64,000 nucleotides of DNA, taken from positions 136,302-200,301 of the forward strand of contig JBAYJV010000002.1 in NCBI GenBank assembly GCA_041664925.1, given 5' to 3'. The notes below the pieces were generated by a model that was not told the origin of the DNA, ran no database searches, and saw only the letters and a list, made by a program, of their open reading frames with translations. Every line of letters begins with the position of its first letter. Within the stretch, counting starts at the first letter, position 1. This DNA comes from Minisyncoccota bacterium. Lineage in GTDB: Bacteria > Patescibacteriota > Minisyncoccia > JBAYJV01. Position numbers and translations under genes: made by a program. Shown here one piece after another: positions 1 to 64,000 of the stretch.

Positions 1-2
1 CA

Positions 3-977
3 CTAACTTCCAAATTCATTCAAAAAGTTCTCCACAATATCCTTAATTTCCTCACCATTCCTTGCTTTCATTAATTCAAATCGAAGAGCGCTAGCGCCCT
101 TAAAATCAGAAATATAGCTTTTATAAAACTTTTTCATGTCAGAAAAGTTTCTGTTGTCATCCCTAAAAACCTCTTCAAATATCTTTATGTGCTCCAGAAG
201 CATATCAAATCTTTCCCTAATTGATAAATCTTTCATCTGCCTCGTCTTTTTGAAAAATAGGGGATTTGCGATAAGCGCTCGACCAATCATAATACCATCT
301 AAATCATATTTCTTAACTTTTAAATAAGCATCATCCAGTGTTTTAACATCGCCATTCCCAATAATTAAAGTTTCTGGAGAAATTTCTTTTGCTAATGTTT
401 TTACATGGCCAATTTTTTCCCAATTTGCCTCTCCGCCATATCCCTGTTTTTTTGTGCGACCGTGAATCGTCAAAGCATCTAAACTAAATTTTAGCAAATA
501 GTTAATCCATTTTTCCATATCAATCTGGCTATAGCCAAGTCTTGTTTTGACTGATACCGGCAAATTACCAGCGCCTTTTCTAGTCGCCTCAATGATCTTA
601 CCAGCCAAGAATGGATCTTTTATTAAACTCGAGCCCGATTCTTGCTTTACAACGCTTTTATCGGGACAGCCCATATTAATATCAATACCATCAAAACCAA
701 GTTTTTTGCAAATTAGAGCAGATTTATAGAAATTTTCTGGCTTTGAACCGAAAAGCTGAGCGACAATCGGTTTTTCTGATTTGTTATAAATCAATTGTTT
801 TAATAATCTTTCTTTGCCATCACTACACAGCCCATCGCAAGAAACAAATTCAGTGAATATCACATCCGGTTTTCCGTATTTTGCTAGCATAAACCGAAAA
901 GAAGCATCGGTGATGCCAGACATGGGAGCTGAAACTAGAATTGGTCTACTAATTTTATTCCAGAAATTAAATTTCAT
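3..977 (-). CDS. dus: tRNA-dihydrouridine synthase (Dus family, TIM-barrel flavoprotein)
   Basis: 324 aa protein beginning 'VSAPMSGITDASFRFM...'; strong family-level resemblance to Dus over the whole length; stop codon lies at the window edge. Confidence 0.8.
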   Translation of the reverse strand: MKFNFWNKISRPILVSAPMSGITDASFRFMLAKYGKPDVIFTEFVSCDGLCSDGKERLLKQLIYNKSEKPIVAQLFGSKPENFYKSALICKKLGFDGIDINMGCPDKSVVKQESGSSLIKDPFLAGKIIEATRKGAGNLPVSVKTRLGYSQIDMEKWINYLLKFSLDALTIHGRTKKQGYGGEANWEKIGHVKTLAKEISPETLIIGNGDVKTLDDAYLKVKKYDLDGIMIGRALIANPLFFKKTRQMKDLSIRERFDMLLEHIKIFEEVFRDDNRNFSDMKKFYKSYISDFKGASALRFELMKARNGEEIKDIVENFLNEFGS

Positions 978-1007
978 GCTTTTGATAACAGAAATACTCT
1001 CTTGTTA

Positions 1008-1137
1008 AAATTCGAATATCGAAATCCGAAAATCGAAACAATATTTAAATCTAAAATTCTAAATCTAAAACAGTTTAAATATTAGATATTTGAATTTTGA
1101 ATTTGTTTCGTATTTCGTGCTTTGTATTTCGGATTTA
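1008..1137. repeat. AT-rich ~130-nt dispersed repeat, copy 1 of 3 (core aaattcgaatatcgaaatc...gaaacaatat.taaat...aaaacagttt...atttcg)
   Basis: Near-identical blocks at 1008-1137, 4778-4910 and 21180-21299. Each lies directly upstream of a minus-strand housekeeping gene (dus, mfd, ychF). Confidence 0.7.
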
Positions 1138-1154
1138 TTACATTATATCACAAC

Positions 1155-1262
1155 ATCCCGCACCAGAATAAATACGGTGCGGGATTATTAATTGCGTAAT
1201 TTCTTGCTCTGCTCGAAAACGCAATCAATAAAAAAGACGGGCTCCAGCGCTGTGGAGCCCGC
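1155..1262 (-). repeat. Composite structured element, copy 1 of 4: intrinsic terminator hairpin + 'TTATTGATTGCGT...ACGCAATCAATAA' hairpin + 'CCCGCACC..GGTGCGGG' hairpin
   Basis: Copies at 1155-1262, 1731-1833, 9688-9804 and 10648-10817. On the minus strand the GC hairpin is followed by a T-run. Copy 3 changes gcg/cgc to ctg/cag in the second hairpin, which preserves pairing. Confidence 0.7.
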
Positions 1263-1598
1263 TTACTGCCTTGCCAAGCTGTAGAAGATGCCGATAGAAG
1301 ACTTGGCACCCGGCGCGAGTTGAAATTGCTCGCTACCGCCCACTCAAGCGCAGTGGTCTACTAACTTGGCGGTGAGTCTGCAGCCTTCGCCACGACGGGG
1401 GAGTGTCCCTTATTCCGGCGAGAACTGTGTCAGCCGATTGATGAGTCAATAGACCCGTGCGATCGCTTACTTTTAGTACCCACGGCGATCACCAGTGCTG
1501 ACGGCGCTGCAGACCATTGATAGAGAGGCGGTGTAAGTACAACCAGTACCGTTGCGAGCGTGCACATAGCAGACCACACCGCCTCCCAAATCACATCA
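1232..1598 (-). ncRNA. GC-rich structured ncRNA candidate A (~365 nt), family unassigned
   Basis: Minus-strand -35 TTGACA (1628-1633) and -10 TATAAT (1606-1611) with a 16-nt spacer. No ORF of 60 aa or more. GC-rich in an AT-rich background. Long internal helices such as gaggcggtgt...acaccgcctc. Ends at a terminator hairpin plus T-run near 1235-1260. Confidence 0.5.
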
Positions 1599-1730
1599 TA
1601 CTCCCATTATACTCCTTTTAATTTATTTGTCAAGAGATATGGTAAATAAACTCAAAAATATTAAGTAATCCTCCTTCGCTAATCTGTTTACTGATAGATG
1701 TTTCGAGTTTATTATTATATCATAACAACA

Positions 1731-1833
1731 TCCCGCACCAGAATAAATACGGTGCGGGATTATTGATTGCGTAATTCTCGCAAACTCGAAAACGCAATCA
1801 ATAAAAAAACAGGCTTCAGCTATCTGAAACCTG
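1731..1833 (-). repeat. Composite structured element, copy 2 of 4
   Basis: Same three-hairpin architecture as 1155-1262, immediately 3' of candidate ncRNA B. Confidence 0.7.
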
Positions 1834-2005
1834 TGACTTCCAGCAGGAAGGGGTAGAGGCATAGTCATGTCTGTTCGTCCCAAGAGAGTTGACACCTCTT
1901 TTGTCGCTCTCGGAATACGCGTGCACGGAACGCGGAGAAGAGCGATTGACTACCCCTTCCTTGTCTTTTGCGGTTAGCGGTTGGCTTTATCCAGTCGCTT
2001 TATGT
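1806..2005 (-). ncRNA. GC-rich structured ncRNA candidate B (~200 nt), family unassigned
   Basis: Minus-strand -35 TTGACA (2035-2040), 16-nt spacer, -10 TAAAAT (2013-2018). An 11-bp closing helix GGAAGGGGTAG/CTACCCCTTCC encloses about 110 nt. Terminator plus T-run at about 1806-1830. ORF-track hits here (1623..1895, 1889..2098) have no RBS and cross repeats. Confidence 0.45.
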
Positions 2006-2159
2006 AATAAGCATTTTAGCAAACCCAAAAACTTTGTCAAGAGCTCTAAGAAAAAATGCCAATATTTGCGAATAAGAAATGCAAATTATCGCGAATAACT
2101 AGTAAAATCTTTGGAATTCTTCTCTCGCCTTCGGCGGATCAAAATGAAACTATAAAATA

Positions 2160-2215
2160 TTATAGTTTATAGTCTATAGTCTAAAGTGCCGAGCTTAAGC
2201 TCGTTAATCGATTGA
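2160..2215. repeat. Duplicated fragment of the mfd 3' end
   Basis: 'gtctaaagtgccgagcttaagctcgttaatcg' at about 2181-2212 is nearly identical to the mfd 3' coding end at about 2731-2762; both encode ...ELKLGTLDY... Confidence 0.6.
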
Positions 2216-2277
2216 CTTTTATGATAAATAATGTAATATAGAATTGGTTCTTTAAAAAAAGAGAAAAAGGAGAAGAA

Positions 2278-2646
2278 ATGAAATACAAGGATGCATTGTT
2301 TTTGTTTTTTAGAGTGATATTCGGATGTCTTGTTGCTGGATCTATGTTTATAGTTAGCACCATGTTTTTCGAAACTCAATTTACTCCTGTTGTAATATTG
2401 CCGATCGCTTTGTGGTTAGGCTTCATACTGTGTATGTTAACATTTCCAGAAACAAATAATTGGCTACAAGTTTCTTGCAGAATAGGATATGTTACATTTA
2501 TGGCATTAGTTGTTACCGTAACACCTCATAGCGCATTGACCGGTGCTATATTATCAGTTCTTGCGGTTATGTGCTTTACTGTTCATTCTTGGTTTAAAAG
2601 AAAACACATTACTCACATAAGATTTGTTGAAAAACTTTTCGGCTAA
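2278..2646 (+). CDS. Small integral membrane protein, function unknown
   Basis: RBS aaaggag upstream, hydrophobic helices, terminator hairpin + T-run at about 2665-2700. Confidence 0.5.
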   Translation: MKYKDALFLFFRVIFGCLVAGSMFIVSTMFFETQFTPVVILPIALWLGFILCMLTFPETNNWLQVSCRIGYVTFMALVVTVTPHSALTGAILSVLAVMCFTVHSWFKRKHITHIRFVEKLFG

Positions 2647-2707
2647 CAACAATCATGTAGTTACAAACTGAAGAGGCGAAAGAAATCGCCTCTCTTTTTT
2701 TTATAAT

Positions 2708-4723
2708 CTAAAAAGTGTAAGTTTTGTAGTCTAAAGTGCCAAGCTTAAGCTCGCTAATCGCTTGATTCAAGATTTGATAATAGAGATTGATGCCAACCTT
2801 GTTGATTGCGCCTGATTGTTCACGCCCTAAAAGATTTCCCGCGCCCCTGATTTCCAAATCTTTGGCCGCCAATTGATAACCGGCTCCCAGATAAGAATAT
2901 CTTTCAAGCGCAGATAATCTTTCTTTTGCAATCGGCGTTAAGCTGTGGTGCGGATAAAGAAAATAGGCATAAGATTGGCGTTCACCGCGCCCAACCCGAC
3001 CACGAATCTGATGCGCTTGCGCCAAACCAAGCCGTGTTGCGTCTTCCACAATCAAAGTATTTACATTCTTTAAATCAAGCCCATTTTCAATAATAGAAGT
3101 GGCGATCAAAACATCGAATTCGCCCTTTCTAAAATTATGAATAGTATCAACCAAGTATTTTTCGCTCATCCTTCCATGAAGTGAGGCAAATCTCAATCCA
3201 GGGAGAAGTTTTTTGAGTTTTTGCTCGGTCGCTGAAAGCGTGCCAATGCGATTATGCAAATAATAAACCTGACCATGACGCAATATTTCTCTTTGAATAA
3301 CTTGCTTGACTAGGCCAGCATCAAAAAGCGAAACAGAAGTTTTAATCGGAAGTTTATAGGTCGGAGGTGTAGTAATCAAGCTGATATCTTTTAAATTAGA
3401 AAGAGCCATGTGAAGGGTGCGCGGGATCGGTGTCGCTGATAAGCTTAAAATATCAACATTCTCTCTCATTTCTTTGAGTTTTTCCTTCTGCTTGACGCCG
3501 AATCTTTGCTCTTCATCTATAATTAATAATCCCAAATCTCTAAAACAGATATCCTTAGAAAAAAGCCGATGAGTGCCGATTAGAATATCTACTTTTCCTT
3601 CTTTTAATTCATGTAAAATTTGTTTTTGTTCAGCCTTTGAAATAAGACGCGTTAAAAGCCGAACATTGATAGGAAATTGCCCTAATCTTTCCTTGAAAGT
3701 TGAATAGTGTTGATCTGCTAAAATTGTCGTTGGCGAAATCAAACAAACTTGTCTTTTATTCAAGGCTATTTTAAAAGCAGTTCTGATGGCGATTTCTGTT
3801 TTTCCGAAACCGACATCTCCGCAAATTAATCGATCCATCGGTCTTTCCCGAGACAAATCTTTGATGATTTCTGTCCAAGTTTGTTTTTGATCTTTTGTTA
3901 ATTCATAATCAAAGCTTGCTGATAACTGATCCTCGAATTCTGACTCCCCCTGATATGGTAATCTTTGCGAGATTTCTCTTTTTGCATAAAGGCGCAACAA
4001 TTCTTCAGCTAATTTAAGCGCATCCTCTTTAACCTTTCTCTTGGTTTTTTCCCAGATATTTCCCCCTAAACGCGTAAGTCTTGGCTGAACAAAACCAAGG
4101 TAAGGAGAAAGTTTACTTTCTAATCCCTCTGGTACTAACAACATATCATTACAGGCATATTCCAATTCATAATATTTTCTATCTTTTCGAATAATTACAC
4201 CCTTGAATCGCCCGACGCCATGATCAAGATGGACAACGAAATCACCCGAAACTAAATTTAGAATCGCTTCTTTGGGTACCTTAAATTTTTCTTCAATATT
4301 AATAACTCTCAGTTCTTTTTCAGTAAGACGATATATCTTTTCAATGGTATTGCCTAAAAATTCAATTCTGATAGGAAAATCAAGATTAATCGGGTAGATA
4401 TCAATAATTTCCCCTCTATGAGCATATTCTCCAGGAATATCGACAGTTCTGGCTTTATCATAATTCAAATCATCTAGTTGTTTTAAAAGCTCAAAGGGAT
4501 TAATGTGTTGTTCTTGTTCTATTGCAAGAGAAAATCTCTGCCAAAAGAAATTGAAAGCGCGAGCCTCTTTTATCTTAATTTGGTTATCTTGGAACCATTT
4601 TTTGAGTTTATCAATTTCTGCTCGATCAAAAACAGCCTTGGCTTTATCCCAAGCCAGGCCTAACGCTTCGTTAAAAAGTTCTGCTTTTTTCGCGAGAATA
4701 ATTATTGGCGAAATAGATTGCAT
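2708..4723 (-). CDS. mfd: Transcription-repair coupling factor, short form (CarD/TRCF RNAP-interaction domain + SF2 helicase + TRG motif; lacks UvrB-homology N-terminus and D7)
   Basis: 'GDFVVHLDHGVGRFKG' CarD-like motif; helicase motifs 'GDVGFGKTEIA', 'DEEQRFGV', 'SATPIPRT'; TRG motif 'LGAGYQLAAKDLEIRGAGNLLG'; only 671 aa. Confidence 0.8.
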   Translation of the reverse strand: MQSISPIIILAKKAELFNEALGLAWDKAKAVFDRAEIDKLKKWFQDNQIKIKEARAFNFFWQRFSLAIEQEQHINPFELLKQLDDLNYDKARTVDIPGEYAHRGEIIDIYPINLDFPIRIEFLGNTIEKIYRLTEKELRVINIEEKFKVPKEAILNLVSGDFVVHLDHGVGRFKGVIIRKDRKYYELEYACNDMLLVPEGLESKLSPYLGFVQPRLTRLGGNIWEKTKRKVKEDALKLAEELLRLYAKREISQRLPYQGESEFEDQLSASFDYELTKDQKQTWTEIIKDLSRERPMDRLICGDVGFGKTEIAIRTAFKIALNKRQVCLISPTTILADQHYSTFKERLGQFPINVRLLTRLISKAEQKQILHELKEGKVDILIGTHRLFSKDICFRDLGLLIIDEEQRFGVKQKEKLKEMRENVDILSLSATPIPRTLHMALSNLKDISLITTPPTYKLPIKTSVSLFDAGLVKQVIQREILRHGQVYYLHNRIGTLSATEQKLKKLLPGLRFASLHGRMSEKYLVDTIHNFRKGEFDVLIATSIIENGLDLKNVNTLIVEDATRLGLAQAHQIRGRVGRGERQSYAYFLYPHHSLTPIAKERLSALERYSYLGAGYQLAAKDLEIRGAGNLLGREQSGAINKVGINLYYQILNQAISELKLGTLDYKTYTF

Positions 4724-4777
4724 ATCAATAAATAAGCTGTCAATTTAAAATACTAAGATTATAGAACTTATGACTAA

Positions 4778-4910
4778 AAATTCGAAATCCTAAATCCAAA
4801 ATCCGAAACAATCTCTAAATCTTAATTTCTTAAATTCAAAACAGTTTTGGTATTAAGTATTTCTGAATTTTGTATTTGTTTCGAATTTCGAAATTCGAAT
4901 TTCGAAATTA
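4778..4910. repeat. AT-rich ~130-nt dispersed repeat, copy 2 of 3
   Basis: Matches 1008-1137 and 21180-21299; upstream of mfd. Confidence 0.7.
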
Positions 4911-5120
4911 CTATTAAAATTCTTGACAAAACTATAATAAAGGAGTATAATGGATAATAGATAGTAAGAATTTCTTTTTCTGATCTTACCTATGAGTGCT
5001 GATGCAGAAAATCCCTCCTATTTCTGCTAGGCTGTGAAGTTTAGGGATTAGTGCAACTGCGCTGATTTCTAACGCTCGTAGGTGAGATTAGGAAAGGAAA
5101 TCATCCAAGGAGGAAAGACT

Positions 5121-5267
5121 ATGAAGTGGAATCCATACGCAAACCAGATTTCCTGGCAAGCACGGCTCGCAAAGGAAACAGCCAATGAGGTATTCTGGAC
5201 ATACCTAGCCGTCTTTGCCGTAGCAGGTTCTCTGATGTTTGTACTTAGCCTCCTACTCGGAGCCTAA
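5121..5267 (+). CDS. 48-aa single-TM small protein behind a ~150-nt structured GC-rich leader
   Basis: Promoter TTGACA-17-TATAAT at about 4928-4957. RBS aaggagg then ATG at 5121. Terminator 'agagcggtctctaagagagaggccgcgcttttttt' downstream. Confidence 0.45.
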   Translation: MKWNPYANQISWQARLAKETANEVFWTYLAVFAVAGSLMFVLSLLLGA

Positions 5268-5315
5268 ACTAGCAAGACGAAAGAGCGGTCTCTAAGAGAG
5301 AGGCCGCGCTTTTTT

Positions 5316-5897
5316 TTAAAATGCAGTTTCTATAAATGAAATTGCATTTTTCTTTATGCTGATTAATTCTTTCTCTTCTTTCTGGTTAAATCTATCCAAT
5401 ACATAATTTTGAGTAATTTCTTTGTTTTTCTCTCCAGAGTCTTCATTCCAAATGCCAACTCTTAAGCGGTTAAAATCTTTTGTGCCCAAATGTTCTATAA
5501 TTGATTCAACGCCATGATGTCCGGCTGCTCCCTGGCCAAGAGAAATTTTTATTTTTCCAAAAACAATATCAATATCATCGTGAATTACCCAAATATTTTG
5601 CGGAATAATGCCGTAATAGTCTTTTATGAGTCTTAGAGCATAACCAGATTCATTCATATAAATTAGTGACTTTGCCAAAATAACTTCTTTTTGATTAATA
5701 TTTGTTTCTGCGATCTCGCTTTGAAATTTCTTTTTTTCGTCAAAATTACCGCCATGTTTTTTTAGTAATTCATCAAGAACCATTCTGCCAATATTATGTC
5801 TCGTGAGCTCATATTTTTCACCAGGATTTCCTAATCCGAAAATGAGAATTTTGTCCGATGTTTTTCTTTTAAAGAGTTTCATAAATTTCTTTGACAT
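5316..5897 (-). CDS. pth: Peptidyl-tRNA hydrolase
   Basis: 'ILIFGLGNPGEKYELTRHNIGRMVLDEL' N-terminal Pth signature with conserved His. Confidence 0.85.
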   Translation of the reverse strand: MSKKFMKLFKRKTSDKILIFGLGNPGEKYELTRHNIGRMVLDELLKKHGGNFDEKKKFQSEIAETNINQKEVILAKSLIYMNESGYALRLIKDYYGIIPQNIWVIHDDIDIVFGKIKISLGQGAAGHHGVESIIEHLGTKDFNRLRVGIWNEDSGEKNKEITQNYVLDRFNQKEEKELISIKKNAISFIETAF

Positions 5898-6873
5898 ATT
5901 GTTTTATTTGCGTATAATTATTAAGCCCTTGCGAAGGTGTTAAAACAAACATTCTGCCTTGGGAAGTTGAAATATAAGATTCGTCCAATAAAAGCGGATC
6001 TTTTATTGTCAATCTATAAGCTTTAGAAGATGAAATATCTAAATCCTTAGCGATTTCCCAAAACGACTTTAGCTCGCTAATAGAAATATCTGTTTCGATG
6101 TGTTCCTTAAAATTATCATAAAGTTTCATCGCCATATTAAAATTCTGAAATTGATTTTGGTTCTCTATTTTATTTCTCAGAGCTGCTAAAACCTGTTGTT
6201 GCCTCGTCATACGTCCAAAATCTCCTTCTTCATCATAACGCGTCCTGACATATTTTAGCAATATTTCGCCGTCAAGATGACGCCAGCCTTTTTCCAAATA
6301 AAATGGATCATAGCTGTAATTGGGGCCGGGAAAAAGAGGATCTTTAATATCTTCTTTTACTGAAACATTCACTCCGCCAACATATTCGGAAATTTCTTTT
6401 AAAAGCTCCAAATCAACCACCACCGAATAATGGATATCTTGCCCCGTAATCGCAGATACTGTCTTTTTTATATCATTTGTGCTTATTCCCATCGCGTAAA
6501 AAGAATTAATTTTTTGATTATAACTGCGATTAGGCACTAAAACATAGAGATCTCTTGGAATTGAAAGTAAGACAACTTGATTTTTACGAAATGATGCGAC
6601 AATGATTGTGTCTGTAAGATTAGGAGCGGGGTTGCCTTTTCCCGGTTTTCCTAGAACAAGAACATTTGTCCAGCCATTGTCATCGACAAGCAAATTCTTA
6701 GAGGAAGAAAAAGTGAGCTCGAAAATGCGCCCAAGATTTAAAAATCCCTTTGTAAAAGAATTGGCCGTATCAAAGCCTCTGTTTTGAGGAATATAGATAA
6801 CCAAAAAGACAAGAAAGATAAAAACAACAACTAATGCAAGATTTTTAATAAATTCCTTAATTTTCTGGGGCAT
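5869..6873 (-). CDS. LytR-CpsA-Psr (LCP) family cell-envelope phosphotransferase
   Basis: N-terminal TM helix, then 'NVLVLGKPG...TDTIIVASF...LLSIPRDLYV'; LCP fold pattern. Confidence 0.75.
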   Translation of the reverse strand: MPQKIKEFIKNLALVVVFIFLVFLVIYIPQNRGFDTANSFTKGFLNLGRIFELTFSSSKNLLVDDNGWTNVLVLGKPGKGNPAPNLTDTIIVASFRKNQVVLLSIPRDLYVLVPNRSYNQKINSFYAMGISTNDIKKTVSAITGQDIHYSVVVDLELLKEISEYVGGVNVSVKEDIKDPLFPGPNYSYDPFYLEKGWRHLDGEILLKYVRTRYDEEGDFGRMTRQQQVLAALRNKIENQNQFQNFNMAMKLYDNFKEHIETDISISELKSFWEIAKDLDISSSKAYRLTIKDPLLLDESYISTSQGRMFVLTPSQGLNNYTQIKQYVKEIYETL

Positions 6874-6928
6874 TGAATAAAAAATAAATTTCTGGTAAAA
6901 TCAGACTGTTAATTGGTATTTTCTTAAA

Positions 6929-7492
6929 ATGAAAAAAATTTTTTCAATCTTTTGGGAATTCATACAAGTTATCGCAATCTCACTTATTATTATTATACCC
7001 GTAAGATACTATATTGTTCAACCCTTCTTTGTAAAAGGCGCCAGCATGGAAACTTCCTTTCAAGATGGAGATTATCTGATTGTTGATGAACTTTCTTACC
7101 ACTTAAGAAATCCTAAGAGAGGAGAAGTTATTGTGTTTCGTTATCCTAATGATCCGTCGCAATTCTACATAAAAAGAATCATTGGTCTTCCAGGAGAAAC
7201 AATTCAGGTAACAGATGATCAAGTTAATATTAAAAATAGCAAACATCCCGAAGGATTTAGCTTAAACGAAACTGCTTATTTAGGAGTAGGCACGACTCCA
7301 GGAAACATAACAAAAACATTGGACACTAATAGTTATTTCGTCATGGGTGATAATCGTTTTCATAGTTATGATTCGCGAGGTTGGGGAGAATTGGATGGAA
7401 AATTCATAATTGGAAAAGTTCTTTTCCGTGTTTGGCCAATAAAACAAGCAATGGCTTTCAGTTTGCCTCAATATGGTATTACTGGAAATTAG
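6929..7492 (+). CDS. lepB: Signal peptidase I
   Basis: 'GASMETSF' catalytic Ser box, 'YIKRIIGLPGE' Lys box, 'GDNRFHSYDSRGWG'. Confidence 0.85.
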   Translation: MKKIFSIFWEFIQVIAISLIIIIPVRYYIVQPFFVKGASMETSFQDGDYLIVDELSYHLRNPKRGEVIVFRYPNDPSQFYIKRIIGLPGETIQVTDDQVNIKNSKHPEGFSLNETAYLGVGTTPGNITKTLDTNSYFVMGDNRFHSYDSRGWGELDGKFIIGKVLFRVWPIKQAMAFSLPQYGITGN

Positions 7493-7526
7493 TATTTTTT
7501 AATTTTTAGATTTTAAATTTGGCACC

Positions 7527-8840
7527 ATGCCTAAATTAAAATACCAAAGACCAAAAGGAACTTTAGATATTCTGCCAGAAGAACAGGTATACTGGCACAA
7601 AGTTAAAGATACGATAAGAAATATCGCGGAATATCATGGTTTCAATAGAATAGATACGCCCATTATTGAATCTACCGAGCTTTTTTCAAGAAGCATCGGC
7701 TCTTCTTCCGATATTGTTGATAAGGAAATGTTTAGCCTCAAAACAAAAGGCGGAGACAAATTAACCTTGCGCCCTGAAGCAACAGCTGCAATTGCTAGAG
7801 CCTATATTGAGAATGGCATGAAGAATCGCCGTCATCCTGTTAAGCTTTATTATATTGGATCGATGTTTCGCCACGAAAAACCTCAACATAATCGCTTGCG
7901 CGAATTTCACCAATTTGGACTCGAAGTTATTGGCAGTTCCAGCCCAATTATTGATGCTCAAATCCTTCAAATTGCTTTTGCGATCTTTAAAGAACTTTCT
8001 ATTAACGAATTAAGCGTCCACATCAACAGTATTGGTTGTAAAATTTGCCGACCTGAATACCTTAAAGCTCTCAAGAGTTTCTTGTCTTCTCAGTTAAGAA
8101 AGTTGCCCGTTGAATATCGCAAGAGAATTCAAGCCAATCCTTTAAGATTATTTGATATCAAAGACGAAAAATGCGAGAGAATCACCCAAGAAGCTCCTCA
8201 AATTGTCGATCATCTTTGTGAAGATTGCCGAGCTAATTTTGAAAAATTGTTGGAATTTCTCGATTTTCTTGATATTCCTTATGTCTTTAACCCTTATTTA
8301 GTGAGAGGTCTTGATTATTATAGCGGTCCTGTTTACGAAATTTTACCTTCAAATAAAGATTATGCTGCCAAAGAAGCTTTGGGTGGCGGTGGACGCTACG
8401 ATTATCTGATTAAGTCGCTTGGCGGTAGGGATGTGCCTGCAACTGGCATTGCTTTTGGACTAGAAAGACTGATTGGTTTTATGAAAGAAAATAATATTAG
8501 GGTTGATGCAAAAAGAGAGATTCCTGTATTTATAAGTCATCTTGGCGATTTTGGTCAAAAAAGAGCGTTAAAATTAACTGAGGAATTGCGCAAAGAAAAT
8601 CTATATATTCAAGAAGGATTGTCAAAATCAGGCCTCAAGCCTCAAAAGAAAATTGCCGATAAAAGTAATACCAGATTTACCGTTTTAGTTAGTCAAATGG
8701 AGGCTTTGGAAGAAAATGTTATCTTGCGCGATCAAGTTGCTGGAACCCAAGAGGTTATTGCCATAAAGGATATTGCAAAAAAGATTAGAGAGGCTTTAAA
8801 GAAAACCCCAAAAATTAAAAAAGATAAGTCGAAAAAATAA
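7527..8840 (+). CDS. hisS: Histidyl-tRNA synthetase
   Basis: Class II aaRS motifs; 'RHEKPQHNRLREFHQFGLEVIG' His-specific motif; anticodon-binding C-terminus. Confidence 0.9.
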   Translation: MPKLKYQRPKGTLDILPEEQVYWHKVKDTIRNIAEYHGFNRIDTPIIESTELFSRSIGSSSDIVDKEMFSLKTKGGDKLTLRPEATAAIARAYIENGMKNRRHPVKLYYIGSMFRHEKPQHNRLREFHQFGLEVIGSSSPIIDAQILQIAFAIFKELSINELSVHINSIGCKICRPEYLKALKSFLSSQLRKLPVEYRKRIQANPLRLFDIKDEKCERITQEAPQIVDHLCEDCRANFEKLLEFLDFLDIPYVFNPYLVRGLDYYSGPVYEILPSNKDYAAKEALGGGGRYDYLIKSLGGRDVPATGIAFGLERLIGFMKENNIRVDAKREIPVFISHLGDFGQKRALKLTEELRKENLYIQEGLSKSGLKPQKKIADKSNTRFTVLVSQMEALEENVILRDQVAGTQEVIAIKDIAKKIREALKKTPKIKKDKSKK

Positions 8841-8880
8841 TGATTTCACTTGAAAAACAAAATAATATTAAACAAAGGAG

Positions 8881-9159
8881 GTGTCAAAAATGGTAAAAGC
8901 AGTTCGTCAAGATAGAGAAAATGTTTCTTCCTTGTTGCGCCGTTTTTCTATGAATGTAAAAGAAAGCGGTATTTTGTCAGAAGTTCGCCAAAAACGCTAT
9001 TATAGAGAACAACCGACAAAACGACAGGAAAAACTATCTGCTCTTTGGCGTAATAAAATCGGCAAACTTAAGCATAAGATGGTTAAAATGGGCGAAATTC
9101 AAAAAGGACAAAAAATCGACCCAGAAAGAATTCGTAAAGAATTTCAAAGTGACAAGTAA
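8881..9159 (+). CDS. rpsU: 30S ribosomal protein S21
   Basis: 'LLRRFSMNVKESGILSEVRQKRYYREQPTKRQEK' matches the S21 pattern; RBS aaaggagg. Confidence 0.8.
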   Translation: MSKMVKAVRQDRENVSSLLRRFSMNVKESGILSEVRQKRYYREQPTKRQEKLSALWRNKIGKLKHKMVKMGEIQKGQKIDPERIRKEFQSDK

Positions 9160-9613
9160 ACTATTTGATCAAATCAAACAAGACTTAGTCCTAATCCTTA
9201 AGGCAAATAAACCTCAAGAGGTTTTGGTTTTGCGAGGGATTTTGTCATCTGTTCATAATAAAGAAATTGAAAAAGGAAAAGATGCGGAATTAATAGATGA
9301 CGATGTTCTTTCGGTTTTGATGCTCGAAGCAAAGAAAAGAAAAGACGCAATTGCGCTTTATGAGAAAGGCGGGCGCCCAGAAAAAGCCGAAGATGAACGC
9401 CGTGAACTTGAAATTATATCTAAATATTTACCAGAGCAGTTATCGGAAGAAGAAATAACGGAAATCGTTAAAGAAGTTATAAAGGAAACCGGTGCCGAAA
9501 CAATGCAAGATATGGGAAAAGTCATGGGTCAGATTATGGCAAAAGTGAAAGGAAAAGCCGATGGCATGAAAGTAAAAGAAATTGTTGGAAGAGAACTGAT
9601 GCAGAAGGCATAA
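9149..9613 (+). CDS. yqeY: GatB/YqeY domain protein
   Basis: YqeY-like sequence; conserved adjacency to rpsU; terminator 'ttacagagaatttctctgtaatttt' follows. Confidence 0.75.
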   Translation: MTSKLFDQIKQDLVLILKANKPQEVLVLRGILSSVHNKEIEKGKDAELIDDDVLSVLMLEAKKRKDAIALYEKGGRPEKAEDERRELEIISKYLPEQLSEEEITEIVKEVIKETGAETMQDMGKVMGQIMAKVKGKADGMKVKEIVGRELMQKA

Positions 9614-9687
9614 CTTTACAACACTACAACTTAACGACTTAACAACAAAAAATTACAGAGAATTTCTCTGTAATTTTGCTTAATATA

Positions 9688-9804
9688 CCCTCCTTCGCCA
9701 TAGTCTGCCTGTCGGCAGACAGGGCTACGGACGGGTTATTGATTCTGTAGTCTCTCGTAAACTCAAGAACAGAATCAATAAAAAAGCGGAGATCGTATCT
9801 CCGC
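9688..9804 (-). repeat. Composite structured element, copy 3 of 4 (covarying second hairpin)
   Basis: Terminator gcggagatacgatctccgc + T-run, then 'ttattgattctgt...acagaatcaataa' with compensatory substitutions relative to the other copies. Confidence 0.7.
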
Positions 9805-9815
9805 TAAGTTTTTTC

Positions 9816-10115
9816 TTAAATTGTTATCATGCCTGCGCAAAAACTCAAAAACAATCCATAGGCGATAATAGTTTTAAGAGAATCTTTCTTTTTAGGAATA
9901 AGCCACAAACATATTACAAGAAAAATCTCTATACATACAAAAATATTACTTATCGATATTCCATTAAAGCCAATATTCCACAAAGGCATTACTCCAAATG
10001 CTTTGAGTAACATAATTATTGTTGAAAATAATGGCAAAATCGGAAACACCAAAGAGCTAATGTTAAGATTTTTCTTTTCTCTTACTTGTTCCATTTTTCC
10101 TCCTTTACTCCTCAA
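9816..10115 (-). CDS. Small membrane protein, unknown
   Basis: Two or three hydrophobic helices; followed by composite element copy 3. Confidence 0.45.
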   Translation of the reverse strand: MRSKGGKMEQVREKKNLNISSLVFPILPLFSTIIMLLKAFGVMPLWNIGFNGISISNIFVCIEIFLVICLWLIPKKKDSLKTIIAYGLFLSFCAGMITI

Positions 10116-10479
10116 CCGCTATCATTTCTTCTAATCTTTCAGCGATGAATGATAGCTGAACAATCTCATCGGCTGTGAAATACTTTGGCAAGTCCCGTCT
10201 TATTTCTTTCAGAACATCATTTCTTATGGCAAATTTTTGACCATTTAATCCTTCATAACACACGATACCTGATACTAATAAGCAATCAAAAACCCCTTCA
10301 AGTTTTTCGGAAAAACCAGATTCTCCAAAAACCAGTCCCCTTAACAGACTAAATGTCCTTAATCTCTTAAATGCTCGATGTAATAAACCTTGATTTGCCG
10401 AAATATGTCCTGACCTAATGAAGCTTAAAACTCCTTTAATCACTTCTTTGATATTAATTTCTCTCTTTTCTTGCACCAT
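10105..10479 (-). CDS. Hypothetical protein behind a modular conserved leader
   Basis: RBS 'ctctaagggaggaagaATG'. Leader modules ATGTAGTCC-hairpin, TAACCCTTCGATAAACGCAGGGCAAGG and AGCTTTTAAGTTCAC.AAAGTTTACTAAAAATCTCTAAGGGAGG. Confidence 0.5.
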   Translation of the reverse strand: MVQEKREINIKEVIKGVLSFIRSGHISANQGLLHRAFKRLRTFSLLRGLVFGESGFSEKLEGVFDCLLVSGIVCYEGLNGQKFAIRNDVLKEIRRDLPKYFTADEIVQLSFIAERLEEMIAVEE

Positions 10480-10647
10480 TCTTCCTCCCTTAGAGATTTT
10501 TAGTAAACTTTCGTGAACTTAAAAGCTCCTTGCCCTGCGTTTATCGAAGGGTTAGGTCCTGAGCTTGTCGAAGGACTACATTCATATAATTTTGAAGAAC
10601 TACTCTATATTACATACTTTTTAAATTTTGTCAATAAATATAACAAT

Positions 10648-10817
10648 ACCCCGCACCAGAATAAATACGGTGCGGGGTTATTGACTGTGTAATCTTCGTT
10701 TTCTCAGAAAATACTTAAGGTAATCCTTCGACTTCGCTCAGGATATTGATTGCGTACTCCTTCATAAATTCAGGAACGCAATCAATAAAAATGAGGGCGG
10801 TTTCGTTACCGCCCTCA
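10648..10817 (-). repeat. Composite structured element, copy 4 of 4 (with internal partial duplication)
   Basis: Terminator gagggcggtaacgaaaccgccctc + T-run directly 3' of the GC-rich def; attgattgcgt hairpin; ccccgcacc hairpin; inserted degenerate half-copy 'ttattgactgtgtaat'. Confidence 0.7.
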
Positions 10818-11255
10818 CTACGCTCCGACCATTCTCTCGATGAACAGGATGCCATCGAGATGGTCAACTTCGTGCTGGACAACTCGCGCCATCCAGCCAT
10901 TAAACTTTCCCACTTGTCTCTTGCCATTCTCATCAAAGAAGCCCAGCAGAACTTCTACCGACCTCCTGACGAGTCCGTATTGTCCGGGGAAGCTTAGACA
11001 TCCTTCCTCGGAACATTTTACCTGAAGCGACTTTCTCACGATCTGAGGATTGGTCAAAATGGTTACCCGACCTTCTGCGTCCTTCACGGCGAACACCCTC
11101 AGATTGACACCAATCTGGGGCGCAGCCAACCCTACGCCAGTTTCCGACCCAAGAAGATCTTCCTTTAACTCTCCGACTAGCTCTCGGAAAGCCATCGCCT
11201 TGAAATCCTCTACGGGCAATGACTTTTGCTTAAGCACATCGTTCGGATAAAGCAG
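10818..11255 (-). CDS. def: Peptide deformylase (GC-rich paralog; probable TTG start after RBS ggaggtg)
   Basis: 'GLAAPQIGVNLRVFAV', 'EGCLSFPG', 'QHEVDHLDGILF' metal-binding motifs; GC content far above neighbours; promoter motif 'ataatatgcTATAATg'. Confidence 0.8.
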   Translation of the reverse strand: MLYPNDVLKQKSLPVEDFKAMAFRELVGELKEDLLGSETGVGLAAPQIGVNLRVFAVKDAEGRVTILTNPQIVRKSLQVKCSEEGCLSFPGQYGLVRRSVEVLLGFFDENGKRQVGKFNGWMARVVQHEVDHLDGILFIERMVGA

Positions 11256-11377
11256 GATTCCGGACAACCCCAACCACCTCCATTCTTACTATCATTATAG
11301 CATATTATTAATAAAAAATCAAGCTTTTTCCAAAAAAAATACAGCTAATCGCTGTATAATAAGATTTTTTTATTTAT

Positions 11378-11824
11378 TTACTTGATTAATTTATCTACAT
11401 ACAATATTCCATTCAAATGATCGATCTCATGCTGAAAGGCTTGAGCAATAAGGCCTTTAACAGTGGTTTTGTGTTTTTTGCCGGTTTCATCATAATATTT
11501 CATAACAACCTTGCTCGATCTTTCCATTTCATCAAATTCTCCGGGAACGCTTAAACATCCTTCATTGAATAAGTTTTTTTTATTAGAAAAATGGGTGATT
11601 TCAGGATTGATAAAAATCTTAATTTCACCTTTCATATTTAAAACAAAAACCCGAAGATTAACACCAATCTGAGGAGCAGCTAGTCCCAACCCTTCTTTTG
11701 TTACTAAAAGAGTGTCTATTAAATCTTTAATTGTTTGTTTTGTTTCTTTGGACTCAAAATCAACAACAACTTCAGATCGGGTTCTTAATATTTTACTTGG
11801 TTCACGCAAAATGCTTTTGATCAT
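11378..11824 (-). CDS. def: Peptide deformylase (AT-rich, native-looking paralog)
   Basis: 'GLAAPQIGVNLRVFVL', 'EGCLSVPG', 'QHEIDHLNGILY'. Confidence 0.85.
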   Translation of the reverse strand: MIKSILREPSKILRTRSEVVVDFESKETKQTIKDLIDTLLVTKEGLGLAAPQIGVNLRVFVLNMKGEIKIFINPEITHFSNKKNLFNEGCLSVPGEFDEMERSSKVVMKYYDETGKKHKTTVKGLIAQAFQHEIDHLNGILYVDKLIK

Positions 11825-11851
11825 AATGCCTTTATTATAATGATAATATCC

Positions 11852-13756
11852 TTAAATTTCAATTGTGTCGACATCAATATCCCAAGAATCGGGAATTGTC
11901 ACAAGAAGATGGTTGCGTTCTTTAAGATGACTTCTTTTTACCTTGAGAATAATTGAACGATAGTAAAAACCCTTGATTTTTGGTTTTAGCGAATTCATCG
12001 GACCTAAAATTTTTATTCCTTCTGGTAATTTATTTTTTATAATCAATTGATCAAATAATTTCTTGCTTTCTTTTTCTGCTCTGATTTCATCTTTATGGCG
12101 ATATTTAAGGCTAATTATTTGCCAATACGGGGGATAGGAAAGCGCTTTTCTAAGACCCAGCTCTTTTTTATAAATATCTTCGTATTGCCCAGAATGTAAC
12201 ATCTTGAGTAATGAATCTTCCGGATTATATGTCTGAATAATGAGTTCTTTTGAAGAAAGCGCTAATTTCCTGACTAAGCGAATTATTCTTTCTTCTGTGG
12301 AAAAATCAGGAAAATTGACCAAAAGATCAAAGTTCAAAATAGAAACAAGATCAAACTCCATTTCTTGGACCCCAAAAATAATACTAGTCGCTATAAGAAT
12401 TTTTCCTTTTTTTTCGCCGATAAAGTTCTGAATAATTTTCTGTTTTTCAATGTTTGTTGGCGCAGAATTAAGATCTAAAAGATATATCGGCGTTTCAGGA
12501 AAAAAATTTGCAATCTCTTTATAAATTCTTTGGGTACCATGTCCAGAATACTTAACAAGATGACCATGGCACTTGCGGCAACCTCCAGGAGGATTTTCTT
12601 GGTGATTGCATAGATGACAAATTAATTTGTTGGCATCTCGATAATAGACTAAAGATGATTTGCAATTAGGACATTCGTAAAAATAGCCACAATCCTTGCA
12701 ATATATATAAGTAGCTAATCCTCTGCGATTTTGAAAAAGTAAAACAGTGCCATTTTTATTAAGAATATTTTTAATTTTTTCTAAAAGAACAGGGGAGAAG
12801 TAAGAAAATTTATTTCCTTGCTCCATTAACTTAATCATATCTACTATTTCTATTTTTGCGGTTTTTTCTTCAAACAATTTTGTTTTTGGAAAATATTTTT
12901 CATCCTTAATGTTTGAATATGATTCAAATGATAAAACTTTATCTGTAAATATGATTTTTGCTTTGTGAAGATCAGATAGCTTTAGCGCCACATGTTTAGC
13001 GTTGTATTTTGGATGCTGATCCCATGATTTATAAGAAAGAGAATTTTCGTCATTAACAATAATTAATTTTAAGTTTTTGAAAGGAAGAAAAACTCCCTGT
13101 CTGGTCGAGAAGATTATGACTGATTCTCCAGATAAAATCCTAAGCCAATTTTTTTTGAGCTGAGATTTTTTAATCTCGCTGTGAAAGACTAAAGTTTTTT
13201 TCTTTAGACTTTCGGGTAATTTCTCGTAAGCTTGTTCTAGTTTAATTATTTCTGGATACAGTTCTAATACTTGCCTTTCTTTCTTTATTGCGCCTAATAA
13301 TATTTTATAGTGCTGTTCGTTGTTAATATCACTATAAAATTCTTTTTTGCTTAAATCATTCTTTTTTTTGCTTTCTTTATTGTTTTTATAAAAACTTTCT
13401 TTTTTATTTAATTCTTTCAGAGGAATATTTGTAAGAATTGATTTTAAAACAATTCCTGCTGGTTCCCAATAATAAAGACTCGTCCACAAAATCAGTTCTC
13501 TTAATTTTTCGTCAATAATCTCACTAGAAACTAATATTTTCTCAATGTTTTTTAATTTGAAATTAGACTTTCTTAAATTCATTTTTGTTTGCCTTAAATC
13601 TTCTGCCTCAAACACGACTCCTGCAACCTTTCTATTTTTTAACTTAACAGAAATTAAACCTCCGAGCTCAATATTTTCTTTTGAAAAATATGTTAGAAGT
13701 TGAGGTTGATTTAAGGGAATTTTTGTTCCGGGTATGACTTTTAAAATTTTTATCAT
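11852..13756 (-). CDS. priA: Primosomal protein N' (PriA-like replication-restart helicase, divergent)
   Basis: N-terminal 3'-end binding-like domain; Cys4-rich zinc module 'CPNCKSSLVYY..CHLCNH...CRKCHGHL' typical of PriA; helicase core degenerate. Confidence 0.6.
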   Translation of the reverse strand: MIKILKVIPGTKIPLNQPQLLTYFSKENIELGGLISVKLKNRKVAGVVFEAEDLRQTKMNLRKSNFKLKNIEKILVSSEIIDEKLRELILWTSLYYWEPAGIVLKSILTNIPLKELNKKESFYKNNKESKKKNDLSKKEFYSDINNEQHYKILLGAIKKERQVLELYPEIIKLEQAYEKLPESLKKKTLVFHSEIKKSQLKKNWLRILSGESVIIFSTRQGVFLPFKNLKLIIVNDENSLSYKSWDQHPKYNAKHVALKLSDLHKAKIIFTDKVLSFESYSNIKDEKYFPKTKLFEEKTAKIEIVDMIKLMEQGNKFSYFSPVLLEKIKNILNKNGTVLLFQNRRGLATYIYCKDCGYFYECPNCKSSLVYYRDANKLICHLCNHQENPPGGCRKCHGHLVKYSGHGTQRIYKEIANFFPETPIYLLDLNSAPTNIEKQKIIQNFIGEKKGKILIATSIIFGVQEMEFDLVSILNFDLLVNFPDFSTEERIIRLVRKLALSSKELIIQTYNPEDSLLKMLHSGQYEDIYKKELGLRKALSYPPYWQIISLKYRHKDEIRAEKESKKLFDQLIIKNKLPEGIKILGPMNSLKPKIKGFYYRSIILKVKRSHLKERNHLLVTIPDSWDIDVDTIEI

Positions 13757-13842
13757 AATCTAATCTTAATATTTTTAACTCCAACTATCAAATTATCCAC
13801 AGATCCTATTGACTTTTAACTGTGGATAAGGTAGACTGTTAT

Positions 13843-14054
13843 GGCGGAAGTGTGGTTTGGGCCCAAGGAGGGAGAACGCCAAAAACAACAACTAATGTTG
13901 GTTTTGGTATTTCGAAAGGAGGCAAACCTTCAGATACCAAGAACATGGACTACCCCAGCCCTGATGAGACCGATTTCACGCGTAACCCCCTAGGATGCGG
14001 GATCGGTCACACAAATAGGGGGAGCACATGTGCACAAAGGCAGAACGAAAACAG
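13843..14054 (+). promoter_or_regulatory. GC-rich ~210-nt structured leader (candidate cis-regulatory RNA) upstream of a small Cys-containing protein
   Basis: Promoter TTGACT(13808)-17-TAGACT(13831). No plausible ORF: the 13822..14160 frame is G/R-rich nonsense. High GC and many helices. Confidence 0.4.
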
Positions 14055-14345
14055 ATGGCTGTTTTTGTTTCTCAATGTTGCGGTGGAGAAATCTCCACAA
14101 CTTGCGCGATGGATGCCCTTAAGAAAGTCAAGGGCATTGTCGATGAAGAAGGTTCTCTAGATCCAAGGATAACAGAGGACCGTCTCATGGAAGAGGTCTG
14201 TGGTAACATCGCTCTATTCGGACTTTCTCCCAGTAATCAACAAGGAATACTCGAGTTAGCCTTGAGCGTTGAAAGATCTCTTTCTAATATGGGTATGTTT
14301 ACGCCGTACCCAGAATCGCAAGTGCTTCAACCTCAGACAAGTTAG
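14055..14345 (+). CDS. 96-aa small protein with 'SQCCGGEISTTC' motif, unknown function
   Basis: ATG in-frame in ORF 14028..14345; terminator 'agagaggtaatgagagtacctctcttttt' at about 14355-14385. Confidence 0.4.
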   Translation: MAVFVSQCCGGEISTTCAMDALKKVKGIVDEEGSLDPRITEDRLMEEVCGNIALFGLSPSNQQGILELALSVERSLSNMGMFTPYPESQVLQPQTS

Positions 14346-14449
14346 AGTGTTTGAGTCAAGAGAGGTAATGAGAGTACCTCTCTTTTTTAATATAGAATCA
14401 AGAAAAAAACTTGACATTTGGTTTTTTGTAATTATCATATAATATATAG

Positions 14450-14586
14450 GTAAGAGCCAGCTTCTCGACGGGGTCTGCCGTTAAGACAGCGGTCCTTGAA
14501 GGTGGGTTCCCCCTTCCTTCATTGTGCCACTTAGCGGCACCCCTCGAGAAGGGTTCAAAGAGATAACAGAAGTTATCTCTTTTTTA
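14450..14586 (+). ncRNA. GC-rich small RNA candidate C (~135 nt), unassigned
   Basis: TTGACA at 14411 and TATAAT at 14438 (spacing non-canonical). Long-range pairing cttctcgacgggg/cccctcgagaag. Hairpin GTGCCacttagcGGCAC. Intrinsic terminator agagataacagaagttatctc + T6 at 14561-14586. No ORF. Confidence 0.45.
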
Positions 14587-14648
14587 ATTGTTGACAAACG
14601 AATCAATAAGTAACAGAATAGAGTTATTCAAGTTCTTTAAGGGAGGAT

Positions 14649-15326
14649 ATGATGAATAGAGGAATCTTGTGTAATTTTGTCGGCTGGTTCATTTTCTGGA
14701 TAATAAGAGGAATTTTGAAGATTTATACAATTATATTTTTCTGCGGAAGCTGGTTTATTCCCGGAAAATACGAAAATCTAACAGATAAAACACAGATCGT
14801 GATTGCTCGCCATATTAGCAGAAATGATATTCCATTAGTTTTGGCGGCACTTCCTCGAACCAATCGAATCCTATATGTTGCTAGGAAGGGTCTTAGAATG
14901 CTTGGCTGGCTAGAAAATAACTCATTCTTCCGTAGATGCGCCGAAGGAAAACATATTGTTTTCGTTGATAGAAACGAAACGACCAAGGAACAGGCTGAGT
15001 TAATCACTAGCGCCATTAAAAGTGGTTGGCTTAGATTCATAGTAATTTTCCCAGAAGGAGCAACTTTACCACAAGATCAATGTCTCAATCCTGGATTTGT
15101 CATTCTGGCAAGACGCTATAAATTACAAATTCGTCCTGTTAGAATAATTCCTTGGGGATGTTACCGTAGAAAAAAAGAAAGAAAATCCTTAGGAATCTTA
15201 GGAATGGGCGCTCGTCACACTTCAGTAAAAGTTGGTAATCCATTCTTTTACGAAGATATTTCAAGAGAAGAAAAAGATTACGATGCTATTGCCAAAAGAG
15301 CAATGGAGATAGTAGACAGAGTCTAG
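14649..15326 (+). CDS. plsC: 1-acyl-sn-glycerol-3-phosphate acyltransferase-like (PlsC family)
   Basis: 'ARHISRNDI' HX4D motif and 'FPEGA' motif; N-terminal TM segment. Confidence 0.7.
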   Translation: MMNRGILCNFVGWFIFWIIRGILKIYTIIFFCGSWFIPGKYENLTDKTQIVIARHISRNDIPLVLAALPRTNRILYVARKGLRMLGWLENNSFFRRCAEGKHIVFVDRNETTKEQAELITSAIKSGWLRFIVIFPEGATLPQDQCLNPGFVILARRYKLQIRPVRIIPWGCYRRKKERKSLGILGMGARHTSVKVGNPFFYEDISREEKDYDAIAKRAMEIVDRV

Positions 15327-15425
15327 GCCGATGAAAGTCGGCCTCTTTTTTATCCTTGAAATATTTATTTTTAAGAGTATAATCAACGACTTAGTTAGAA
15401 TTAAGATTGAGGTAACCCCCAATTT

Positions 15426-18221
15426 ATGGAAAACGATTTCATTAAAATTCGCAAAGCAAGAACTCATAATCTGCAGGGCATAGACTTAGATATTCCTAAA
15501 AATAAATTAGTAGTGATTACAGGCGTTTCCGGTTCAGGAAAATCATCTTTAGCTTTTGATACGCTTTATGCTGAAGGACAAAGACGTTACGTTGAATCGC
15601 TTTCCGCTTACGCTAGGCAATTTTTGGGAATTATGAATCGCCCTGACGTTGAAAAAATTGAGGGCTTATCGCCAGCGATTGCTATTAGTCAAAAATCAGT
15701 TGGCGGATTTCATAATCCAAGATCAACTGTCGGTACCGTGACAGAAATTTATGACTATTTAAGACTCCTTTTTTCAAAAATAGGAGAGCCTCATTGTCCA
15801 TCATGCGGAGAGCTTGTTAGTCATCAATCTTGTTCGCAAATTACAGACCAAATTATGTCTTATCCAAAAGATGAGACTCTTTTTATTTTGGCGCCACTTG
15901 TTAAAAATAAAAAAGGAGAACACAAAAAAGTTATTGAAGAAATTCTTCGCGCTGGCTTCGTTAGGATTGAACTTGACGGAACAATTATTAGAACAGAGGA
16001 AGCGCTAGCAACAGAGTTAGATCCTCAAAAACATCATTCAATCCTAGTGGTAATTGATAGAATTATTTTGCCAAAAGAAAAAGATCTTCTCAAGGAAGAG
16101 CGATCGCGCGTTCTAGATTCCGTGGAAACAGCGATTAAGATGGGAAAGGGATATTTAGTGGTTAAATTTGCTGATAAAGAAAATCTTTTCTCTTCTCTTT
16201 TTGCTTGTCCTGATTGTGGTATTAGTATTGCCAAGCTTGAGCCTCATAGTTTTTCTTTTAATTCTCCTTATGGCGCTTGTCCTGGATGTAATGGATTGGG
16301 TGAAAAACTAGAGATCGATCCTAATTTAGTCGTTCCAAATCCCGATTTATCTATCAATGAAGGCGCAATTCGTCCTTGGTCAACAGCATCTCATCGCGTT
16401 GGCCGCCAAGGCTGGTATTGGCATCTATTGAATGAAGTCGCAGAACATCACAAATTCTCAATGTCTCAGCCATTTAAAACCCTAACAGAAAAACAAAAAC
16501 AAATTATTTTATATGGAGATGAATCTTTTGAAGGAATAATTCCTAGTTTAAAAAGACGTTATAAAGAAACTCAATCAGATGGAGCTAGAGCAGAAGTAGA
16601 AAAATATACCATTTTTGAAATTTGTCCGCTGTGCCAAGGAAAGCGCCTTAAAAAAGAGTCCTTAGCTGTTCTTGTTTTTAATAAAAATATTACCGAACTT
16701 TCCGGCATGTCTCTACAAAAATTAATTGATTTCTTTGCTGAGCTGACTAAATCTAAAGATTATTTATCAGAATCTCAAAGAAAAATCGCTGAACCGATTT
16801 TAAAAGAGATAAATGCCCGACTAAACTATATGATTGATGTTGGCCTAGATTATTTGACTCTTGATAGAAAATCATCGACTTTGGCTGGCGGAGAAGCTCA
16901 GAGAATTCGTTTAGCCACGCAAATCGGCACAGGACTTTCCGGGGTTTTATATATTTTAGACGAACCTTCTATCGGCCTTCACCAGAGAGATCAAGGTCGC
17001 CTAATCAATATTTTAAAGAAGTTGCGAGATTTGGGTAATTCTGTTTTGGTGGTTGAGCATGATCGACAAACAATGGAACAGTCCGATTGGCTTATCGATA
17101 TCGGACCTGATGCAGGAAAACATGGCGGAAAAGTTGTTGCTCAAGGAAAGCCCCAAGATGTAAAAAAAGAAAATACCTATACCGGTCAATTTTTAAGAGA
17201 CGCTTTTGAAATTAATCGAAAAAAAATTATCCTCAAGAAAAAAGATTATCTTGAGATTATTGGAGCGACCCAAAATAACCTTAAAAATATTGATGTTAAA
17301 ATCCCTCTTAAGCAACTTGTTGTCGTTACGGGAGTATCTGGTTCAGGAAAAAGCACTCTCGTTAATGATATTTTAACCAAAGCATTATTTCGCGAATTTT
17401 ATCGCTCTCAGGAAAAGCCGGGCGATCACAAATACATTAAGGGAAAAGAATTTTTAGATAAAATTATCGTTGTTGACCAATCACCGATCGGCCGTACGCC
17501 CAGGTCAAATCCTGCGACCTATACCGGTCTTTTTTCGCCCATTAGAGATCTTTTTACTTGTTCAAAAGAGGCTAAGGTTCGAGGATATGGACCGGGAAGA
17601 TTTAGTTTTAACGTTAAGGGTGGCAGGTGTGAAACTTGCCAAGGACAAGGATTGATAAAGGTTGAAATGCAATTTTTGTCCGATGTTTATGTTGAATGCG
17701 AGAATTGTCACGGCGCAAGATATGAACAAGAAATTCTTGATATTGCTTATAATGGAAAAAATATTGCTGACATTTTAGACATGACTGTCAGCGAAGGAAA
17801 AGAATTTTTTTCAAATATTCCGGTTATAAAGAGAAAATTGGAAATCTTGGAAAAAGTCGGACTTGGCTACATTCATTTAGGACAAGCAGCGACGACGCTT
17901 TCCGGCGGAGAAGCGCAGCGCATTAAGCTTGCTAAAGAACTTTCCAAAGTTCAAACAACAAGAACTTTATATATTTTAGACGAACCGACAACAGGTCTTC
18001 ACCAGTATGATATTAAGAATTTGATGTTGGTATTGGATGAATTAGTTAAGAAAGGAAATAGCGTTGTTGTCATTGAACATAATATCGAAGTGATTCGTTT
18101 AGCTGATTGGGTGATTGATTTGGGACCTGAAGGCGGAGATAAGGGAGGAGAAATTGTTGCTGAAGGAACACCTGAACAAATCGCTAAAAACTCCAAAAGC
18201 TGGACAGGAAAGTACATATAA
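15426..18221 (+). CDS. uvrA: Excinuclease ABC subunit A
   Basis: 931 aa; two ABC ATPase modules ([23 protein letters not shown]; second [10 protein letters not shown]); zinc-finger Cys clusters; 'LSGGEAQRI' signatures. Confidence 0.95.
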
Positions 18222-18298
18222 TTTTTTGCTCAACCATTGACTTTTAATTACTAGGGTGCTAGAATCTAACCAGTTCTCAAAAAAGCAAAGGAGGAAGA

Positions 18299-18532
18299 AT
18301 GACAGCTTGGGCATGTGCTCTAGTAGGACTAGTAAGCGCATTACTTTATGGCTGTATCTGGCGAGCAACATTCGTTTGGGTTTATAAGTACTGGATGACT
18401 TGTGGTAGATTTAATGCCGAAGACTATGCCTTTTGCGCTTTCTTTGCTAGTTTTATCTGGCTTATTTATTGGCCTCTTCATCTAGCTGGTAAACTAGGTA
18501 ACAAGGCAAGACTCAGGTCTCATAGATACTAA
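18299..18532 (+). CDS. Small membrane protein, unknown
   Basis: RBS aaaggaggaaga; hydrophobic; co-directional with three further small ORFs. Confidence 0.45.
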   Translation: MTAWACALVGLVSALLYGCIWRATFVWVYKYWMTCGRFNAEDYAFCAFFASFIWLIYWPLHLAGKLGNKARLRSHRY

Positions 18533-18562
18533 AGCTAACTAAGAAAAACCAAAGGAGGAAAG

Positions 18563-18922
18563 ATGAATAAGGATAAGAAGAAAAAAGAAGAAGCAAAGAA
18601 GCAGGCCATTTTGGGGCTCAAGATAGCACGGTATGCCCTATCAGAAAATGTTGAGCTTACCATTAAATCACTCCGTGAAAATGCTGATAAGGCTGGCTGT
18701 TCGCTTGAACAAATAGGAACCAGAGAACAAGAATTAGAGGCTCTTCTGGTTGCTGGCTATAAGAATGAGGCACTCGAAATTAGTAGTCGTTGGCGTAAAG
18801 AAGGTTTTGTTAAAAAGCCGAAGGACAGCGTTGGTTATCTTCGCAGATGCATTGCCAACGCAGGATGCATTCCTGAAGATTTTGGATTAACGGAGGAACT
18901 ACTAAGAAAAATCTGTGTATAA
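18563..18922 (+). CDS. Hypothetical Lys-rich protein
   Basis: RBS aaaggaggaaag; terminator 'ggcgaatgacaaaaatcattcgccttttt' follows. Confidence 0.45.
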   Translation: MNKDKKKKEEAKKQAILGLKIARYALSENVELTIKSLRENADKAGCSLEQIGTREQELEALLVAGYKNEALEISSRWRKEGFVKKPKDSVGYLRRCIANAGCIPEDFGLTEELLRKICV

Positions 18923-19025
18923 ATAGTCAGTTACTTGGCGAATGACAAAAATCATTCGCCTTTTTGTTGACAAAATGTAATAATGTATTAGAATATAGCT
19001 AGTTCTTCAAAATCAAGGAGGAAAA

Positions 19026-19382
19026 ATGAAAATCACGAAAAAAGGGGTTCTCAAGAAAACCAAAGCTGTTTTTAGTGCAGGGCGCGTTCTCTTTATTGTA
19101 TTGGTTCTAATGGTTATTCTTGCTCCGTTTATGGTTAAAGCAGGTTCGTATATTTTGACAGCAATTTCCGGTCCTACAGGTAATAGTGGTAACCCGATAA
19201 CTGATATCTCAAGATTCTCGCAACTGGGACCCATATTTCCATACCTAATGTTCTTCTTTTGTTGGTTTATGATGTATTTGACTGTATTGTCTGGATGGAT
19301 GCTTATATTTCTCGTCATTCCCACAATGCGTGAAGCAATAGGAAATGGAATAAAAAACTTGGTCAAAGACATCAAAAGCTAG
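19026..19382 (+). CDS. Small membrane protein, unknown
   Basis: RBS aaggaggaaaa; TM helices. Confidence 0.45.
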   Translation: MKITKKGVLKKTKAVFSAGRVLFIVLVLMVILAPFMVKAGSYILTAISGPTGNSGNPITDISRFSQLGPIFPYLMFFFCWFMMYLTVLSGWMLIFLVIPTMREAIGNGIKNLVKDIKS

Positions 19383-19506
19383 AAAAAAATAGAGGACTGG
19401 AGATTCCAGTCCTTTTTTTGTGTAAAATTATGTTTTATAGATAAAAAGCTTGATTTTTTATCAATATATGATATAATATAAATATAATCATCGCATAGGA
19501 GGTTCC

Positions 19507-19740
19507 ATGCAGCTAACAGAAGGGTTTCGAAGAGAAGTCGAACTTCATTGGGGAAACCCAAAAAAAGTGGCCAATGTGGGATTGAGTGAGATTCTTGAGC
19601 ATGGCGACGAAATCTCTCTTGATTACGATGATCAGATCAGGTATGCTTTAAGAATCGGTGTCTTGGCTGGAGAAACAAAAGATCAAGGTTCTTCGGTCTT
19701 CATCGAACGATTCGAAAAAGAAATCCTCAACGAGGAATAA
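19507..19740 (+). CDS. Hypothetical small protein
   Basis: RBS taggagg; terminator 'gcgaacgacagggatcgttcgcttttttt' follows. Confidence 0.4.
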   Translation: MQLTEGFRREVELHWGNPKKVANVGLSEILEHGDEISLDYDDQIRYALRIGVLAGETKDQGSSVFIERFEKEILNEE

Positions 19741-19906
19741 GGAGGAAGCGTACAACTGACAATCAGTTAGTTACCATGCGAACGACAGGGATCGTTCGCT
19801 TTTTTTATATAAAATAAGGCTATTTGAAAACAAAAAAGAGGCGTAACAACGCCCAAACTATTGACATTTTTCTAGAGTATGTTATAATGGTTATATAGAG
19901 TGAATT

Positions 19907-19992
19907 GCCGGGATGGCGGAATCGGCAGACGCAGAGGACTTAAAATCCTCCGAGGTTCCCTCGTGCGGGTTCAAGTCCCGCTCTCGGCACCA
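19907..19992 (+). tRNA. tRNA-Leu (anticodon TAA), long variable arm, CCA encoded
   Basis: GCCGGGA acceptor stem, D-loop GGCGGAATCGGC, anticodon loop CTTAAAA, long extra arm, T-arm GGTTCAAGTCC, 3' GGCACCA; promoter TTGACA(19861)/TATAAT(19883) upstream. Confidence 0.85.
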
Positions 19993-20076
19993 GGTCTCCC
20001 GCCCCACCCAAGACCCCTCCTTCACGCGGTAGTACGCACGACGGCCCGCAGGCGACAGCGCTTGCGGGTCCTTTTT

Positions 20077-21138
20077 TTAATTATGAAAAAATTCAACAAC
20101 ATCGCCATCTTTCATTTCATAGTCCTTGCCTTCGAAACGAACCTTGCCTTTTTCTTTTAGCTCTTTCCATGTCTTATATTGGACAAAATCATCGTAGCTA
20201 ACAACAGCAGCCCGAATGAAACCTTTTTCAAAATCAGTATGGATCGTTCCAGCAGCCTCTGGCGCTAAAGCGCCTTTTTTTATTGTCCAGGCTCGTGTTT
20301 CTTTTTCACCGGTCGTCAAAAAATCTATTAGCCCTAAGGTCTCTTGAGCTTTTTTAATTAATTTCTCAAGTCCAAACGATTCAACGCCCAAATCTTTTAA
20401 ATATTCTTTTTTTTCTTCATCGCTCAGTCCAATTAGATCTGATTCGACCTTAGCTGAAATAATAATCGGCTCCCATTTGGCATATTTTTCTTTAATTTCT
20501 CCGATACGAGATAGTTCACCTTCAGAAACATTTAAAACGACGATTTCTTTTTTTAGAGTAATAAAATTTAAATCATTAACAGACGCTTTTTCCTCTTTTG
20601 AGATTCCGCTATTTCTTGCTGATATCCCCTGAACTAGTTTTTCTTTTATTTTAACGATTGATTGCCATTTAAATTGAGCATCTTTATCAACAACACCTTT
20701 TGGTTCTTTTTGTTTTTCAATCGTCTGAAGATCGGCTAAACAAAGTTCGGTATTGATGACATCATAATCTGCTTCTGGGTTCTCGCTGCCCGCTCTGGCG
20801 ATATCCGAATCTTCAAAAGCTCGAACAATATGGACAATAATGTCTGTTTCTCTAATATGAGATAAAAATTTATTACCCAGCCCTTCTCCTTTTGAAGCGC
20901 CCTTGACTAGACCTGCGATATCAATAAATTTGATAGCCGCGGGCACAATCTTTTCTGAATGAGACAATTCCGCCAAAACTTTTAATCTTGGATCAGGAAC
21001 TTCAACTACGCCAGTATTTGGCTCAATCGTGCAGAAAGGATAATTTTGCGCGTCAGCAACTTGGCGCGACAAAAGAGCGTTGAATAAAGTAGATTTCCCA
21101 ACATTGGGCAGACCGACAATTCCACATGAGAGATTCAT
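20077..21138 (-). CDS. ychF: Ribosome-binding ATPase YchF (Obg family)
   Basis: '[17 protein letters not shown]' P-loop, TGS C-terminus, 353 aa. Confidence 0.9.
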
Positions 21139-21179
21139 TGAATTTGAAGTTAGAAGTTAGAAGCTAGAAGCTGGGATAT

Positions 21180-21299
21180 TAAATTCGAATATCGAAATCA
21201 GAAACTCGAAACAATATCTAAATTCGAATGTTCTAAATCCAAAACAGTTTAAAATTTTAATTTTTAAATATTAGAATTTGTTTTGGATTTCGGATTTCG
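21180..21299. repeat. AT-rich ~130-nt dispersed repeat, copy 3 of 3
   Basis: Upstream of ychF; preceded by 'gaagttagaagttagaagctagaagctggg', a motif also at 49691-49718. Confidence 0.7.
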
Positions 21300-21310
21300 C
21301 CTGCCTACCG

Positions 21311-22084
21311 TCAGGCAGGTGCTTCGGATTTTACAATGATGTATCTCCAAACATCGTACTGGTCTTTGAAAAAAACGTAATTTCCATAATGGCATTCTTT
21401 AACAATTTTTTCAATAGCTGGTTTTTGGCCAAAACCAAACTCCATATAAATTTTTCCTTCTGGATTCAAATAATTTTTTGCGCTGGTTAAGAATTTCTTT
21501 ATATATTTTAAGCCATCGCTACCAGCAAAAAGAGCTTTTCTTGGTTCATGATTTAAAACCGATTTTTGAACCATTTTTATTTCTTTCAAAGAAACATAGG
21601 GTGGATTTGCCAAGATATAATCATATTGAAGTCCGACTTCGATATTATGAAAAATGTTTGACCTGATAATTTTGTATCGCGACTGGGAAATCTTATTTAG
21701 CTCAAGATTTCTTTTTATCTGTTTTAAATATTTTCCTTTTATATCCACGAAATCAACTGTTGTATTTTTTGTATTTTTTAAGATCGCAATTCCAATACAA
21801 CCAGAACCAGCGAATAAATCAAGACATTTTATTTTTTCTTTTTTGTTTTTCTTTATATCTTCGATCGCTTTTTCAGTCCAATATTCTGTTTCCACGCGGG
21901 GGATTAACGGGCGATATTTTAAGTCAATCTGACATCCCAAGAACGGCTGATAACCGATAAGATAGGCGAGAGGTACGCCTTTTTTAAGTTTCTTTATATC
22001 ACAACTTGCCTTCAATCCCAATTTCCCTTGGTACTTTTCGTCAATAAGCCATTTAATTTCCCGATTGATTAATTCTTGATTCAT
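21311..22084 (-). CDS. prmC: Release-factor glutamine N5-methyltransferase (PrmC/HemK family)
   Basis: 'LDLFAGSGCIGIA' SAM motif I, 'ANPPY' motif IV. Confidence 0.75.
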   Translation of the reverse strand: MNQELINREIKWLIDEKYQGKLGLKASCDIKKLKKGVPLAYLIGYQPFLGCQIDLKYRPLIPRVETEYWTEKAIEDIKKNKKEKIKCLDLFAGSGCIGIAILKNTKNTTVDFVDIKGKYLKQIKRNLELNKISQSRYKIIRSNIFHNIEVGLQYDYILANPPYVSLKEIKMVQKSVLNHEPRKALFAGSDGLKYIKKFLTSAKNYLNPEGKIYMEFGFGQKPAIEKIVKECHYGNYVFFKDQYDVWRYIIVKSEAPA

Positions 22085-22088
22085 GATT

Positions 22089-22706
22089 TTACGATTTAGT
22101 ACCTAGATAATTTTTACAGACAACATAAAATTCCTTACTTGCATTTCTTGAGGCATTCGCATCGTGGCGTTTTACTATTTCAAAATATTTCCTAAGATCT
22201 TTCATAAAATCATGAGCTTCTTTTGATTCAAAAATCTTAAAAAGAAAATGTCCTTTTGGTTTTAAGTGTTGCTTTACAATTTCAAATGCGGTCAAAACTA
22301 ATTGCAATGACATGTCTGTGTCTCTTGATTTAATTCCTGTCGTGTTTGGCGCCATATCAGAAACAATAAGATTAAAATTTACATTGTTAAAGTCATCGCT
22401 CGTTAAATCATTGATGTCTTTTTCAATAAACTTTGCATTAGAAGAAAGTCCGATTCTTATTCCTTGCAAATCCACTCCCCAAACTTTTCCCATTGGTCCG
22501 ATTCTTTCAGCAATGTACATCAGCCAAGAACCCGGAGCGCAGCCCAAATCTAAAACAAAATTTCCCGACCTTAAAAGTCGGTATTTATTATCAATCTCTT
22601 GTAATTTATAAACTGATCTAGCAGGATAGCCTTCTTTTTTGGCTTTTTTAAAAAAGAAATCCTGTCTCTCGTGAATATTTTTCATATGTATCTTAAGTTT
22701 TATCAT
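22089..22706 (-). CDS. rlmE: 23S rRNA 2'-O-ribose methyltransferase RlmE/FtsJ
   Basis: 'ARSVYKLQEID', 'VLDLGCAPGSW', K-D-K-E tetrad context. Confidence 0.8.
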   Translation of the reverse strand: MIKLKIHMKNIHERQDFFFKKAKKEGYPARSVYKLQEIDNKYRLLRSGNFVLDLGCAPGSWLMYIAERIGPMGKVWGVDLQGIRIGLSSNAKFIEKDINDLTSDDFNNVNFNLIVSDMAPNTTGIKSRDTDMSLQLVLTAFEIVKQHLKPKGHFLFKIFESKEAHDFMKDLRKYFEIVKRHDANASRNASKEFYVVCKNYLGTKS

Positions 22707-22764
22707 ATTTAAATGAAAAAATCAAAAGAGCCTGCTTGCTTCAAACAGGCTCCTGTTTCGCTTG

Positions 22765-22968
22765 TTATGCTTCAATGATCACGCGGTCAGTATCGGATGT
22801 CAGATTACGCCCTCCTGACTTAGAATAGAGAAAGTGAGGATAATGTTGAGAATCGCACTCAACCCTCAACTCATCCTTCGGCTCAATCATTCTGGGATCA
22901 TAGTTGATCCCGAGAGCTTCCATCACTTGATTTCGAGATTCCGGTTTGATCACAGCCAAGATTCTCAT
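22765..22968 (-). CDS. 67-aa hypothetical protein (GC-rich)
   Basis: ORF with terminator 'gaaacaggagcctgtttgaagcaagcaggctc' downstream on minus strand. Confidence 0.35.
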   Translation of the reverse strand: MRILAVIKPESRNQVMEALGINYDPRMIEPKDELRVECDSQHYPHFLYSKSGGRNLTSDTDRVIIEA

Positions 22969-23147
22969 CTCTGCCTCCTTAATATTAATATCATTGTAAC
23001 ATATTTATTCTAAAAGTCAATCTTTGTCAATGATTTTGATTAAATTAAAGAAAAGAGCCGACAATTGCCGGTTATAAGTTTTGTCTTTGTTTTAATCTAT
23101 CAAGAATTTTTATTGCAATTTCTTGTCTTGCAAACATAATTTGAAAA

Positions 23148-23687
23148 TCATAAATAGTTGTATACTTTTGTTAAATATTTTTTAAAGACTTCCTTAAACT
23201 TTAATTGATTGCCAAAACCAGGAAAAGGAATAAATTCATTATTTACTACATTATATCCTTGTTTTTTTAATATATTACTGAAGATTTCAAAAACATTCTT
23301 TTTAATAAGAAATATTGGGGTTTCTTTTGAAATTAATTTTTTTATTTCTATAATTTTCTTTTTTGAATCAAGAATGATTTTTTTATTTCTATCCTTTTCA
23401 TTTAATCTATTAATTGGATCATCTGTGGAATCTATCATGTAAAAACCTTCACTTTTAAATCGTTCAAGATAGATATTTTTATCACCTTTTCTGTACTTGT
23501 TTTTGAAGTCAGAAAAAATAGTTTCCATGATAGCCCTAAACATAAAATCATATTTTTCCTGTGAAGGATTATAAAAAAACCTTACAGAAGAATCTTCGCA
23601 TAGAGGAGGAGATTCGGCTATGATTAGATACTTTATCTTTAGAGGTTTATATTTTTCTCTTAGAATTTGTATTTGCGTTAAAGACAT
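23148..23687 (-). CDS. Hypothetical protein, AT-rich
   Basis: 179-aa ORF, no recognisable motif. Confidence 0.4.
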   Translation of the reverse strand: MSLTQIQILREKYKPLKIKYLIIAESPPLCEDSSVRFFYNPSQEKYDFMFRAIMETIFSDFKNKYRKGDKNIYLERFKSEGFYMIDSTDDPINRLNEKDRNKKIILDSKKKIIEIKKLISKETPIFLIKKNVFEIFSNILKKQGYNVVNNEFIPFPGFGNQLKFKEVFKKYLTKVYNYL

Positions 23688-23719
23688 AAAATTTTATTTA
23701 ATTTCTATATTTTATCTCT

Positions 23720-24718
23720 TTATTCCTCTTTTTCCAATTTATTTTGAACCTGTCTAATTCGTTCTTCACGATTTCCACTTAAGAGAGTATAGGAAATCTC
23801 TCTTCTTTTTAAATCATTAATAATTTGTTCTTGGAATTTAATCCGATGGGTTTCGCCTGATCTTGAGCCATCGTCTTCATAGGGAATATCTATATCGCAA
23901 ACAAACCAAAGATCGTAGCGTTGTTTATTTTTTTTAGCAATTTTAATCAATTCTGGATGCGCTTTTCCATGATAATAACGGCTGAACATTTCGGTCGTAA
24001 TTGCGTTGGTATCAGAAAAGAAATATTTGTTCGCTTTTAAAATTAAAGCATCTTCTTTTGAAAGATGCTTTTTTGCTAGATCAAGTAATTGATCCATAGA
24101 AAGTTTTCCTGAGCTATCATGATATTTATCCCAATATTCTCTGCCAAGCTCCGGCATCCATTGGGTTTTATAAATTTTCCCTAATTCTCTTGCAATTGTG
24201 GTTTTTCCTGTTGACTCAGCTCCCAAAAAAACAATTTTTTTTACAAAACTTTCATATACGACAGGATGAAGAAATTTTCTGTATTTATAAGGATTTTGAC
24301 GAATCATTGTTCCGGATATGGGAACTAATTTACGTTTAATATCAACTATAATATTTTCTGCCCCGAGCGCTTTACTGACATGCTCTCCATACCATTCACT
24401 AGAAAAGAAATGAGTAATTTTAAATGGCACCGTCTTTAAAATATATTCATCGTGTTGTTTGGTAATCCGAGAATCAAGTCCGCACTCCGATGGTCCATTA
24501 TATCCCTTTATAACCGTAACTTGAGGATAGATTTTCTTTATCCAACCAGCGCGAATATTCAAAGGAATGTCGGTAATATCAGGACAATCATAGATAAGCA
24601 CAATAACTTTATCTGTCATTTTTAGTGCCGTATCAACCAAAAGTTGATGGCCTTTATGAAAAGGCGCAAATTTCCCCAAAACTAATCCTGTTGTAAGATT
24701 CTTGGATTTTTTTTCCAT
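23720..24718 (-). CDS. nadR: Bifunctional NMN adenylyltransferase / ribosylnicotinamide kinase (NadR-like, no HTH domain)
   Basis: N-terminal nucleotidyltransferase 'GKFAPFHKGH' (HxGH), C-terminal P-loop 'FLGAESTGKTT' typical of the RNK domain; immediately downstream of pnuC. Confidence 0.75.
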   Translation of the reverse strand: MEKKSKNLTTGLVLGKFAPFHKGHQLLVDTALKMTDKVIVLIYDCPDITDIPLNIRAGWIKKIYPQVTVIKGYNGPSECGLDSRITKQHDEYILKTVPFKITHFFSSEWYGEHVSKALGAENIIVDIKRKLVPISGTMIRQNPYKYRKFLHPVVYESFVKKIVFLGAESTGKTTIARELGKIYKTQWMPELGREYWDKYHDSSGKLSMDQLLDLAKKHLSKEDALILKANKYFFSDTNAITTEMFSRYYHGKAHPELIKIAKKNKQRYDLWFVCDIDIPYEDDGSRSGETHRIKFQEQIINDLKRREISYTLLSGNREERIRQVQNKLEKEE

Positions 24719-25263
24719 GATTTATACCAGTTATAAAATCCTGTACTGGCTAGGATTAAATAAATTATATATAAACCGGCGGTCAGATAGACGCCTTTAT
24801 AAGCATAAATGCCAATCGCTAAAACATCTACCAATATCCAAAGAACCCAGTTTTCGAAAACTTTCGTCATCAGAAATATCTGGGCAATTAAGCTCATAAC
24901 GGTTGTGAATGAATCTAGGTAGGGGATTGAAGCATCGGTAAAATTCTTCAAAGAGAAACCCATAAGCAATGATCCGAAGATAAGAAAAAGAAAGGCCTGA
25001 AGCCTTTCGGTATTATTAAGAACTCTAACTTTTAATTCTGTTTTTTTCTCTCCTCCATGTTTCCAAAGATACCAGCCATAGAAACCGGTTATTATATAGA
25101 AGACCTGCTCGCCCATATCAGCGTAAAGTTTAATCTGAAAGAACATCACCCCTAGGGCTATTACGCTAATAATGCCAATGGGCCAATTGAGGATCTTTTC
25201 TTTGGCTGCTAGGTAAACACACCAAGCTCCGAAGATAACACCGACAATTTCATAGATGTTCAT
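24682..25263 (-). CDS. pnuC: Nicotinamide riboside transporter PnuC
   Basis: 193-aa multi-TM protein with PnuC-like Trp/Gly pattern; classic pnuC-nadR pairing; promoter TTGACA-16/17-TATACT with a candidate NrtR box immediately downstream of the -10. Confidence 0.7.
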   Translation of the reverse strand: MNIYEIVGVIFGAWCVYLAAKEKILNWPIGIISVIALGVMFFQIKLYADMGEQVFYIITGFYGWYLWKHGGEKKTELKVRVLNNTERLQAFLFLIFGSLLMGFSLKNFTDASIPYLDSFTTVMSLIAQIFLMTKVFENWVLWILVDVLAIGIYAYKGVYLTAGLYIIYLILASTGFYNWYKSWKKNPRILQQD

Positions 25264-25311
25264 AGTAGTAAGGTTACAGATAATTGCCTATTTTTCTTTA
25301 ACCTTTTTTAG

Positions 25312-25332
25312 TTAGTGTATCCTCTACAATTA
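25312..25332. promoter_or_regulatory. Candidate NrtR operator 1 (TTAGTGTATCCTCTACAATTA), overlapping the pnuC promoter/TSS
   Basis: GT-N7-AC core with TTAGTGT/ACAATTA arms; half-sites identical to the site at 25433-25453. Confidence 0.55.
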
Positions 25333-25432
25333 GTATAGCGCGAAAAAAAAGTTTGTCAATAGATAAGGGCCTTTTTTGTGAAAAAACCCCTTATTGTGGA
25401 TAAACCACTTGACAAGATTTTTCTTGGGAGTA

Positions 25433-25453
25433 TAATTGTACTAGATACACTAA
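25433..25453. promoter_or_regulatory. Candidate NrtR operator 2 (reverse complement TTAGTGTATCTAGTACAATTA), overlapping the -10/TSS of nrtR (autoregulation)
   Basis: Lies just after TTGACA(25410)-16-TATAAT(25432); same half-sites as site 1. Confidence 0.55.
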
Positions 25454-25465
25454 GTTATCAAATTA

Positions 25466-26148
25466 TGAAAAAAGAAGCTGTTCGGGAAAAAAAATATAAG
25501 TTTGCAGTCATTGCCACTGATGTTGTTTTATTTACCGTAAAGGATGAAAAACTCCAGGTCCTGCTTATTAAGATGAAAAAGAAATTATATAAGGAACACT
25601 GGGCGCTTCCCGGCGGTTTGATTAAATCTCAGGAATCATTGGAAACGGCAGCGAAAAGAAATTTGCTTGCTAAATCCGGTGTAAAAAATATTTATCTTGA
25701 GCAGCTCCGCACTTTTGGCGACATCAGCCGCGATCCTTTTGGAAGAGTCGTTTCGGTTGCTTATTTCGCCCTGATACCTTATAGCGGCATCAAATTGAAA
25801 ACCACCAAAAAATACGCCGGCATCAATTGGTTCCCGATTAAAAAACTTCCTGATTTAGCATACGATCATAAAAAAATGATTGCTTTGGCAGTTAAGCGAC
25901 TGAAAGCAAAACTTGGCTATACCAATATTGTTTATAGTCTTCTACCTCAGGAATTTTCCTTAAGCGATCTTCAGGAAACATACGAAATCATTTTAAATAG
26001 AAAACTCGACAAAAGAAATTTCCGCAAGAAAATCCTTTTATCAAAACTCCTGATAAGAACAAATAAAAAGGAAGGGGGAATGCCTCACAGGCCAGCAGTG
26101 ATTTATCGCTTCAAACAGCGCAGCCCCCAGATTATCGATCTGCTTTAA
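25466..26148 (+). CDS. nrtR: NrtR-family transcriptional regulator (Nudix domain + C-terminal winged HTH)
   Basis: Nudix-like 'EHWALPGGLIKSQESLETAAKRNLLAKSG'; C-terminal 'LPQEFSLSDLQETYEIILNRKLDKRNFRKKI...HRPAVIYRF' wHTH characteristic of NrtR. The ORF track starts at a GTG at 25378, but the ATG at 25466 follows a perfect promoter. Confidence 0.75.
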
Positions 26149-26175
26149 TTAACGCCTATTTTTTTTCCTCATTAG

Positions 26176-26196
26176 TTAGTGTATAAAACACACTTA
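26176..26196. promoter_or_regulatory. Candidate NrtR operator 3 (TTAGTGTATAAAACACACTTA, near-perfect palindrome)
   Basis: Between nrtR and the PP2C gene; GT-N7-AC core. Confidence 0.55.
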
Positions 26197-26243
26197 AAAG
26201 GGTTTAGTTCTTCCTGATTTTTACAAATTTTTTTACCCCTTAA

Positions 26244-26264
26244 TTAGTGTTAATAATACACATA
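26244..26264. promoter_or_regulatory. Candidate NrtR operator 4 (TTAGTGTTAATAATACACATA), overlapping the likely island promoter
   Basis: Followed by CATACT -10-like element and the AGTTCTTTA start motif at 26272. Confidence 0.5.
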
Positions 26265-26345
26265 CTCATATAGTTCTTTAGCCTAAGTAAGTAGTACTTT
26301 AACAATTTAAAAACTCACAAAGCTCTCAATAACCCCTCAAGGACG

Positions 26346-27215
26346 GTGAATGTAATGAAAAATCAATTTGAGATCGCCGGCGGAACTGTTCTGGGAACCA
26401 ATCATCAAAGATGCGGAAAAAATAATCAGGACGCTTTTTTATGGCAAATCACAGAAGATGCGGTTGTCATCGTTGTTGCTGATGGCTGCGGCTCTAAGCC
26501 ACATAGCGAAGTAGGAGCGAAAATCGGCAGCCAATTGATAGTTAATGAAATCATTACCAATCTATATGAGAATGGATTCCTAGATGCGCTTGGAAATGAT
26601 ATCGCCACAAATAACCTCTGGTCTTTAATAGAAAGAAATGTGCTGGAAAAAATCTACGCTCTGGCTCATTCAATGGACCGAGATCTTCATGCTCAGGCAA
26701 TTGCCGATTATTTTCTCTTCACAATGATCGGTGCCATCGCCACAAAAAATAAAACCATAATTTTTTCTCTTGGTGACGGCGCCTACATCATTAACGGAGA
26801 AGTAACACAAATCGGTCCCTTTCCTGACAATGCTCCTCCTTATCTCGCTTATCAATTACTGGACCCCCAGACTCTTGATATCGATCAAAGACTGCTTCAC
26901 ATCAAGACAAAGCGCATCATCGAAACACCTGAAATCAAAAATTTGCTCATCGGCACTGACGGCGTCTGCGATTTAATCAGACAGTCAGAAAAACAAATTC
27001 CCGGCAGCCAAGACCAGGTTGGTCAGATAAATTGGTTCTGGGAAAACGACAAATGTTTTTCCAATCCGGATATGATCAGACGGCGCTTGTCGATGATGAA
27101 CCGCCAAAGCTTAAGAATTGATGAAAAAAAACATCTCGCCAAAGAATCGGGAATTCTGCCAGACGACACAACTCTTGTGGTAATGAGGCAAAAAAAAGGA
27201 GGCGACAAGATGTGA
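26346..27215 (+). CDS. PP2C-family serine/threonine phosphatase-like protein
   Basis: 'GTNHQRCGKNNQDAF', 'VVADGCGS' metal-binding Asp motifs, C-terminal 'IGTDGV'; stop overlaps the kinase start by 4 nt. Confidence 0.7.
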   Translation: MNVMKNQFEIAGGTVLGTNHQRCGKNNQDAFLWQITEDAVVIVVADGCGSKPHSEVGAKIGSQLIVNEIITNLYENGFLDALGNDIATNNLWSLIERNVLEKIYALAHSMDRDLHAQAIADYFLFTMIGAIATKNKTIIFSLGDGAYIINGEVTQIGPFPDNAPPYLAYQLLDPQTLDIDQRLLHIKTKRIIETPEIKNLLIGTDGVCDLIRQSEKQIPGSQDQVGQINWFWENDKCFSNPDMIRRRLSMMNRQSLRIDEKKHLAKESGILPDDTTLVVMRQKKGGDKM

Positions 27216-29077
27216 ATGAAATCTATGTCAACGGACAACGCGTCCGCCTCAGTCAAAATAAACTCATCGGCCAGGGCGGCGAAGCGGAAATCTATGATTT
27301 GGGCAATGGCAAGGCGCTTAAGGTTTTCAAAACACCGGACCATCCCGACTTCCAGGGAAATCCTGTAGAACAGGCAATTGCCAGAGAGCGGATTTTGGAA
27401 CACCAACAAAAACTCAAGACATTTCCCAAAAATCTGCCCCACCGCATCATTGCACCCGAAGATCTGGCGTTTGATAGCACAACAAGGCAAATTGCCGGTT
27501 ATGTTATGCGCTATCTCAAACAAACAGAAGTGCTGATAAAGTATAGCGACCGCAGTTTCCGCGAACAAAGAATTTCCCAGGAAACGGTGACTAAGATTTT
27601 CCTTGATCTTTATAAAACAGTTTCGGAAGCCCATCGGACCGGCGTCGTCATCGGTGATTTCAATGATTTGAATGTCCTGGTCTCAGGGAATGAAGCCTAT
27701 CTGGTTGATGTTGACAGCTATCAGTTTGGGAAGTTCCTCTGCAAGCTCTTTACTGAGCGCTTTGTTGATCCCTTGCTTTGCGATCCAAAAGAAACAAGGC
27801 CAGTACTTGCTTTCCCTCATAACCAAAATTCCGATTGGTACGCTTTCGCTATCATGCTGATGCAATGTCTGCTTTATGTGGGACCGTACGGAGGAATTTA
27901 TAGGCCAAAAAAAGCTCCCCAGAAAATCGTAACGCAGGATTCAAGACCGCTTAAAAGGATTACGGTTTTTCATCCTGATGTCCAGTACCCAAAACCGGCT
28001 ATCCGCCTTGATGTTTTGCCGGATGAAATGCTTGAATATCTGCGCCTTACTTTCGAAAAAGACCAAAGGCGCGTTTTCCCAGAAAACCTGATTCAGAGTC
28101 TATGCTGGAAAAAATGCCTGGTCTGCGGCACAGAACATGCGCGCAATTCCTGTCCCCAGTGTTTCAAAGCTATTGTCAAAGAAATTGTCCATTTCAAAGG
28201 CCATGTTTCAGCAAGAGATATTTTCAGGACTAAGGGTATTATTTTAAAAGCAGGTCTTAACGGAAAAAACTTCCTTTGGCTCTATTACGAAGATGGTTGC
28301 TTTAAAAGAGAAAATGGCGCGATTGTCGCCCGAGAAAAACTCGATCCGCGAATGCGTTTCGGAATCAGTGACGGATCAACCCTGATCGCCAAAGGTGATG
28401 AACTTTATTTATTTAGGACAAACCAGGCGCCTGTCAAAACCAACATCGGAACTTTCCAAAACTTGCCAATGTTTGACGCCAATGAAAATCATATTTACTG
28501 GATAGAAAATAATCAACTGTTCCGTGATGGCCCATTTGGTAAGGAAGCAATCGGTAAAATTCTTGAAAACCAAACGATTTTCTGGGTTGGTCCAGAATTC
28601 GGATTCGGTTTCTATCGCGCAGGAAATCTAACCATCGCCTTTGTCTTCGACAAAGAAAAACTGGGCATCAATGACCAGGTAAAACTTCCACCCATTAAAG
28701 GACAATTAATTAGTTGCGAATGCTTCTTCGATAAGGAGCGCTGCTGGCTTTTGATCTCAACTCAGCAAAAGGGAAAAATCATTAACGATTGCGTGGTTAT
28801 TTTGAAAAATGGCGCTGTAGAATGCGTGGCGCAAGCAACTCAAGATGATGGATCCTGGCTGGGAACACTCAAGGGAAAATGCGCTTTCCGACAGTTCCTT
28901 TTCGCTCCGACTGATGAAGGTATTGTAAGAACGGAAATTGAACAGGGACAAATCGCCAAGATAAATCATTTTCCTGACACAGAGCCTTTTGTGGATAAAG
29001 ATTCACTCCTTTTTACGGACCAGAACGGCATTTATGCTGTTAACCGCCAGGATATCAAGCTCCTAAGAATCGATTAG
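27212..29077 (+). CDS. Atypical protein kinase (Gly-rich loop GQGGEAEIY, VAIK-like ALKVFK, GDFNDLN catalytic loop, DVDS) + Cys4 zinc ribbon + beta-rich C-terminal domain
   Basis: Kinase-fold motifs; 'CLVCGTEHARNSCPQCF' zinc ribbon; translationally coupled to the PP2C gene. Confidence 0.65.
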   Translation: MNEIYVNGQRVRLSQNKLIGQGGEAEIYDLGNGKALKVFKTPDHPDFQGNPVEQAIARERILEHQQKLKTFPKNLPHRIIAPEDLAFDSTTRQIAGYVMRYLKQTEVLIKYSDRSFREQRISQETVTKIFLDLYKTVSEAHRTGVVIGDFNDLNVLVSGNEAYLVDVDSYQFGKFLCKLFTERFVDPLLCDPKETRPVLAFPHNQNSDWYAFAIMLMQCLLYVGPYGGIYRPKKAPQKIVTQDSRPLKRITVFHPDVQYPKPAIRLDVLPDEMLEYLRLTFEKDQRRVFPENLIQSLCWKKCLVCGTEHARNSCPQCFKAIVKEIVHFKGHVSARDIFRTKGIILKAGLNGKNFLWLYYEDGCFKRENGAIVAREKLDPRMRFGISDGSTLIAKGDELYLFRTNQAPVKTNIGTFQNLPMFDANENHIYWIENNQLFRDGPFGKEAIGKILENQTIFWVGPEFGFGFYRAGNLTIAFVFDKEKLGINDQVKLPPIKGQLISCECFFDKERCWLLISTQQKGKIINDCVVILKNGAVECVAQATQDDGSWLGTLKGKCAFRQFLFAPTDEGIVRTEIEQGQIAKINHFPDTEPFVDKDSLLFTDQNGIYAVNRQDIKLLRID

Positions 29078-29155
29078 AAAAGGAGGCAAGTAAAAAACAA
29101 AAATGGCCGCCCGGAAAATCGAACCGCAGCAAAAAGGATCAAAGGAGGATCCGCA

Positions 29156-30217
29156 ATGAGCACGAAGAAAACAAAGGTCGCCCAACTCCCTCTTCCCAAG
29201 CACTATGATCCGCAGAATGCCACGAATGCCGATTATAGCGTTCGCGACATAACCCTGCTTCAAACCTGCGCTGAAGCCTGGCGCAAAACTCACAAAATTC
29301 ATCCTGTAAACGATGATGCTAAAAATGTTCAGATGCTTATCATTGATGACCAGGTTGATTTCAGCTTCCCGACAGGGTCCCTTTATGTGGCCGGTCGCTC
29401 AGGCACCGGCGCCATGGATGCCCATCAGAGACTTGTTGAATTCCTTTACCGATACCTCGACTTGATTTCCGGGATTACCTGCACAATGGATACTCACCTG
29501 CCTTATCAGATTTTCTATCCCAGCGCCCACCTTTTGCCGGACGGAAGCCACCCTCAACCCAACACCGTCATTTCTGCCAAGGATTATCGCGACGGAAAGT
29601 ACGAACCTAATCCGGCAATGGCTGCTCAGATTGGTTTGAGTGTGCTTGACCTAAGACGGCAATTCATCCATTACTGCGAACAATTGGAGAAAACCGGCAA
29701 ATACATGCTTTATCTCTGGCCCTATCACTGCATGCTCGGCTCTCCGGGACATCGCTTAGCTGGTGTTGTTGATGAAGTCCGCCTCTTCCATAGTTTTGCG
29801 AGAGGCGCAGCCAACATCCCGGCGATTAAGGGTGGCAATCCTTTGACCGAGCACTACTCGATTTTCTCACCAGAAGTGACAACTCTTTGGGACGGAAGAC
29901 CTATTCCTCAGGCGCAGAAAAATGAGAGACTGATCAAAACTCTCTTTGAAGCAGATGTGGTTATTATGGCGGGACTCGCGTCCAGCCACTGCGTCAAGGA
30001 AAGCATCGCCGATTTCCTGAAAGAAATCAAAGCCCAGGACGAATCCCTGGTAAAGAAAGTTTACATTCTTGAAGACTGCACTGCTGCAGTTGTCATTCCT
30101 TCGGGACCTGATTTTACCGACGATGCGAATAAGGCTTTGAAGGAATTTGAAAACGCCGGAATGCACGTTGTCAGATCAACTGACCTGATCGAATCCTGGC
30201 CTGAAATCAGGCTTTAG
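29156..30217 (+). CDS. pncA: Nicotinamidase-like cysteine hydrolase (PncA/isochorismatase family, long 353-aa form) - paralog 1
   Basis: 'MLIIDDQVDF' (Asp), 'LWPYHCMLGSPGH' (PncA WPxHC signature), 'KGGNPLTEHYSIF', 'IMAGLASSHCVKES' (catalytic Cys). Confidence 0.75.
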   Translation: MSTKKTKVAQLPLPKHYDPQNATNADYSVRDITLLQTCAEAWRKTHKIHPVNDDAKNVQMLIIDDQVDFSFPTGSLYVAGRSGTGAMDAHQRLVEFLYRYLDLISGITCTMDTHLPYQIFYPSAHLLPDGSHPQPNTVISAKDYRDGKYEPNPAMAAQIGLSVLDLRRQFIHYCEQLEKTGKYMLYLWPYHCMLGSPGHRLAGVVDEVRLFHSFARGAANIPAIKGGNPLTEHYSIFSPEVTTLWDGRPIPQAQKNERLIKTLFEADVVIMAGLASSHCVKESIADFLKEIKAQDESLVKKVYILEDCTAAVVIPSGPDFTDDANKALKEFENAGMHVVRSTDLIESWPEIRL

Positions 30218-30288
30218 GAACCAAAAAAAACGGAGGCAGGCAAGAAAGCTTGTCTGCCTCCACTCTCTCAAAAGCAAAGGAGGCTTCT

Positions 30289-31083
30289 GTGAGCGATAGC
30301 GCAAAAAAACTGATTCAGTCGGCTGCGCAGGAAGGCACAATTTCTCCTGCCACAGCAAAAGCTCTGACAGTTCACGACGTAGGTATGGAAATCGAAGCGG
30401 CTTTGGGAGTCAATGTTGACGACGTGAAGTCAACCGAAGTTGTTCTTGTTACCTTCCTGATTGACGATTCGGGCTCCATTGAAGGAGCGGGAAATACCGC
30501 AAATGTCATGCTTGGACACAATCTTGTTCTCGATGCTCTGATGAAAACCAAGCAAAAAAACAACATTCTCGTTCATACAAGAACCCTGAACGGCACGATT
30601 ATAACGCCTTATTGTCTGTTAGAAAATGCTGTTCAGCTTGATGCTTCAAACTATTTCCCTGTTGGCGGCACTCCGCTTTACGATGAGACCGTCGTAATTC
30701 TTGGAACAGTTATTGCTAAAACGGAACAGTTTTCCAAAAACGCCGTTCCAGTAAGAACAGTAACAATCATTATCACCGACAGCTGCGATCTTCATTCTCG
30801 CAAATACCGACGCCCTCAGGATGTGGCACCCATTGTCCAGGATATGTTTAAAACAGAACAGCACATTATTGCCGGTATGGGCATTGATGACCATCAAACC
30901 GATTTCAAAAAAGTTTTCGGCGATATGGGAATTCTGCCCCAGTGGATTCTGACGCCGGACAATGACCCTCACGAAATCCGCAAGGCTTTCCTGATGGTTT
31001 CCCAGTCAGCTACCAAAATCAGCCAGAACGCCCAGGGTTTCGCTCAAGCCAGCCTCGGAGGTTTCGGTAAAACAGCTCCTTAA
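30289..31083 (+). CDS. von Willebrand factor A (vWA) domain protein, TerY-like
   Basis: MIDAS 'LIDDSGSI' (DxSxS), 'GGTPLY' Thr motif, 'ITDSCD'. GTG start after RBS aaggagg; the ORF track begins upstream at a TTG at 30250. Confidence 0.7.
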   Translation: MSDSAKKLIQSAAQEGTISPATAKALTVHDVGMEIEAALGVNVDDVKSTEVVLVTFLIDDSGSIEGAGNTANVMLGHNLVLDALMKTKQKNNILVHTRTLNGTIITPYCLLENAVQLDASNYFPVGGTPLYDETVVILGTVIAKTEQFSKNAVPVRTVTIIITDSCDLHSRKYRRPQDVAPIVQDMFKTEQHIIAGMGIDDHQTDFKKVFGDMGILPQWILTPDNDPHEIRKAFLMVSQSATKISQNAQGFAQASLGGFGKTAP

Positions 31084-31350
31084 TTGTTCTTTGACAAAAT
31101 CAGGGAGGGATTGTGAAAGCATAATCCCTCCCTTTTTCAAAAAATTATTGTCATTATTCTTAAAAACGTTTAAAATCATTGACAAAACGCAAATTTATTA
31201 TAGAATAGTATGTCAGAATGATAAAGCAATTTTAGAAAATTGAAGCGGAAAAATTCGGCTCTAATTTTCTAGCCTTGATTGGTATCGAGGCTAAAGTACC
31301 TAAACAAAGCTCATAAAAAAACAGCGATAAAGGACAAGGAGGTCCAAGAA

Positions 31351-32331
31351 ATGGAAAGAATCGAAAAGGTTGATTATTTGTCAGCTGCTGGTCTGGGAAA
31401 AACCTGTCAGAAAATGCAAGGTGTCAAACCTGCATCTCGAGATCGGATACGAATTGGTTTATTGATTATTGATCCTCAAAACACATTCTGCCACCCAGAA
31501 CTTGCAGAACTTCTGGTGCCTCATGCTTGGGAAGATAATACCAGATTGATGCATTTTATCTTAGATAATATTGCAAGAATCACAGCTATTGACGTTTCTC
31601 TTGACACGCACTCGCCAATGCAGATTTTTCACCCAATCTTCTGGGTGGATAAAGATGGCAATCATCCTGCACCTGGTACCGAGATTACTCACGAAAATGT
31701 TGTAAGAGGTATGTGGCGAATCAATCCAGAAGTTGGCTATAGATTCAGTAGAACTCAGAAATGGCTTGATGATTATGCTCTCTGGTATACCAGCGAACTT
31801 GAAAAAAGAGAAAAAAAACCTTTAATGATCTGGACTTACCACGGAATCTTGGGAAGTTTTGGTCATGCATTAGATTCATCTGTAGAATACGCAATCTTTG
31901 TTCATGAAATGGCCCGCCAGACAACAAGATTCACCATCCTTAAGGGCACTAATCCGTTTACCGAATACTATTCGATCGTTGGTCCGGAAGTAAGTAAAGC
32001 CCACGATGGATCAGTAATAGACAATTTCAACTTTGAGCTAATAAGACGATTCTTGGGGTATGATACTCTGATTATTGCTGGTCAATCTAGAAGCCACTGT
32101 GCTCCTGAGTCTTTAAATGACATTATGAATAATGCTGAGTCTGCTGATGAGTTTGCTCCGAGATCAAAACTAAGAATTGGTAATATTTACTTCCTTGATG
32201 ATTGTAGTTCTTCAATTCCTGGTTTTGAGAAACAGACAAATGAAGCCTTTGCGCGTTTCGCTGCTCGTGGTCTTCACATCGTCAAATCCACCACTCCGAT
32301 GGAGGAGTGGCCCAATATTGAGCTTAACTAA
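31351..32331 (+). CDS. pncA: Nicotinamidase-like cysteine hydrolase (PncA/isochorismatase family) - paralog 2
   Basis: 'LLIIDPQNTF', 'IWTYHGILGSFGH', 'KGTNPFTEYYSIV', 'IIAGQSRSHCAPES'; same architecture as paralog 1; RBS aaggagg before ATG 31351. Confidence 0.75.
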   Translation: MERIEKVDYLSAAGLGKTCQKMQGVKPASRDRIRIGLLIIDPQNTFCHPELAELLVPHAWEDNTRLMHFILDNIARITAIDVSLDTHSPMQIFHPIFWVDKDGNHPAPGTEITHENVVRGMWRINPEVGYRFSRTQKWLDDYALWYTSELEKREKKPLMIWTYHGILGSFGHALDSSVEYAIFVHEMARQTTRFTILKGTNPFTEYYSIVGPEVSKAHDGSVIDNFNFELIRRFLGYDTLIIAGQSRSHCAPESLNDIMNNAESADEFAPRSKLRIGNIYFLDDCSSSIPGFEKQTNEAFARFAARGLHIVKSTTPMEEWPNIELN

Positions 32332-32407
32332 AAGCTTTGAGGCGAGAGAAAAGCTTCTCGCCTCCTTTCTCCGACTACTTAGTAAATATTAGGTGCTCGA
32401 AGTAAGT

Positions 32408-32554
32408 TAGTTCTTTAAAAAATAAATATAAGGCTCTAATACAGGCTTATGCGAAACAAAGCGTAGCCCCAGTACCAGAATTCGCTTCGCTCATTCGGTA
32501 CAGGGCGTAAGAGTTTATAAGTTTCGCTTTGCTCAACAACAAACACTAACGGAG
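32408..32554 (+). promoter_or_regulatory. Conserved structured leader, copy a (…taaggctctaatacaNgcttatgcgaaacaaagNgtagccccNgtacc agaattcgcttcgctcattc ggtacagggcgtaag…ctaacggaggtg)
   Basis: About 90% identical over roughly 110 nt to copies at 35510-35662 (+) and 47385-47510 (-); hairpin cccNgtacc/ggtacaggg; ends in a shared RBS. Confidence 0.6.
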
Positions 32555-32560
32555 GTGCGC

Positions 32561-33205
32561 ATGGAAGGCAAGGTCAGAATCGCTGTTGGCGGTTCTGCCG
32601 CCAACCCCCCTCATCTCGGACATTTGCAAGTATTGAGATTCTTGATTCATACTAAGCAATTTGACAGAATCATCTGGATACCTTGTGGATCAAGAACCGA
32701 TAAAAAAGACCTTGTTGAAGCTTCCCATCGTCTCGCGATGGTAAATCGTTTTATGGAAAGTTTCACTCACAAAGAAATGGAAGTGCTTGATGTACGAGAC
32801 GATGATGTTAGAGGAGACAACACGCCGACAATTGAATGGCTTGAAAGATTAACCAGAGAATTTCCTGATGCGGAGATCTGGTGGTTTACAGGTTCCGATT
32901 CGATTATTCCTCAGAAAAAATTCGGCGGAAAATCTGAAATTGAAGCTTGCTGGATCAGGGGAGAGGAGTTATTGCGCAATTATAACTTCTTAATTCTTGT
33001 CAGACCAGGATATCCGATTCCAAACAATCTCAAGTTTCCAGGCAACATTAAAATTGTCAACACGAATCTTGAAGATGTTTCAAGTTCGGAAACGCGCGAT
33101 CTGATCAAAGAGCAGGATAGCGCCTTTGAAAGACTTGTGCCAAAAAAAGTTGCAGAATACATAAAAGAAAACCATCTTTATGGATGGAAAGGAGATGGAA
33201 AGTGA
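32561..33205 (+). CDS. nadD: Nicotinate/nicotinamide mononucleotide adenylyltransferase (NadD-like)
   Basis: 'GGSAANPPHLGHL' (HxGH) and 'SSSETRDLI' (ISSTxxR) nucleotidyltransferase motifs. Confidence 0.75.
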   Translation: MEGKVRIAVGGSAANPPHLGHLQVLRFLIHTKQFDRIIWIPCGSRTDKKDLVEASHRLAMVNRFMESFTHKEMEVLDVRDDDVRGDNTPTIEWLERLTREFPDAEIWWFTGSDSIIPQKKFGGKSEIEACWIRGEELLRNYNFLILVRPGYPIPNNLKFPGNIKIVNTNLEDVSSSETRDLIKEQDSAFERLVPKKVAEYIKENHLYGWKGDGK

Positions 33206-34449
33206 ATCGTCAGAAAGATAAACCGATCATTACAAGTCTGCTCGACTCTGACTTCTATAAATACACAATGGGACAAGAAAGTTTCCATCGCCACCCAACC
33301 GCACAGGTAACATTCAGCCTAACCAATCGAACAAGATCGGTAAGGCTTGCCGATTGTGTGGATATCGGAAGGCTCAGAGAAGAATTAGACGAAGTTCGTA
33401 AATTGGCTTTTACTATTTCCAATATCCATTACCTGCGCGGCACGGACGAATATGGACAAAGAATGTTTAGGGAAGATTACCTGGAACATTTGAAGGCTCT
33501 GCGACTAGGAGCTTATGACCTCGATGTGGTCGATGGTCAATTCCATCTGGAGTTTTCTGGTCCATGGTCTGTGGTAACTTACTGGGAAACTCTTGCTCTT
33601 TCGATTCTTACGGAACTTTACACTGAGTATCAATTGAGCAAAATGAGTCGACTTGAACAAGATGCTGTTTTAGCTCGCGGATATACTCAACTTCTGGAAA
33701 AAGTTAGGATTCTCAAGAGCTTCCCTGATATAACTCTTACTGATTTTTCATCTCGACGCCGAGCTTTTAGAGAATGGCAAGATTACGTTGTTAGTGTTCT
33801 TATTGAAGAGCTTCCTGGACAATTCCGTGGAACCTCAAATGTCCTTCTCTCAGACAAATATGGTACAGTGCCAATGGGAACTGCGGCTCATGAGCGCGAT
33901 ATGATTATAGCAGGAATTATGAGCGATACTGACGAAGGTATTCTTCGAACAATCCAAATGACACTCGAGAGTTGGTGGGAAGAATACGGAGAAGCACTTT
34001 CTGTCGCTCTACCAGATACGTTCGGCACAGATGCGTTTTTTAGGGCGATGACTGCTGAACAGGCAGCAAAATGGAAGGGATTGAGACAAGATTCAGGAAA
34101 TCCATTTACTTTTGTAGATAAAGTAATCGCTTTCTATAAGAGTCATGGAATCGATCCACAAAAAAAGCTTATAGTTTTTAGTGATGGTTTGGAAATTGAT
34201 AAAATTCTTGCTATCGCAGATTATTGTCGAGGGAAGATTAGGGCAACATTTGGATGGGGAACCAATCTTGGAAACGATCTCGGACTTCAGGCTCTATCCT
34301 TGGTTATTAAGGCAACCCGTGCAAATGGCAAACCACTTGTTAAACTCAGCGATAACCTCGCAAAGGCAATTGGTCCAAAAGACGAAATTGATCGTTACAA
34401 GCGTATCTTCGGATACGATGTGATACTCAACGAACAACCAAAGTACTAA
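33202..34449 (+). CDS. pncB: Nicotinate phosphoribosyltransferase (PncB/NAPRT family)
   Basis: 'SLLDSDFYKYTMGQ' N-terminal NAPRT signature; about 415 aa; start uncertain (ATG 33184 or GTG 33202 after RBS aaaggag). Confidence 0.7.
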   Translation: MNRQKDKPIITSLLDSDFYKYTMGQESFHRHPTAQVTFSLTNRTRSVRLADCVDIGRLREELDEVRKLAFTISNIHYLRGTDEYGQRMFREDYLEHLKALRLGAYDLDVVDGQFHLEFSGPWSVVTYWETLALSILTELYTEYQLSKMSRLEQDAVLARGYTQLLEKVRILKSFPDITLTDFSSRRRAFREWQDYVVSVLIEELPGQFRGTSNVLLSDKYGTVPMGTAAHERDMIIAGIMSDTDEGILRTIQMTLESWWEEYGEALSVALPDTFGTDAFFRAMTAEQAAKWKGLRQDSGNPFTFVDKVIAFYKSHGIDPQKKLIVFSDGLEIDKILAIADYCRGKIRATFGWGTNLGNDLGLQALSLVIKATRANGKPLVKLSDNLAKAIGPKDEIDRYKRIFGYDVILNEQPKY

Positions 34450-34642
34450 AGCTTTGGGGCGAGAGAGAAAAACTTTTCTCGCCCCCTTTCTCCAGTCACT
34501 TATTATTAGGTGATTGAAGGAAGTCTGTTAGTAAGCTCAGGACAAATCCTTCGACAGGCTCAGGATAAATCCTTCGATAAATTTGTGGTTAACATGTCTA
34601 ACCACTCAGGACAAGTCAGTTCTTTAAAAAATAGACAAGGAG

Positions 34643-35377
34643 ATGATAAGAGTGAAAACGATCATGATTAACGGCAAAGAAGTACCCGTAACAGGAGAAA
34701 GCGTTGACCAAGCTATTAATAGTATAATTTTTAAGGATTGGTTGGCATCATTGAATCGACTGTTCGTAATCAAATCAATCCATTTTCAATCAGTTGACAT
34801 TTCTCCTAGGACATCAAGGGTAAAATTTATCAAAGCTAAAATAGAATTAATTGATTGTGATGGAAGTAAATTTACGAACATCATTTTCATGCGTGGCGGT
34901 GCAGTTACAATTCTCTTTGTTATTCATGTGGATAAAGAAGAATTCACAATTTTGACTCGTCAGCCTCGTCTACCCTCAGGATCATTTAGACTATTGGAAA
35001 CTCCTGCCGGTACAATTGACACGAGCGAAACTGCTGTCAAAGTTGCCGTCAGAGAAATTTGGGAAGAAGTGGGTATTAAGATTCGCGAAAATCAATTAAT
35101 AGATCTAACTGCGCACTTTCATGAAAAACGCCATAAGGGTATTTATACATCACCTGGAGCATGTGATGAGTTCCTTCGAATCTTTCTCTGTGAAATCACT
35201 ATGACAGATGGTGAGTTGGAGCAATTAAGAGGAAAACTTACAGGACTTAGAGATGAAGGCGAAAGAATTACCTTGGAGGTTTTTCGCCTAAGAGAACTTC
35301 CTTTTGAAGCTCCTGATGCCAAATCTCTTGCCGCTCTAGCCTTGTATGATGCTTACATACGAGAGCACAGTACTTAG
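34643..35377 (+). CDS. Nudix hydrolase (ADP-ribose / NAD-derivative pyrophosphatase-like)
   Basis: Nudix box 'GTIDTSETAVKVAVREIWEEVGI'. Confidence 0.7.
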   Translation: MIRVKTIMINGKEVPVTGESVDQAINSIIFKDWLASLNRLFVIKSIHFQSVDISPRTSRVKFIKAKIELIDCDGSKFTNIIFMRGGAVTILFVIHVDKEEFTILTRQPRLPSGSFRLLETPAGTIDTSETAVKVAVREIWEEVGIKIRENQLIDLTAHFHEKRHKGIYTSPGACDEFLRIFLCEITMTDGELEQLRGKLTGLRDEGERITLEVFRLRELPFEAPDAKSLAALALYDAYIREHST

Positions 35378-35397
35378 TATAAAAGCACATAAAACAA

Positions 35398-35462
35398 GAG
35401 GCGACTTAAGTCGTCGCCTCCTTTCTTGGATGACTTAGAAAACTAAGTCATCGAAGTAAGTC
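35398..35462 (+). repeat. Identical ~65-nt junction module: terminator gaggcgacttaagtcgtcgcctc + hairpin ATGACTTAGaaaaCTAAGTCAT + cgaagtaag
   Basis: Exact second copy at 36828-36892; related modules at 32336-32400 and 34452-34520, all followed by AGTTCTTTAA. Confidence 0.7.
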
Positions 35463-35509
35463 CTCCGATAGATTCGATTTACTCACTACAAGCTAAACTC
35501 AGGACAAGT

Positions 35510-35662
35510 AGTTCTTTAACAATATAATATAAGGCTCTAATACAAGTTTATGCGAAACAAAGTGTAGCCCCGGTACCAGAATTCGCTTCGCTCATTCGGT
35601 ACAGGGCGTAAGAGCTTCTAAATTTCGTTTCACTCAACAAGAGTCTCTAACGGAGGTGTAAC
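35510..35662 (+). promoter_or_regulatory. Conserved structured leader, copy b
   Basis: See 32408-32554. Confidence 0.6.
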
Positions 35663-36826
35663 ATGCAAATAGTCTACACTGGAGAAAATCTTCCTAAAAA
35701 GATTGTCAAATCTATTTTTCTTGCCGGTCCAACGCCGCGATCAAAAGAAACGAATTCGTGGCGACCGGAAGCCTTAAGAATTCTCGAAGAGAAAGGTTTT
35801 AATGGAACAGTTTTTGTTCCGGAATTCAGAAATCGCGACAAAGAATACGCTGACGATATGGAAGAAAATACTATCTCTTGGGAAGAACAAGCTCTGAATA
35901 TGGCCGATTGTATTCTTTTCTGGATACCGCGAGATCTCAAAACCATGCCGGCTTTCACAACGGATGTTGAGTATGGCGAATGGTTTAAATCAGGCAAGAT
36001 TGTTTTGGGCGCTCCAAAGAATGCTCCCAAAATGAGCTATCTTTTGAAACGCGGACAGAAATATTACATTCCGCAGGCTACAACTCTTGAAAATACTATT
36101 GATATGGCCCTAGCTATGATTGGCAATGGCGCGCTGCGTGTTGAAGGAGAATGCCAGATACCATTACACATCTGGAAAACCGGATCTTTCCAATCGTGGT
36201 ATCAAGCCCAGATTCAAGCAGGCAATCGGCTGCACAGCGCCAAAGCAGAATGGGTATTCAGAGTTGGACCAAAGAAACAAATATTCTTCATTTGGATTCT
36301 CCATGTTGATATATATATCACTGCTGAAGAAAGACACAAGACCAATGAAGTTGTTATCGGCCGTCCCGACATTTCTACGGTCGCTCTGTATATAAGAGCT
36401 GATGACATTATGGATTCTGATATTGTTCTTATTAAAGAGTTTTGCAGTCCTGCTGCGACTGCCGATGGATATGTCTGGGAACCTCCCGGCGGCTCTTCAA
36501 TTAAAGGAGAGTACGATCCCCGAAAGTTAGCAGTAGATGAGGTTTTTGAGGAAACCGGACTTAAGATTAGCCCGGATAGAATCATTTTCAATGGCGCGCG
36601 GCAAATCTATGGAACCTTGTTGTCACATAAGGCATTTCTTTTCTCTGCGGAAATCACTAGAAACGAATTGGATTGGCTTATATCTCAAATTGGCATCGTT
36701 CACGGAGTAGAAAAAGATACTGAAAGAACATATGTGGAAATTGTCAAACTTCGAGATATTTTGAGCCAAGAACTTGTAGATTGGAGCGCATTAGGTATGC
36801 TTTTCGCTGCGCTCACAAAGAAATAA
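35663..36826 (+). CDS. Fusion protein: N-terminal nucleoside 2-deoxyribosyltransferase-like (NDT/Rcl-like Rossmannoid) domain + C-terminal Nudix hydrolase domain
   Basis: N-terminal 'IFLAGPTPRS...W...CILFWIP...EYGEWFKSGKIVLGAP' NDT-like pattern; C-terminal Nudix box 'GGSSIKGEYDPRKLAVDEVFEETGL'. Confidence 0.6.
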   Translation: MQIVYTGENLPKKIVKSIFLAGPTPRSKETNSWRPEALRILEEKGFNGTVFVPEFRNRDKEYADDMEENTISWEEQALNMADCILFWIPRDLKTMPAFTTDVEYGEWFKSGKIVLGAPKNAPKMSYLLKRGQKYYIPQATTLENTIDMALAMIGNGALRVEGECQIPLHIWKTGSFQSWYQAQIQAGNRLHSAKAEWVFRVGPKKQIFFIWILHVDIYITAEERHKTNEVVIGRPDISTVALYIRADDIMDSDIVLIKEFCSPAATADGYVWEPPGGSSIKGEYDPRKLAVDEVFEETGLKISPDRIIFNGARQIYGTLLSHKAFLFSAEITRNELDWLISQIGIVHGVEKDTERTYVEIVKLRDILSQELVDWSALGMLFAALTKK

Positions 36827-36827
36827 G

Positions 36828-36892
36828 CGCTTGAGGCGACTTAAGTCGTCGCCTCCTTTCTTGGATGACTTAGAAAACTAAGTCATCGAAGT
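36828..36892 (+). repeat. Junction module, exact copy of 35398-35462
   Basis: Identical sequence. Confidence 0.7.
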
Positions 36893-37016
36893 AAGAAGTT
36901 CTTTAACAAATAATCCTCCTTCGCCCCGGCTTGCCGGGGCTTCGGAAGGATGTAATATTTTCTAAATCTCGTTTCTCTCGGTAAGAAAATCTAACAAACA
37001 CTAACGGAGGTGTAAG

Positions 37017-37832
37017 ATGCAAGGAAAAATCGTCTATTCTGTTATTTTCCCCGAACCAGGTTCTCTTGGAAAAGAAAGGTCAGATGATGTCAGAAAATGG
37101 CTAGAAGAATTCTTGATCCCAGCTGGCATTGCAACTCTCTATGAAGACGAAGCTAATGCCTATCTGGTCGCAACTGGTGATGGTGGTCTCATAAGAGCTA
37201 TTCGTGAAAAACATAATAAAGGAAAGATTTTTGTCGGGGCTAACCGCGGAACTTTAGGTTTCTTACTAAATCCTATCCAGAAAATTAAAGATATCCCTTT
37301 GGATTTCAATGAATTACAACTAGTCGACCTTGATCTTATTCAGGTAACATTTATTCTAAAAGATGGCTCAAAAGTTGGACCATTTTTAGTGTTTAATGAT
37401 GTCATGTGCGGTACCAAACCCGCCGGCTGGATTAAATTCACTATTCAGGGATCATTGAGCTATTATCCTAACAGAACCTGCTGGGGAAATTGCGTTTTTG
37501 TGTCAACGCCTCAGGGAGCCACAGGACTGGCACTTAAAGCTCGAGGGACTGGAGCGGTTCTGCCACTTGATAGTAAAACCTGGTTTGTTGGCGGATTCGC
37601 GATCGGACCTTATCCTTGCGATATTGTTCAGCCTCAGAAAATCACGATTGAGGTTGAGTCCAGAGAGGATCCTATTTACGCTAATGCTGACGGACGTGCT
37701 AGAGAAGTTGAAAATGTCGCAAAAGTCATCGTTGAGCCAACAGATAAATCCGTAACCTTAGGATTCTTAAAAAGTATCGACTTTGCGGCACGAAGAACTC
37801 AATTAGCCCAAAAAACGGAAAGGGGTGAGTAA
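37017..37832 (+). CDS. nadK: NAD kinase-like (ATP-NAD kinase family)
   Basis: 'VATGDGGLIRA' (GGDG), 'NRGTLGFL' (NxGxxGFL), 'STPQGATGLALKARG' motifs. Confidence 0.7.
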   Translation: MQGKIVYSVIFPEPGSLGKERSDDVRKWLEEFLIPAGIATLYEDEANAYLVATGDGGLIRAIREKHNKGKIFVGANRGTLGFLLNPIQKIKDIPLDFNELQLVDLDLIQVTFILKDGSKVGPFLVFNDVMCGTKPAGWIKFTIQGSLSYYPNRTCWGNCVFVSTPQGATGLALKARGTGAVLPLDSKTWFVGGFAIGPYPCDIVQPQKITIEVESREDPIYANADGRAREVENVAKVIVEPTDKSVTLGFLKSIDFAARRTQLAQKTERGE

Positions 37833-37833
37833 A

Positions 37834-38799
37834 ATGACAACAAACTCGGCATCTCGCGTTGTAATCTTCACTACTGAGGCGTCGCGATATTTCGCCGAAC
37901 TAATTGCCCAAAGATTGGAAATTCCAATTACCGAAACCCATCGAAGAACTTTTGGTGGCGGTGAAAGATACTATCGTCTCGATATTGACGACAGAGGAAG
38001 CTTAGTTAATAAGGTTGCGATCATTGTAGGATCAACTCATACTGATGAAGATTTTCTTGAAATTGCAAGGATTGGCAGAACCTTAGCTTCATGCGGAACA
38101 TCACGGCGCATCTTCGTCATTCCTTTCTTTGGTTATTCGACCATGGAAAGAGATAAAAAGCCGGGAGAAGTTGTCACGGCAAAAGATTGCGCATGTATTC
38201 TTTCAAGCATACCCAATTCTGGGCTTGGTAATGTTTTTCTAATGATGGATTTGCACGAAGCTGGGTTGGTCCATTATTTTGAGGGTGACTGTGTTAGAAG
38301 AGAGCTTTATGCAGAATCTATTCTGGTTCCAGCTGCCATAGATCTTGGTCTTCGAAATTTCGTAATGGCGACCACCGATCTTGGCAGATCTGATTGGGTG
38401 GAAACATATGCCAAGAAACTCAAGGCAGGCGACATGGCTTTTGTTAGAAAAGCTCGCGATTACGAAATTACTAAAGTTCTTTGCGTTATTGGAGATGTTT
38501 TTGGCGAGATTCTCGTCCCATATGACGATATGATTAGAAGCGGAAGTACTTTCTTTAAGGCAATGCATGCTTATCTTGAAAAAGGAGCAAGTCAGTTTTA
38601 TCCGCTTTTAGGCCACTTAGCATTTAATGATGAATCTGTTATTCAAGAAATTGAAAACGATCCAACGATTGTCCATGTAATTGGCACCAACACTCATTCT
38701 ATGAGTCAGCATCCGTTGGTAAAACAATCTAAGAAAATCGAGGTTGTTGATGTGTCGCCGATTTTCGTAGAAGCAATCCAACAAATAATCGCAGTTTGA
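37834..38799 (+). CDS. prs: Ribose-phosphate pyrophosphokinase family protein (Prs-like; divergent flexible loop FGGGERY)
   Basis: 'IPFFGYSTMERD', 'MDLHEAG', 'VPYDDMIRSGSTF' align with Prs motifs (PYYGYARQDR, DLHA, DDIIDTAGT). Confidence 0.65.
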   Translation: MTTNSASRVVIFTTEASRYFAELIAQRLEIPITETHRRTFGGGERYYRLDIDDRGSLVNKVAIIVGSTHTDEDFLEIARIGRTLASCGTSRRIFVIPFFGYSTMERDKKPGEVVTAKDCACILSSIPNSGLGNVFLMMDLHEAGLVHYFEGDCVRRELYAESILVPAAIDLGLRNFVMATTDLGRSDWVETYAKKLKAGDMAFVRKARDYEITKVLCVIGDVFGEILVPYDDMIRSGSTFFKAMHAYLEKGASQFYPLLGHLAFNDESVIQEIENDPTIVHVIGTNTHSMSQHPLVKQSKKIEVVDVSPIFVEAIQQIIAV

Positions 38800-38809
38800 A
38801 AGGAGAAGA

Positions 38810-39799
38810 ATGTTTAAAAGACCACTGGAAGAGGTTGATGAAAGATTAATCCAAGAAGCAAAAGGTTTAGCTGTTGGCCGAAAACGCGTTTCAGTTGCAT
38901 TTTCTGGTGGCGTTGATTCTACGGTTGTGGTAACAATTCTCTGCCGTGCTTTTGGAGCTGAAAATGTTCTTGCGTTCTATCGCAATATTAGAAGTAATCC
39001 TCTACATGAAGCACATGTCTACGAATTACAAGAACTATTAGGTTTTAATCTTATGGCTGTTGATGCTAATCCAATTTACGACACAATTGTTGGTCAAGCT
39101 CGCGAATGGTTTCAAACACATGGCTACGAGTGGCATAACGAAAATCAACCGGGCACAGAAGAAAGCGGATTCACCAACGCATTCGCTTCTCTCAAGTCCC
39201 GCATCACTACTCCCTATATGGGATTTCTTGCTAAGGCTTGGGATGGTGGAAAAGGTATAATCTTTGGCACAGGAAATGCCGAAGAAGACGGACTTGTCCG
39301 CTACTTTGACAAGTATGGAGACGGAGCGGTTGATAATAATATTTTGAGTGGTCTAACAAAGATGGAAGTCAGACAGATTGCTCTTTATTACGCCAAGGTT
39401 TATGGCAAAGACGGTAAAGAAGCTCAAATTTTCAGAGCTATTGCTGAAAAGTTACCATCAGCCGATCTTAAAGCATGTGGAGATGTTCACAATGACGAGA
39501 GCGAACTGACTTTTTGGGCAAGAACCATGGGATACGATATTCAAATTTCCTATGGCGATTGCGAAAAAGAAGGCAATCTTGCTTGGGCGCTCAAACAAGA
39601 TCTTGATCACGGAGTCATAACCGGTAGCAAAAATCATTGGGGAAGCACTGGTCTTAGTTCATACCTTGACTACACAGATAAACAGATTAAGCTCATTGCG
39701 TTCCTGCGAAAAATTGAGCGCTCAACCAGGCATAAAGCTAATCCTAATATGCCTGGATTGTCGAGAGTTACTCTTAGGATGGAAGGTTACGTAGACTAG
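38810..39799 (+). CDS. nadE: NH3-dependent NAD+ synthetase (PP-loop ATP pyrophosphatase)
   Basis: 'VAFSGGVDSTVV' PP-loop; NadE-like length and layout. Confidence 0.75.
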   Translation: MFKRPLEEVDERLIQEAKGLAVGRKRVSVAFSGGVDSTVVVTILCRAFGAENVLAFYRNIRSNPLHEAHVYELQELLGFNLMAVDANPIYDTIVGQAREWFQTHGYEWHNENQPGTEESGFTNAFASLKSRITTPYMGFLAKAWDGGKGIIFGTGNAEEDGLVRYFDKYGDGAVDNNILSGLTKMEVRQIALYYAKVYGKDGKEAQIFRAIAEKLPSADLKACGDVHNDESELTFWARTMGYDIQISYGDCEKEGNLAWALKQDLDHGVITGSKNHWGSTGLSSYLDYTDKQIKLIAFLRKIERSTRHKANPNMPGLSRVTLRMEGYVD

Positions 39800-39810
39800 G
39801 AGGAGGCACC

Positions 39811-40164
39811 ATGACCGAAGAAACAGTGCTTCAGAAGGCAAGACGATTAAGAGGCGAAATTGCAGTACTTCAAGTCGACCTAGATGGAACAAGAAGAGAA
39901 TTAGATGCTCTAGAGAAATCATGTCGTCATGATTGGACAAATCCTGAGCGTATTGATGATCGAGTCATTTCAGGATATCAAGATCATGGTGATCCTCCAG
40001 GCACTATAGGAGTGGATCGCAGACTTCCCTGTTACGTGCCTGAACAAAGGTTTCCTCGATGGATGCGCAAATGTAGAACATGCGGATTAGCTCAAATCAC
40101 TGAAGATTTTGAAGAAAAAACAGGTTCCACAAAAGTTCCTTCATTTCCTGCTACGCAGCATTAA
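39811..40164 (+). CDS. Small protein with putative Cys zinc ribbon (CRHDW ... CRTCG)
   Basis: RBS aggaggagg; coiled N-terminus; last gene of the plus-strand island operon. Confidence 0.45.
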   Translation: MTEETVLQKARRLRGEIAVLQVDLDGTRRELDALEKSCRHDWTNPERIDDRVISGYQDHGDPPGTIGVDRRLPCYVPEQRFPRWMRKCRTCGLAQITEDFEEKTGSTKVPSFPATQH

Positions 40165-40214
40165 AACAAATCTCCCTAGCCAGCGCGCTAGGGAGTTTTT
40201 CTTTGTCTACATTT

Positions 40215-41969
40215 TTATGGTTGTAACCTGATATCTAAATATTTTTTCCAAATATCAATCGTACCACCGCCACTTTGCCATTTTTGCCAAAATTCTTCAT
40301 AATCTTTTTTTGTAGGAATCGCTGCGCAAAAATCTTTTCCTTGTTTTACATAATCAGAATCAATCCATTGCAATAATCCAATCTTTCTAAATTCCCACGC
40401 TTCATCATAACGATAAACTTTCCCTGAAATATAAACCATCTGAGTACTTCCATTTTCTTTAGTAATTCTAAACCAACTAAATGGATTTGAATCAATTTGC
40501 CATTTTTTGCTTTTTTCAAATTTATTGACAATTTCCGCAATCTGCTTAATATCTTCTTCAGTTAAATTACCCTGCATGATTAAGTCTGCGGCTGATGGCG
40601 CGCCTTCTGGCGCTCTTTCTTGAATAACATATCGAAAAGGCGGACCTTCTTTATCGCTATCGATAATATTTAAATGCGGAACGCCAAACTCATCCAAAGT
40701 CTTCTGACGTTCGATTATCTGATACATTGACTTAAAAACATTATGATCATTGCGTGTATCACCGCGGACAAACTTCAAAACCAAATCTGGATATTCTTTA
40801 AGTCTTAAAATAATTTTTTTAGTTCCAATTTTAATTGATTCTCTGTCAATTTGAAATTCTTGACCGCCAATATTAACGACTTCTCTTTCTAGGTCAACAC
40901 TAATTGAGTTAAGGATTTTTTTATAGTCTACTTCTTCGGGTAATATTTTTTGTTCTTCAGCATCTTCAAAAACAGCTTCCGGTTTTTCGGCAACAACGAC
41001 CATGTGTGTCATTGGAAAATCTGTTTTTTCAAGTCCTTCGTCGGTCATTTTATAAAGTCCGATTTTTCCTTGAAGTCGATTTTTTAGAATCCACTCGTTC
41101 GGATCAGGAACAATCTGAACATTTACGTAACCAATTTCTTCTAAAACTCTTTTAGCCTCCTCAGGTGTCCAATAAGTATATTTTTCTTCAATCTCGCTTC
41201 GCCAATTTCCGGTATAATCTTTGCGCAAATAAAATTCGTGCGCCCATTCAGGACTTAATTTTATATATTCTTCTCCATCAATAATTACTCTTTCATAATC
41301 AAAAGCATTACCGCCGCGAAATTCTTGATGGAAACGATCAAACAAAGCCGATGTTGAAAGTTCGTTATAATCAATATCTTCTTTGACAGTTCCTTCAGGC
41401 ACTTTTTCCAGACCGGCTTTTGAAATAATTTTCATATAAACTGGTTCCTGATTTTCCGGCTTTGCGAAGTCTCGAACAATTACTCTGCCACCAGCCTCAA
41501 GTTCTAAAAAAGTATTTTCCATAGCCTTGCGTGCACTACCTTGACCGCCAAAAGACTCTGCTTCGTGAAGGCTTGTGGAATAATATTTAACCTTGACTGA
41601 ACCTGAGGGAAAAACTTTTTCCCGGGCATCAGCATGAAGTAAACGCACTAAAGAACCCCTGTCGCTTGCTTGTTCTAATTGTTCGTGAGAAAGATCTTCA
41701 CCATAAACACGCGTATGAGGAAATGTGCGTGCAATCAGCTCCGCTACCTGCCCGGTACCAGAACCAGCATCAACGATAACATCACCGTCCTCAACATTAA
41801 AATAGGGAGCAATTGAATCAACTTTTGCCAGGGTTGCAGCGTCAAGCGATTGATTATAAATCGTAAAATCACGGTGTTCGTCAGCCACCTCAAAATGTTC
41901 TTCTAATGCTTCTCTATTAAGCATTTCCCCTCTGTCAACATTCTCAATTTTGCTCTTTTGTTCAGACAT
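40215..41969 (-). CDS. Class I SAM-dependent methyltransferase domain + ~350-aa C-terminal domain of unknown function
   Basis: 'VIVDAGSGTGQVAELIA' motif I, acidic motif II 'YGEDLS'; convergent with the island operon. Confidence 0.55.
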   Translation of the reverse strand: MSEQKSKIENVDRGEMLNREALEEHFEVADEHRDFTIYNQSLDAATLAKVDSIAPYFNVEDGDVIVDAGSGTGQVAELIARTFPHTRVYGEDLSHEQLEQASDRGSLVRLLHADAREKVFPSGSVKVKYYSTSLHEAESFGGQGSARKAMENTFLELEAGGRVIVRDFAKPENQEPVYMKIISKAGLEKVPEGTVKEDIDYNELSTSALFDRFHQEFRGGNAFDYERVIIDGEEYIKLSPEWAHEFYLRKDYTGNWRSEIEEKYTYWTPEEAKRVLEEIGYVNVQIVPDPNEWILKNRLQGKIGLYKMTDEGLEKTDFPMTHMVVVAEKPEAVFEDAEEQKILPEEVDYKKILNSISVDLEREVVNIGGQEFQIDRESIKIGTKKIILRLKEYPDLVLKFVRGDTRNDHNVFKSMYQIIERQKTLDEFGVPHLNIIDSDKEGPPFRYVIQERAPEGAPSAADLIMQGNLTEEDIKQIAEIVNKFEKSKKWQIDSNPFSWFRITKENGSTQMVYISGKVYRYDEAWEFRKIGLLQWIDSDYVKQGKDFCAAIPTKKDYEEFWQKWQSGGGTIDIWKKYLDIRLQP

Positions 41970-42053
41970 AAAAATTAAAAAGTTTTTTTAATTTGTTTAT
42001 ATTGCTATTGATTTTTTAAAAAAATGTGCTAATGTAAAAAATAGGAGGCGAGA

Positions 42054-42512
42054 ATGGATATCAAGGCAAAATCGGCATACCCCGCAAGCGCATTAAGCAA
42101 TTTCGCTCCGCATTCTTTTGAGATAGATGGCGTTAAGTGCGCTTCGATGGAAGGGTTTCTTCAGTCGCTTAAAGTCACGGATCCATTCTTTCAAATAGAT
42201 GTTTGTCAGCTAGTTGGCTCTGATGCCAGACATTGGGGCGACGAACACAATGCCGAATGGAGAAAAGCTCAGACATTGTGGTGGCAAAGCAAAGCCTATG
42301 ACCGCCATAGTCCTGAATATCAAGAACTTCTTGACCGAGCTTTTGAGGCGCTTCTCAAAAACGAAGATTTCAGAAGAGCTCTCTTGATAACCAATCAAGA
42401 AACCCTGACTCATTCCATCGGTCAGACCGACCCGCACATTTCCATTCTTACGCAGGAAGAATTCTGTTCGCGCTTAATGAAAATGCGCAGTAGATTGCTT
42501 CTCAAAAAGTAA
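42054..42512 (+). CDS. NADAR (YbiA-like) domain protein
   Basis: 'LSNFAPHSFEIDGVKCASMEGFLQSLK' signature of the NADAR/DUF1768 family; terminator gaccgcc...ggcggtc + T-run follows. Confidence 0.65.
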   Translation: MDIKAKSAYPASALSNFAPHSFEIDGVKCASMEGFLQSLKVTDPFFQIDVCQLVGSDARHWGDEHNAEWRKAQTLWWQSKAYDRHSPEYQELLDRAFEALLKNEDFRRALLITNQETLTHSIGQTDPHISILTQEEFCSRLMKMRSRLLLKK

Positions 42513-42793
42513 GGTTCATTGACCGCCGCATGACAAAAACTTGAGGCGGTCTTTTTTTACTTCAAAACATCTAACATTTCCAAAAGCTCTTTTTTTATTT
42601 CATCTGGCGGAATATCATCTTTTTCGGGATATTGTTGTTTTTCTAAACTTTCCATATTTTCATTTTATCCCAATAAAAAGAAATATACAAAAATAAATTT
42701 CCATAATCTGATTATGGGATGGAAATGACCGTTGTGCTTGACGTAAAATAATTTATATGCTATACTGACAATATAATTGAAAAGGAGGCAGAA

Positions 42794-43066
42794 ATGTATC
42801 TCGAGCTGCACGATAACGAAAAAGGCAATACTCTCTGCGCTAGGGTTAAAGATATCGAATACGATTATGTGGCTGAACAGTGGGTAATTGATACTCACAA
42901 TGATGCCAGTGCTACTAAAGTCGTCAAGTGGATTCTCTATGATGACATAGGAATTCGCTGTGTCTGGGAACGCCCTGAAGGCGACGAGTCAATGCCCAGC
43001 ATTACCCAGCGCTCTGCCCGCTTTACTGGAAAGTGGGAAAAGGGACCCGCTGAAGTTTCAATCTAA
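42794..43066 (+). CDS. Hypothetical 90-aa protein
   Basis: Promoter TTGACG-17-TATACT, RBS aaaggagg. Confidence 0.45.
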   Translation: MYLELHDNEKGNTLCARVKDIEYDYVAEQWVIDTHNDASATKVVKWILYDDIGIRCVWERPEGDESMPSITQRSARFTGKWEKGPAEVSI

Positions 43067-43254
43067 GCTACCGAAGATACATACCCAATTTACCGCCAAT
43101 ATACCAAAAGGTTGAGGCGGTTTTTTTAAAAAAAACATATAAAAAAAAGACTGCTTTTAATTTAGTGAACAATATTCTGTTTTCTTCTGCAATAAAAAAA
43201 AGAGGGGTCCGGCGTACATCATCTGCCGAACCCCTTCTACTCGTAAGCGCTAGC

Positions 43255-43569
43255 TTACCGCACTTCGACTTCTTCCTTGAGAAGCGTGGCATAACCAAGC
43301 TTCTCGAGAAGTCTCTCGATCTTCGCGCGCGGACCCTTGATCGTTCCACACGAACTGACGTGATCGCCATAGTCGGTGGTGACAATTTCGGCTCCGACCG
43401 TCTTGTGTCCTTCGTCAATCTTCCAGGAAATGGAAGCAACAGGCGACCAACAAGCACAATTCACGCCGTCGGCACCAAGAATGTCGACATGTTGCGAAGC
43501 TCCCGTGTTTCCGATCTGGCGAATTCCGACAACATCTTCCACAACAACAACCGGTTCTTGCTTTTCCAT
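43255..43569 (-). CDS. GC-rich ~104-aa hypothetical protein (HVDILGADGVNCAC motif)
   Basis: Promoter 'TTGACAtttaaaatataatatgcTATAATg' with the same -10 context as the GC-rich def; RBS gagggagg; strong terminator 'aggggttcggcagatgatgtacgccggacccct' + T8. Overlapping ORFs 43068..43457 and 43165..43596 rejected. Confidence 0.5.
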   Translation of the reverse strand: MEKQEPVVVVEDVVGIRQIGNTGASQHVDILGADGVNCACWSPVASISWKIDEGHKTVGAEIVTTDYGDHVSSCGTIKGPRAKIERLLEKLGYATLLKEEVEVR

Positions 43570-43690
43570 AATGCCTCCCTCTTTTTCGTTTCTTAATGCC
43601 ATTATAGCATATTATATTTTAAATGTCAACAAGAAATACTGTATTGTAAATAAAAAAACCTTTAAAAAGAGGTTTTTCATAATTTATTCT

Positions 43691-44347
43691 TTATTTTTCT
43701 AATTTTTTATTAGTTGAATTTCCTTGATTTTTATTTTGACGGTTGAGTTTGCGATTGCGGAAATATTTTTTTATCCTTGGAATTACAAAGAGAAATAGAA
43801 TTGCAATAATAGCTACAGCAACTAAAATTTTACCAACAGTAAGATGTTCAGCAACACTTTGCCATCTTTTTCCCAATAAACGACCCGCAGTAACATAACC
43901 ACCGCTCCAAAGCATTGCTGATGCAATGACTGCCGGCAAAAATTTTCTAGGCGAAATTCTCATTAAGCCAGCTGCCACTGAAGCATAGCCTCGCAAGTAG
44001 GGGACTAAGCGCCCCAGAAAGACGCCAAGAGTTCCTCGACGATTAATATTTTCCTTAAATTTTTCAATCTTTTCAGCAGGAAACCAACGGGAAGCAAAGT
44101 GTACAATCCGATCGCCAAAAAAATAGAAAACCAGGTAAAGAATGGTCGTACCAATAAAATCTGCCGCTACGCCAAATAAAAGAATAAGGGAAAATTTAAG
44201 AGCGCCCGTAGAAGCAAGATAGCCCGCAAATAACAAGATAATTTCATTAGGAACAGGATTGGGCACGCCTAATTCTTGCAAAAATATCATTGAAAAAACT
44301 GCTAAATAACCGTATTTTGTTATATAAATTGCTAGCTCTGGAGGCAT
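43691..44347 (-). CDS. dedA: DedA/SNARE-associated family membrane protein
   Basis: DedA-type pattern with 'GYLASTG', 'RLVPYLRGYASVAAGLMRIS'. Confidence 0.75.
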   Translation of the reverse strand: MPPELAIYITKYGYLAVFSMIFLQELGVPNPVPNEIILLFAGYLASTGALKFSLILLFGVAADFIGTTILYLVFYFFGDRIVHFASRWFPAEKIEKFKENINRRGTLGVFLGRLVPYLRGYASVAAGLMRISPRKFLPAVIASAMLWSGGYVTAGRLLGKRWQSVAEHLTVGKILVAVAIIAILFLFVIPRIKKYFRNRKLNRQNKNQGNSTNKKLEK

Positions 44348-44540
44348 ATTGGTAAAAACTTAATCACTACATTTAATATTCCATAATCATATCAGAAAAA
44401 AATGTCGCTAGGAAGAGTCTCGATATCTAAATTGTGGATATCTATATTAATTTAATTTACTAATAAATTTTGTTTTATAAAAATAAAATGTTATTATTAA
44501 CATAGATTTGTAATTTGCGCATATTTGCGTATTAAATTCT

Positions 44541-45275
44541 ATGGATAAAAATTCAAAACCAGTAATCTATTTGGGTATTATTTTAGGAGTAAGTTTTGTC
44601 GCTTGTGCGCTGATTTTCGGATTATTTTTTTATAATAAAAAACCGATAGATAACACTCTAACAGTTACTGGTTCTGCTAAAAAAACTGTTACTTCTGATT
44701 TGGGAAAATTAATCGGATCGTTTTCGCGAACCGTTACTATCTACGACCTTAAATCAGGTTATGAACAAATGGCAAGCGACTTAGTGATTGTAAAAGATTT
44801 TTTCAAGAAACAGGGGATTGATGAAAAATCGCTTGTTATTTCTCCTGTTTTTATGGATCAACAATATAAATATGATTCTAGCGGTCAAGCGCCCACTGAA
44901 TATATGTTGCGCCAAACAATTGAGTTGCAATTGAAAGATGTTAATAAAATCACCCAGCTTTCCAGCGCCACTCAGGAGCTAATTAAAGATGGCGTGCTTT
45001 ATTCAACTCAAGCGCCTGAATATTATTATACTGACTTGGCAAAAACAAGAATCGATCTTTTAGGAGAAGCGGTAAAAGATGCTAAGGCCAGAGCCGATAA
45101 AATTGCTCAGAGTGGGGGACAAAAAGTCAGATCGTTGAATTCAGCTAGCGTCGGCGTCACTCAAGTGACTTCTGTTAATTCGATTGATTCAATCTCCGAC
45201 TATGGCGCCTACGACACATCAAAGATTGAAAAAGAAGTTATGATTACTGTAAAAACAATCTTTTCGTTAAAGTAA
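44541..45275 (+). CDS. SIMPL-domain (BP26/DUF541-like) secreted/periplasmic protein
   Basis: N-terminal TM anchor; SIMPL-like 'LTVTGSAKKTVTSDLGKLIGSFSRTVTIYDL...' layout. Confidence 0.6.
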   Translation: MDKNSKPVIYLGIILGVSFVACALIFGLFFYNKKPIDNTLTVTGSAKKTVTSDLGKLIGSFSRTVTIYDLKSGYEQMASDLVIVKDFFKKQGIDEKSLVISPVFMDQQYKYDSSGQAPTEYMLRQTIELQLKDVNKITQLSSATQELIKDGVLYSTQAPEYYYTDLAKTRIDLLGEAVKDAKARADKIAQSGGQKVRSLNSASVGVTQVTSVNSIDSISDYGAYDTSKIEKEVMITVKTIFSLK

Positions 45276-45347
45276 ATATATTCTAGAGTTATAAATGAAA
45301 AAAAGAGGTTCGTCTTGAACCTCTTTTGTGTTCGTCACTAAACTAAT

Positions 45348-45641
45348 CTAACTTCTACGAAATCTCACTTGACGATTGCGTGCAAGTAATTCCTTTGGCA
45401 TTCTCAGGCAAAAATATACTCTTTTATATTCAGCCAAAGACACTACGATAGAAGAGATCAATCCAACAAGTCCTGCTACAAAAACAAGTAATGTCAAACA
45501 TTCATCTGTCCAGTAATAATCACAAGTAAGATTATCCGAAGAATAATATTTCCTCCAATAACCCTTGTTGATTCCATAGCCGAAGAATCCCAGAACAAAC
45601 CACCCGGCTAAAGTAATCGCAATTACTGTTGCAGTTGACAT
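45348..45641 (-). CDS. Small membrane protein behind a modular conserved leader
   Basis: RBS 'ctctaaaggaggaaagATG'. Leader GTAGTCCcggcaagccGGGACTA hairpin + AGCTTTTAAGCTCAC.AAAGTTTGCTAAAAATCTCTAAAGGAGG. Promoter TTGACA-16-TAATAT then AGTTCTTAAAAA. Confidence 0.5.
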   Translation of the reverse strand: MSTATVIAITLAGWFVLGFFGYGINKGYWRKYYSSDNLTCDYYWTDECLTLLVFVAGLVGLISSIVVSLAEYKRVYFCLRMPKELLARNRQVRFRRS

Positions 45642-45865
45642 CTTTCCTCCTTTAGAGATTTTTAGCAAACTTTTGTGAGCTTAAAAGCTCTTAGTCCCGG
45701 CTTGCCGGGACTACATCCATATTATTTTTTAAGAACTATTTACATATTACTATTAAGAATAAAAAATGTCAATAAAAAAAAGCGGCGCTTGTCTTCGCGC
45801 CGCATGAAATTCTCTCTTTAGAAAATGTCCAATTCTTTAACGAGATGAGACTAGAAAATATTAAG

Positions 45866-46315
45866 TCATCCTGAAACTTTTGGTCTAGGCATACACAACA
45901 TTATTGCTTTCGCAATACTATCTTGACATGTGCGATCTTCCGCTGCAGCTCGCGCGATATTCCAGAAAACTCTTGCTTGTTCAGCATCAAGTTCTAGATA
46001 AGGAATGTCAAAATATTCTGAACTTACTTCAAATGCCTCTCTGTCTTCTGTCTTTTCTCTTAATGTTACAACCTGATAAACAACACATTCTTCAGTCACA
46101 AACTCGATTTCGTCATGTTCCTCAGTCCAGATAAATCCCTTGACTACAAATGTTTGCCCTTCTAGATTGTCGACTCCTAATTCCTGCGCTATTGATTCTA
46201 GTACTTCACTTAACTCTTCTTGTAGTAGGTCTTTCGGTTTTACACCAGAAAATTTAATCCTTTGCCCAACTCGAACCGGTTCATAAATCCTAACCTTCTT
46301 AGTCGATTCGCTCAT
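45866..46315 (-). CDS. Hypothetical acidic protein
   Basis: 149-aa ORF with RBS. Confidence 0.45.
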   Translation of the reverse strand: MSESTKKVRIYEPVRVGQRIKFSGVKPKDLLQEELSEVLESIAQELGVDNLEGQTFVVKGFIWTEEHDEIEFVTEECVVYQVVTLREKTEDREAFEVSSEYFDIPYLELDAEQARVFWNIARAAAEDRTCQDSIAKAIMLCMPRPKVSG

Positions 46316-46334
46316 CTTGCATCCTCCTTATGCT

Positions 46335-46679
46335 CTACTCAATGTACTCTCTGAAAATCTCGCGAACCTTTGCCGGGCATTCTTCCGGAAGCCATTCCTG
46401 CACGCTCAAAAGTTCATCATCAATCATTTCAAGAAGAAGTTGGTCATATTCAACTTCGCCAGGTCTCTTAGATTCATAGCCAGTATGAGTCTGTAAATCA
46501 AAGAAACGAAAAGCCTTGATAGGTTTGTTTTCTTTTCGTGCAATCGCCCTTACAATATCTTCGGCGCAATTGATAGTGGATAAGCTTTCTCTGCCAGTTG
46601 CGGTAAAGACGCAAATCCCTTCATCAAGAATCACATAAGCTATTCCCTTATGGTGCACATCGATGATTTTCTTTTTCAT
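46335..46679 (-). CDS. Hypothetical protein
   Basis: 114-aa ORF, RBS aggaggatg. Confidence 0.45.
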   Translation of the reverse strand: MKKKIIDVHHKGIAYVILDEGICVFTATGRESLSTINCAEDIVRAIARKENKPIKAFRFFDLQTHTGYESKRPGEVEYDQLLLEMIDDELLSVQEWLPEECPAKVREIFREYIE

Positions 46680-46680
46680 T

Positions 46681-47172
46681 TTATCTCCCTTCCTTAGGAC
46701 ACGGACAAAGAGCTTTAGAAGGAGAAATAATGACCAGAACCAATAAGCGGATAAGCATTATGATACACCAGCAAACTGTTGTAAAAATATTCCAGATAAT
46801 CTTAAACCACCAACCGCCAATCGCCATGAAGAAGAGATATCGATTAATTTTTTCTTTTTGTTCTTTGTAGTATCTGCTTGATTCGTTAACTGGTAATGGC
46901 ACCAAAAAACTATCAAACCCATCGACTAACCTACTTATTGGCCATAAAAAACAGTATAAGAAACGATGCCATCTTTTTTCTCTGTCGTAATTCCAATAGA
47001 GCTTGAGGTTTAGCTTCCCAACGCAGTAACCAATATTCAGATAGATAATCGACAACGCCGGAATACTTACCTGAAGCGGGATTGCTTTCCAAAAAACAAT
47101 CACCATTGAAACTACGAGTGCCATTACCGCCAGCGCCACCCACTGCCACACCTTCTTTTTCATCCTGTGCAC
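46681..47172 (-). CDS. Integral membrane protein, unknown
   Basis: Multiple TM helices; ~340-nt composite leader upstream (47173-47515). Confidence 0.5.
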   Translation of the reverse strand: MHRMKKKVWQWVALAVMALVVSMVIVFWKAIPLQVSIPALSIIYLNIGYCVGKLNLKLYWNYDREKRWHRFLYCFLWPISRLVDGFDSFLVPLPVNESSRYYKEQKEKINRYLFFMAIGGWWFKIIWNIFTTVCWCIIMLIRLLVLVIISPSKALCPCPKEGR

Positions 47173-47384
47173 CTCCCTTAGAGATTCTTACTGAACGCTA
47201 GTGAAGTATAGAAGATCTTAGGTCCCGCCGAAGCTGAAGGCGAAGGCGGACATATTCTATACCCCCTGTAATTACTTTATGCGAAGAAGGACTACTTTTG
47301 ATTTCTTACTGAACTACGGTGAAGTTAGAAACTCTTAGGTCCCGTACCGTGCTTTGCTCTGGTACGGGACTACCTTTAACTTGT

Positions 47385-47510
47385 TGTTGAGTGAAACGAA
47401 ACCTACAAACCCTACGCCCTGTACCGAATGAGCGAAGCGAATTCTGGTACCCGAGGCTACACCTTGTTTCTAATAAGCTTGTATTAGAGCCTTATATTTT
47501 TTTTTAAAAG
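47385..47510 (-). promoter_or_regulatory. Conserved structured leader, copy c (minus strand), within a ~340-nt multi-module leader that also has two GGGACCTAAGA hairpin modules
   Basis: Reverse complement matches copies a and b; followed by GTAGTCC...GGGAC hairpins and the 'TCTCTAAGGGAGG' RBS module. Confidence 0.6.
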
Positions 47511-47622
47511 AACACTTGTATCCTATCAAATAATCTTCTTTATGTCAAATTTTAAACAAAAATATGGAGTAAATATTAATACAATAAAAAATCAGCGGAA
47601 AACTGTTCTCCGCTGATCTTCT

Positions 47623-48432
47623 TTATGAATTAACCCGTTTTGGCTGCAAAACCACCAGCCTCCGATAGCCGAAAAAGTAAGAACAAAGGAGAGCACCCAA
47701 CCCAATGCCTGCGCCGATATAAGGATTGTTCAGAACAATGCCTGTTACTGATCCAATCGCCGCATCGGTTCCAACCATAAGACCGACTTGCGAATGAGAC
47801 AAGACCAGGAAACGCCAAATGATTCTCTTCCAAACAAACCTCAAGACAGATCCCACAACGACCGGCATCCTGAAAACAATAAACCATAGCGTGAAAATGA
47901 TAGCCATAGGAACAAGGCGCAGAACAAATGAAAGACATTTAAGAAGTCCTCTCTTCATATATTTACCTGGAGTCAATCCCTTATTGTAAGCAGATCGATA
48001 AAAATCATCTGCAATGTTTTTCATGATTTGAGAGACCATAATCGCAAAAACAAAACTCATTACAAAACACACCGTCGTTAAGCTAATATTGGCAGAATCT
48101 AAGATACTACCATCCTGGATGCCCCATACGACTAGATAAATACACAAACCGATACCGACCAAACCTGTCGCAATTCCAGAAATAATTCCTACTCTTTCTG
48201 CAAAAACATTCTCTTTTCTCCACCATTCTTTAAGCTCGTGTCTGACGGTTCTTGCGGCTTTCAGAATCTGGCGATAAGCAAAAATGGTAAAACCAGTGAT
48301 GCCGCCGATTAGTCCTCCGACAATCAGCGACCACCAGGTAATAGAACCGGCAATCTTAATGCCGATCCAACCGCCAAAAAAAGCTCCCAAGACCACAGCG
48401 ATTGACGCCCTTGCCCAATCTTCCCGCTTCAT
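47623..48432 (-). CDS. Integral membrane protein, unknown
   Basis: 6-8 TM helices. Leader 48433-48560 has ATGTAGTCC-hairpin-GGGACTTAACCCTACGATAAACTCAGGGCATGG modules like those before 10105..10479. Confidence 0.5.
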   Translation of the reverse strand: MKREDWARASIAVVLGAFFGGWIGIKIAGSITWWSLIVGGLIGGITGFTIFAYRQILKAARTVRHELKEWWRKENVFAERVGIISGIATGLVGIGLCIYLVVWGIQDGSILDSANISLTTVCFVMSFVFAIMVSQIMKNIADDFYRSAYNKGLTPGKYMKRGLLKCLSFVLRLVPMAIIFTLWFIVFRMPVVVGSVLRFVWKRIIWRFLVLSHSQVGLMVGTDAAIGSVTGIVLNNPYIGAGIGLGALLCSYFFGYRRLVVLQPKRVNS

Positions 48433-48665
48433 TTGTTCCTCCTTTAGGTTTTCTTTCTGAGCATAGCGAAGATTAGAAAATCCATGCCCTGAGTTTATCG
48501 TAGGGTTAAGTCCCGCTGAAACTTTAGTGAAGGCGGACTACATTTAATTCCTTTTTTTTTAGAGAACTACGAACATTATAGTAAAAATATATATAAAAGT
48601 CAAGATTTTAATAAAATGTTAAGATAAAAATACTCGGACAACCTCTGTTATCCGAGTATAAATAC

Positions 48666-48977
48666 TTACTTCTTTTCGACTTTCATACGACGTTTTCCTC
48701 GAACAAACACCGCTGGACGATCCTCTTTTACTCCTTGGGCAAATGCGCCTCGTTCACAAGTCAAGGTTATCTCTCCAGGAGCCAAAGCAACGATCACGGT
48801 TGGATTATTTCTTCTGTCTGCAACTCTCTCAATCTTGAACATGTTTTTCCTATAATCCGCCTGAATACGCACTTGGTCGTTAACGAAAAGATTTCGAAAC
48901 ATGCCATGACCTCTTTGGTCTTTTCCCTGTTTGTCTAGAACTAGTTGTATATTATCACACAAACAATGTAAAGTCAA
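48666..48977 (-). CDS. Hypothetical protein (start uncertain)
   Basis: ORF only; no RBS at the annotated start. Confidence 0.3.
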   Translation of the reverse strand: MTLHCLCDNIQLVLDKQGKDQRGHGMFRNLFVNDQVRIQADYRKNMFKIERVADRRNNPTVIVALAPGEITLTCERGAFAQGVKEDRPAVFVRGKRRMKVEKK

Positions 48978-49085
48978 TTGTTTTGAGTAAAATAAACCAT
49001 TTTAATTTAATAATTTTGAATTTTGATCTGTAGATTTTACTTTTGCACTTTGAACTTTAAGCTGAATTGTCTTATACTATAAATC

Positions 49086-49718
49086 ATGATCACCAACATT
49101 GTTGATTTTTTAGCTAAAACGGTTGTCAGTATTATTGGATTCGTCGGTTATGGCGGAATTTTTTTATTGATGTTTTTGGAAAGTTGTGGCATTCCCATGC
49201 CATCTGAAGCCATTATGCCGTTTTCCGGATTTCTGGTAGCAGACGGCAGATTAAATTTCTGGTTAGTTGTCCTAATAGGAACCATAGGAAACCTTGTTGG
49301 ATCATGGCTCGCTTATTGGATTGGGCTTAAGGGTGGACGACTCTTGATTGAAAAATATGGCAAATATATCTTAATTTCGCGCCACGATTTAGATTTGGCT
49401 GACAAGTGGTTCGCTAAAAGAGGGGACTTGACGGTATTTATTGGCCGGCTTTTGCCTGTTGTCCGGACTTACGTTTCTTTTCCTGCTGGTATCGCGAAGA
49501 TGGATTTTAAAAAGTTTTCTCTTTACACTTTCCTAGGCGCGCTGCCTTGGGCGATTCTTTTTACTTGGTTAGGAGTAAAAATGGGGAATAATTGGGAACT
49601 TATTCGAACAAAACTTCACAACTTTGATCTAGCGCTTGGTGTTCTAATCCTCGCCTTAATCATTCTTTATGTTTGGCGACACATTAAAAGAAGCAAGAAG
49701 TTAGAAGTTGGAAGTTAG
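49086..49718 (+). CDS. dedA: DedA family membrane protein (second copy)
   Basis: 'GYGGIFLLMFLESCGIPMPSE', 'RLLPVVRTYVSFPAGIAKM'. Confidence 0.75.
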   Translation: MITNIVDFLAKTVVSIIGFVGYGGIFLLMFLESCGIPMPSEAIMPFSGFLVADGRLNFWLVVLIGTIGNLVGSWLAYWIGLKGGRLLIEKYGKYILISRHDLDLADKWFAKRGDLTVFIGRLLPVVRTYVSFPAGIAKMDFKKFSLYTFLGALPWAILFTWLGVKMGNNWELIRTKLHNFDLALGVLILALIILYVWRHIKRSKKLEVGS

Positions 49719-49841
49719 AAAAAAATATATTCTTCTGTCATTCTGACCCCGTATCGCATGGTACGGGGGAAGAATCTCATGAAATATTAAAAAAAGAAGC
49801 GGTCTTTCTAGATCGCTTCTTCGTTATTCTTTTAAGAACGA

Positions 49842-50333
49842 TTATGGCTCAAGATGTGAATGCTGATCCTTAGCTAATCTGGTCACTTCTTCTGGAACAA
49901 TTCCTAATTCAGACAAATTTCTTCCCAAATAGAGATAAGCTGTCTTAACATATTGCCTGATTTTTTCTATATCATTTCTCAATACAGCGAACTTATACAA
50001 TGGAGTTTTTCGATTACCAAAAAGCAGTCTAAGCACCAGAAGTTCAGCATCTTTAGATGAAAGCTCGATTTTTCCCCTGACTATTCCTTTGGTCTTCTCT
50101 GTAACCGAAATCATACTCCCTGACGGCGGAAGAAGATCACGTGTTTGTCCTTGATCCATTGGCGCCAAGAACCACATTAACTGTTCTCGACCAAGATTTA
50201 AAGTTGCTTTACCGCGTTCAAAAACTATGGTTATGCGATCTTCTCTCCCATGTTTGGAACAAATAATTTCAAGATTAAGTTCGCGAATATAACCGCTCGA
50301 TACCTCGGTTACCCTCATTCCGCTTTTTTTCAT
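49842..50333 (-). CDS. Hypothetical protein
   Basis: Promoter TTGACT-17-TAGGAT-6-AGTTCTTAAAAAGGAG upstream. Confidence 0.45.
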   Translation of the reverse strand: MKKSGMRVTEVSSGYIRELNLEIICSKHGREDRITIVFERGKATLNLGREQLMWFLAPMDQGQTRDLLPPSGSMISVTEKTKGIVRGKIELSSKDAELLVLRLLFGNRKTPLYKFAVLRNDIEKIRQYVKTAYLYLGRNLSELGIVPEEVTRLAKDQHSHLEP

Positions 50334-50477
50334 TTCACCTCTCCTTTTTAAGAACTATTAATATCCTACAAATCATATAACTGAAAGTCAAGCTTCTGCG
50401 CTGATATTTAAACTTTTTGAAATTTTCCGAACTACCAAAATGGAAGAATTTTGTCATTTAACCAAATTAATACAATA

Positions 50478-50744
50478 AAAAAAAGAAGGGATCAAGCCTT
50501 GCCTGATCCCTCTCCACTGATGATTGGCCGGGTTCTCACCGACACCCACTTCTCATTAAGCGCCCCGTTCCCTTGATATGCGCCGGGAACACGCTAGTAA
50601 GCTCCTCCTTTGAGGCGCGGCAGCGCATGGCTTTCGCGTTTTATCCTCAAGATCAACAGAGGCCTTTTCGGCTCTTAACCTACTTGGGACTTTTAGCGCA
50701 CGGGGACTTTGGTGCGCAGGTGTGTAAGCCACACCGCAATCATC
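50478..50744 (-). ncRNA. GC-rich structured ncRNA candidate D (~265 nt), unassigned
   Basis: Minus-strand TTGACA(50774-50779)-16-TATAAT(50752-50757). 5'/3' terminal pairing GATGATTG/CAATCATC. 'GAGAACCCGGCC' near the 3' end. Intrinsic terminator gggatcaggcaaggcttgatccc + T-run. Only a spurious ORF (50573..50836). Confidence 0.5.
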
Positions 50745-50941
50745 ATTATCTATTATACTCTTTTCTTATAATTTGTCAATGGTTTAAGATTTTTTATTAT
50801 ATCCTTTTTTTACATTTTACTTCTTTGTCATCCTGAGGTCGCCTAAAGCGACCGAAGGATCTCATGTCTTGTTTTATTAAACGCAAAAAAAAGAGTCTAA
50901 CGATTCGTCGTTAGACTCAAAACTTTTCTTGCTTTATCTTG

Positions 50942-51253
50942 CTATTTTGCAAAACCAATTACTTTGTCTTCATCAACATAAAAGACATCGTTTTCAAAAT
51001 GATAATCAGTAAGATCTTTAGGATCAACAATTACTCCATAAGAAACTTTATGCGTTCTTCGCTCAAATCTAATTTCGACAACTTCTGACCTAACTACTTT
51101 TTCTTTTTCTGATCCAAGCGCGAACGGATGTTCTATACGATCATCAATATTAAACTTATGACGATTACCCTGATTCTCGCATTTTTCAACTTCGCCAGAA
51201 TCATTTGAAATATACCCACAAACTTCGCACTCATGAATCTCAACTGTTCTCAT
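50942..51253 (-). CDS. Hypothetical protein with N-terminal CxxC pair
   Basis: RBS 'gaggaggcaaaATG', promoter TTGACA-17-TAAGAT. Confidence 0.45.
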   Translation of the reverse strand: MRTVEIHECEVCGYISNDSGEVEKCENQGNRHKFNIDDRIEHPFALGSEKEKVVRSEVVEIRFERRTHKVSYGVIVDPKDLTDYHFENDVFYVDEDKVIGFAK

Positions 51254-51382
51254 TTTGCCTCCTCAAGACTTTTAACGAACATTAACATCTTATTATATTG
51301 ATGCAAAAATGTCAACAAAAAAAGAAATATGTGGGAGGCTGAGCCTCCCACATATGTCATAAAAATTACAAGATTTCTAAAC

Positions 51383-51517
51383 TTATTTCTTCTTGCACCC
51401 GCAGTTACATTCTTCTTCGCATTCACAGCAATACACACAAAGATCGTCTGCACATGAACATTTATCCTCTGGTTTATCTAATGGCATATCGCATTTTTTG
51501 CATTTTTTTTGTTCCAT
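51383..51517 (-). CDS. 44-aa Cys-rich peptide (13 Cys; MEQKKCKKCDMPLDKPEDKCSCADDLCVYCCECEEECNCGCKKK)
   Basis: Complete ORF below the 60-aa track cutoff; no clear RBS; adjacent to a metal-sensor locus. Confidence 0.4.
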   Translation of the reverse strand: MEQKKCKKCDMPLDKPEDKCSCADDLCVYCCECEEECNCGCKKK

Positions 51518-51531
51518 GTATTTTATATAAA

Positions 51532-51888
51532 TTACAATTTATGCAATTTGTTTTTATTGTAAATAAAATACCATTTAATAACTGTATTTTCTAGTTTGAA
51601 ATAATGGAAAATATATAATACTGTCATAATTAAAAACAGAGAAAAGGGGACCAGGAGTAGGCAAAGATTTAAAACTAAAAATAGACAAAGAAAAACAATA
51701 AGACAAAAAGAAACGAATAAAGTTACGAGTAAATGAATCACTCTTTCGTGTTGTAAAAACTTTATTTGTCTTAAATGAAACGCCAAAAAATCTTCATCAA
51801 AAACTGCCTTTTCTAAGATTTTATTATGTTCTTTGATCAAATTTGATACGCTTGATTTCATAGATACTATTTTACCAAATAAACACAA
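51532..51888 (-). CDS. Small membrane protein
   Basis: Hydrophobic; terminator 'aaaagggctctcataagcccttttt' at about 51892-51918. Confidence 0.45.
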   Translation of the reverse strand: MCLFGKIVSMKSSVSNLIKEHNKILEKAVFDEDFLAFHLRQIKFLQHERVIHLLVTLFVSFCLIVFLCLFLVLNLCLLLVPFSLFLIMTVLYIFHYFKLENTVIKWYFIYNKNKLHKL

Positions 51889-52153
51889 AACAAAAAAGGG
51901 CTCTCATAAGCCCTTTTTACTTAACTTCTCTTGACCGTATAAAAATATATACCAAACCAATTATTCCAAGTATTAGCGCAACTTCCCAAGATCCTGTTAA
52001 GGAAAAAAAGATTCCTATTGAAAAAATTGCAATACCAACCCCTCTTTCCATTTACCCTCCTCATAAGAACTGTTACTCGTATCGTATCATTTATAAATTG
52101 TTTATCAAGTTGCTGAAAACTTTTTCTTTTTAAGATTTAAAGAATAGGGGGGC

Positions 52154-52215
52154 TTGACAGGATTTTTTTATAGACTAAAATGGATACATACCTATACCAT
52201 AGGTATGGGTATAAT
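52154..52215 (+). promoter_or_regulatory. Promoter TTGACA-16-TAAAAT with palindromic operator ATACCTAT-acc-ATAGGTAT (52188-52206), a candidate CsoR-type site
   Basis: Perfect 8-3-8 inverted repeat between the -10 and the csoR-like start. Confidence 0.5.
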
Positions 52216-52239
52216 ATGTTTATTTAATATTTAATAACT

Positions 52240-52512
52240 ATGATAAACGAAAAAAACAAAATTCTCATAAATTTCAAAAAAGCGCAGAGTTTGATGCTTA
52301 AAATCATAAAAATGTCAGAGGAAAAAGAATATTGCATAAACATTATGCAACAAAATCTCGCCGTTATTGGCCTGCTCAGGTCTGCTCATGAAATGCTTAT
52401 GGAAAATCATTTGAACACCTGTTTTAAAAAAGCAATGTCAACGGGAAGCGAAAAAAAGAAAAAAGAAATGACCGAGGAAATTTTGAAAGTTACTAATTTG
52501 TTTAATAAATAA
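52240..52512 (+). CDS. CsoR/RcnR-family (DUF156) metal-sensing transcriptional repressor
   Basis: 'EKEYCINIMQQNLAVIGLLRSAHEMLMENHLNTC' matches the Y-C...H...C ligand pattern of CsoR/RcnR. Confidence 0.65.
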   Translation: MINEKNKILINFKKAQSLMLKIIKMSEEKEYCINIMQQNLAVIGLLRSAHEMLMENHLNTCFKKAMSTGSEKKKKEMTEEILKVTNLFNK

Positions 52513-52516
52513 AAAA

Positions 52517-53122
52517 ATGGAGGAAAAAAATAGCTGCTGCCAATCTCAAGATACAAAAAAGAGGGGATTAGTGAGTGGTCTTTTATATGGTCTTATTCCA
52601 CATATTTTCTGTATCGGTTTTGTTATTTTTTCTGTCATAGGCGCCACCGTCGCAACTGCTTTTTTTAAACAAGTCCTTTTGATCCCATATTTTTTCCCGC
52701 TTTTAGTTTTTATTTCTTTTGTATTTGCCACCTTATCGGCTGTTATTTATCTTAAAAGAAATCAATGTCTTTGCAAAAGTGGCATAAAAAATAAATGGAA
52801 ATATATAACCATTCTGTATGTAACAACGATTTTTATTAATTTGCTGTTATTCTTTGTTATCTTCCCGGCTGTTGCAAATCTTAATGCGCGCGAAATAACT
52901 AATCATGAAATTCAGCTAGCTGATTTATCTATAAGTGTTCAAATACCTTGCTCTGGACACGCCTCGTTAATAATCAGCGAAATTGAAAAAGACGAAGGAG
53001 TCGGTGCGGTTAGATTTAAAATGCCCAATACCTTTGACATAAAATATGATCCGCTCAAGACAACACCAGAAAAAATCAGTTCACTTGAAATATTCAAAAC
53101 TTACAAAGCTACGATTCAATAA
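52517..53122 (+). CDS. Membrane protein with N-terminal CC pair, 3-4 TM helices and a C-terminal HMA-like domain (CSGH in place of CxxC) - MerT/MerP-like metal handling
   Basis: 'NSCCQSQ', TM helices, C-terminal beta-alpha-beta-beta-alpha-beta pattern 'ISVQIPCSGHASLIISEIEKDEGVGAVRF'. Confidence 0.5.
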   Translation: MEEKNSCCQSQDTKKRGLVSGLLYGLIPHIFCIGFVIFSVIGATVATAFFKQVLLIPYFFPLLVFISFVFATLSAVIYLKRNQCLCKSGIKNKWKYITILYVTTIFINLLLFFVIFPAVANLNAREITNHEIQLADLSISVQIPCSGHASLIISEIEKDEGVGAVRFKMPNTFDIKYDPLKTTPEKISSLEIFKTYKATIQ

Positions 53123-53202
53123 AAAACAAGTTTTTGTTTAATGATATTAAATAAAAAAAATAAAGGTCGAAAAATAATTAATAATTGTAATCCTCCAATA
53201 AC

Positions 53203-53325
53203 ATGACAAAAGAAAAACAAACATGCGAATGCAATTGTAAATGTAAATGCGAGCCTGATTGCAAATGCGGTTGCCAAGATAAATGTGAATGTGAACCGGG
53301 CTGCAAATGCGGTTGCAATCAATAG
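53203..53325 (+). CDS. 40-aa metallothionein-like peptide (MTKEKQTCECNCKCKCEPDCKCGCQDKCECEPGCKCGCNQ)
   Basis: 15 Cys in CxC/CKC arrangement typical of metallothioneins; terminator-like hairpin downstream. Confidence 0.5.
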   Translation: MTKEKQTCECNCKCKCEPDCKCGCQDKCECEPGCKCGCNQ

Positions 53326-53419
53326 GTCAAGATAAAGACCCTTGCGCCTAGGAGCAAAGGTCTTTTTGTTTTTTGAAATAAAAAAAACGCCGCCTCGTCT
53401 GAAGCGGCATAGATTCGTA

Positions 53420-53941
53420 CTAACTTGTTGGTACTGTTATCTCGGCAAAAACATTTTCAATTTCCTCAACAAGCATGTAAACATTAACCGAATTCTTGTC
53501 TAAGATACGGACAATACTTGGATTCTGTCTAAATTTCCTAAGAATGATTTCTTCCGAGACTCTTTCTTTACTATACCAAGTAAAAATCACGATCGGAGTA
53601 TCAGACATAATGGCATTAAGAAGATCAACAACGACCCATCCTTGATCCATCTGAGCCATTACTGGGTTATCGTCAAGCATTGGCAGACTACCAAAACGAG
53701 TTTGCCTTAGCCGTTCATACATATCCCTGCTTTCCTGACAAATCATCGCAGTTAACGGCTCTATGATAACAAGGTCAATCCTTTGTCCATGATACATCAT
53801 TCCTTCGATGACCGGCAATACTTGGTGAATGTGCTCAGCGGTCATGACATTGCAACCAGATTTTCTAAGCTCAGCTACGCGAAGACGATTTGCGACACCA
53901 GCATCACCAAAAGACAAATAAAGAACTGTCCCTTTACTCAT
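53420..53941 (-). CDS. Hypothetical protein (moderately GC-rich)
   Basis: RBS 'caggaggatgatcagATG'. Confidence 0.4.
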   Translation of the reverse strand: MSKGTVLYLSFGDAGVANRLRVAELRKSGCNVMTAEHIHQVLPVIEGMMYHGQRIDLVIIEPLTAMICQESRDMYERLRQTRFGSLPMLDDNPVMAQMDQGWVVVDLLNAIMSDTPIVIFTWYSKERVSEEIILRKFRQNPSIVRILDKNSVNVYMLVEEIENVFAEITVPTS

Positions 53942-54007
53942 CTGATCATCCTCCTGTTAGTTTTCCTTCTCAAGTAATTCCTTAAATGCGTAATCTTTAA
54001 AAATCGT

Positions 54008-54415
54008 TTACTCTGGTTGGTGCAAATACTTGAAGAAAACACTTATGAAATGATGAGCAGAAAGACCGCCTTCTTCAAGAAATCGAACCCTTGGTTTGTA
54101 AATATCACAGACAACTTCATCATTCGCCACAATAAAAGAATAATGTGAGGGCGTAGCCATTCTTATCTCAATTTTATCTCCTAGCTCAGTTAAGAAGAAA
54201 CCATTAATCCTATCATGCCTTGGCCCGGTTAGAACATGAAATTCAACACCGCGTTCTAAGGCAGATTTTATCGCACTAATAATTTCTTCGTTGCTAAAAA
54301 CATCGCTTGGCAACAGAGCATCCATGATATAAACATGAGAACGACTACGTGCTTTGCTAATTGCTTTAAGAAAACCTTCTCGTCTTTGTTCCTCAAATGT
54401 TTGGGGTTTTTTCAT
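54008..54415 (-). CDS. Hypothetical protein
   Basis: Leader 'AGTTCTTAAAAGACGGATAAAAAAGGAGTCGTCATG'. Confidence 0.4.
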   Translation of the reverse strand: MKKPQTFEEQRREGFLKAISKARSRSHVYIMDALLPSDVFSNEEIISAIKSALERGVEFHVLTGPRHDRINGFFLTELGDKIEIRMATPSHYSFIVANDEVVCDIYKPRVRFLEEGGLSAHHFISVFFKYLHQPE

Positions 54416-54633
54416 GACGACTCCTTTTTTATCCGTCTTTTAAGAACTAACCGTATCATAATCTTTATTTCACTTATTGTCAATAAAAACTGTCGAGAAC
54501 AGAAAAACTGTCGATGATTTATCCCGATATTTTTTCGAGACAGTCTAGACAGTTAAAATATGTACGAGGCCGAACCTCGTACATTGACATAATTATTAAT
54601 CAATGATAGGATATTAATTAATCGGTAGGGTTT

Positions 54634-55299
54634 GTGCCATTGGGGCATGAACTAGGCCGTACAGGAGGTAGTATGCGTCATAGAGAAATCGTCGGACCAG
54701 TCAATCTCGGTGCTAGCATAATTCAAAAGCTTGTTGAAGCTGTTGAAGATGCTGGAGGACAAGAAGCTGACCTTATCAATGTCGCCATGAGGCCTGGGTT
54801 GGAACTTAGAGCGATTGGAGAATCTATTTTTGACAAATCAAATACTTTTTCTGTCTCTTGTGCAGGAGGTAGAAGTCCAAGAAATTTTGCTCTTGAAATG
54901 GGACTCAGGATTGATGGGGCGCTCGAAATAGATGATCTTTGCTTGGTAGCTATAGAATTTCCATTGGGCACGGTTGTAAGAATTAAGCTTGTTCGTCCGA
55001 ATATAGAATTATCAATGATAGAGGCCGAACAGCACCTCAAGGAGCTCGGGCTTCGACCAGCTACGCTCATTGAGATTCTTTATTTAATAGAACATTGTGG
55101 GAAATCGCTCGATCACAAGCTCAATCCCCATAATCCTTTGATTGTTCTGGGAGAAAGAAGAATCTCTGAAGGAAGGGAAATGTTTATTACTGTTTCAACG
55201 ACATGGATCTGCGTTCTTCGTCTCCCGGGCGAATGTCATCGAAACGAAAAACAAGACAAAAATACATTCTGGGCTGGCGTAGAAATCGATAAGCAGTAG
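54634..55299 (+). CDS. Hypothetical protein (GC-rich)
   Basis: ORF; terminators ccccgtatcgcaatgatacgggg and gaggcttagcctc + T-run downstream. Confidence 0.4.
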   Translation: MPLGHELGRTGGSMRHREIVGPVNLGASIIQKLVEAVEDAGGQEADLINVAMRPGLELRAIGESIFDKSNTFSVSCAGGRSPRNFALEMGLRIDGALEIDDLCLVAIEFPLGTVVRIKLVRPNIELSMIEAEQHLKELGLRPATLIEILYLIEHCGKSLDHKLNPHNPLIVLGERRISEGREMFITVSTTWICVLRLPGECHRNEKQDKNTFWAGVEIDKQ

Positions 55300-55404
55300 C
55301 AATAAGCCCCGTATCGCAATGATACGGGGTATTTTATATTCGATTAATCAATTTATGGAAGTCGGACTTCCGTAAATTATTGCCAGTCATGCTAAATTTG
55401 AGGC

Positions 55405-55656
55405 TTAGCCTCCGATTTTTTTAATAAACAAAGTTAATTTTTTATCTCTTTTCCATTTTTTAATCTCCGCTTCACGCTTGAGGGCTTTTGATTTTGTTTT
55501 GTGTTTTTCGGTGTAAACTATTTTAGTTGGTCTATTAGCCCCAGTATAATGTCCTCCTTTGCCTAATTGGTGTTCCTTAAATCTTCTTTCAAGATCATTG
55601 GTAATACCCGTATATAAACTCCCATTCTCGCATTTTAAAATATACACTACCCACAT
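55405..55656 (-). CDS. GIY-YIG nuclease-domain protein (UPF0213/YazA-like)
   Basis: 'VYILKCENGSLYTGITNDLERRFKEH' GIY-YIG motif; flanked by GAAGTCsGACTTC hairpins at about 55356-55385 and 55686-55715. Confidence 0.65.
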   Translation of the reverse strand: MWVVYILKCENGSLYTGITNDLERRFKEHQLGKGGHYTGANRPTKIVYTEKHKTKSKALKREAEIKKWKRDKKLTLFIKKIGG

Positions 55657-55866
55657 AATTATTCTAAATTAGATAAGCATAAAATTAAAATTATTGAAGT
55701 CCGACTTCAATAATTTACCATGAATTATAATTTCTCCTTTTTTAATTTCTTTTTCTTTTTTCATATACATCTATTATAGCATTTTACCAAATAAAAAAAC
55801 CCTGTTAATACCGTAATTATTTAATAAAAACAGAGAACCCGTAAGTTCTCTGTGAGCTTCAATTTC

Positions 55867-56259
55867 TTACTCAATTGGGATAAGGCAAACTCCAAGACGA
55901 TATCTCTTTCGATCTTCGTCGCCAAACAATTCTATAGAATGTAACTGTTTGCTGGAAGTAGGAACAGATCCTAATCCTTTATCATTCGATGCATCTCTCG
56001 CTGGAATTAGTGATTCAATGTCTATCACATTCGCTCTAATGGTACACGGTGCTTCGCTGCGAATGCGAGCTTTTGCGAAACTCGGCTCAGCTTTTGCAAG
56101 CGCCTCTTCTTGCCCTTTTGCAAGAACGTGCGTTACTACAACATCAGGAACTGTGATGCTACTACGGGAACTAACATCGCGATAAAACCCTCTACAAGTC
56201 ACACGCCAAAGCCTCTCTCCTTTGTCAGTCTGACAAGTTCCTAGAATCACACTTCCCAT
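55867..56259 (-). CDS. Hypothetical GC-rich protein
   Basis: Promoter TTGACA-16-TAATGT and RBS aaaggaggg. Confidence 0.4.
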   Translation of the reverse strand: MGSVILGTCQTDKGERLWRVTCRGFYRDVSSRSSITVPDVVVTHVLAKGQEEALAKAEPSFAKARIRSEAPCTIRANVIDIESLIPARDASNDKGLGSVPTSSKQLHSIELFGDEDRKRYRLGVCLIPIE

Positions 56260-56342
56260 ATTGTCCCTCCTTTGAGTTTATCTTACGCTATAACATTATC
56301 ACAAAGACTATCTTTGTCAATAGCTAATGCCTAGGGTCAGGT

Positions 56343-56855
56343 TTATAAAGCTTTAAATGTTTTTACGATTCCGACGGCTTCATCCATACCCAAATCATCT
56401 GTAAATCCGTACCAGCGCGGGGGAGTAGCAAAAATAAATTTTTGATTTCGTCCGACCTCGCTTGGTCCAATTGGTGCAGCGCTAACCGCAATTTTTTCTT
56501 CAGTAACTAATTTCCAAACATCTGGCGTAAAAACCATTATGGGAATATCTTGCCAATGTTTTGCTCCTGTCCAATTCGGATTTCTAAAAACAATTTCCGG
56601 TCCACTATATTGCTTAGCGGTCTCAGAAGTGCCAGAAATATCTTGACCAGTCCATGTATTGTTTAAAACAGTATACCCCTTCCATGAGTCAGAGAAAGTC
56701 ATTTCGAATCCATATTCTTGATTGTTATATGTCTGTGTCTGAATAACTGGCTGTGTTTTTATTCCAAGATAACGCGCTATACCAATCCAAGCTAAGGCAA
56801 TAAAAATAATAATTATTATGGCCACTAATATATTTTTTTTACTAAACTTGTTCAT
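56343..56855 (-). CDS. Membrane-anchored hypothetical protein
   Basis: N-terminal TM helix followed by a Trp/Thr-rich domain. Confidence 0.45.
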   Translation of the reverse strand: MNKFSKKNILVAIIIIIFIALAWIGIARYLGIKTQPVIQTQTYNNQEYGFEMTFSDSWKGYTVLNNTWTGQDISGTSETAKQYSGPEIVFRNPNWTGAKHWQDIPIMVFTPDVWKLVTEEKIAVSAAPIGPSEVGRNQKFIFATPPRWYGFTDDLGMDEAVGIVKTFKAL

Positions 56856-56890
56856 ATTGATAAATATTTACAAATATATTTGTTGAATTA

Positions 56891-57502
56891 TCATCTCCTT
56901 GCGGATGTCCAGGCTTTTTTCCACCAATCACTTGGATTTTGCGTTTTTATTTCTTTAGCGATTTTTTTGGCTAACGCCGTTGACATCATCTTTTCATGCT
57001 GGCTTTGTTTATTTTTTGCGCCCAGCCAAATGCTCGCTTCTTTATTGCCTTGCCATTCGTACTCTCGTAATAAAAAAATCTGATCAAGCAGATCAGCATC
57101 TTTGGCTATTTTTGCTTCAATTGTCTTTCTCTCGTCATATTCCTTAGAAAGTTGCCTCAAGTCTTCAGTTCCCGATAATTCAGAAAATTGTTCACTTCTA
57201 ATTTCATCTTCAAATATTTTCGTATATTTTTTATGGATCCAATTATGATCGCCGCTTCTTACTTCTTCTATGTCGTGCATTAAGCACATTTTTAAAACTT
57301 TGTCAGCATTTGCCTTTAAATTTTTTGCCAAAAAATATCCTACCCAAGCAACCCTAAAAGAATGAGTGGCAATATTATCGGTAAGGTCGCTGGCAAGCAA
57401 TGTTTGCTGATGGCCTCTGATAATCTTTCTCAGATTGCCAATCTCATATAGAAATGCTGTTAATCTTTTAATTTGATTTGAATTCATGTTGTACTTTATC
57501 AT
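56891..57502 (-). CDS. HD-domain phosphohydrolase (YfbR-like 5'-deoxynucleotidase family)
   Basis: 'THSFRVAWVGYFLA' and 'CLMHDIEE' His/Asp metal ligands. Confidence 0.65.
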   Translation of the reverse strand: MIKYNMNSNQIKRLTAFLYEIGNLRKIIRGHQQTLLASDLTDNIATHSFRVAWVGYFLAKNLKANADKVLKMCLMHDIEEVRSGDHNWIHKKYTKIFEDEIRSEQFSELSGTEDLRQLSKEYDERKTIEAKIAKDADLLDQIFLLREYEWQGNKEASIWLGAKNKQSQHEKMMSTALAKKIAKEIKTQNPSDWWKKAWTSARR

Positions 57503-57586
57503 TCTATCACGCGATAATTTTTAAATCTATACCCAGAATATTATAAATACAAAAAACTCGCGACCTATGTCGCGAGCGAATATCTC

Positions 57587-57874
57587 TTAAGTAACTAATT
57601 GACAACCACTTGCTGTTTTTCTCGGAAAAATCTTTTGAATCTGGAATGAAAAGTACCGAAGAAGATCTAGTATCAACCAACCCCTAGTGACACACTTAGG
57701 ATCTTCTAAGAACTTCAACTCTGGAGTAAGCCTCACAATAATCCGTCCATCGGAAGCCAAGGCAATAGCCTGGCCATGATAACGAATTGACCAACCAGCA
57801 ATTCCATCAGTACATTTGCGCGGCTCAGACCACACAGTCACTTTGTGTCCAATAACACCATTTTGCTCCCTCAT
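57587..57874 (-). CDS. Hypothetical 95-aa protein
   Basis: RBS ggaggaagtATG; terminator ctcgcgacataggtcgcgag + T6. Confidence 0.4.
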   Translation of the reverse strand: MREQNGVIGHKVTVWSEPRKCTDGIAGWSIRYHGQAIALASDGRIIVRLTPELKFLEDPKCVTRGWLILDLLRYFSFQIQKIFPRKTASGCQLVT

Positions 57875-58073
57875 ACTTCCTCCTTTTTCTGCGATTCATC
57901 TTAACTAAACCGCTTTTATTAAAATCTTATAACTTAAATATCTATATGTCAAGAGTTTAGCTATTTTAGCTATTTTTTCTATTTTCATCTCTTCTGTTGC
58001 AATTTGAATTATTTATGTTATAATTTTCAGACCTTATTATTTTGCCTTTCAGGTTTTTTATAAAACCTATATT

Positions 58074-59864
58074 ATGGAAATCAGAAATATTGCCATTATT
58101 GCCCATGTTGATCATGGAAAGACCAGTTTAACCGACGCTTTATTGCGCCAGGCTGGTTTGGTATTGGAGGGAGTAACGATGGATTCCAATGCATTGGAGT
58201 TGGAGCGGGGGATTACGATTTATTCGAAAAATGCTTCTATTTATTATAAAAATACAAAAATTAATATAGTGGACACTCCCGGCCACGCTGATTTCGGTTC
58301 TGAAGTAGAACGAGTTTTGCGCTCAATTGATTCGGTTCTTTTGGTCGTTGATGCTCAGGAAGGCCCGATGCCTCAAACAAAATTCGTTTTGAAAAAATCT
58401 CTAGAACTTGGTTTGAAGCCAATTCTGGTTATTAATAAAATCGATAAACCAGCAGCCCGTCCTCACTGGGTGCATGATAAAGTTTTTGAACTTTTTTACG
58501 ATCTCGGAGCTACCGAAGAACAGCTTAATTTTACTTGTCTTTATGCAATTGCCCGAGAGGGAATTGCCAAGCTTGAATTAAAAGATCAATCAAGTGACTT
58601 GACTCCGCTCCTAGAAACTATCCTAGAAAAAATTCCATCATCCTCTAGTGACAAATTAAGTAAGCAACCATTAAGATTTCAGCCATTTAATTTAGGTTAT
58701 GATAATTTTATGGGCCGATTGGCTATTGGTAGGATTTATGAGGGCGTTGCCAAGGCAGGAGATAATGTTTTTATAAAAAAATCTTCAAATGAAATTAGAA
58801 CCGGTAAAATTACCAAAATATTTTCTTTTTCTGGATTAAAGAGAGAAGAAGTTAAAGAAGCAGTCGCTGGAGATATCGTCATGATTACCGGTCTTCCTGA
58901 TGTTTATATTGGCGAAACAGTTTGCACCGACAAAGATCAAGAACCTTTGCCGTCAATTAATATTGACGAACCAACTATTACTTTAAATTTTTTAGTAAAT
59001 AATTCCCCGTTCGCAGGACAAGAGGGAAAGTTTGTCACCATTAGACAGGTTAGAGAAAGACTAAAAAGAGAACTTGAGGTCAATGTAGGTTTAAAAATAG
59101 ATTTTTCTGAAACTAACTATTTTAAAGTTTCTGGAAGAGGGGAGTTACATATTGCAATATTATTAGAAAATATGAGACGCGAAGCCTATGAACTTCAGGT
59201 TTCACAACCTCAAGCAATTATAAAAGAAGTAGATGGAATAAAAATGGAACCGTTTGAAGAAGTTACTATTGATGTCCCAAACGAATCTTCGGGCGTAGTC
59301 ATTGAAAGACTTTCAAAAAGAAAAGGATCAATGACAGATATGAGACCAGAACAAAATCATACAAGAATAGTCTTTGAAATACCAACTAGAGGATTGTTGG
59401 GTTATCGGAGCGAATTTGTCATTGCCACCAAGGGTGAAGGCATACTTTGTAGCCAATTTATTGGATTTAAACCATTTGTTGGCGAGATTGAAAAACAAGA
59501 TGTCGGTTCAATGATCTCGATGGCAACTGGCAAAGCCCTAGCTTTTGCTCTGTGGAATTTGCAAGATAGAGGAACTTTATATATTGGAGCCGGCACCGAA
59601 GTTTATGAAGGCATGGTTATCGGTAATACCTCAAAAAATGATTCTTTGACCGTCAACCCGACTAAGGGAAAACATCTCACCAATGTTCGCGCTAGTTGCG
59701 CTGATGATGCAATTATTCTTACTCCGCCATTTGATCTTACTTTGGAAAGAGGACTAGAAATAATGAAAGAAGATGAATATATGGAAGTCACGCCAAAGAA
59801 TGTTAGGCTGCGAAAGAAAATTTTAACCAAACTCGATCGAGTCCGCGAAGATAGGAAAAAATAA
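58074..59864 (+). CDS. bipA: Translational GTPase TypA/BipA
   Basis: '[19 protein letters not shown]', 'DTPGHADF', 'NKIDK'; 596 aa, EF-G-like domains. Confidence 0.9.
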
Positions 59865-59937
59865 TAAATATTTAATAAAAAATCTTCTCATCTAGAGAAG
59901 ATTTTTTTTGTTTTTTATTAAATATAAATTGTGAAGA

Positions 59938-60699
59938 TCAAGGACACCGTCTGCAAGTTCCCGTCCAACCCGAATAAACTTGGTTGGGATGAACTGGAAA
60001 ACATAATCCGGGCACTCTGATTTCTTGTCCTCCGATATAATAACTTCCTGAACAATACCACATATGACCGCAATTCGTAGAGATACATCCGCTATTATCG
60101 TTGCCGCCAGTACAACAATAAACTCCAGCTGTGCCATTTGAACAATTGCTATTTATGCGACTTGTATGCGCAGTACTTTCCGAACACGTATAACAATCTC
60201 CATTGGTACCATAAAGACCGCTTTTTCCATTAGCCATACAAGCTGCACCATATGTATGATTTCCTGTAATATTATCAATGTCTATTTTTGGTAACTTTAT
60301 ATATCCCGCCTGAGATAGTCCAATAACAACAAAAATACAAATAGTAATTGCAATGGGAATTATTTGCGCCGCTTTAGATTGTTTTGATATTACTGGTGTC
60401 GGCGATTGGTTTGTTCCATTGCTTTTTTTCTTTGTATCATCTTTTAATCCGCCAAACGCAATATATAAAAAGCCTCTCCAAATTCCTATTAAAACTAGAT
60501 AATACAAGACCAGTCCTACGACAGCATAAATAATACTTCCTTTTAATAAATTGAGAATATTTTCGGACGATAAATTATTGATATCTATTTTCCCATTAAA
60601 AAAGAATACTAAAAACAATAACGGAAAGAGGGCTAAAAATAGTATTTTTGCAACCCTATAATACCACTTATTTTCTAATGATGATTTTTTTATTGACAT
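59938..60699 (-). CDS. Membrane protein with Cys/Gly/Thr/Asn-rich C-terminal extracellular domain
   Basis: Two TM helices, then a low-complexity Cys-rich tail (about 20 Cys). Confidence 0.45.
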   Translation of the reverse strand: MSIKKSSLENKWYYRVAKILFLALFPLLFLVFFFNGKIDINNLSSENILNLLKGSIIYAVVGLVLYYLVLIGIWRGFLYIAFGGLKDDTKKKSNGTNQSPTPVISKQSKAAQIIPIAITICIFVVIGLSQAGYIKLPKIDIDNITGNHTYGAACMANGKSGLYGTNGDCYTCSESTAHTSRINSNCSNGTAGVYCCTGGNDNSGCISTNCGHMWYCSGSYYIGGQEIRVPGLCFPVHPNQVYSGWTGTCRRCP

Positions 60700-61002
60700 A
60701 GTTTTATTACTTTTCCTTTGCGAATTATTGAGCTTAGAAAAAGTTGTACCATTTCGAAGTTTTAACGAAGAATGGTTATATCCGTCCGTAGTTCTGAGCC
60801 TGTCAAAGAACGAAGAAGGATTAAGTTAAAAATTATTATTTCTACGCTACTACATTATACAATAATAAAAATAAAATCACTAACGTTAGACACTCAGTGT
60901 CTAACGTTTGGTGTCTGTGTCTAACATTTGGTGTTTAATATCAAAAATAAGTAGATTTATCTCGCCGAAGTTTATAGAACGATATTGGGACTTGTTTAAC
61001 AC

Positions 61003-62094
61003 TTAACAACCGTATCTCTTTAACTCTTTTTTGGCATTTTTTATAAACTTTCCGAACTGACGGTCTTTTTTTCTTTTTTCTAATTTAGTCATCTCGTAGT
61101 GCTCAGCTTCCCTCTTTAGATTAACGTAGTTGGAATATTTGTCCATATCTAAATTGCCAGACCTTAATGCAGATAATACCTCGCATCCAGGTTCGTGAAT
61201 ATGTGTGCAGTCAGCATATCTACATTTTTTAGCAAGAATAATTATCTCATCAAATAAATTATCTATACCAACGCCCGTATCCGTCATTCCTACTTCACGT
61301 AGTCCAGGATTATCTATCACAATGCCTCCGTTTTCTAAAAAATACATTTCTCTATTAGTTGTAATATGTTTTCCTTTACCAGTGTGGGAACTTATGTTTT
61401 CAGTTTTTATAATATTTTCCCCAAGTAATTTATTAATTAGTGAAGATTTTCCAACTCCAGACGAACCTAAAAAACAATATGTCTTTCCTTTTTTAATATA
61501 CATTTTTAATTTATCTAACCCTTCATCAGTTATGGTGCTTGTAAAAATAAAATCAACTCCACAAAATCTATTTTCTATCTGAGCTAATTTTAAATCCAAT
61601 TCTTCTTTGGATATCAAATCTATTTTATTTAGTATAATGACAGGTTTTATAACTCCAGCACTTGCATTTGCTATAGCAAAATATCTTTCAAAACGATTCA
61701 AATTATAATCCCTGTCAACTGATTCAATGGTAAATGCTACGTCAATATTTGTTGCTATAATTTGAACTTCATCTTTGCCACTGCATTTCCTTTTTATTAT
61801 TGTTCTTCTTGGTAATACTCCATGAATTACTGCTCGTTCTTTATTTGTTTCACTAATTACCACCCAGTCGCCTACAGCAGGATAATCTTCTCTTGATGTA
61901 GCATTAAACATTTGTTTTCCCGTTATTTTTGCAAAGTATTCGCCATTCACATTTTTAACCTTATAAGCGCCTTTATATTCAGCGACTACCCGCGCAACTG
62001 AAAAATTATCCAATTTTAATTTTTTACGATTAGATTCAAAAAATGTGTCGTAGCCAAGATCTTCTATTTTTATTTTTTTAACTTCGCTATTCAT
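61003..62094 (-). CDS. rsgA: Ribosome small-subunit-dependent GTPase A (circularly permuted GTPase, C-terminal zinc finger)
   Basis: G4-G1-G3 order 'NKIDL...GSSGVGKSSLIN...DNPG', 'CRYADCTHIHEPGC'. Confidence 0.85.
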   Translation of the reverse strand: MNSEVKKIKIEDLGYDTFFESNRKKLKLDNFSVARVVAEYKGAYKVKNVNGEYFAKITGKQMFNATSREDYPAVGDWVVISETNKERAVIHGVLPRRTIIKRKCSGKDEVQIIATNIDVAFTIESVDRDYNLNRFERYFAIANASAGVIKPVIILNKIDLISKEELDLKLAQIENRFCGVDFIFTSTITDEGLDKLKMYIKKGKTYCFLGSSGVGKSSLINKLLGENIIKTENISSHTGKGKHITTNREMYFLENGGIVIDNPGLREVGMTDTGVGIDNLFDEIIILAKKCRYADCTHIHEPGCEVLSALRSGNLDMDKYSNYVNLKREAEHYEMTKLEKRKKDRQFGKFIKNAKKELKRYGC

Positions 62095-62328
62095 AAAATA
62101 ATGTTTATCCTTTTACTTTATCAAAAAATCGTCTTAATTAAAAGACGACTTTTGTTGGTTCTCGAGGATGGATTTATCTCGCCGAAGTTTTTTCGACCTT
62201 CCGAAGTTTTAACGAAAGAAGTGTGTAGGCGGACGATTATCCCTGTCTGCCTTGAGCAGAGAACGTTTGGAGGATAAAAAAAGCCCTGGACGAATGTTTC
62301 GCCAAGGGCTGAAGCTCTGAAACAACTA

Positions 62329-62742
62329 TTACTTTTCGGGTTCGACTGCAATAACCCAATACAACTTATTACCCGCTTGAGCACAATGAATAATGGTCAC
62401 TTTGTCGTTTTCAAAAATAATATATGGATTTTTGAATGTAGGATCATATTCATCTTCACGCAAGCTAGTTGAACAACCCCAGACGCCATCAGTGTCAGAT
62501 ACATTAAAGCCTGCAAATGTGTTTCCCGGATCATCTCGATAAACTGTAATCGATGGTTTGTCAGCTCTATCCGATTCCAGTCTTTGTCCAGTTCGCACTT
62601 CCGGTTTGAATCCACGATCCTCATTCGCAGCGACAAAAGCATACCTTTTTCCAGTAAGCAACTGCTGAAGTAAATTTGCTACATCGTCAATGTTCAAAAT
62701 AGTCAGCATACCTCTCCAGCGTAGATCAAGCCCCTTTTTCAT
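62329..62742 (-). CDS. Hypothetical protein
   Basis: Promoter TTGACA-17-TAGGAT-6-AGTTCTAAAAAGGAAG; terminator agcccttggcgaaacattcgtccagggc + T-run. Confidence 0.45.
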   Translation of the reverse strand: MKKGLDLRWRGMLTILNIDDVANLLQQLLTGKRYAFVAANEDRGFKPEVRTGQRLESDRADKPSITVYRDDPGNTFAGFNVSDTDGVWGCSTSLREDEYDPTFKNPYIIFENDKVTIIHCAQAGNKLYWVIAVEPEK

Positions 62743-62817
62743 CTGTTTTTCTCCTTTCTTCCTTTTTAGAACTATCCGTATCCTATCATATACACGTTAT
62801 AATGTCAATGGTTAGGT

Positions 62818-63159
62818 TTATTTCTTCCAATACCTAAGCTGTCCTAAAAATAAAAATACTGCAAATAACACAGAAAGAAACAGAACAGAAAGCTCCGTAA
62901 GCAAGAATCCTAAATCAACTAAATCTTCTTTTCCAGAAAATCTCAGCAAAAACCCTAGCCCAAAGAACATAATAGGACATATAAATATAATACTTTCTTT
63001 TATGTTTCTCTTGAATTTCTTAAAAATAATTAAGGTCAAATAAGAGAATAATCCTGAAAGAAAAATTGTTGTGATTAGTTGTAGTTTTGTCATTAACTGC
63101 AGTATAGAATTTAATAATATATATGCAAGTTTAAAGAATATATTACTCATAAATAACAA
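62818..63159 (-). CDS. Small membrane protein
   Basis: 3 TM helices. Confidence 0.45.
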   Translation of the reverse strand: MLFMSNIFFKLAYILLNSILQLMTKLQLITTIFLSGLFSYLTLIIFKKFKRNIKESIIFICPIMFFGLGFLLRFSGKEDLVDLGFLLTELSVLFLSVLFAVFLFLGQLRYWKK

Positions 63160-63547
63160 AAAGCCACGTCAATCGTGGCTTCTTGAAAAAAACTCGCTTG
63201 TTTATACTGAGCTTGTCGAAGTGCTTGTGCTGCTTGTCCTGAGTATATCGAAGGAAGCGAAGTCGAAATACTTATACTGAGCGAAGTCGAAGTAGGCGGA
63301 CGATTATCCTTGTTTGTCTTGGACAAAAAGCGTTTGAAGAATAAAAAAAAGGGAGATGGCATATTCTCCCCGTGGCGTACTTATGGAACTGCTTTAGCGT
63401 CCCGCCATGGCGCATTGCCATCTCCATGCCAAGTTACTCTAACTAGTATTTTCGCTTGGCATAATTTTATCTTATATTAAAAAAATAGTTTGTCAATAGT
63501 AATATGGTTAAACATCAAAAAAACCACCCTTCCTCAGAAACCAAGTC

Positions 63548-63817
63548 TTAATTTTCTGCATCTTTTAAACTCTCTTTTAACATCAATTTTAAAGTTCTTT
63601 TGCCGTCTGTGGTTTTGAAATATTTTTCACGCCTCATAGCGTCTTTTTTAGAAAGAAAATATTCACAAAAAACCAAACAAAAAGGCCTCCTGAAAGCGGT
63701 GCTTTTTGAATGACCATGAAAATGTTCGGTCAGTCGTCTTTTTAAATTAGTCGTAAAGCCAATATACAATTTACTGTCTTTCTGACTATATAAAACATAA
63801 ACACAAAACATTTTCAT
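63548..63817 (-). CDS. GIY-YIG nuclease-domain protein (second copy)
   Basis: 'VYVLYSQKDSKLYIGFTTNLKRRLTEH'; sits next to tRNA-Asn. Confidence 0.65.
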   Translation of the reverse strand: MKMFCVYVLYSQKDSKLYIGFTTNLKRRLTEHFHGHSKSTAFRRPFCLVFCEYFLSKKDAMRREKYFKTTDGKRTLKLMLKESLKDAEN

Positions 63818-63903
63818 GTTAAAAACAAAAACACACCCTTAAAGTCGTTAAGCAGAGCCTTCGGCACGCTTCACGACCATGAAGTGTGCTTTGCTCTACT
63901 TCA

Positions 63904-63978
63904 TGGCTCCCGGGGGCGGACTCGAACCACCGACATCCTCGTTAACAGCGAGGCGTTCTACCGCTGAACTACCCGGGA
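63904..63978 (-). tRNA. tRNA-Asn (anticodon GTT), CCA encoded
   Basis: Reverse complement folds as a cloverleaf: acceptor TCCCGGG/CCCGGGA, D-arm GTTCAGCGGTAGAAC, anticodon loop CTGTTAA, T-arm GGTGGTTCGAGTCCGCC, GCCA 3' end. Confidence 0.8.
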
Positions 63979-64000
63979 ATATTTTACATCAATTGGATGT

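Follow-up and report, generated by a model that had tools for sequence, protein, structure and literature searches.

We describe a fusion protein, encoded within an NAD salvage cluster, that joins a predicted N-terminal N-glycosidase domain of the NDT/DrHyd superfamily to what sequence and model comparisons indicate is a complete Nudix module of the ADP-sugar-pyrophosphatase type. The two halves are kept together across hundreds of genomes, and in CPR bacteria the gene sits inside Preiss-Handler NAD salvage clusters. Based on this context and on the folds of the two halves, we propose that the fusion acts in the cytosol as a bifunctional hydrolase and recycles what NAD consumption leaves behind, a reading that we consider quite possible but short of probable.

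Results

The fusion gene and its flanking elements

The gene lies near the middle of the window, by which we mean the whole 64,000-nucleotide stretch of DNA that was analysed. The host is a tiny symbiotic CPR bacterium. The gene and the elements around it are as follows.

35398..35460, + strand: terminator-like hairpin and a further palindrome at the end of the upstream Nudix gene
35501..35528, + strand: promoter-like site, AGGACA-16-TATAAT
35509..35658, + strand: leader copy
35663..36826, + strand: fusion ORF, 387 amino acids plus stop
36833..36895, + strand: 63-nt terminator-like module at the end of the fusion gene, identical to 35398-35460

The fusion ORF is a real gene. Its exact coordinates were confirmed, its ATG follows a GGAGG at 35652-35656 and agrees with the starts of its homologues in the alignment, and its product is identical to a protein at NCBI from a MAG of Candidatus Paceibacterota. 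The promoter-like site has 10 of 12 consensus matches, although such matches are not enriched over shuffles in the whole region around it. The palindrome GACTTAG-N4-CTAAGTC was considered as an NrtR operator and rejected, as it is confined to the two identical terminator modules.

The preliminary description placed the gene behind its own copy of a conserved structured leader. The gene does have its own copy, which shares 88% identity with the stretch 32408-32557 in front of nadD. However, the fold z-score is just -2.3, and a third copy (47381-47513, - strand) precedes unrelated small ORFs, for which reason we rejected the leader as an NAD-specific element. Rfam searches of the 64-kb window at gathering thresholds, and of 32200-37100 at E up to 5, left the leader unmatched, so that it represents no known riboswitch; the only Rfam matches overall were two tRNAs and two chance sRNA matches. 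In addition, when four intergenic leaders were compared by blastn with 147 related loci, the result was a single 28-nt match at chance level, indicating that the leader is not conserved beyond this genome. This intergenic module is repeated and is used elsewhere too, and it is not specific to NAD genes.

The N-terminal domain

Both domain assignments of the preliminary description, an NDT-like N-terminal half and a Nudix C-terminal half, are borne out by Pfam, profile searches and Foldseek. The N-terminal half contains the following features.

35663..36127, + strand: NDT/DrHyd-superfamily domain, residues 1-155 (Pfam PF15891, PDB 4mcj, AF2, Foldseek)
35882..35884, + strand: E74 codon, candidate general acid (helix alpha3)
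35969..35971, + strand: codon of E103, putative catalytic nucleophile in TTNVE-x-G

Residues 16-119 match Nuc_deoxyri_tr2 (PF15891) with E 2.8e-13 and 50.5 bits (cut-off 30), and the same family is found in 120 of 120 homologues among the matches listed. The classical NDT family PF05014 stays below its gathering score (15.3 bits against 28.8, E 0.023), and the ARC family PF02267 gave no Pfam match at E up to 0.1. A profile search matched the domain to PDB 4mcj at E 3.6e-7. With the AF2 model of the domain (pLDDT 86.5), the best Foldseek match was again 4mcj (E 1e-8, TM 0.72), followed by YtoQ, MilB, the C. thermalis NDT and BlsM; CD38 or cyclase structures were absent from the top 50. MilB and BlsM are known NMP glycosidases of this fold. 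The model thus suggests the three-layer Rossmannoid fold common to NDT, MilB and Rcl.

Residue conservation was counted over 211 full-length homologues. E74 and E103, the candidates for the catalytic Glu or Asp that the preliminary description proposed to look for by alignment, are present in 211/211, as are D82 and R90, so that loss of the nucleophile is not what the family displays. E74 corresponds to NDT D72 and Rcl D69 by motif alignment only, and hhalign places it against a gap; E103 pairs weakly in hhalign with the Glu of the DNPH1 GYELG motif, for which an approximate DNPH1 sequence was used. The basic residues R26 (98%), R34 (99%), R90 (100%) and K/R112 (99%) are also kept, and this conservation would fit a phosphorylated substrate. 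Other NDT-superfamily glycosidases (4mcj, the CMP hydrolases MilB and BlsM, Rcl/DNPH1 and the NDTs) share with the domain its fold, an FLAGP loop after strand 1, the alpha3 acid, and a nucleophile Glu that opens the helix behind strand 4 and is followed by G-K. The domain differs from them in falling below the PF05014 threshold and in its extra invariant residues W33, R34, W73, W87 and R90. Taken together, we assign it as a predicted N-glycosidase domain of the NDT/DrHyd superfamily with a putative nucleophile and acid retained.

The linker and the Nudix half

The remainder of the protein divides into a linker and two parts of a Nudix module.

36128..36223, + strand: helical linker, residues 156-187 (AF2 secondary structure), with conserved R159, W171, F176, W179 and G187-N188
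36224..36397, + strand: beta-sheet subdomain, residues 188-245, counterpart of the N-terminal domain in ADP-ribose pyrophosphatases (Foldseek)
36398..36823, + strand: Nudix fold proper, residues 246-387 (Pfam, profile search, Foldseek)
36443..36445, + strand: TGC codon of Cys261, a position that is Arg (EFRSP motif) in 208/211 homologues
36491..36562, + strand: divergent Nudix box, residues 277-300, with E293, E296 and E297 kept and the Gx5E Glu and the 'RE' Arg lost

The Pfam NUDIX match (residues 251-307, 20.6 bits) falls marginally below the cut-off of 21.1, and NCBIfam likewise gives the fusion protein only a sub-threshold Nudix match. The Nudix assignment nevertheless holds because several homologues pass the Pfam threshold and because profile and structure searches agree. 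For the C-terminal half, a profile search found NudK, ADPRase and NUDT5 in the PDB, with the NudK alignment beginning at residue 228. Foldseek with the AF2 model (pLDDT 87.9) aligned about 197-202 columns of the 203-residue NudF at E 1e-11 and also matched NudK and NUDT5 structures, and the AF2 strands in 189-244 correspond to the N-terminal beta subdomain of NudF. The best structure and profile matches for residues 185-387, beta subdomain included, are thus E. coli/Klebsiella NudF, the GDP-mannose hydrolase NudK and human NUDT5, from which the fusion differs in its identity of just 11-18% and in the absence of the proline typical of ADPRases.

This proline is reportedly a conserved feature of ADP-ribose pyrophosphatases, described by Dunn et al. 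in 1999 about 16 residues after the Nudix box. In the homologue alignment it is missing, and positions 313-318 read R-Q-x-x-x-T. The loop of the Nudix box is one residue longer than the GX5EX7REUXEEXGU spacing, G299 is conserved, and positions 283 and 292 vary among the 211 homologues. The glutamates of the Nudix helix are retained (E293 in 208, E296 in 204 and E297 in 208 of 211), and together with E354, the Glu of a downstream loop, each is kept in 97-99% of homologues. The C-terminal half also has its own family-specific invariant residues, namely R313-Q314, H322 and D373-W374. From sequence and model, the C-terminal approximately 200 residues constitute a complete Nudix module of the ADP-sugar-pyrophosphatase type with its catalytic glutamates kept. 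Given that Cys261 replaces a near-invariant Arg, the Nudix half of this particular copy may be weakened.

Distribution of the family

The preliminary description raised the prospect that the domain pairing is unique to this genome, but the fusion is encoded by at least 585 species genomes as well as by phages. The family comprises about 690 clusters at 50% identity (E below 1e-30). The bulk of its carriers are CPR/Patescibacteria, with others in Myxococcota, actinomycetes, cyanobacteria and huge phages, and it is a single-copy gene in many free-living bacteria. Among the matches of a representative search, those of greater or smaller length contained no additional Pfam domains. Stand-alone N-domains occur in viral contigs, where no Nudix partner lies closer than 8 kb. 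Several of the IMG/VR 'viral' contigs encode CoaD or a peptidoglycan transglycosylase and could be pieces of CPR chromosomes; phage carriage is therefore taken from phage G and GenBank huge-phage records and not from IMG/VR contigs.

One full-length homologue, gp334 of Bacillus phage G (AEO93593.1), shares 48.5% identity over 385 residues and already appears in published work under the label "ARC-clade DrHyd" (Iyer et al. 2021, 2022). The fusion, which the preliminary description did not know from textbook NAD metabolism, is thus not new to the literature. Our survey of the literature on PF15891, YtoQ, the Nudix clan, NrtR and Patescibacteria NDT plus Nudix proteins found nothing on this fusion, and PHROGs and PADLOC hold no family matching it.

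Gene neighbourhoods

The fusion gene is surrounded by genes of vitamin B3/NAD salvage.

23720-24718, - strand: nadR-like gene
24682-25263, - strand: pnuC
25378..26148, + strand: nrtR (Nudix and NrtR winged-helix domains), at the head of the plus-strand cluster that includes the fusion
29156-30217, + strand: long nicotinamidase-like paralogue 1
31279-32331, + strand: long nicotinamidase-like paralogue 2
32555-33205, + strand: nadD
33184-34449, + strand: pncB
34643..35377, + strand: stand-alone canonical Nudix, YffH/AdpP-like, 244 amino acids, adjoining the fusion
37017-37832, + strand: NAD kinase (nadK)
37825-38799, + strand: PRPP synthetase (prs)
38810-39799, + strand: NAD synthetase (nadE)

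The gene order at the locus is therefore nadD, pncB, Nudix, fusion, nadK, prs, nadE. A 277-residue ORF without an assigned family sits between the two nicotinamidase-like paralogues (29156..32331, + strand). Sites resembling the NrtR box (21-bp palindrome, GT-N7-AC core) occur only at 25312, 25433, 26176 and 26244, that is, at nrtR/pnuC and upstream of a PP2C gene, and none lies upstream of the fusion within 3 mismatches. The link between the fusion and nrtR is positional, with a distance here of 9.5 kb.

A similar context recurs in related genomes. Among the low-GC loci, 25 of 51 have pncA, pncB, nadD, nadE, nadK, prs or nrtR within 10 kb of the fusion (pncB in 19, nadE in 17, a nadD-type NMNAT in 15, pncA in 15, nadK in 14 and prs in 5). 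NrtR-like genes lie close to it in 17 of 82 loci and long nicotinamidase-like genes in 13 of 82, and its direct neighbours include pncB (seven times), pncA (five times) and an ADP-ribosylglycohydrolase (three times). Elsewhere the link to NAD is little or none. In the high-GC loci from actinomycetes and Myxococcota, 0 of 29 have an NAD gene or a conserved partner nearby, and shared neighbours reflect lineage-specific synteny only. The usual neighbours in phage and viral contigs are a dNMP-kinase-like gene, dCMP deaminase and exonuclease, with a DNA polymerase in phage G.

Discussion

The splitting of NAD or ADP-ribose into salvageable pieces, as put forward in the preliminary description, fits the context of the gene, both here and in about half of the related low-GC loci. 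In the mechanism that we propose, the Nudix module would convert free ADP-ribose, or an ADP-X compound closely resembling it, to AMP and ribose-5-phosphate. In the N-domain, E103 would attack C1′ of a 5′-phosphorylated pyridine riboside, either NMN or, ahead of the Nudix step, NAD itself. This would free nicotinamide, with hydrolysis of the ribosyl-enzyme yielding ribose-5-phosphate; alternatively, the ribosyl group could be passed to nicotinate in a base exchange. Nicotinamide would then reach PncB by way of the nicotinamidase(s), ribose-5-phosphate would be turned by Prs into the PRPP that PncB needs, and NadD, NadE and NadK would close the loop. Whichever domain acted first on NAD, the net products would be the same, namely nicotinamide, AMP and ribose-5-phosphate. 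The route from ADP-ribose through ribose-5-phosphate to PRPP has been described for NrtR-linked clusters (PMC2330246), and as of 2005 no gene had been assigned to NMN glycohydrolase, a step in the pyridine nucleotide cycle (PMC1249556). CD38, which has the same fold class, carries out NMN hydrolysis and base exchange (PMC11903787).

Several observations count against this recycling reading. The Nudix box is divergent and lacks the ADPRase-type proline, no NrtR-box-like site lies directly upstream, and this copy carries R261C. Cleavage of NAD or NMN beside NAD synthesis risks a futile cycle, and ADP-ribose hydrolysis may be redundant given the canonical stand-alone Nudix next door. In addition, 29 of 29 high-GC loci are without NAD genes, and the phage neighbours belong to DNA and nucleotide metabolism. 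A more specific version of the proposal, possible but doubtful, is that the N-domain supplies the orphan glycohydrolase for NMN (or NAD) in the six-step pyridine nucleotide cycle, or else exchanges bases as CD38 does (NMN + nicotinate -> NaMN), and is coupled to ADP-ribose hydrolysis. In genome-reduced CPR bacteria and in huge phages, one protein would then feed both the NMN left by DNA ligase and the ADP-ribose left by ADP-ribosyl transfer back into the Preiss-Handler route.

The nearest structures and the neighbouring genes also bear on other readings. MilB and BlsM act on NMPs, the conserved Arg/Lys residues suit a 5′-phosphate, prs and pncB are close by, and fusions of consecutive steps are common, all of which would agree with an N-domain that works on AMP (NMP) as a phosphoribohydrolase, in the manner of LOG/PpnN, Rcl or MilB. 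Following the production of AMP and ribose-5-phosphate from ADP-ribose by the Nudix half, such a domain would release adenine and a second ribose-5-phosphate for PRPP. CPR bacteria catabolise AMP, which we count in favour of this route. It is nonetheless unlikely, since the fusion adjoins nicotinamidases and not adenine salvage genes, apt is absent from the loci examined, AMP is precious where purine synthesis is missing, and stand-alone N-domains occur in viral contigs that have no Nudix gene inside 8 kb of them. A role in nucleotide pools unrelated to NAD could be drawn from the classical fold members NDT and Rcl, which use 2′-deoxyribosides or dNMPs, from the viral neighbours (dNMP-kinase-like gene, dCMP deaminase, 5′-3′ exonuclease, DNA polymerases), and from the missing NAD link in high-GC genomes. 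Here the Nudix half would act on a (d)NDP/(d)NTP-type compound or NDP-sugar and the NDT/Rcl-like half on the (d)NMP or nucleoside so formed, by hydrolysis or transglycosylation, sanitising or rebalancing the pool. We regard this as quite unlikely given that the Nudix module belongs to the two-domain ADP-sugar type and does not resemble MutT, that clustering with pncA, pncB, nadE, nadD and nadK is strong in CPR bacteria, and that some of the 'viral' contigs resemble CPR chromosome fragments.

The published reading of gp334 is that of a conflict or signalling enzyme, in which the N-domain, as an NAD(P)+ glycohydrolase or cyclase, makes cADPR- or NAADP-like signals or depletes NAD, and the Nudix half degrades the product as a 'toggle'. 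The presence of the family in huge phages agrees with this, as does one locus (L002) with adjoining toxin-antitoxin and abortive-infection genes (HEPN_AbiV, SocA_Panacea, Fic). We consider it improbable here, because the N-domain resembles NDT, MilB and YtoQ in its top 50 structures and matches neither CD38/cyclases nor, at E up to 0.1, PF02267, PADLOC returned no defence-family match, and there is no conserved sensor or effector partner; the main conserved context is housekeeping NAD salvage, and the gene is single-copy in many free-living bacteria. Finally, DrHyd, TIR and SLOG domains are able to serve as nucleotide sensors (PMC9503650), and the N-domain could accordingly be a non-catalytic ligand sensor that controls an ADP-ribose pyrophosphatase allosterically. 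This has a very small chance of being correct, as D82 and the nucleophile and acid glutamates are retained without exception in 211/211 homologues and stand-alone N-domains occur.

Comparison with known systems places the recycling reading in context. The jumbo-phage 'ARC-clade DrHyd + Nudix' proteins, gp334 among them (Iyer et al. 2021, 2022), belong to the same family and have the same full-length architecture, and all are known only from computation. They were published as generators and degraders of an NAD-derived signal in phage-host conflict, whereas the gene described here is a chromosomal CPR gene in a Preiss-Handler cluster. Similarly, the literature puts the phage orthologue in the 'ARC clade', whereas Pfam and Foldseek place the N-domain nearer NDT, MilB and YtoQ than CD38-type cyclases. 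CD38 and ADP-ribosyl cyclase share the broad fold class, with a Glu-based ribosyl transfer on pyridine nucleotides (PMC11903787, PMC9503650), but have no detectable sequence or top-ranked structural similarity to the fusion. Closer in logic are NadM-Nudix (NMN adenylyltransferase/ADP-ribose pyrophosphatase) and the NrtR-linked ADPRases, in which, as proposed for the fusion, an ADPRase-type Nudix is joined to a second NAD activity beside prs and salvage genes (PMC2330246). The partner in NadM-Nudix is an adenylyltransferase, whereas here it is a domain of N-glycosidase fold and the Nudix box is divergent.

This is a large family in which both putative active sites are strictly conserved. CPR bacteria depend on salvage, and few genes recur as regularly in their NAD salvage clusters as the fusion; it probably fills a real step in the upkeep of the CPR NAD pool. 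If the fusion cleaves the nicotinamide-ribose bond, the orphan NMN/NAD glycohydrolase activity would gain a gene, and the nearby nicotinamidases and the dedicated Prs would be explained. The presence of the family in huge phages, including the cultivable Bacillus phage G, links it to the present interest in how NAD is depleted and reconstituted during infection, with gp334 providing an experimentally tractable orthologue.

Domain architecture and predicted catalytic residues of the fusion protein

The proposed NDT-Nudix fusion gene is a genuine ORF, with an ATG start, a GGAGG motif seven bases before it, and an identical protein already deposited in NCBI from a Candidatus Paceibacterota MAG. 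The window also encodes Mfd, PriA, UvrA, HisRS, BipA, YchF and RsgA, and is therefore part of a bacterial chromosome. A T4 gp30.3-family ORF (PF08010, E 8e-55) lies on this chromosome at 42054-42512, ~2 kb 3' of the NAD cluster.

35663-36826 (+): fusion ORF, 387 aa
35963-35965: Asp101 codon (Asn in 209/211 homologues)
36443-36445: Cys261 codon (Arg in 208/211 homologues, within an EFRSP motif)

The N-terminal half matches PF15891 (Nuc_deoxyri_tr2; aa 16-119, E 2.8e-13) and, weakly, the classical NDT family PF05014. The AF2 model of this domain by itself (pLDDT 86.5) is closest in Foldseek to 4mcj (TM 0.72), an uncharacterised structure annotated "putative nucleoside deoxyribosyltransferase", followed by YtoQ, the CMP hydrolase MilB, a cyanobacterial NDT and BlsM. 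TIR domains are more distant matches, and no CD38-type cyclase is among the top 50. Across 211 full-length homologues (37-62% identity to the query), E74, D82, R90 and E103 are invariant, while R26, R34, W33, W73, W87 and K/R112 are kept in at least 98%. E103 lies within a TTNVE-x-G...SGK motif that matches the NDT nucleophile motif, D-x-GT-x-x-E-x-G...GKP, and a weak hhalign alignment places it on the GYELG glutamate of DNPH1. The N-terminal half retains a putative NDT nucleophile in all 211 homologues.

In the C-terminal half, the Pfam NUDIX match (aa 251-307) falls 0.5 bit below the gathering score because, among the 211 homologues, the Gx5E glutamate and the RE arginine are unconserved and the Nudix-box loop is one residue longer. 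The Nudix-box residues E293, E296 and E297, together with E354 in a downstream loop, are kept in 97-99%. Using an AF2 model of the whole fusion (pLDDT 87.9; alignment of 30 homologues), Foldseek aligned residues ~185-387 over ~200 columns to complete ADP-ribose pyrophosphatases in the PDB, including Klebsiella and E. coli NudF (E 1e-11), with the GDP-mannose hydrolase NudK and NUDT5 also matched. A sequence profile recovered the same group. The extent of this match indicates a whole ADP-sugar-pyrophosphatase module, which in the predicted structure is a beta subdomain plus Nudix fold and more than a mere Nudix box. The NDT-like and Nudix assignments of the preliminary description are thus borne out, by PF15891 for the former and by Foldseek and the sequence profile for the latter. 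Judging from sequence, both halves look catalytically competent, and the fusion joins two conserved, apparently active modules: an NDT-fold N-glycosidase or transferase and an ADP-sugar pyrophosphatase. The Cys261 and Asp101 codons of the window copy are each one base off the consensus codon; either genuine variation or errors in the assembly could account for them.

Gene neighbourhood and leader in the window

25312-25332 (+), 25433-25453 (-), 26176-26196, 26244-26264: NrtR-box-like 21-mers
25378-26148 (+): NrtR, heading the plus-strand cluster
26346-29077: PP2C and kinase-like pair
29156-30217 and 31279-32331 (+): long nicotinamidase-like paralogues, 350 aa, 33% identical
32408-32557, 35509-35658, 47381-47513 (-): long leader copies, 87-90% identical
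34604-34633 and 36957-37016: partial leader copies before the Nudix gene and nadK
35501-35528: promoter-like site of the fusion

The plus-strand cluster runs from NrtR through a PP2C phosphatase, a 621-aa kinase-like protein, a long nicotinamidase-like protein, a 277-aa unknown protein and a second nicotinamidase-like paralogue to NadD, PncB, a canonical 244-aa Nudix protein, the fusion, NAD kinase, Prs and NadE. Upstream of nrtR, pnuC and a nadR-like gene are divergently oriented. Neither 350-aa paralogue has a significant Pfam match; both bear nicotinamidase-like motifs (DDQVDF, MDTH, WPYHC, SSHCV) and are probably long-form PncA enzymes. The four 21-mers (TTAGTGT-N7-ACAATTA), which contain the NrtR operator core GT-N7-AC (PMC2330246), cluster in the pnuC/nrtR divergon and in the region preceding the PP2C gene, suggesting that NrtR controls the operon of PP2C, kinase-like and nicotinamidase-like genes. 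No such 21-mer is present at the fusion, and its promoter-like site and the identical 63-nt terminator-like modules on both sides indicate that the gene is its own unit.

The 150-nt fusion leader is 88% identical to that of nadD (fold z-score -2.3). The module comprises a hairpin, a TAAGAG-TTCTAAAT-TCGTTTC-CTC...AAGA tract and a strong RBS, and the copy at 47381-47513, which bears two more hairpin-plus-tract units in tandem, precedes unrelated small ORFs with no Pfam match. The preliminary description was right that the fusion has its own leader copy, but the leader is not conserved in related genomes. This absence, the lack of an Rfam match and the copy before unrelated ORFs argue against an NAD riboswitch, and we read the leader as a repeated promoter and 5'-UTR module specific to this genome.

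In several CPR genomes, a PP2C phosphatase and a weakly kinase-like 577-621-aa protein (LanL-like kinase region) head the NAD cluster (locus L001, 1-2420; Moranbacteria locus L002, 5235-7851, immediately before the fusion). Kinase-like matches also occur in viral loci L109, L110, L117, L118, L120 and L144. Directly 3' of nadE, a 117-aa ORF (39811-40164) has a weak zinc-ribbon-like match and a homologue in just one other locus.

Distribution and genomic context of the family

A word-index search returned 2333 homologues, the best 120 of which are all full length. With each species represented by one genome, at least 585 genomes carry the fusion. The majority are Patescibacteria/CPR; others are Myxococcota, actinomycetes (including Glycomyces, Spirillospora, Actinomadura and Dactylosporangium), cyanobacteria and Planctomycetes. 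An N-domain-only profile matched 1974 clusters at 50% identity (689 at E < 1e-30), and most of the matches listed are of fusion length, 375-405 aa. Among GenBank phages, Bacillus phage G gp334 is a full-length homologue (48.5% identity), and metagenomic huge phages also carry the family. IMG/VR holds 65 family loci, with a stand-alone N-domain in 13 loci and a stand-alone C module in 3 (one unique sequence); on the large viral contigs, no partner half lies within 8 kb. Three viral contigs have an ~800-bp interruption in the N-domain coding sequence, between query residues 137 and 112-149; an intron, an intein or the insertion of a homing endonuclease would be possible causes.

L133-L140, L143-L145: N-domain only, large viral contigs
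L129, L130, L147: C module only, large viral contigs
L141 8001-9297, L142 621-1917, L146 8001-9297: interrupted N-domain, viral contigs

This spread over genomes, clusters and phages shows that the pairing is neither unique to one genome nor accidental. Nor is it new to the literature: the architecture was pointed out computationally before, so the fusion as such is not new and the window protein is a further member.

Genomic context was surveyed by tblastn over 82 loci (80 species-genome loci and 2 fetched by exact protein). One or more Preiss-Handler or NAD genes lie within 10 kb of the fusion in 25 of 51 low-GC genome-scan loci (pncB 19, nadE 17, NMNAT 15, pncA 15, nadK 14, prs 5), and in none of 29 high-GC loci, which also have no conserved partner. 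The 82 loci include NrtR-like (17), long nicotinamidase-like (13), radical SAM (8), ADP-ribosylglycohydrolase (ARH; 7) and His_Phos_1 phosphatase (5) genes, and long nicotinamidase-like homologues also occur near the fusion in 3 viral loci. Frequent direct neighbours are pncB (7 loci), pncA (5), His_Phos_1 (4) and ARH (3). In CPR bacteria, the position of the fusion gene ties it strongly to nicotinamide/nicotinate salvage and PRPP synthesis.

Within CPR NAD clusters, a His_Phos_1 phosphatase, a small radical-SAM protein and an ADP-ribosylglycohydrolase recurrently adjoin the fusion (L001 9320-12317; also L005, L013, L020, L024, L046, L047). L002 carries a HEPN_AbiV, SocA/Panacea, KilA-N and Fic island (9344-14564) between the fusion and pncB/nadE.

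Recurrent neighbours on viral contigs are vWA/Ro60, a dNMP-kinase-like protein, dCMP deaminase, 5'-3' exonuclease and homing endonucleases, with an NrtR/NadM-type Nudix in 9-11 loci; in phage G, DNA polymerase III genes flank the fusion. Some fusion-bearing IMG/VR contigs encode CoaD (TIGR01510, E 9e-52; L083 15088-15717) or a peptidoglycan transglycosylase (L097 4925-6610), suggesting that some are misclassified CPR chromosome fragments.

Proposed function

Gene context in CPR bacteria partly supports the two-step NAD or ADP-ribose processing first envisaged, and this interpretation is plausible. We tentatively propose that the fusion recycles NAD by-products. The Nudix module would convert ADP-ribose to AMP and ribose-5-P, a rationale already published for ADPRases adjoining prs in NrtR-linked clusters (PMC2330246). 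The N-domain would cut the nicotinamide-ribose bond of NMN or NAD, yielding nicotinamide and more ribose-5-P, and the released nicotinamide would pass to the nicotinamidases encoded next door. On NAD, the net products would be equal whichever module acted first. As a variant, the N-domain could catalyse base exchange yielding NaMN, as a recent paper reports for CD38 (PMC11903787).

Four rival readings carry less weight. The N-domain might act after the Nudix step as an AMP phosphoribohydrolase, which we consider unlikely, and we are equally doubtful of the ARC-type signal "toggle" published for phage G gp334. The phage neighbourhoods suggest a role in the deoxynucleotide pool, which we judge slightly less likely still, and it is very improbable that the N-domain is a sensor only.

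The literature searched on the fusion mentions neither its regular place in CPR Preiss-Handler clusters nor a housekeeping role; that regular membership is what leads us to propose the fusion as a recycler of NAD by-products. The E. coli gene for NMN glycohydrolase was listed as unidentified in 2005 (PMC1249556), and the fusion family is a possible source of this activity.

Follow-up and report, generated by a model that had tools for sequence, protein, structure and literature searches.

The minus strand of the 64,000-nucleotide stretch of DNA analyzed here (the window) encodes, as a separate gene under its own promoter and terminator, a small RNA that is stable and highly structured. The RNA is a member of a previously undescribed family built from known modules (T-loop, pseudoknot, and tRNA-like junction); among the cellular DNA sampled, the family is found only in this Paceibacterota (CPR) lineage, and it is common in uncultivated phage contigs. 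The best reading of the locus, which is given a probability of roughly 0.5, is a new phage-type family of structured RNAs that is encoded as an independent unit, is not RNase P, and would act in trans as a tRNA-like scaffold. An odd intergenic island gains a family of its own, one whose fold can be tested and whose members occur in phages of many hosts and in a CPR bacterium.

The Locus and Its Transcription Unit

The RNA runs from position 50745 to ~50480 on the minus strand (the strand to which all coordinates of the RNA and its signals refer), a length of ~265 nt, and has a GC content of 55% compared with a window mean of 37.7%. It folds with a minimum free energy of -107 kcal/mol (z = -3.6), and no shuffled sequence was equally stable (0/200). 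These values bear out the GC-rich RNA of ~265 nt proposed in a preliminary description of this DNA, and every string quoted there was found on the minus strand at the position given for it. A sigma-70 promoter (50779..50752) matches the consensus at 12 of 12 positions, with TTGACA at -35 (50779-50774), a 16-nt spacer, and TATAAT at -10 (50757-50752); transcription is predicted to start 6-8 nt past the -10 hexamer, at or adjoining the first base of P1, the helix that closes the structure. At the other end lies an intrinsic terminator (50512..50486) with a 12-bp stem, an AAG loop, and a U8 run. Both signals had been called canonical, and this assessment holds. The two promoter hexamers are kept in the related loci L003-L006 and L057, and the terminator is kept in L003 with G-U/G-C changes.

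The gene upstream of the RNA ends in a terminator of its own (50918-50893), and the layout of the window copy is, in order, promoter, RNA, terminator, and open reading frame (ORF). This downstream ORF (163 aa) begins 140 nt past the terminator and has its own strong ribosome-binding site as well as a weak promoter-like site; its product is an orphan among 5.8 billion proteins, and the proteins flanking the RNA belong to no Pfam or PHROG family. At Rfam gathering thresholds, the 64-kb window contains two tRNAs and no other match, and searches with blastn, nhmmer, and a covariance model found no paralog of the RNA within it. The source contig is metagenomic and belongs to a MAG of "Candidatus Paceibacterota" (CPR/Patescibacteria).

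Fold of the RNA

Folding and comparison with homologs define a structured core of 228 nt (50518..50745) that extends from the 5' strand of P1 through its 3' strand. Members of the family share a common order of elements: P1 5' strand, a single C, hairpin A, a single U, hairpin B, a variable domain, YU, a T-arm-like hairpin (the T-hairpin), and P1 3' strand. The 5' strand of P1, UGAUGAUUG (50737..50745), pairs with the 3' strand, CAAUCAUCA (50518..50526), with compensatory changes at 6-8 pairs and covariation in the alignments, so that the P1-like pairing of the RNA ends suggested in the preliminary description is confirmed here, for these 9-nt strands, and in relatives. The innermost G of P1 pairs with an invariant C and forms a G-C pair in 14/14 sequences. 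Hairpin A (GGUGUG-GCUUA-CACACC, 50719..50735) has compensatory changes in five of its six pairs and is flanked by an invariant single C (50736) before it and the single U (50718) after it. Hairpin B (GCGCAC/GUGCGC, 50696..50717) encloses a 10-nt loop, CAAAGUCCCC (50711-50702), that is conserved in 10 subtype-I members; its outer GCG/CGC pairs are invariant and its inner pairs covary. This hairpin contains the string AAAGUCCCCGUG (50709-50698) previously described as resembling the conserved region CR-I of RNase P RNA.

Downstream of hairpin B, a junction segment, UAAAAGUCCCAAGUAGG (50679..50695), holds a second AAAGUCC motif and is conserved across the subtype-I members. The variable domain ranges in size from a 4-bp hairpin in the smallest members to ~300 nt in the largest. 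In the window copy it includes hairpin F (GUUCCC-12 nt-GGGAAC, 50567..50590), in which a comparison with L003 reveals a change of U-A to C-G and one of G-C to G-U. The segment CUUAAUGAGAAG (50549..50560), unpaired as read by eye from the sequences, is the window form of a UAAUA(A/G)G-like motif that, also by eye, precedes the T-hairpin in most members.

The T-hairpin (GUCGG-UGAGAAC-CCGGC, 50527..50543) consists of a 5-bp stem and a 7-nt loop of T-loop type, in which position 1 remains U, position 4 a purine, and position 5 A. The family consensus is GYCGG-UGAGAAY-CCGGC, abutting P1 in every relative, and the second stem pair is U.G in 10 and C-G in 4 of 14 sequences. In the window copy, this hairpin accounts for the string GAGAACCCGGCC formerly likened to CR-V of RNase P RNA. 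Since no spacer separates it from the 3' strand of P1, the T-hairpin is probably stacked on P1.

Covariation, Pseudoknot, and Coding Potential

The proposed helices are supported by comparative data at two levels. In nine long-form sequences, 97.9% of cells are paired, compared with 79.2% in shuffled controls and 27-37% with slid partners, and compensatory changes occur in 15/26 pairs; in 14 sequences covering both subtypes, the corresponding values are 98.8%, 76.5%, and 29-36%, with compensatory changes in 14/24 pairs. P1 and the two hairpins that follow it covary across relatives. No variation is seen in the T-stem or at the innermost P1 pair, except for the exchange of U.G and C-G at the second T-stem pair, and the invariance of the T-hairpin is partly by design because the exact search pattern fixed that hairpin.

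In the long subtype, including the window copy, the sequences indicate that the end of loop B and a G-rich tetramer form a covarying 4-bp pseudoknot, PK1. Its 5' strand in the window is CCCC at the 3' end of loop B (50702..50705), and its 3' strand is GGGG (50563..50566). Five versions of the pairing were observed (CCCC/GGGG, CCCU/AGGG, CUCC/GGAG, which occurs twice, CCUU/AAGG, and CCUC/GAGG). Long-form members have the exact complement of the last four nucleotides of loop B once in the 60 nt before the T-stem, and it lies at -23 to -26 nt from the T-stem in 8/10 members, with partners that were picked by search rather than from a neutral alignment (MAFFT spread them over several columns). Because the position of the partner is consistent, pairing by chance is unlikely. 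A second pairing, between the downstream AAAGUCC(C) and the G-run directly before the T-stem, is plausible but not secured; in the window copy, CCCA of the junction segment may tentatively be paired with UGGG (50548-50545), an assignment read from the sequences and not statistically secured. A long-range helix predicted by RNAalifold for clade 1 (GUUAAG.GCC/GGC.CUUAAU) was rejected, as it is unsupported in other members and overlaps PK1.

The same comparisons bear on the reading that the region is no RNA gene at all, and is instead a protein-coding stretch (a 58-aa ORF at 50732-50556 on the minus strand) or a chance GC-rich spacer. ORFs of 41-87 aa do overlap the region on both strands. Nevertheless, the window copy and its 87%-identical relative differ by indels of 1, 3, and 4 nt, which would break the frame and thus rule out the 58-aa ORF. 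Additionally, the substitutions in the helices are compensatory, the source contigs carry no gene call here, and a promoter, with no ribosome-binding site, is found at the start of P1. A protein-coding or chance origin is therefore the least credible of the explanations considered.

Relatives and Distribution

Pattern scans yielded about 25 relatives with sizes of 66-470 nt, a family sample obtained with exact patterns. The preliminary description had named conservation in relatives as a test of the RNA, and conservation was indeed observed: where DedA is 89% identical, the contigs have an RNA copy of 87% identity in the corresponding place, and its promoter and terminator are kept. In all, two variants besides the window copy, each with both signals, occupy this genomic position in related Paceibacterota contigs, and the same-position CPR loci found with nhmmer and the covariance model are L003-L006, L028, L057, and L059. 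The DedA anchor was productive for the closest relative only; loci in which DedA is 87% (L007-L010) or 73-75% identical (L191-L195) lack the RNA, which is also missing within +/-10 kb of DedA in the other Patescibacteria examined. The 163-aa downstream protein was unusable as an anchor, being an orphan.

A metagenome scan for two AAAGUCC motifs recovered a third close variant (L057) as well as a distant, longer clade of ~305 nt (L023, L061, and L037). Genes for a terminase large subunit and an HNH endonuclease identify the contig of L037 as phage. Scanning IMG/VR with the 3' motif CGGTGAGAAYCCGGCC produced 69 loci, ~25 of which have the motif in non-coding DNA together with the same 5' architecture and closing helix; about 20 IMG/VR loci are counted as family members. 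A covariance model of the shared core recovers the IMG/VR members and adds tRNA-sized ones (L116, 84 nt; L157 and L174, 83 nt; L124, 103 nt). Some very short GC-rich hits of this model (L110, L115, L128, and L130) may be false. The predominance of phage copies may be a sampling effect, the T-hairpin pattern having been run on viral contigs. Other scans were less productive: 16 concatenated members had no BLAST match among 50,697 GenBank phages, the subtype-specific pattern AAAGTCCN{8,14}AAAGTCCN{1,6}AGTAGG gave chance hits only in GTDB genome contigs, and scans of viral sequences with CAAAGTCCCCN{5,10}AAAGTCC and CAGGGAATGTGCCTGCG returned nothing new.

No Rfam model matched the RNA at gathering thresholds in the window and 14 loci, and no Rfam family matched it at E<=10 in five members (the window copy and four others), SRP RNA, 6S RNA, tmRNA, Y RNA, group I and II introns, T-box, and known phage motifs included. 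No description of such a family was found in the literature searched, which includes the text, without the supplementary models, of a large survey of phage structured RNAs (PMC10690425). Given the lack of an Rfam 15 match and of a description in this literature, the RNA is considered to represent a new family assembled from known modules. Two local resemblances were also considered and dropped. AGAGCC-GAAAA-GGCCUCU was read as domain 5 of a group II intron, but its AGC is not conserved across members. The string GCUAAAAGUCCCAAGUAGGUUAAGAG resembles a segment of 23S rRNA, but no LSU model hit was obtained.

Genomic Context

All-against-all blastp comparisons within +/-5 kb of the RNA found no neighboring protein that is conserved across the family, and the downstream ORFs are heterogeneous, with no common family or function. 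Even among close relatives, the downstream gene is swapped (the 163-aa orphan in the window versus a 113-aa lipoprotein-like ORF in L003) and the RNA is conserved. An ORF on the same strand lies downstream in 22/22 members at a distance of 8-290 nt (<=45 nt in 11 of them), and roughly half of the phage members have, 8-45 nt after P1, the start of an ORF equipped with a ribosome-binding site. On the other side, the upstream ORF lies 0-50 nt from the RNA in phage copies. P1 is directly followed by a U-run in L163, L144, L137, L124, L126, and L121 and by a separate terminator in the window, L003, L057, L023, and L037; counted together, these signals occur in at least 11 of 22 members and define a discrete 3' end of the RNA. 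Only in L111 was an alternative pairing seen: the 5' strand of P1 is repeated perfectly further downstream, and the 3' strand can pair with this repeat as well.

The carrier phages differ widely in GC content. Some copies are located near tRNA or tmRNA genes (80 nt from a tRNA-Met gene in L138, upstream of a 14-tRNA array in L163, and 1.7 kb from a phage tmRNA gene in L144). Others have replication or recombination neighbors as assigned by PHROG (SSB 17 nt upstream in L173, SSB in L121, Sak4 25 nt upstream in L123, and primase in L114), with replication genes nearby in only ~5 of 18 loci. Promoter-like sequences occur just upstream of some phage copies (L155 and L121).

The RNase P Question

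The preliminary description had left two alternatives for this RNA, a very reduced RNase P RNA and a different structured RNA. The second stands and the first does not, in view of the Rfam results, the local hairpin, PK1, the short members, and the distribution of the family. The RNase P reading would assign AAAGUCC to CR-I and GAGAACCCGGCC to CR-V, with P1 as the closing helix of a minimal catalytic domain. The motifs do resemble CR-I and CR-V, the C-run after AAAGU does join a long-range helix, and some phage copies adjoin tRNA arrays. Moreover, CPR bacteria have diverged RNase P RNAs for which Rfam thresholds must be lowered (PMC8172020); for this reason, a negative Rfam result was not deemed sufficient, and comparative structure was used. 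The cmscan search proposed in the preliminary description gave no match to any RNase P class (RF00010, RF00011, RF00373, and RF02357) at E<=10 in 601 nt around the RNA, and none was obtained across the whole window at gathering thresholds.

The comparative structure places the RNase P-like strings elsewhere. The CR-V-like string GAGAACCCGGCC lies directly 5' of the P1 3' strand, as had been noted, but it is the loop and 3' stem of the local 5-bp/7-nt hairpin and not a strand of P4. The string AAAGUCCCC sits in the loop of the covarying hairpin B, and its long-range pairing is limited to its CCCC, whose partner is the G-run ~25 nt upstream of the T-hairpin and not the CR-V-like string. With one RNase P-like string located in loop B and the other in the loop and 3' stem of the T-hairpin, P4 is absent; the presumed CR-I strand (AAAGUCC...) does not form that helix with its CR-V counterpart (...GAACCCGGC). 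The failure to pair these strands that the preliminary description recorded was thus correct, with the CR-V-like string pairing locally with GUCGG and the CCCC pairing with the other G-run. A P4 threaded by hand, AAG[U]CCCCGU with ACGGGG[CG]CUU, works in the window copy, but relatives keep just CCCC/GGGG, and the AAG/CUU part of the helix is not conserved. Upon reading the window sequence, no CR-II or CR-III (J11/12-J12/13), CR-IV (J5/15), or P15 with a GGU loop was identifiable, in agreement with the earlier observation that J11/12 is absent. Members of 66-103 nt lack the AAAGUCC motif and leave no room for other RNase P elements. RNase P RNA is present in one copy per genome and is essentially universal within a bacterial lineage; such a housekeeping ribozyme would be a poor fit for a family that is scattered in phage contigs and missing within +/-10 kb of the DedA marker in the other Patescibacteria examined. 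A reduced RNase P RNA is consequently very improbable. CPR genomes often seem to be without an RNase P RNA, and a tempting misannotation is removed by recognizing that this locus is not the missing gene.

Possible Function and Rival Explanations

That the folded RNA serves in trans as a scaffold of tRNA-like topology is a tentative proposal drawn from shape and context, and it is held at less than even odds. Action in trans is favored because the window copy combines a promoter of its own at P1 with a strong terminator, because the downstream gene is swapped, and because no partner gene travels with it. In the proposed mechanism, the closing helix stacked on the T-arm and the 1-nt linkers to the next two arms would form a tRNA-like surface, and this surface would be shown to a factor common to all hosts (a tRNA-handling enzyme, RNase P with the RNA as its substrate, or the translation apparatus). 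The RNA would not be a catalyst of tRNA 5' processing, and a phage is the most likely source of the CPR copy. The ORF that begins soon after P1 in about half of the phage members and the layout of the window count against action in trans; a cis-regulator fits them equally.

The reading ranked as the main rival is a cis-acting riboswitch or attenuator, in which the junction would bind a ligand or factor and the stabilized P1 would stop transcription or alter access to the ribosome-binding site. The invariable presence of a downstream same-strand ORF (22/22 members, 11 within 45 nt), the U-run or terminator that follows P1 in many members, and the alternative pairing possible in L111 are all in line with such a device, and a conserved junction core with a variable periphery and a T-loop hairpin identical to one in an AdoCbl riboswitch is typical of aptamers. 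However, the downstream genes share no family or function, the RNA is conserved although the gene after it is replaced in L003, and a tight fit between flanking ORFs would be usual for any phage genome. In the window itself, inspection found no antiterminator pairing with the terminator, and the ORF lies 140 nt beyond it with a ribosome-binding site and a weak promoter-like site of its own. Cis-regulation is considered unlikely, though more probable than the other rivals. Ranked next, and doubtful, is an element of mobile or phage DNA that serves processing, stability, or replication, either as a tRNA-like punctuation or processing signal for polycistronic transcripts or as a structured primer or origin transcript of a replication module. 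A T-arm plus closing helix is the minimal substrate shape of RNase P and RNase Z, the phage copies lie 0-50 nt from the upstream ORF, and several of them are found in replication and recombination modules (SSB, Sak4, and primase); yet such genes are near only ~5/18 loci, the pseudoknot and conserved junction exceed what a processing signal needs, and in the window copy and two relatives a dedicated promoter places the start at P1, leaving nothing upstream to process.

A more specific variant, a divergent cobalamin-type riboswitch aptamer, draws on the hairpin GGUGAGAAUCC, which is identical to part of an AdoCbl riboswitch, and GGGAA or GGGAAGACG motifs do occur in loops of the phage members L111, L126, and L124. 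This possibility is as slight as that of RNase P: the Cobalamin, AdoCbl, and AdoCbl-variant models (RF00174, RF01482, and RF01689) have no match at E<=10 in five members, no B12 box (GCCACUG/AGYCMGG-type) is present in the sequence, B12-related genes were not found downstream, and the T-hairpin is the last element before P1, an order that differs from a J3/4 GGGAA located 5' of a P4 T-loop hairpin. Compared with these alternatives, a tRNA-like scaffold acting in trans remains the preferred reading. The RNA is probably the first member known from a cell of a new and widespread class of RNAs carried by phages, one with a new activity, either as a tRNA-shaped decoy or effector directed at a universal host factor (e.g., in phage-host conflict) or as a riboswitch or ribozyme class. 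Orphan structured RNAs of such complexity have repeatedly proved to be riboswitches, ribozymes, or RNP scaffolds, and an RNA of tRNA topology that phages carry without a partner gene may take part in translation control or in tRNA-centered conflict between phage and host. With the covariance model and alignments from this analysis, a census of the family and its biochemistry can be approached directly.

Comparison with Known Structured RNAs

Like bacterial RNase P RNA (RF00010/RF00011, and the reduced, archaeal type T, RF02357), the RNA is GC-rich, stable, and closed by a terminal helix, with strings (AAAGUCC and GAGAAYCCGGC) that resemble CR-I and CR-V. In contrast to RNase P RNA, the family is patchy and phage-centered, with no P4 and without CR-II, CR-III, and CR-IV. 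The phage RNAs GOLLD and ROOL are similar in being borne by phages or prophages, sometimes beside tRNA genes, and in combining an elaborate conserved structure with no partner protein gene; they are about 600-800 nt long, whereas members of the present family measure 66-470 nt and share neither sequence or structure similarity nor an Rfam match with them. A multi-helix junction whose core is conserved and whose periphery varies is shared with cobalamin riboswitches (RF00174 and variants) and with FMN-type T-loop junction aptamers, and, as in these aptamers, the closing P1 adjoins a terminator or U-run. The hairpin of the AdoCbl riboswitch that contains GGUGAGAAUCC (L4) folds as a T-loop in crystal structures. 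The identical hairpin sequence is part of an AdoCbl riboswitch construct from T. tengcongensis (PMC9911696). The RNA differs from these classes in having no B12 box or other signature of theirs and no model match, in the order of its elements, and in the unrelated genes downstream.

A further likeness in architecture is to tRNA and tRNA-like domains (e.g., those of tmRNA, YrlA, and viral TLS), in which the closing helix runs without a spacer into a T-arm with a 5-bp stem and a 7-nt loop, an arrangement found here as well. Equivalents of G53-C61, U54, R57, and A58 of tRNA are kept, single nucleotides link the closing helix to the next two arms, an invariant G-C pair lies at the junction of P1 and the T-stem, and the topology is that of a cloverleaf with four or five arms, with the members of 83-84 nt folding as cloverleaves. 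Some copies are also placed within phage tRNA/tmRNA clusters, and the sole sub-threshold Rfam alignment is that of L157 to the T-arm and acceptor 3' strand of tmRNA_permuted (13.3 bits, E = 0.34). The features that would complete a tRNA domain (a 7-bp acceptor, CCA, and an anticodon loop, or determinants for SmpB or AlaRS) are not found, and ARAGORN and the Rfam models of tRNA (RF00005), tmRNA (RF00023), and YrlA make no call at the RNA. Unlike the fixed 7 bp of tRNA, P1 varies from 6 to 13 bp; the 3' flanks contain no CCA, no G.U identity pair is present, no 7-nt loop of the anticodon type (U33-R37) is conserved in any arm, and positions 2-3 of the T-loop are GA where tRNA has psi-C. The loop of hairpin A is not conserved, so pairing between D-loop and T-loop is not evident. 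Since P1 is variable, CCA and an anticodon-type loop are lacking, and GA stands at T-loop positions 2-3, the RNA is not a faithful tRNA mimic. It is at most a tRNA-shaped scaffold, rather than a tRNA, a tmRNA, or a member of the Y-RNA family, and its overall topology is the same as that of a tRNA with a long variable arm.

Additional RNA candidates in the window

Besides the main GC-rich RNA, the minus strand of the window carries a second and a third stand-alone RNA candidate, each with its own promoter and terminator. The second, which is also GC-rich and ~365 nt long (window 1232-1633), has a promoter at 1633..1606 (12/12 match) and a terminator at 1262..1237. It is free of overlap with any long ORF, and a comparison with Rfam at E<=10 returned only terminator look-alikes. 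The third candidate, of ~200 nt (window 1803-2040), has an extended -10 promoter at 2040..2013 (11/12 match) and a terminator at 1834..1809, and is without a match in Rfam. Just downstream of each of these two terminators is one copy of a 55-nt direct repeat (window 1147-1201 and 1722-1776; 96% identity between copies), within which lies the hairpin CCCGCACC...GGUGCGGG. Five further islands located outside ORFs of at least 120 aa (window 5159-5311, 13910-14097, 32457-32633, 42898-43121, and 47100-47270) have a GC content of ~50%, compared with 37.7% for the window, and could represent additional small RNAs.

Genomic surroundings of the RNA family

Gene order near the family RNA is largely kept between L004 and L003, two related Paceibacterota contigs that carry this RNA at the same genomic position as the window. 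The exception is L004 7758-9058, where some of the conserved genes have given way to a Fic/RhuM gene and a GIY-YIG gene, so that this segment appears to be a variable island near the RNA. In the viral contig L111, where the family RNA occupies 6906-7150 on the minus strand, an exact second copy of the 13-nt 5' strand of the closing helix P1 (UUGCUCUGCUGUG) lies 5 nt past the P1 3' strand, within the 30 nt that follow the RNA. This copy could form a 13-bp hairpin as an alternative to P1, or else it is a direct repeat flanking the RNA.

Several other viral contigs carry additional RNA genes or RNA-like sequences together with a family member. On the phage contig L163 (region 2293-11524), the family RNA copy is directly followed by a 14-tRNA array, including one tRNA with a CUA anticodon (named tRNA-Pyl by ARAGORN) that may be an amber suppressor. 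A tRNA-like sequence with a long insert (GGGACCGUGGCGGAAUGGUAGA...GGUUCGAGUCCUGCCGGUCCC; ~100-225), not called by ARAGORN, lies directly upstream of the copy in L162. Phage-encoded tmRNA (11616-12033; 86.8 bits) and tRNA-Met (12534-12610) genes are found 1.7-2.6 kb downstream of the copy in L144, and the phage contig L164 combines its family member with a type II hammerhead ribozyme (11936-12005, minus strand) scoring 48.5 bits, above the gathering score.
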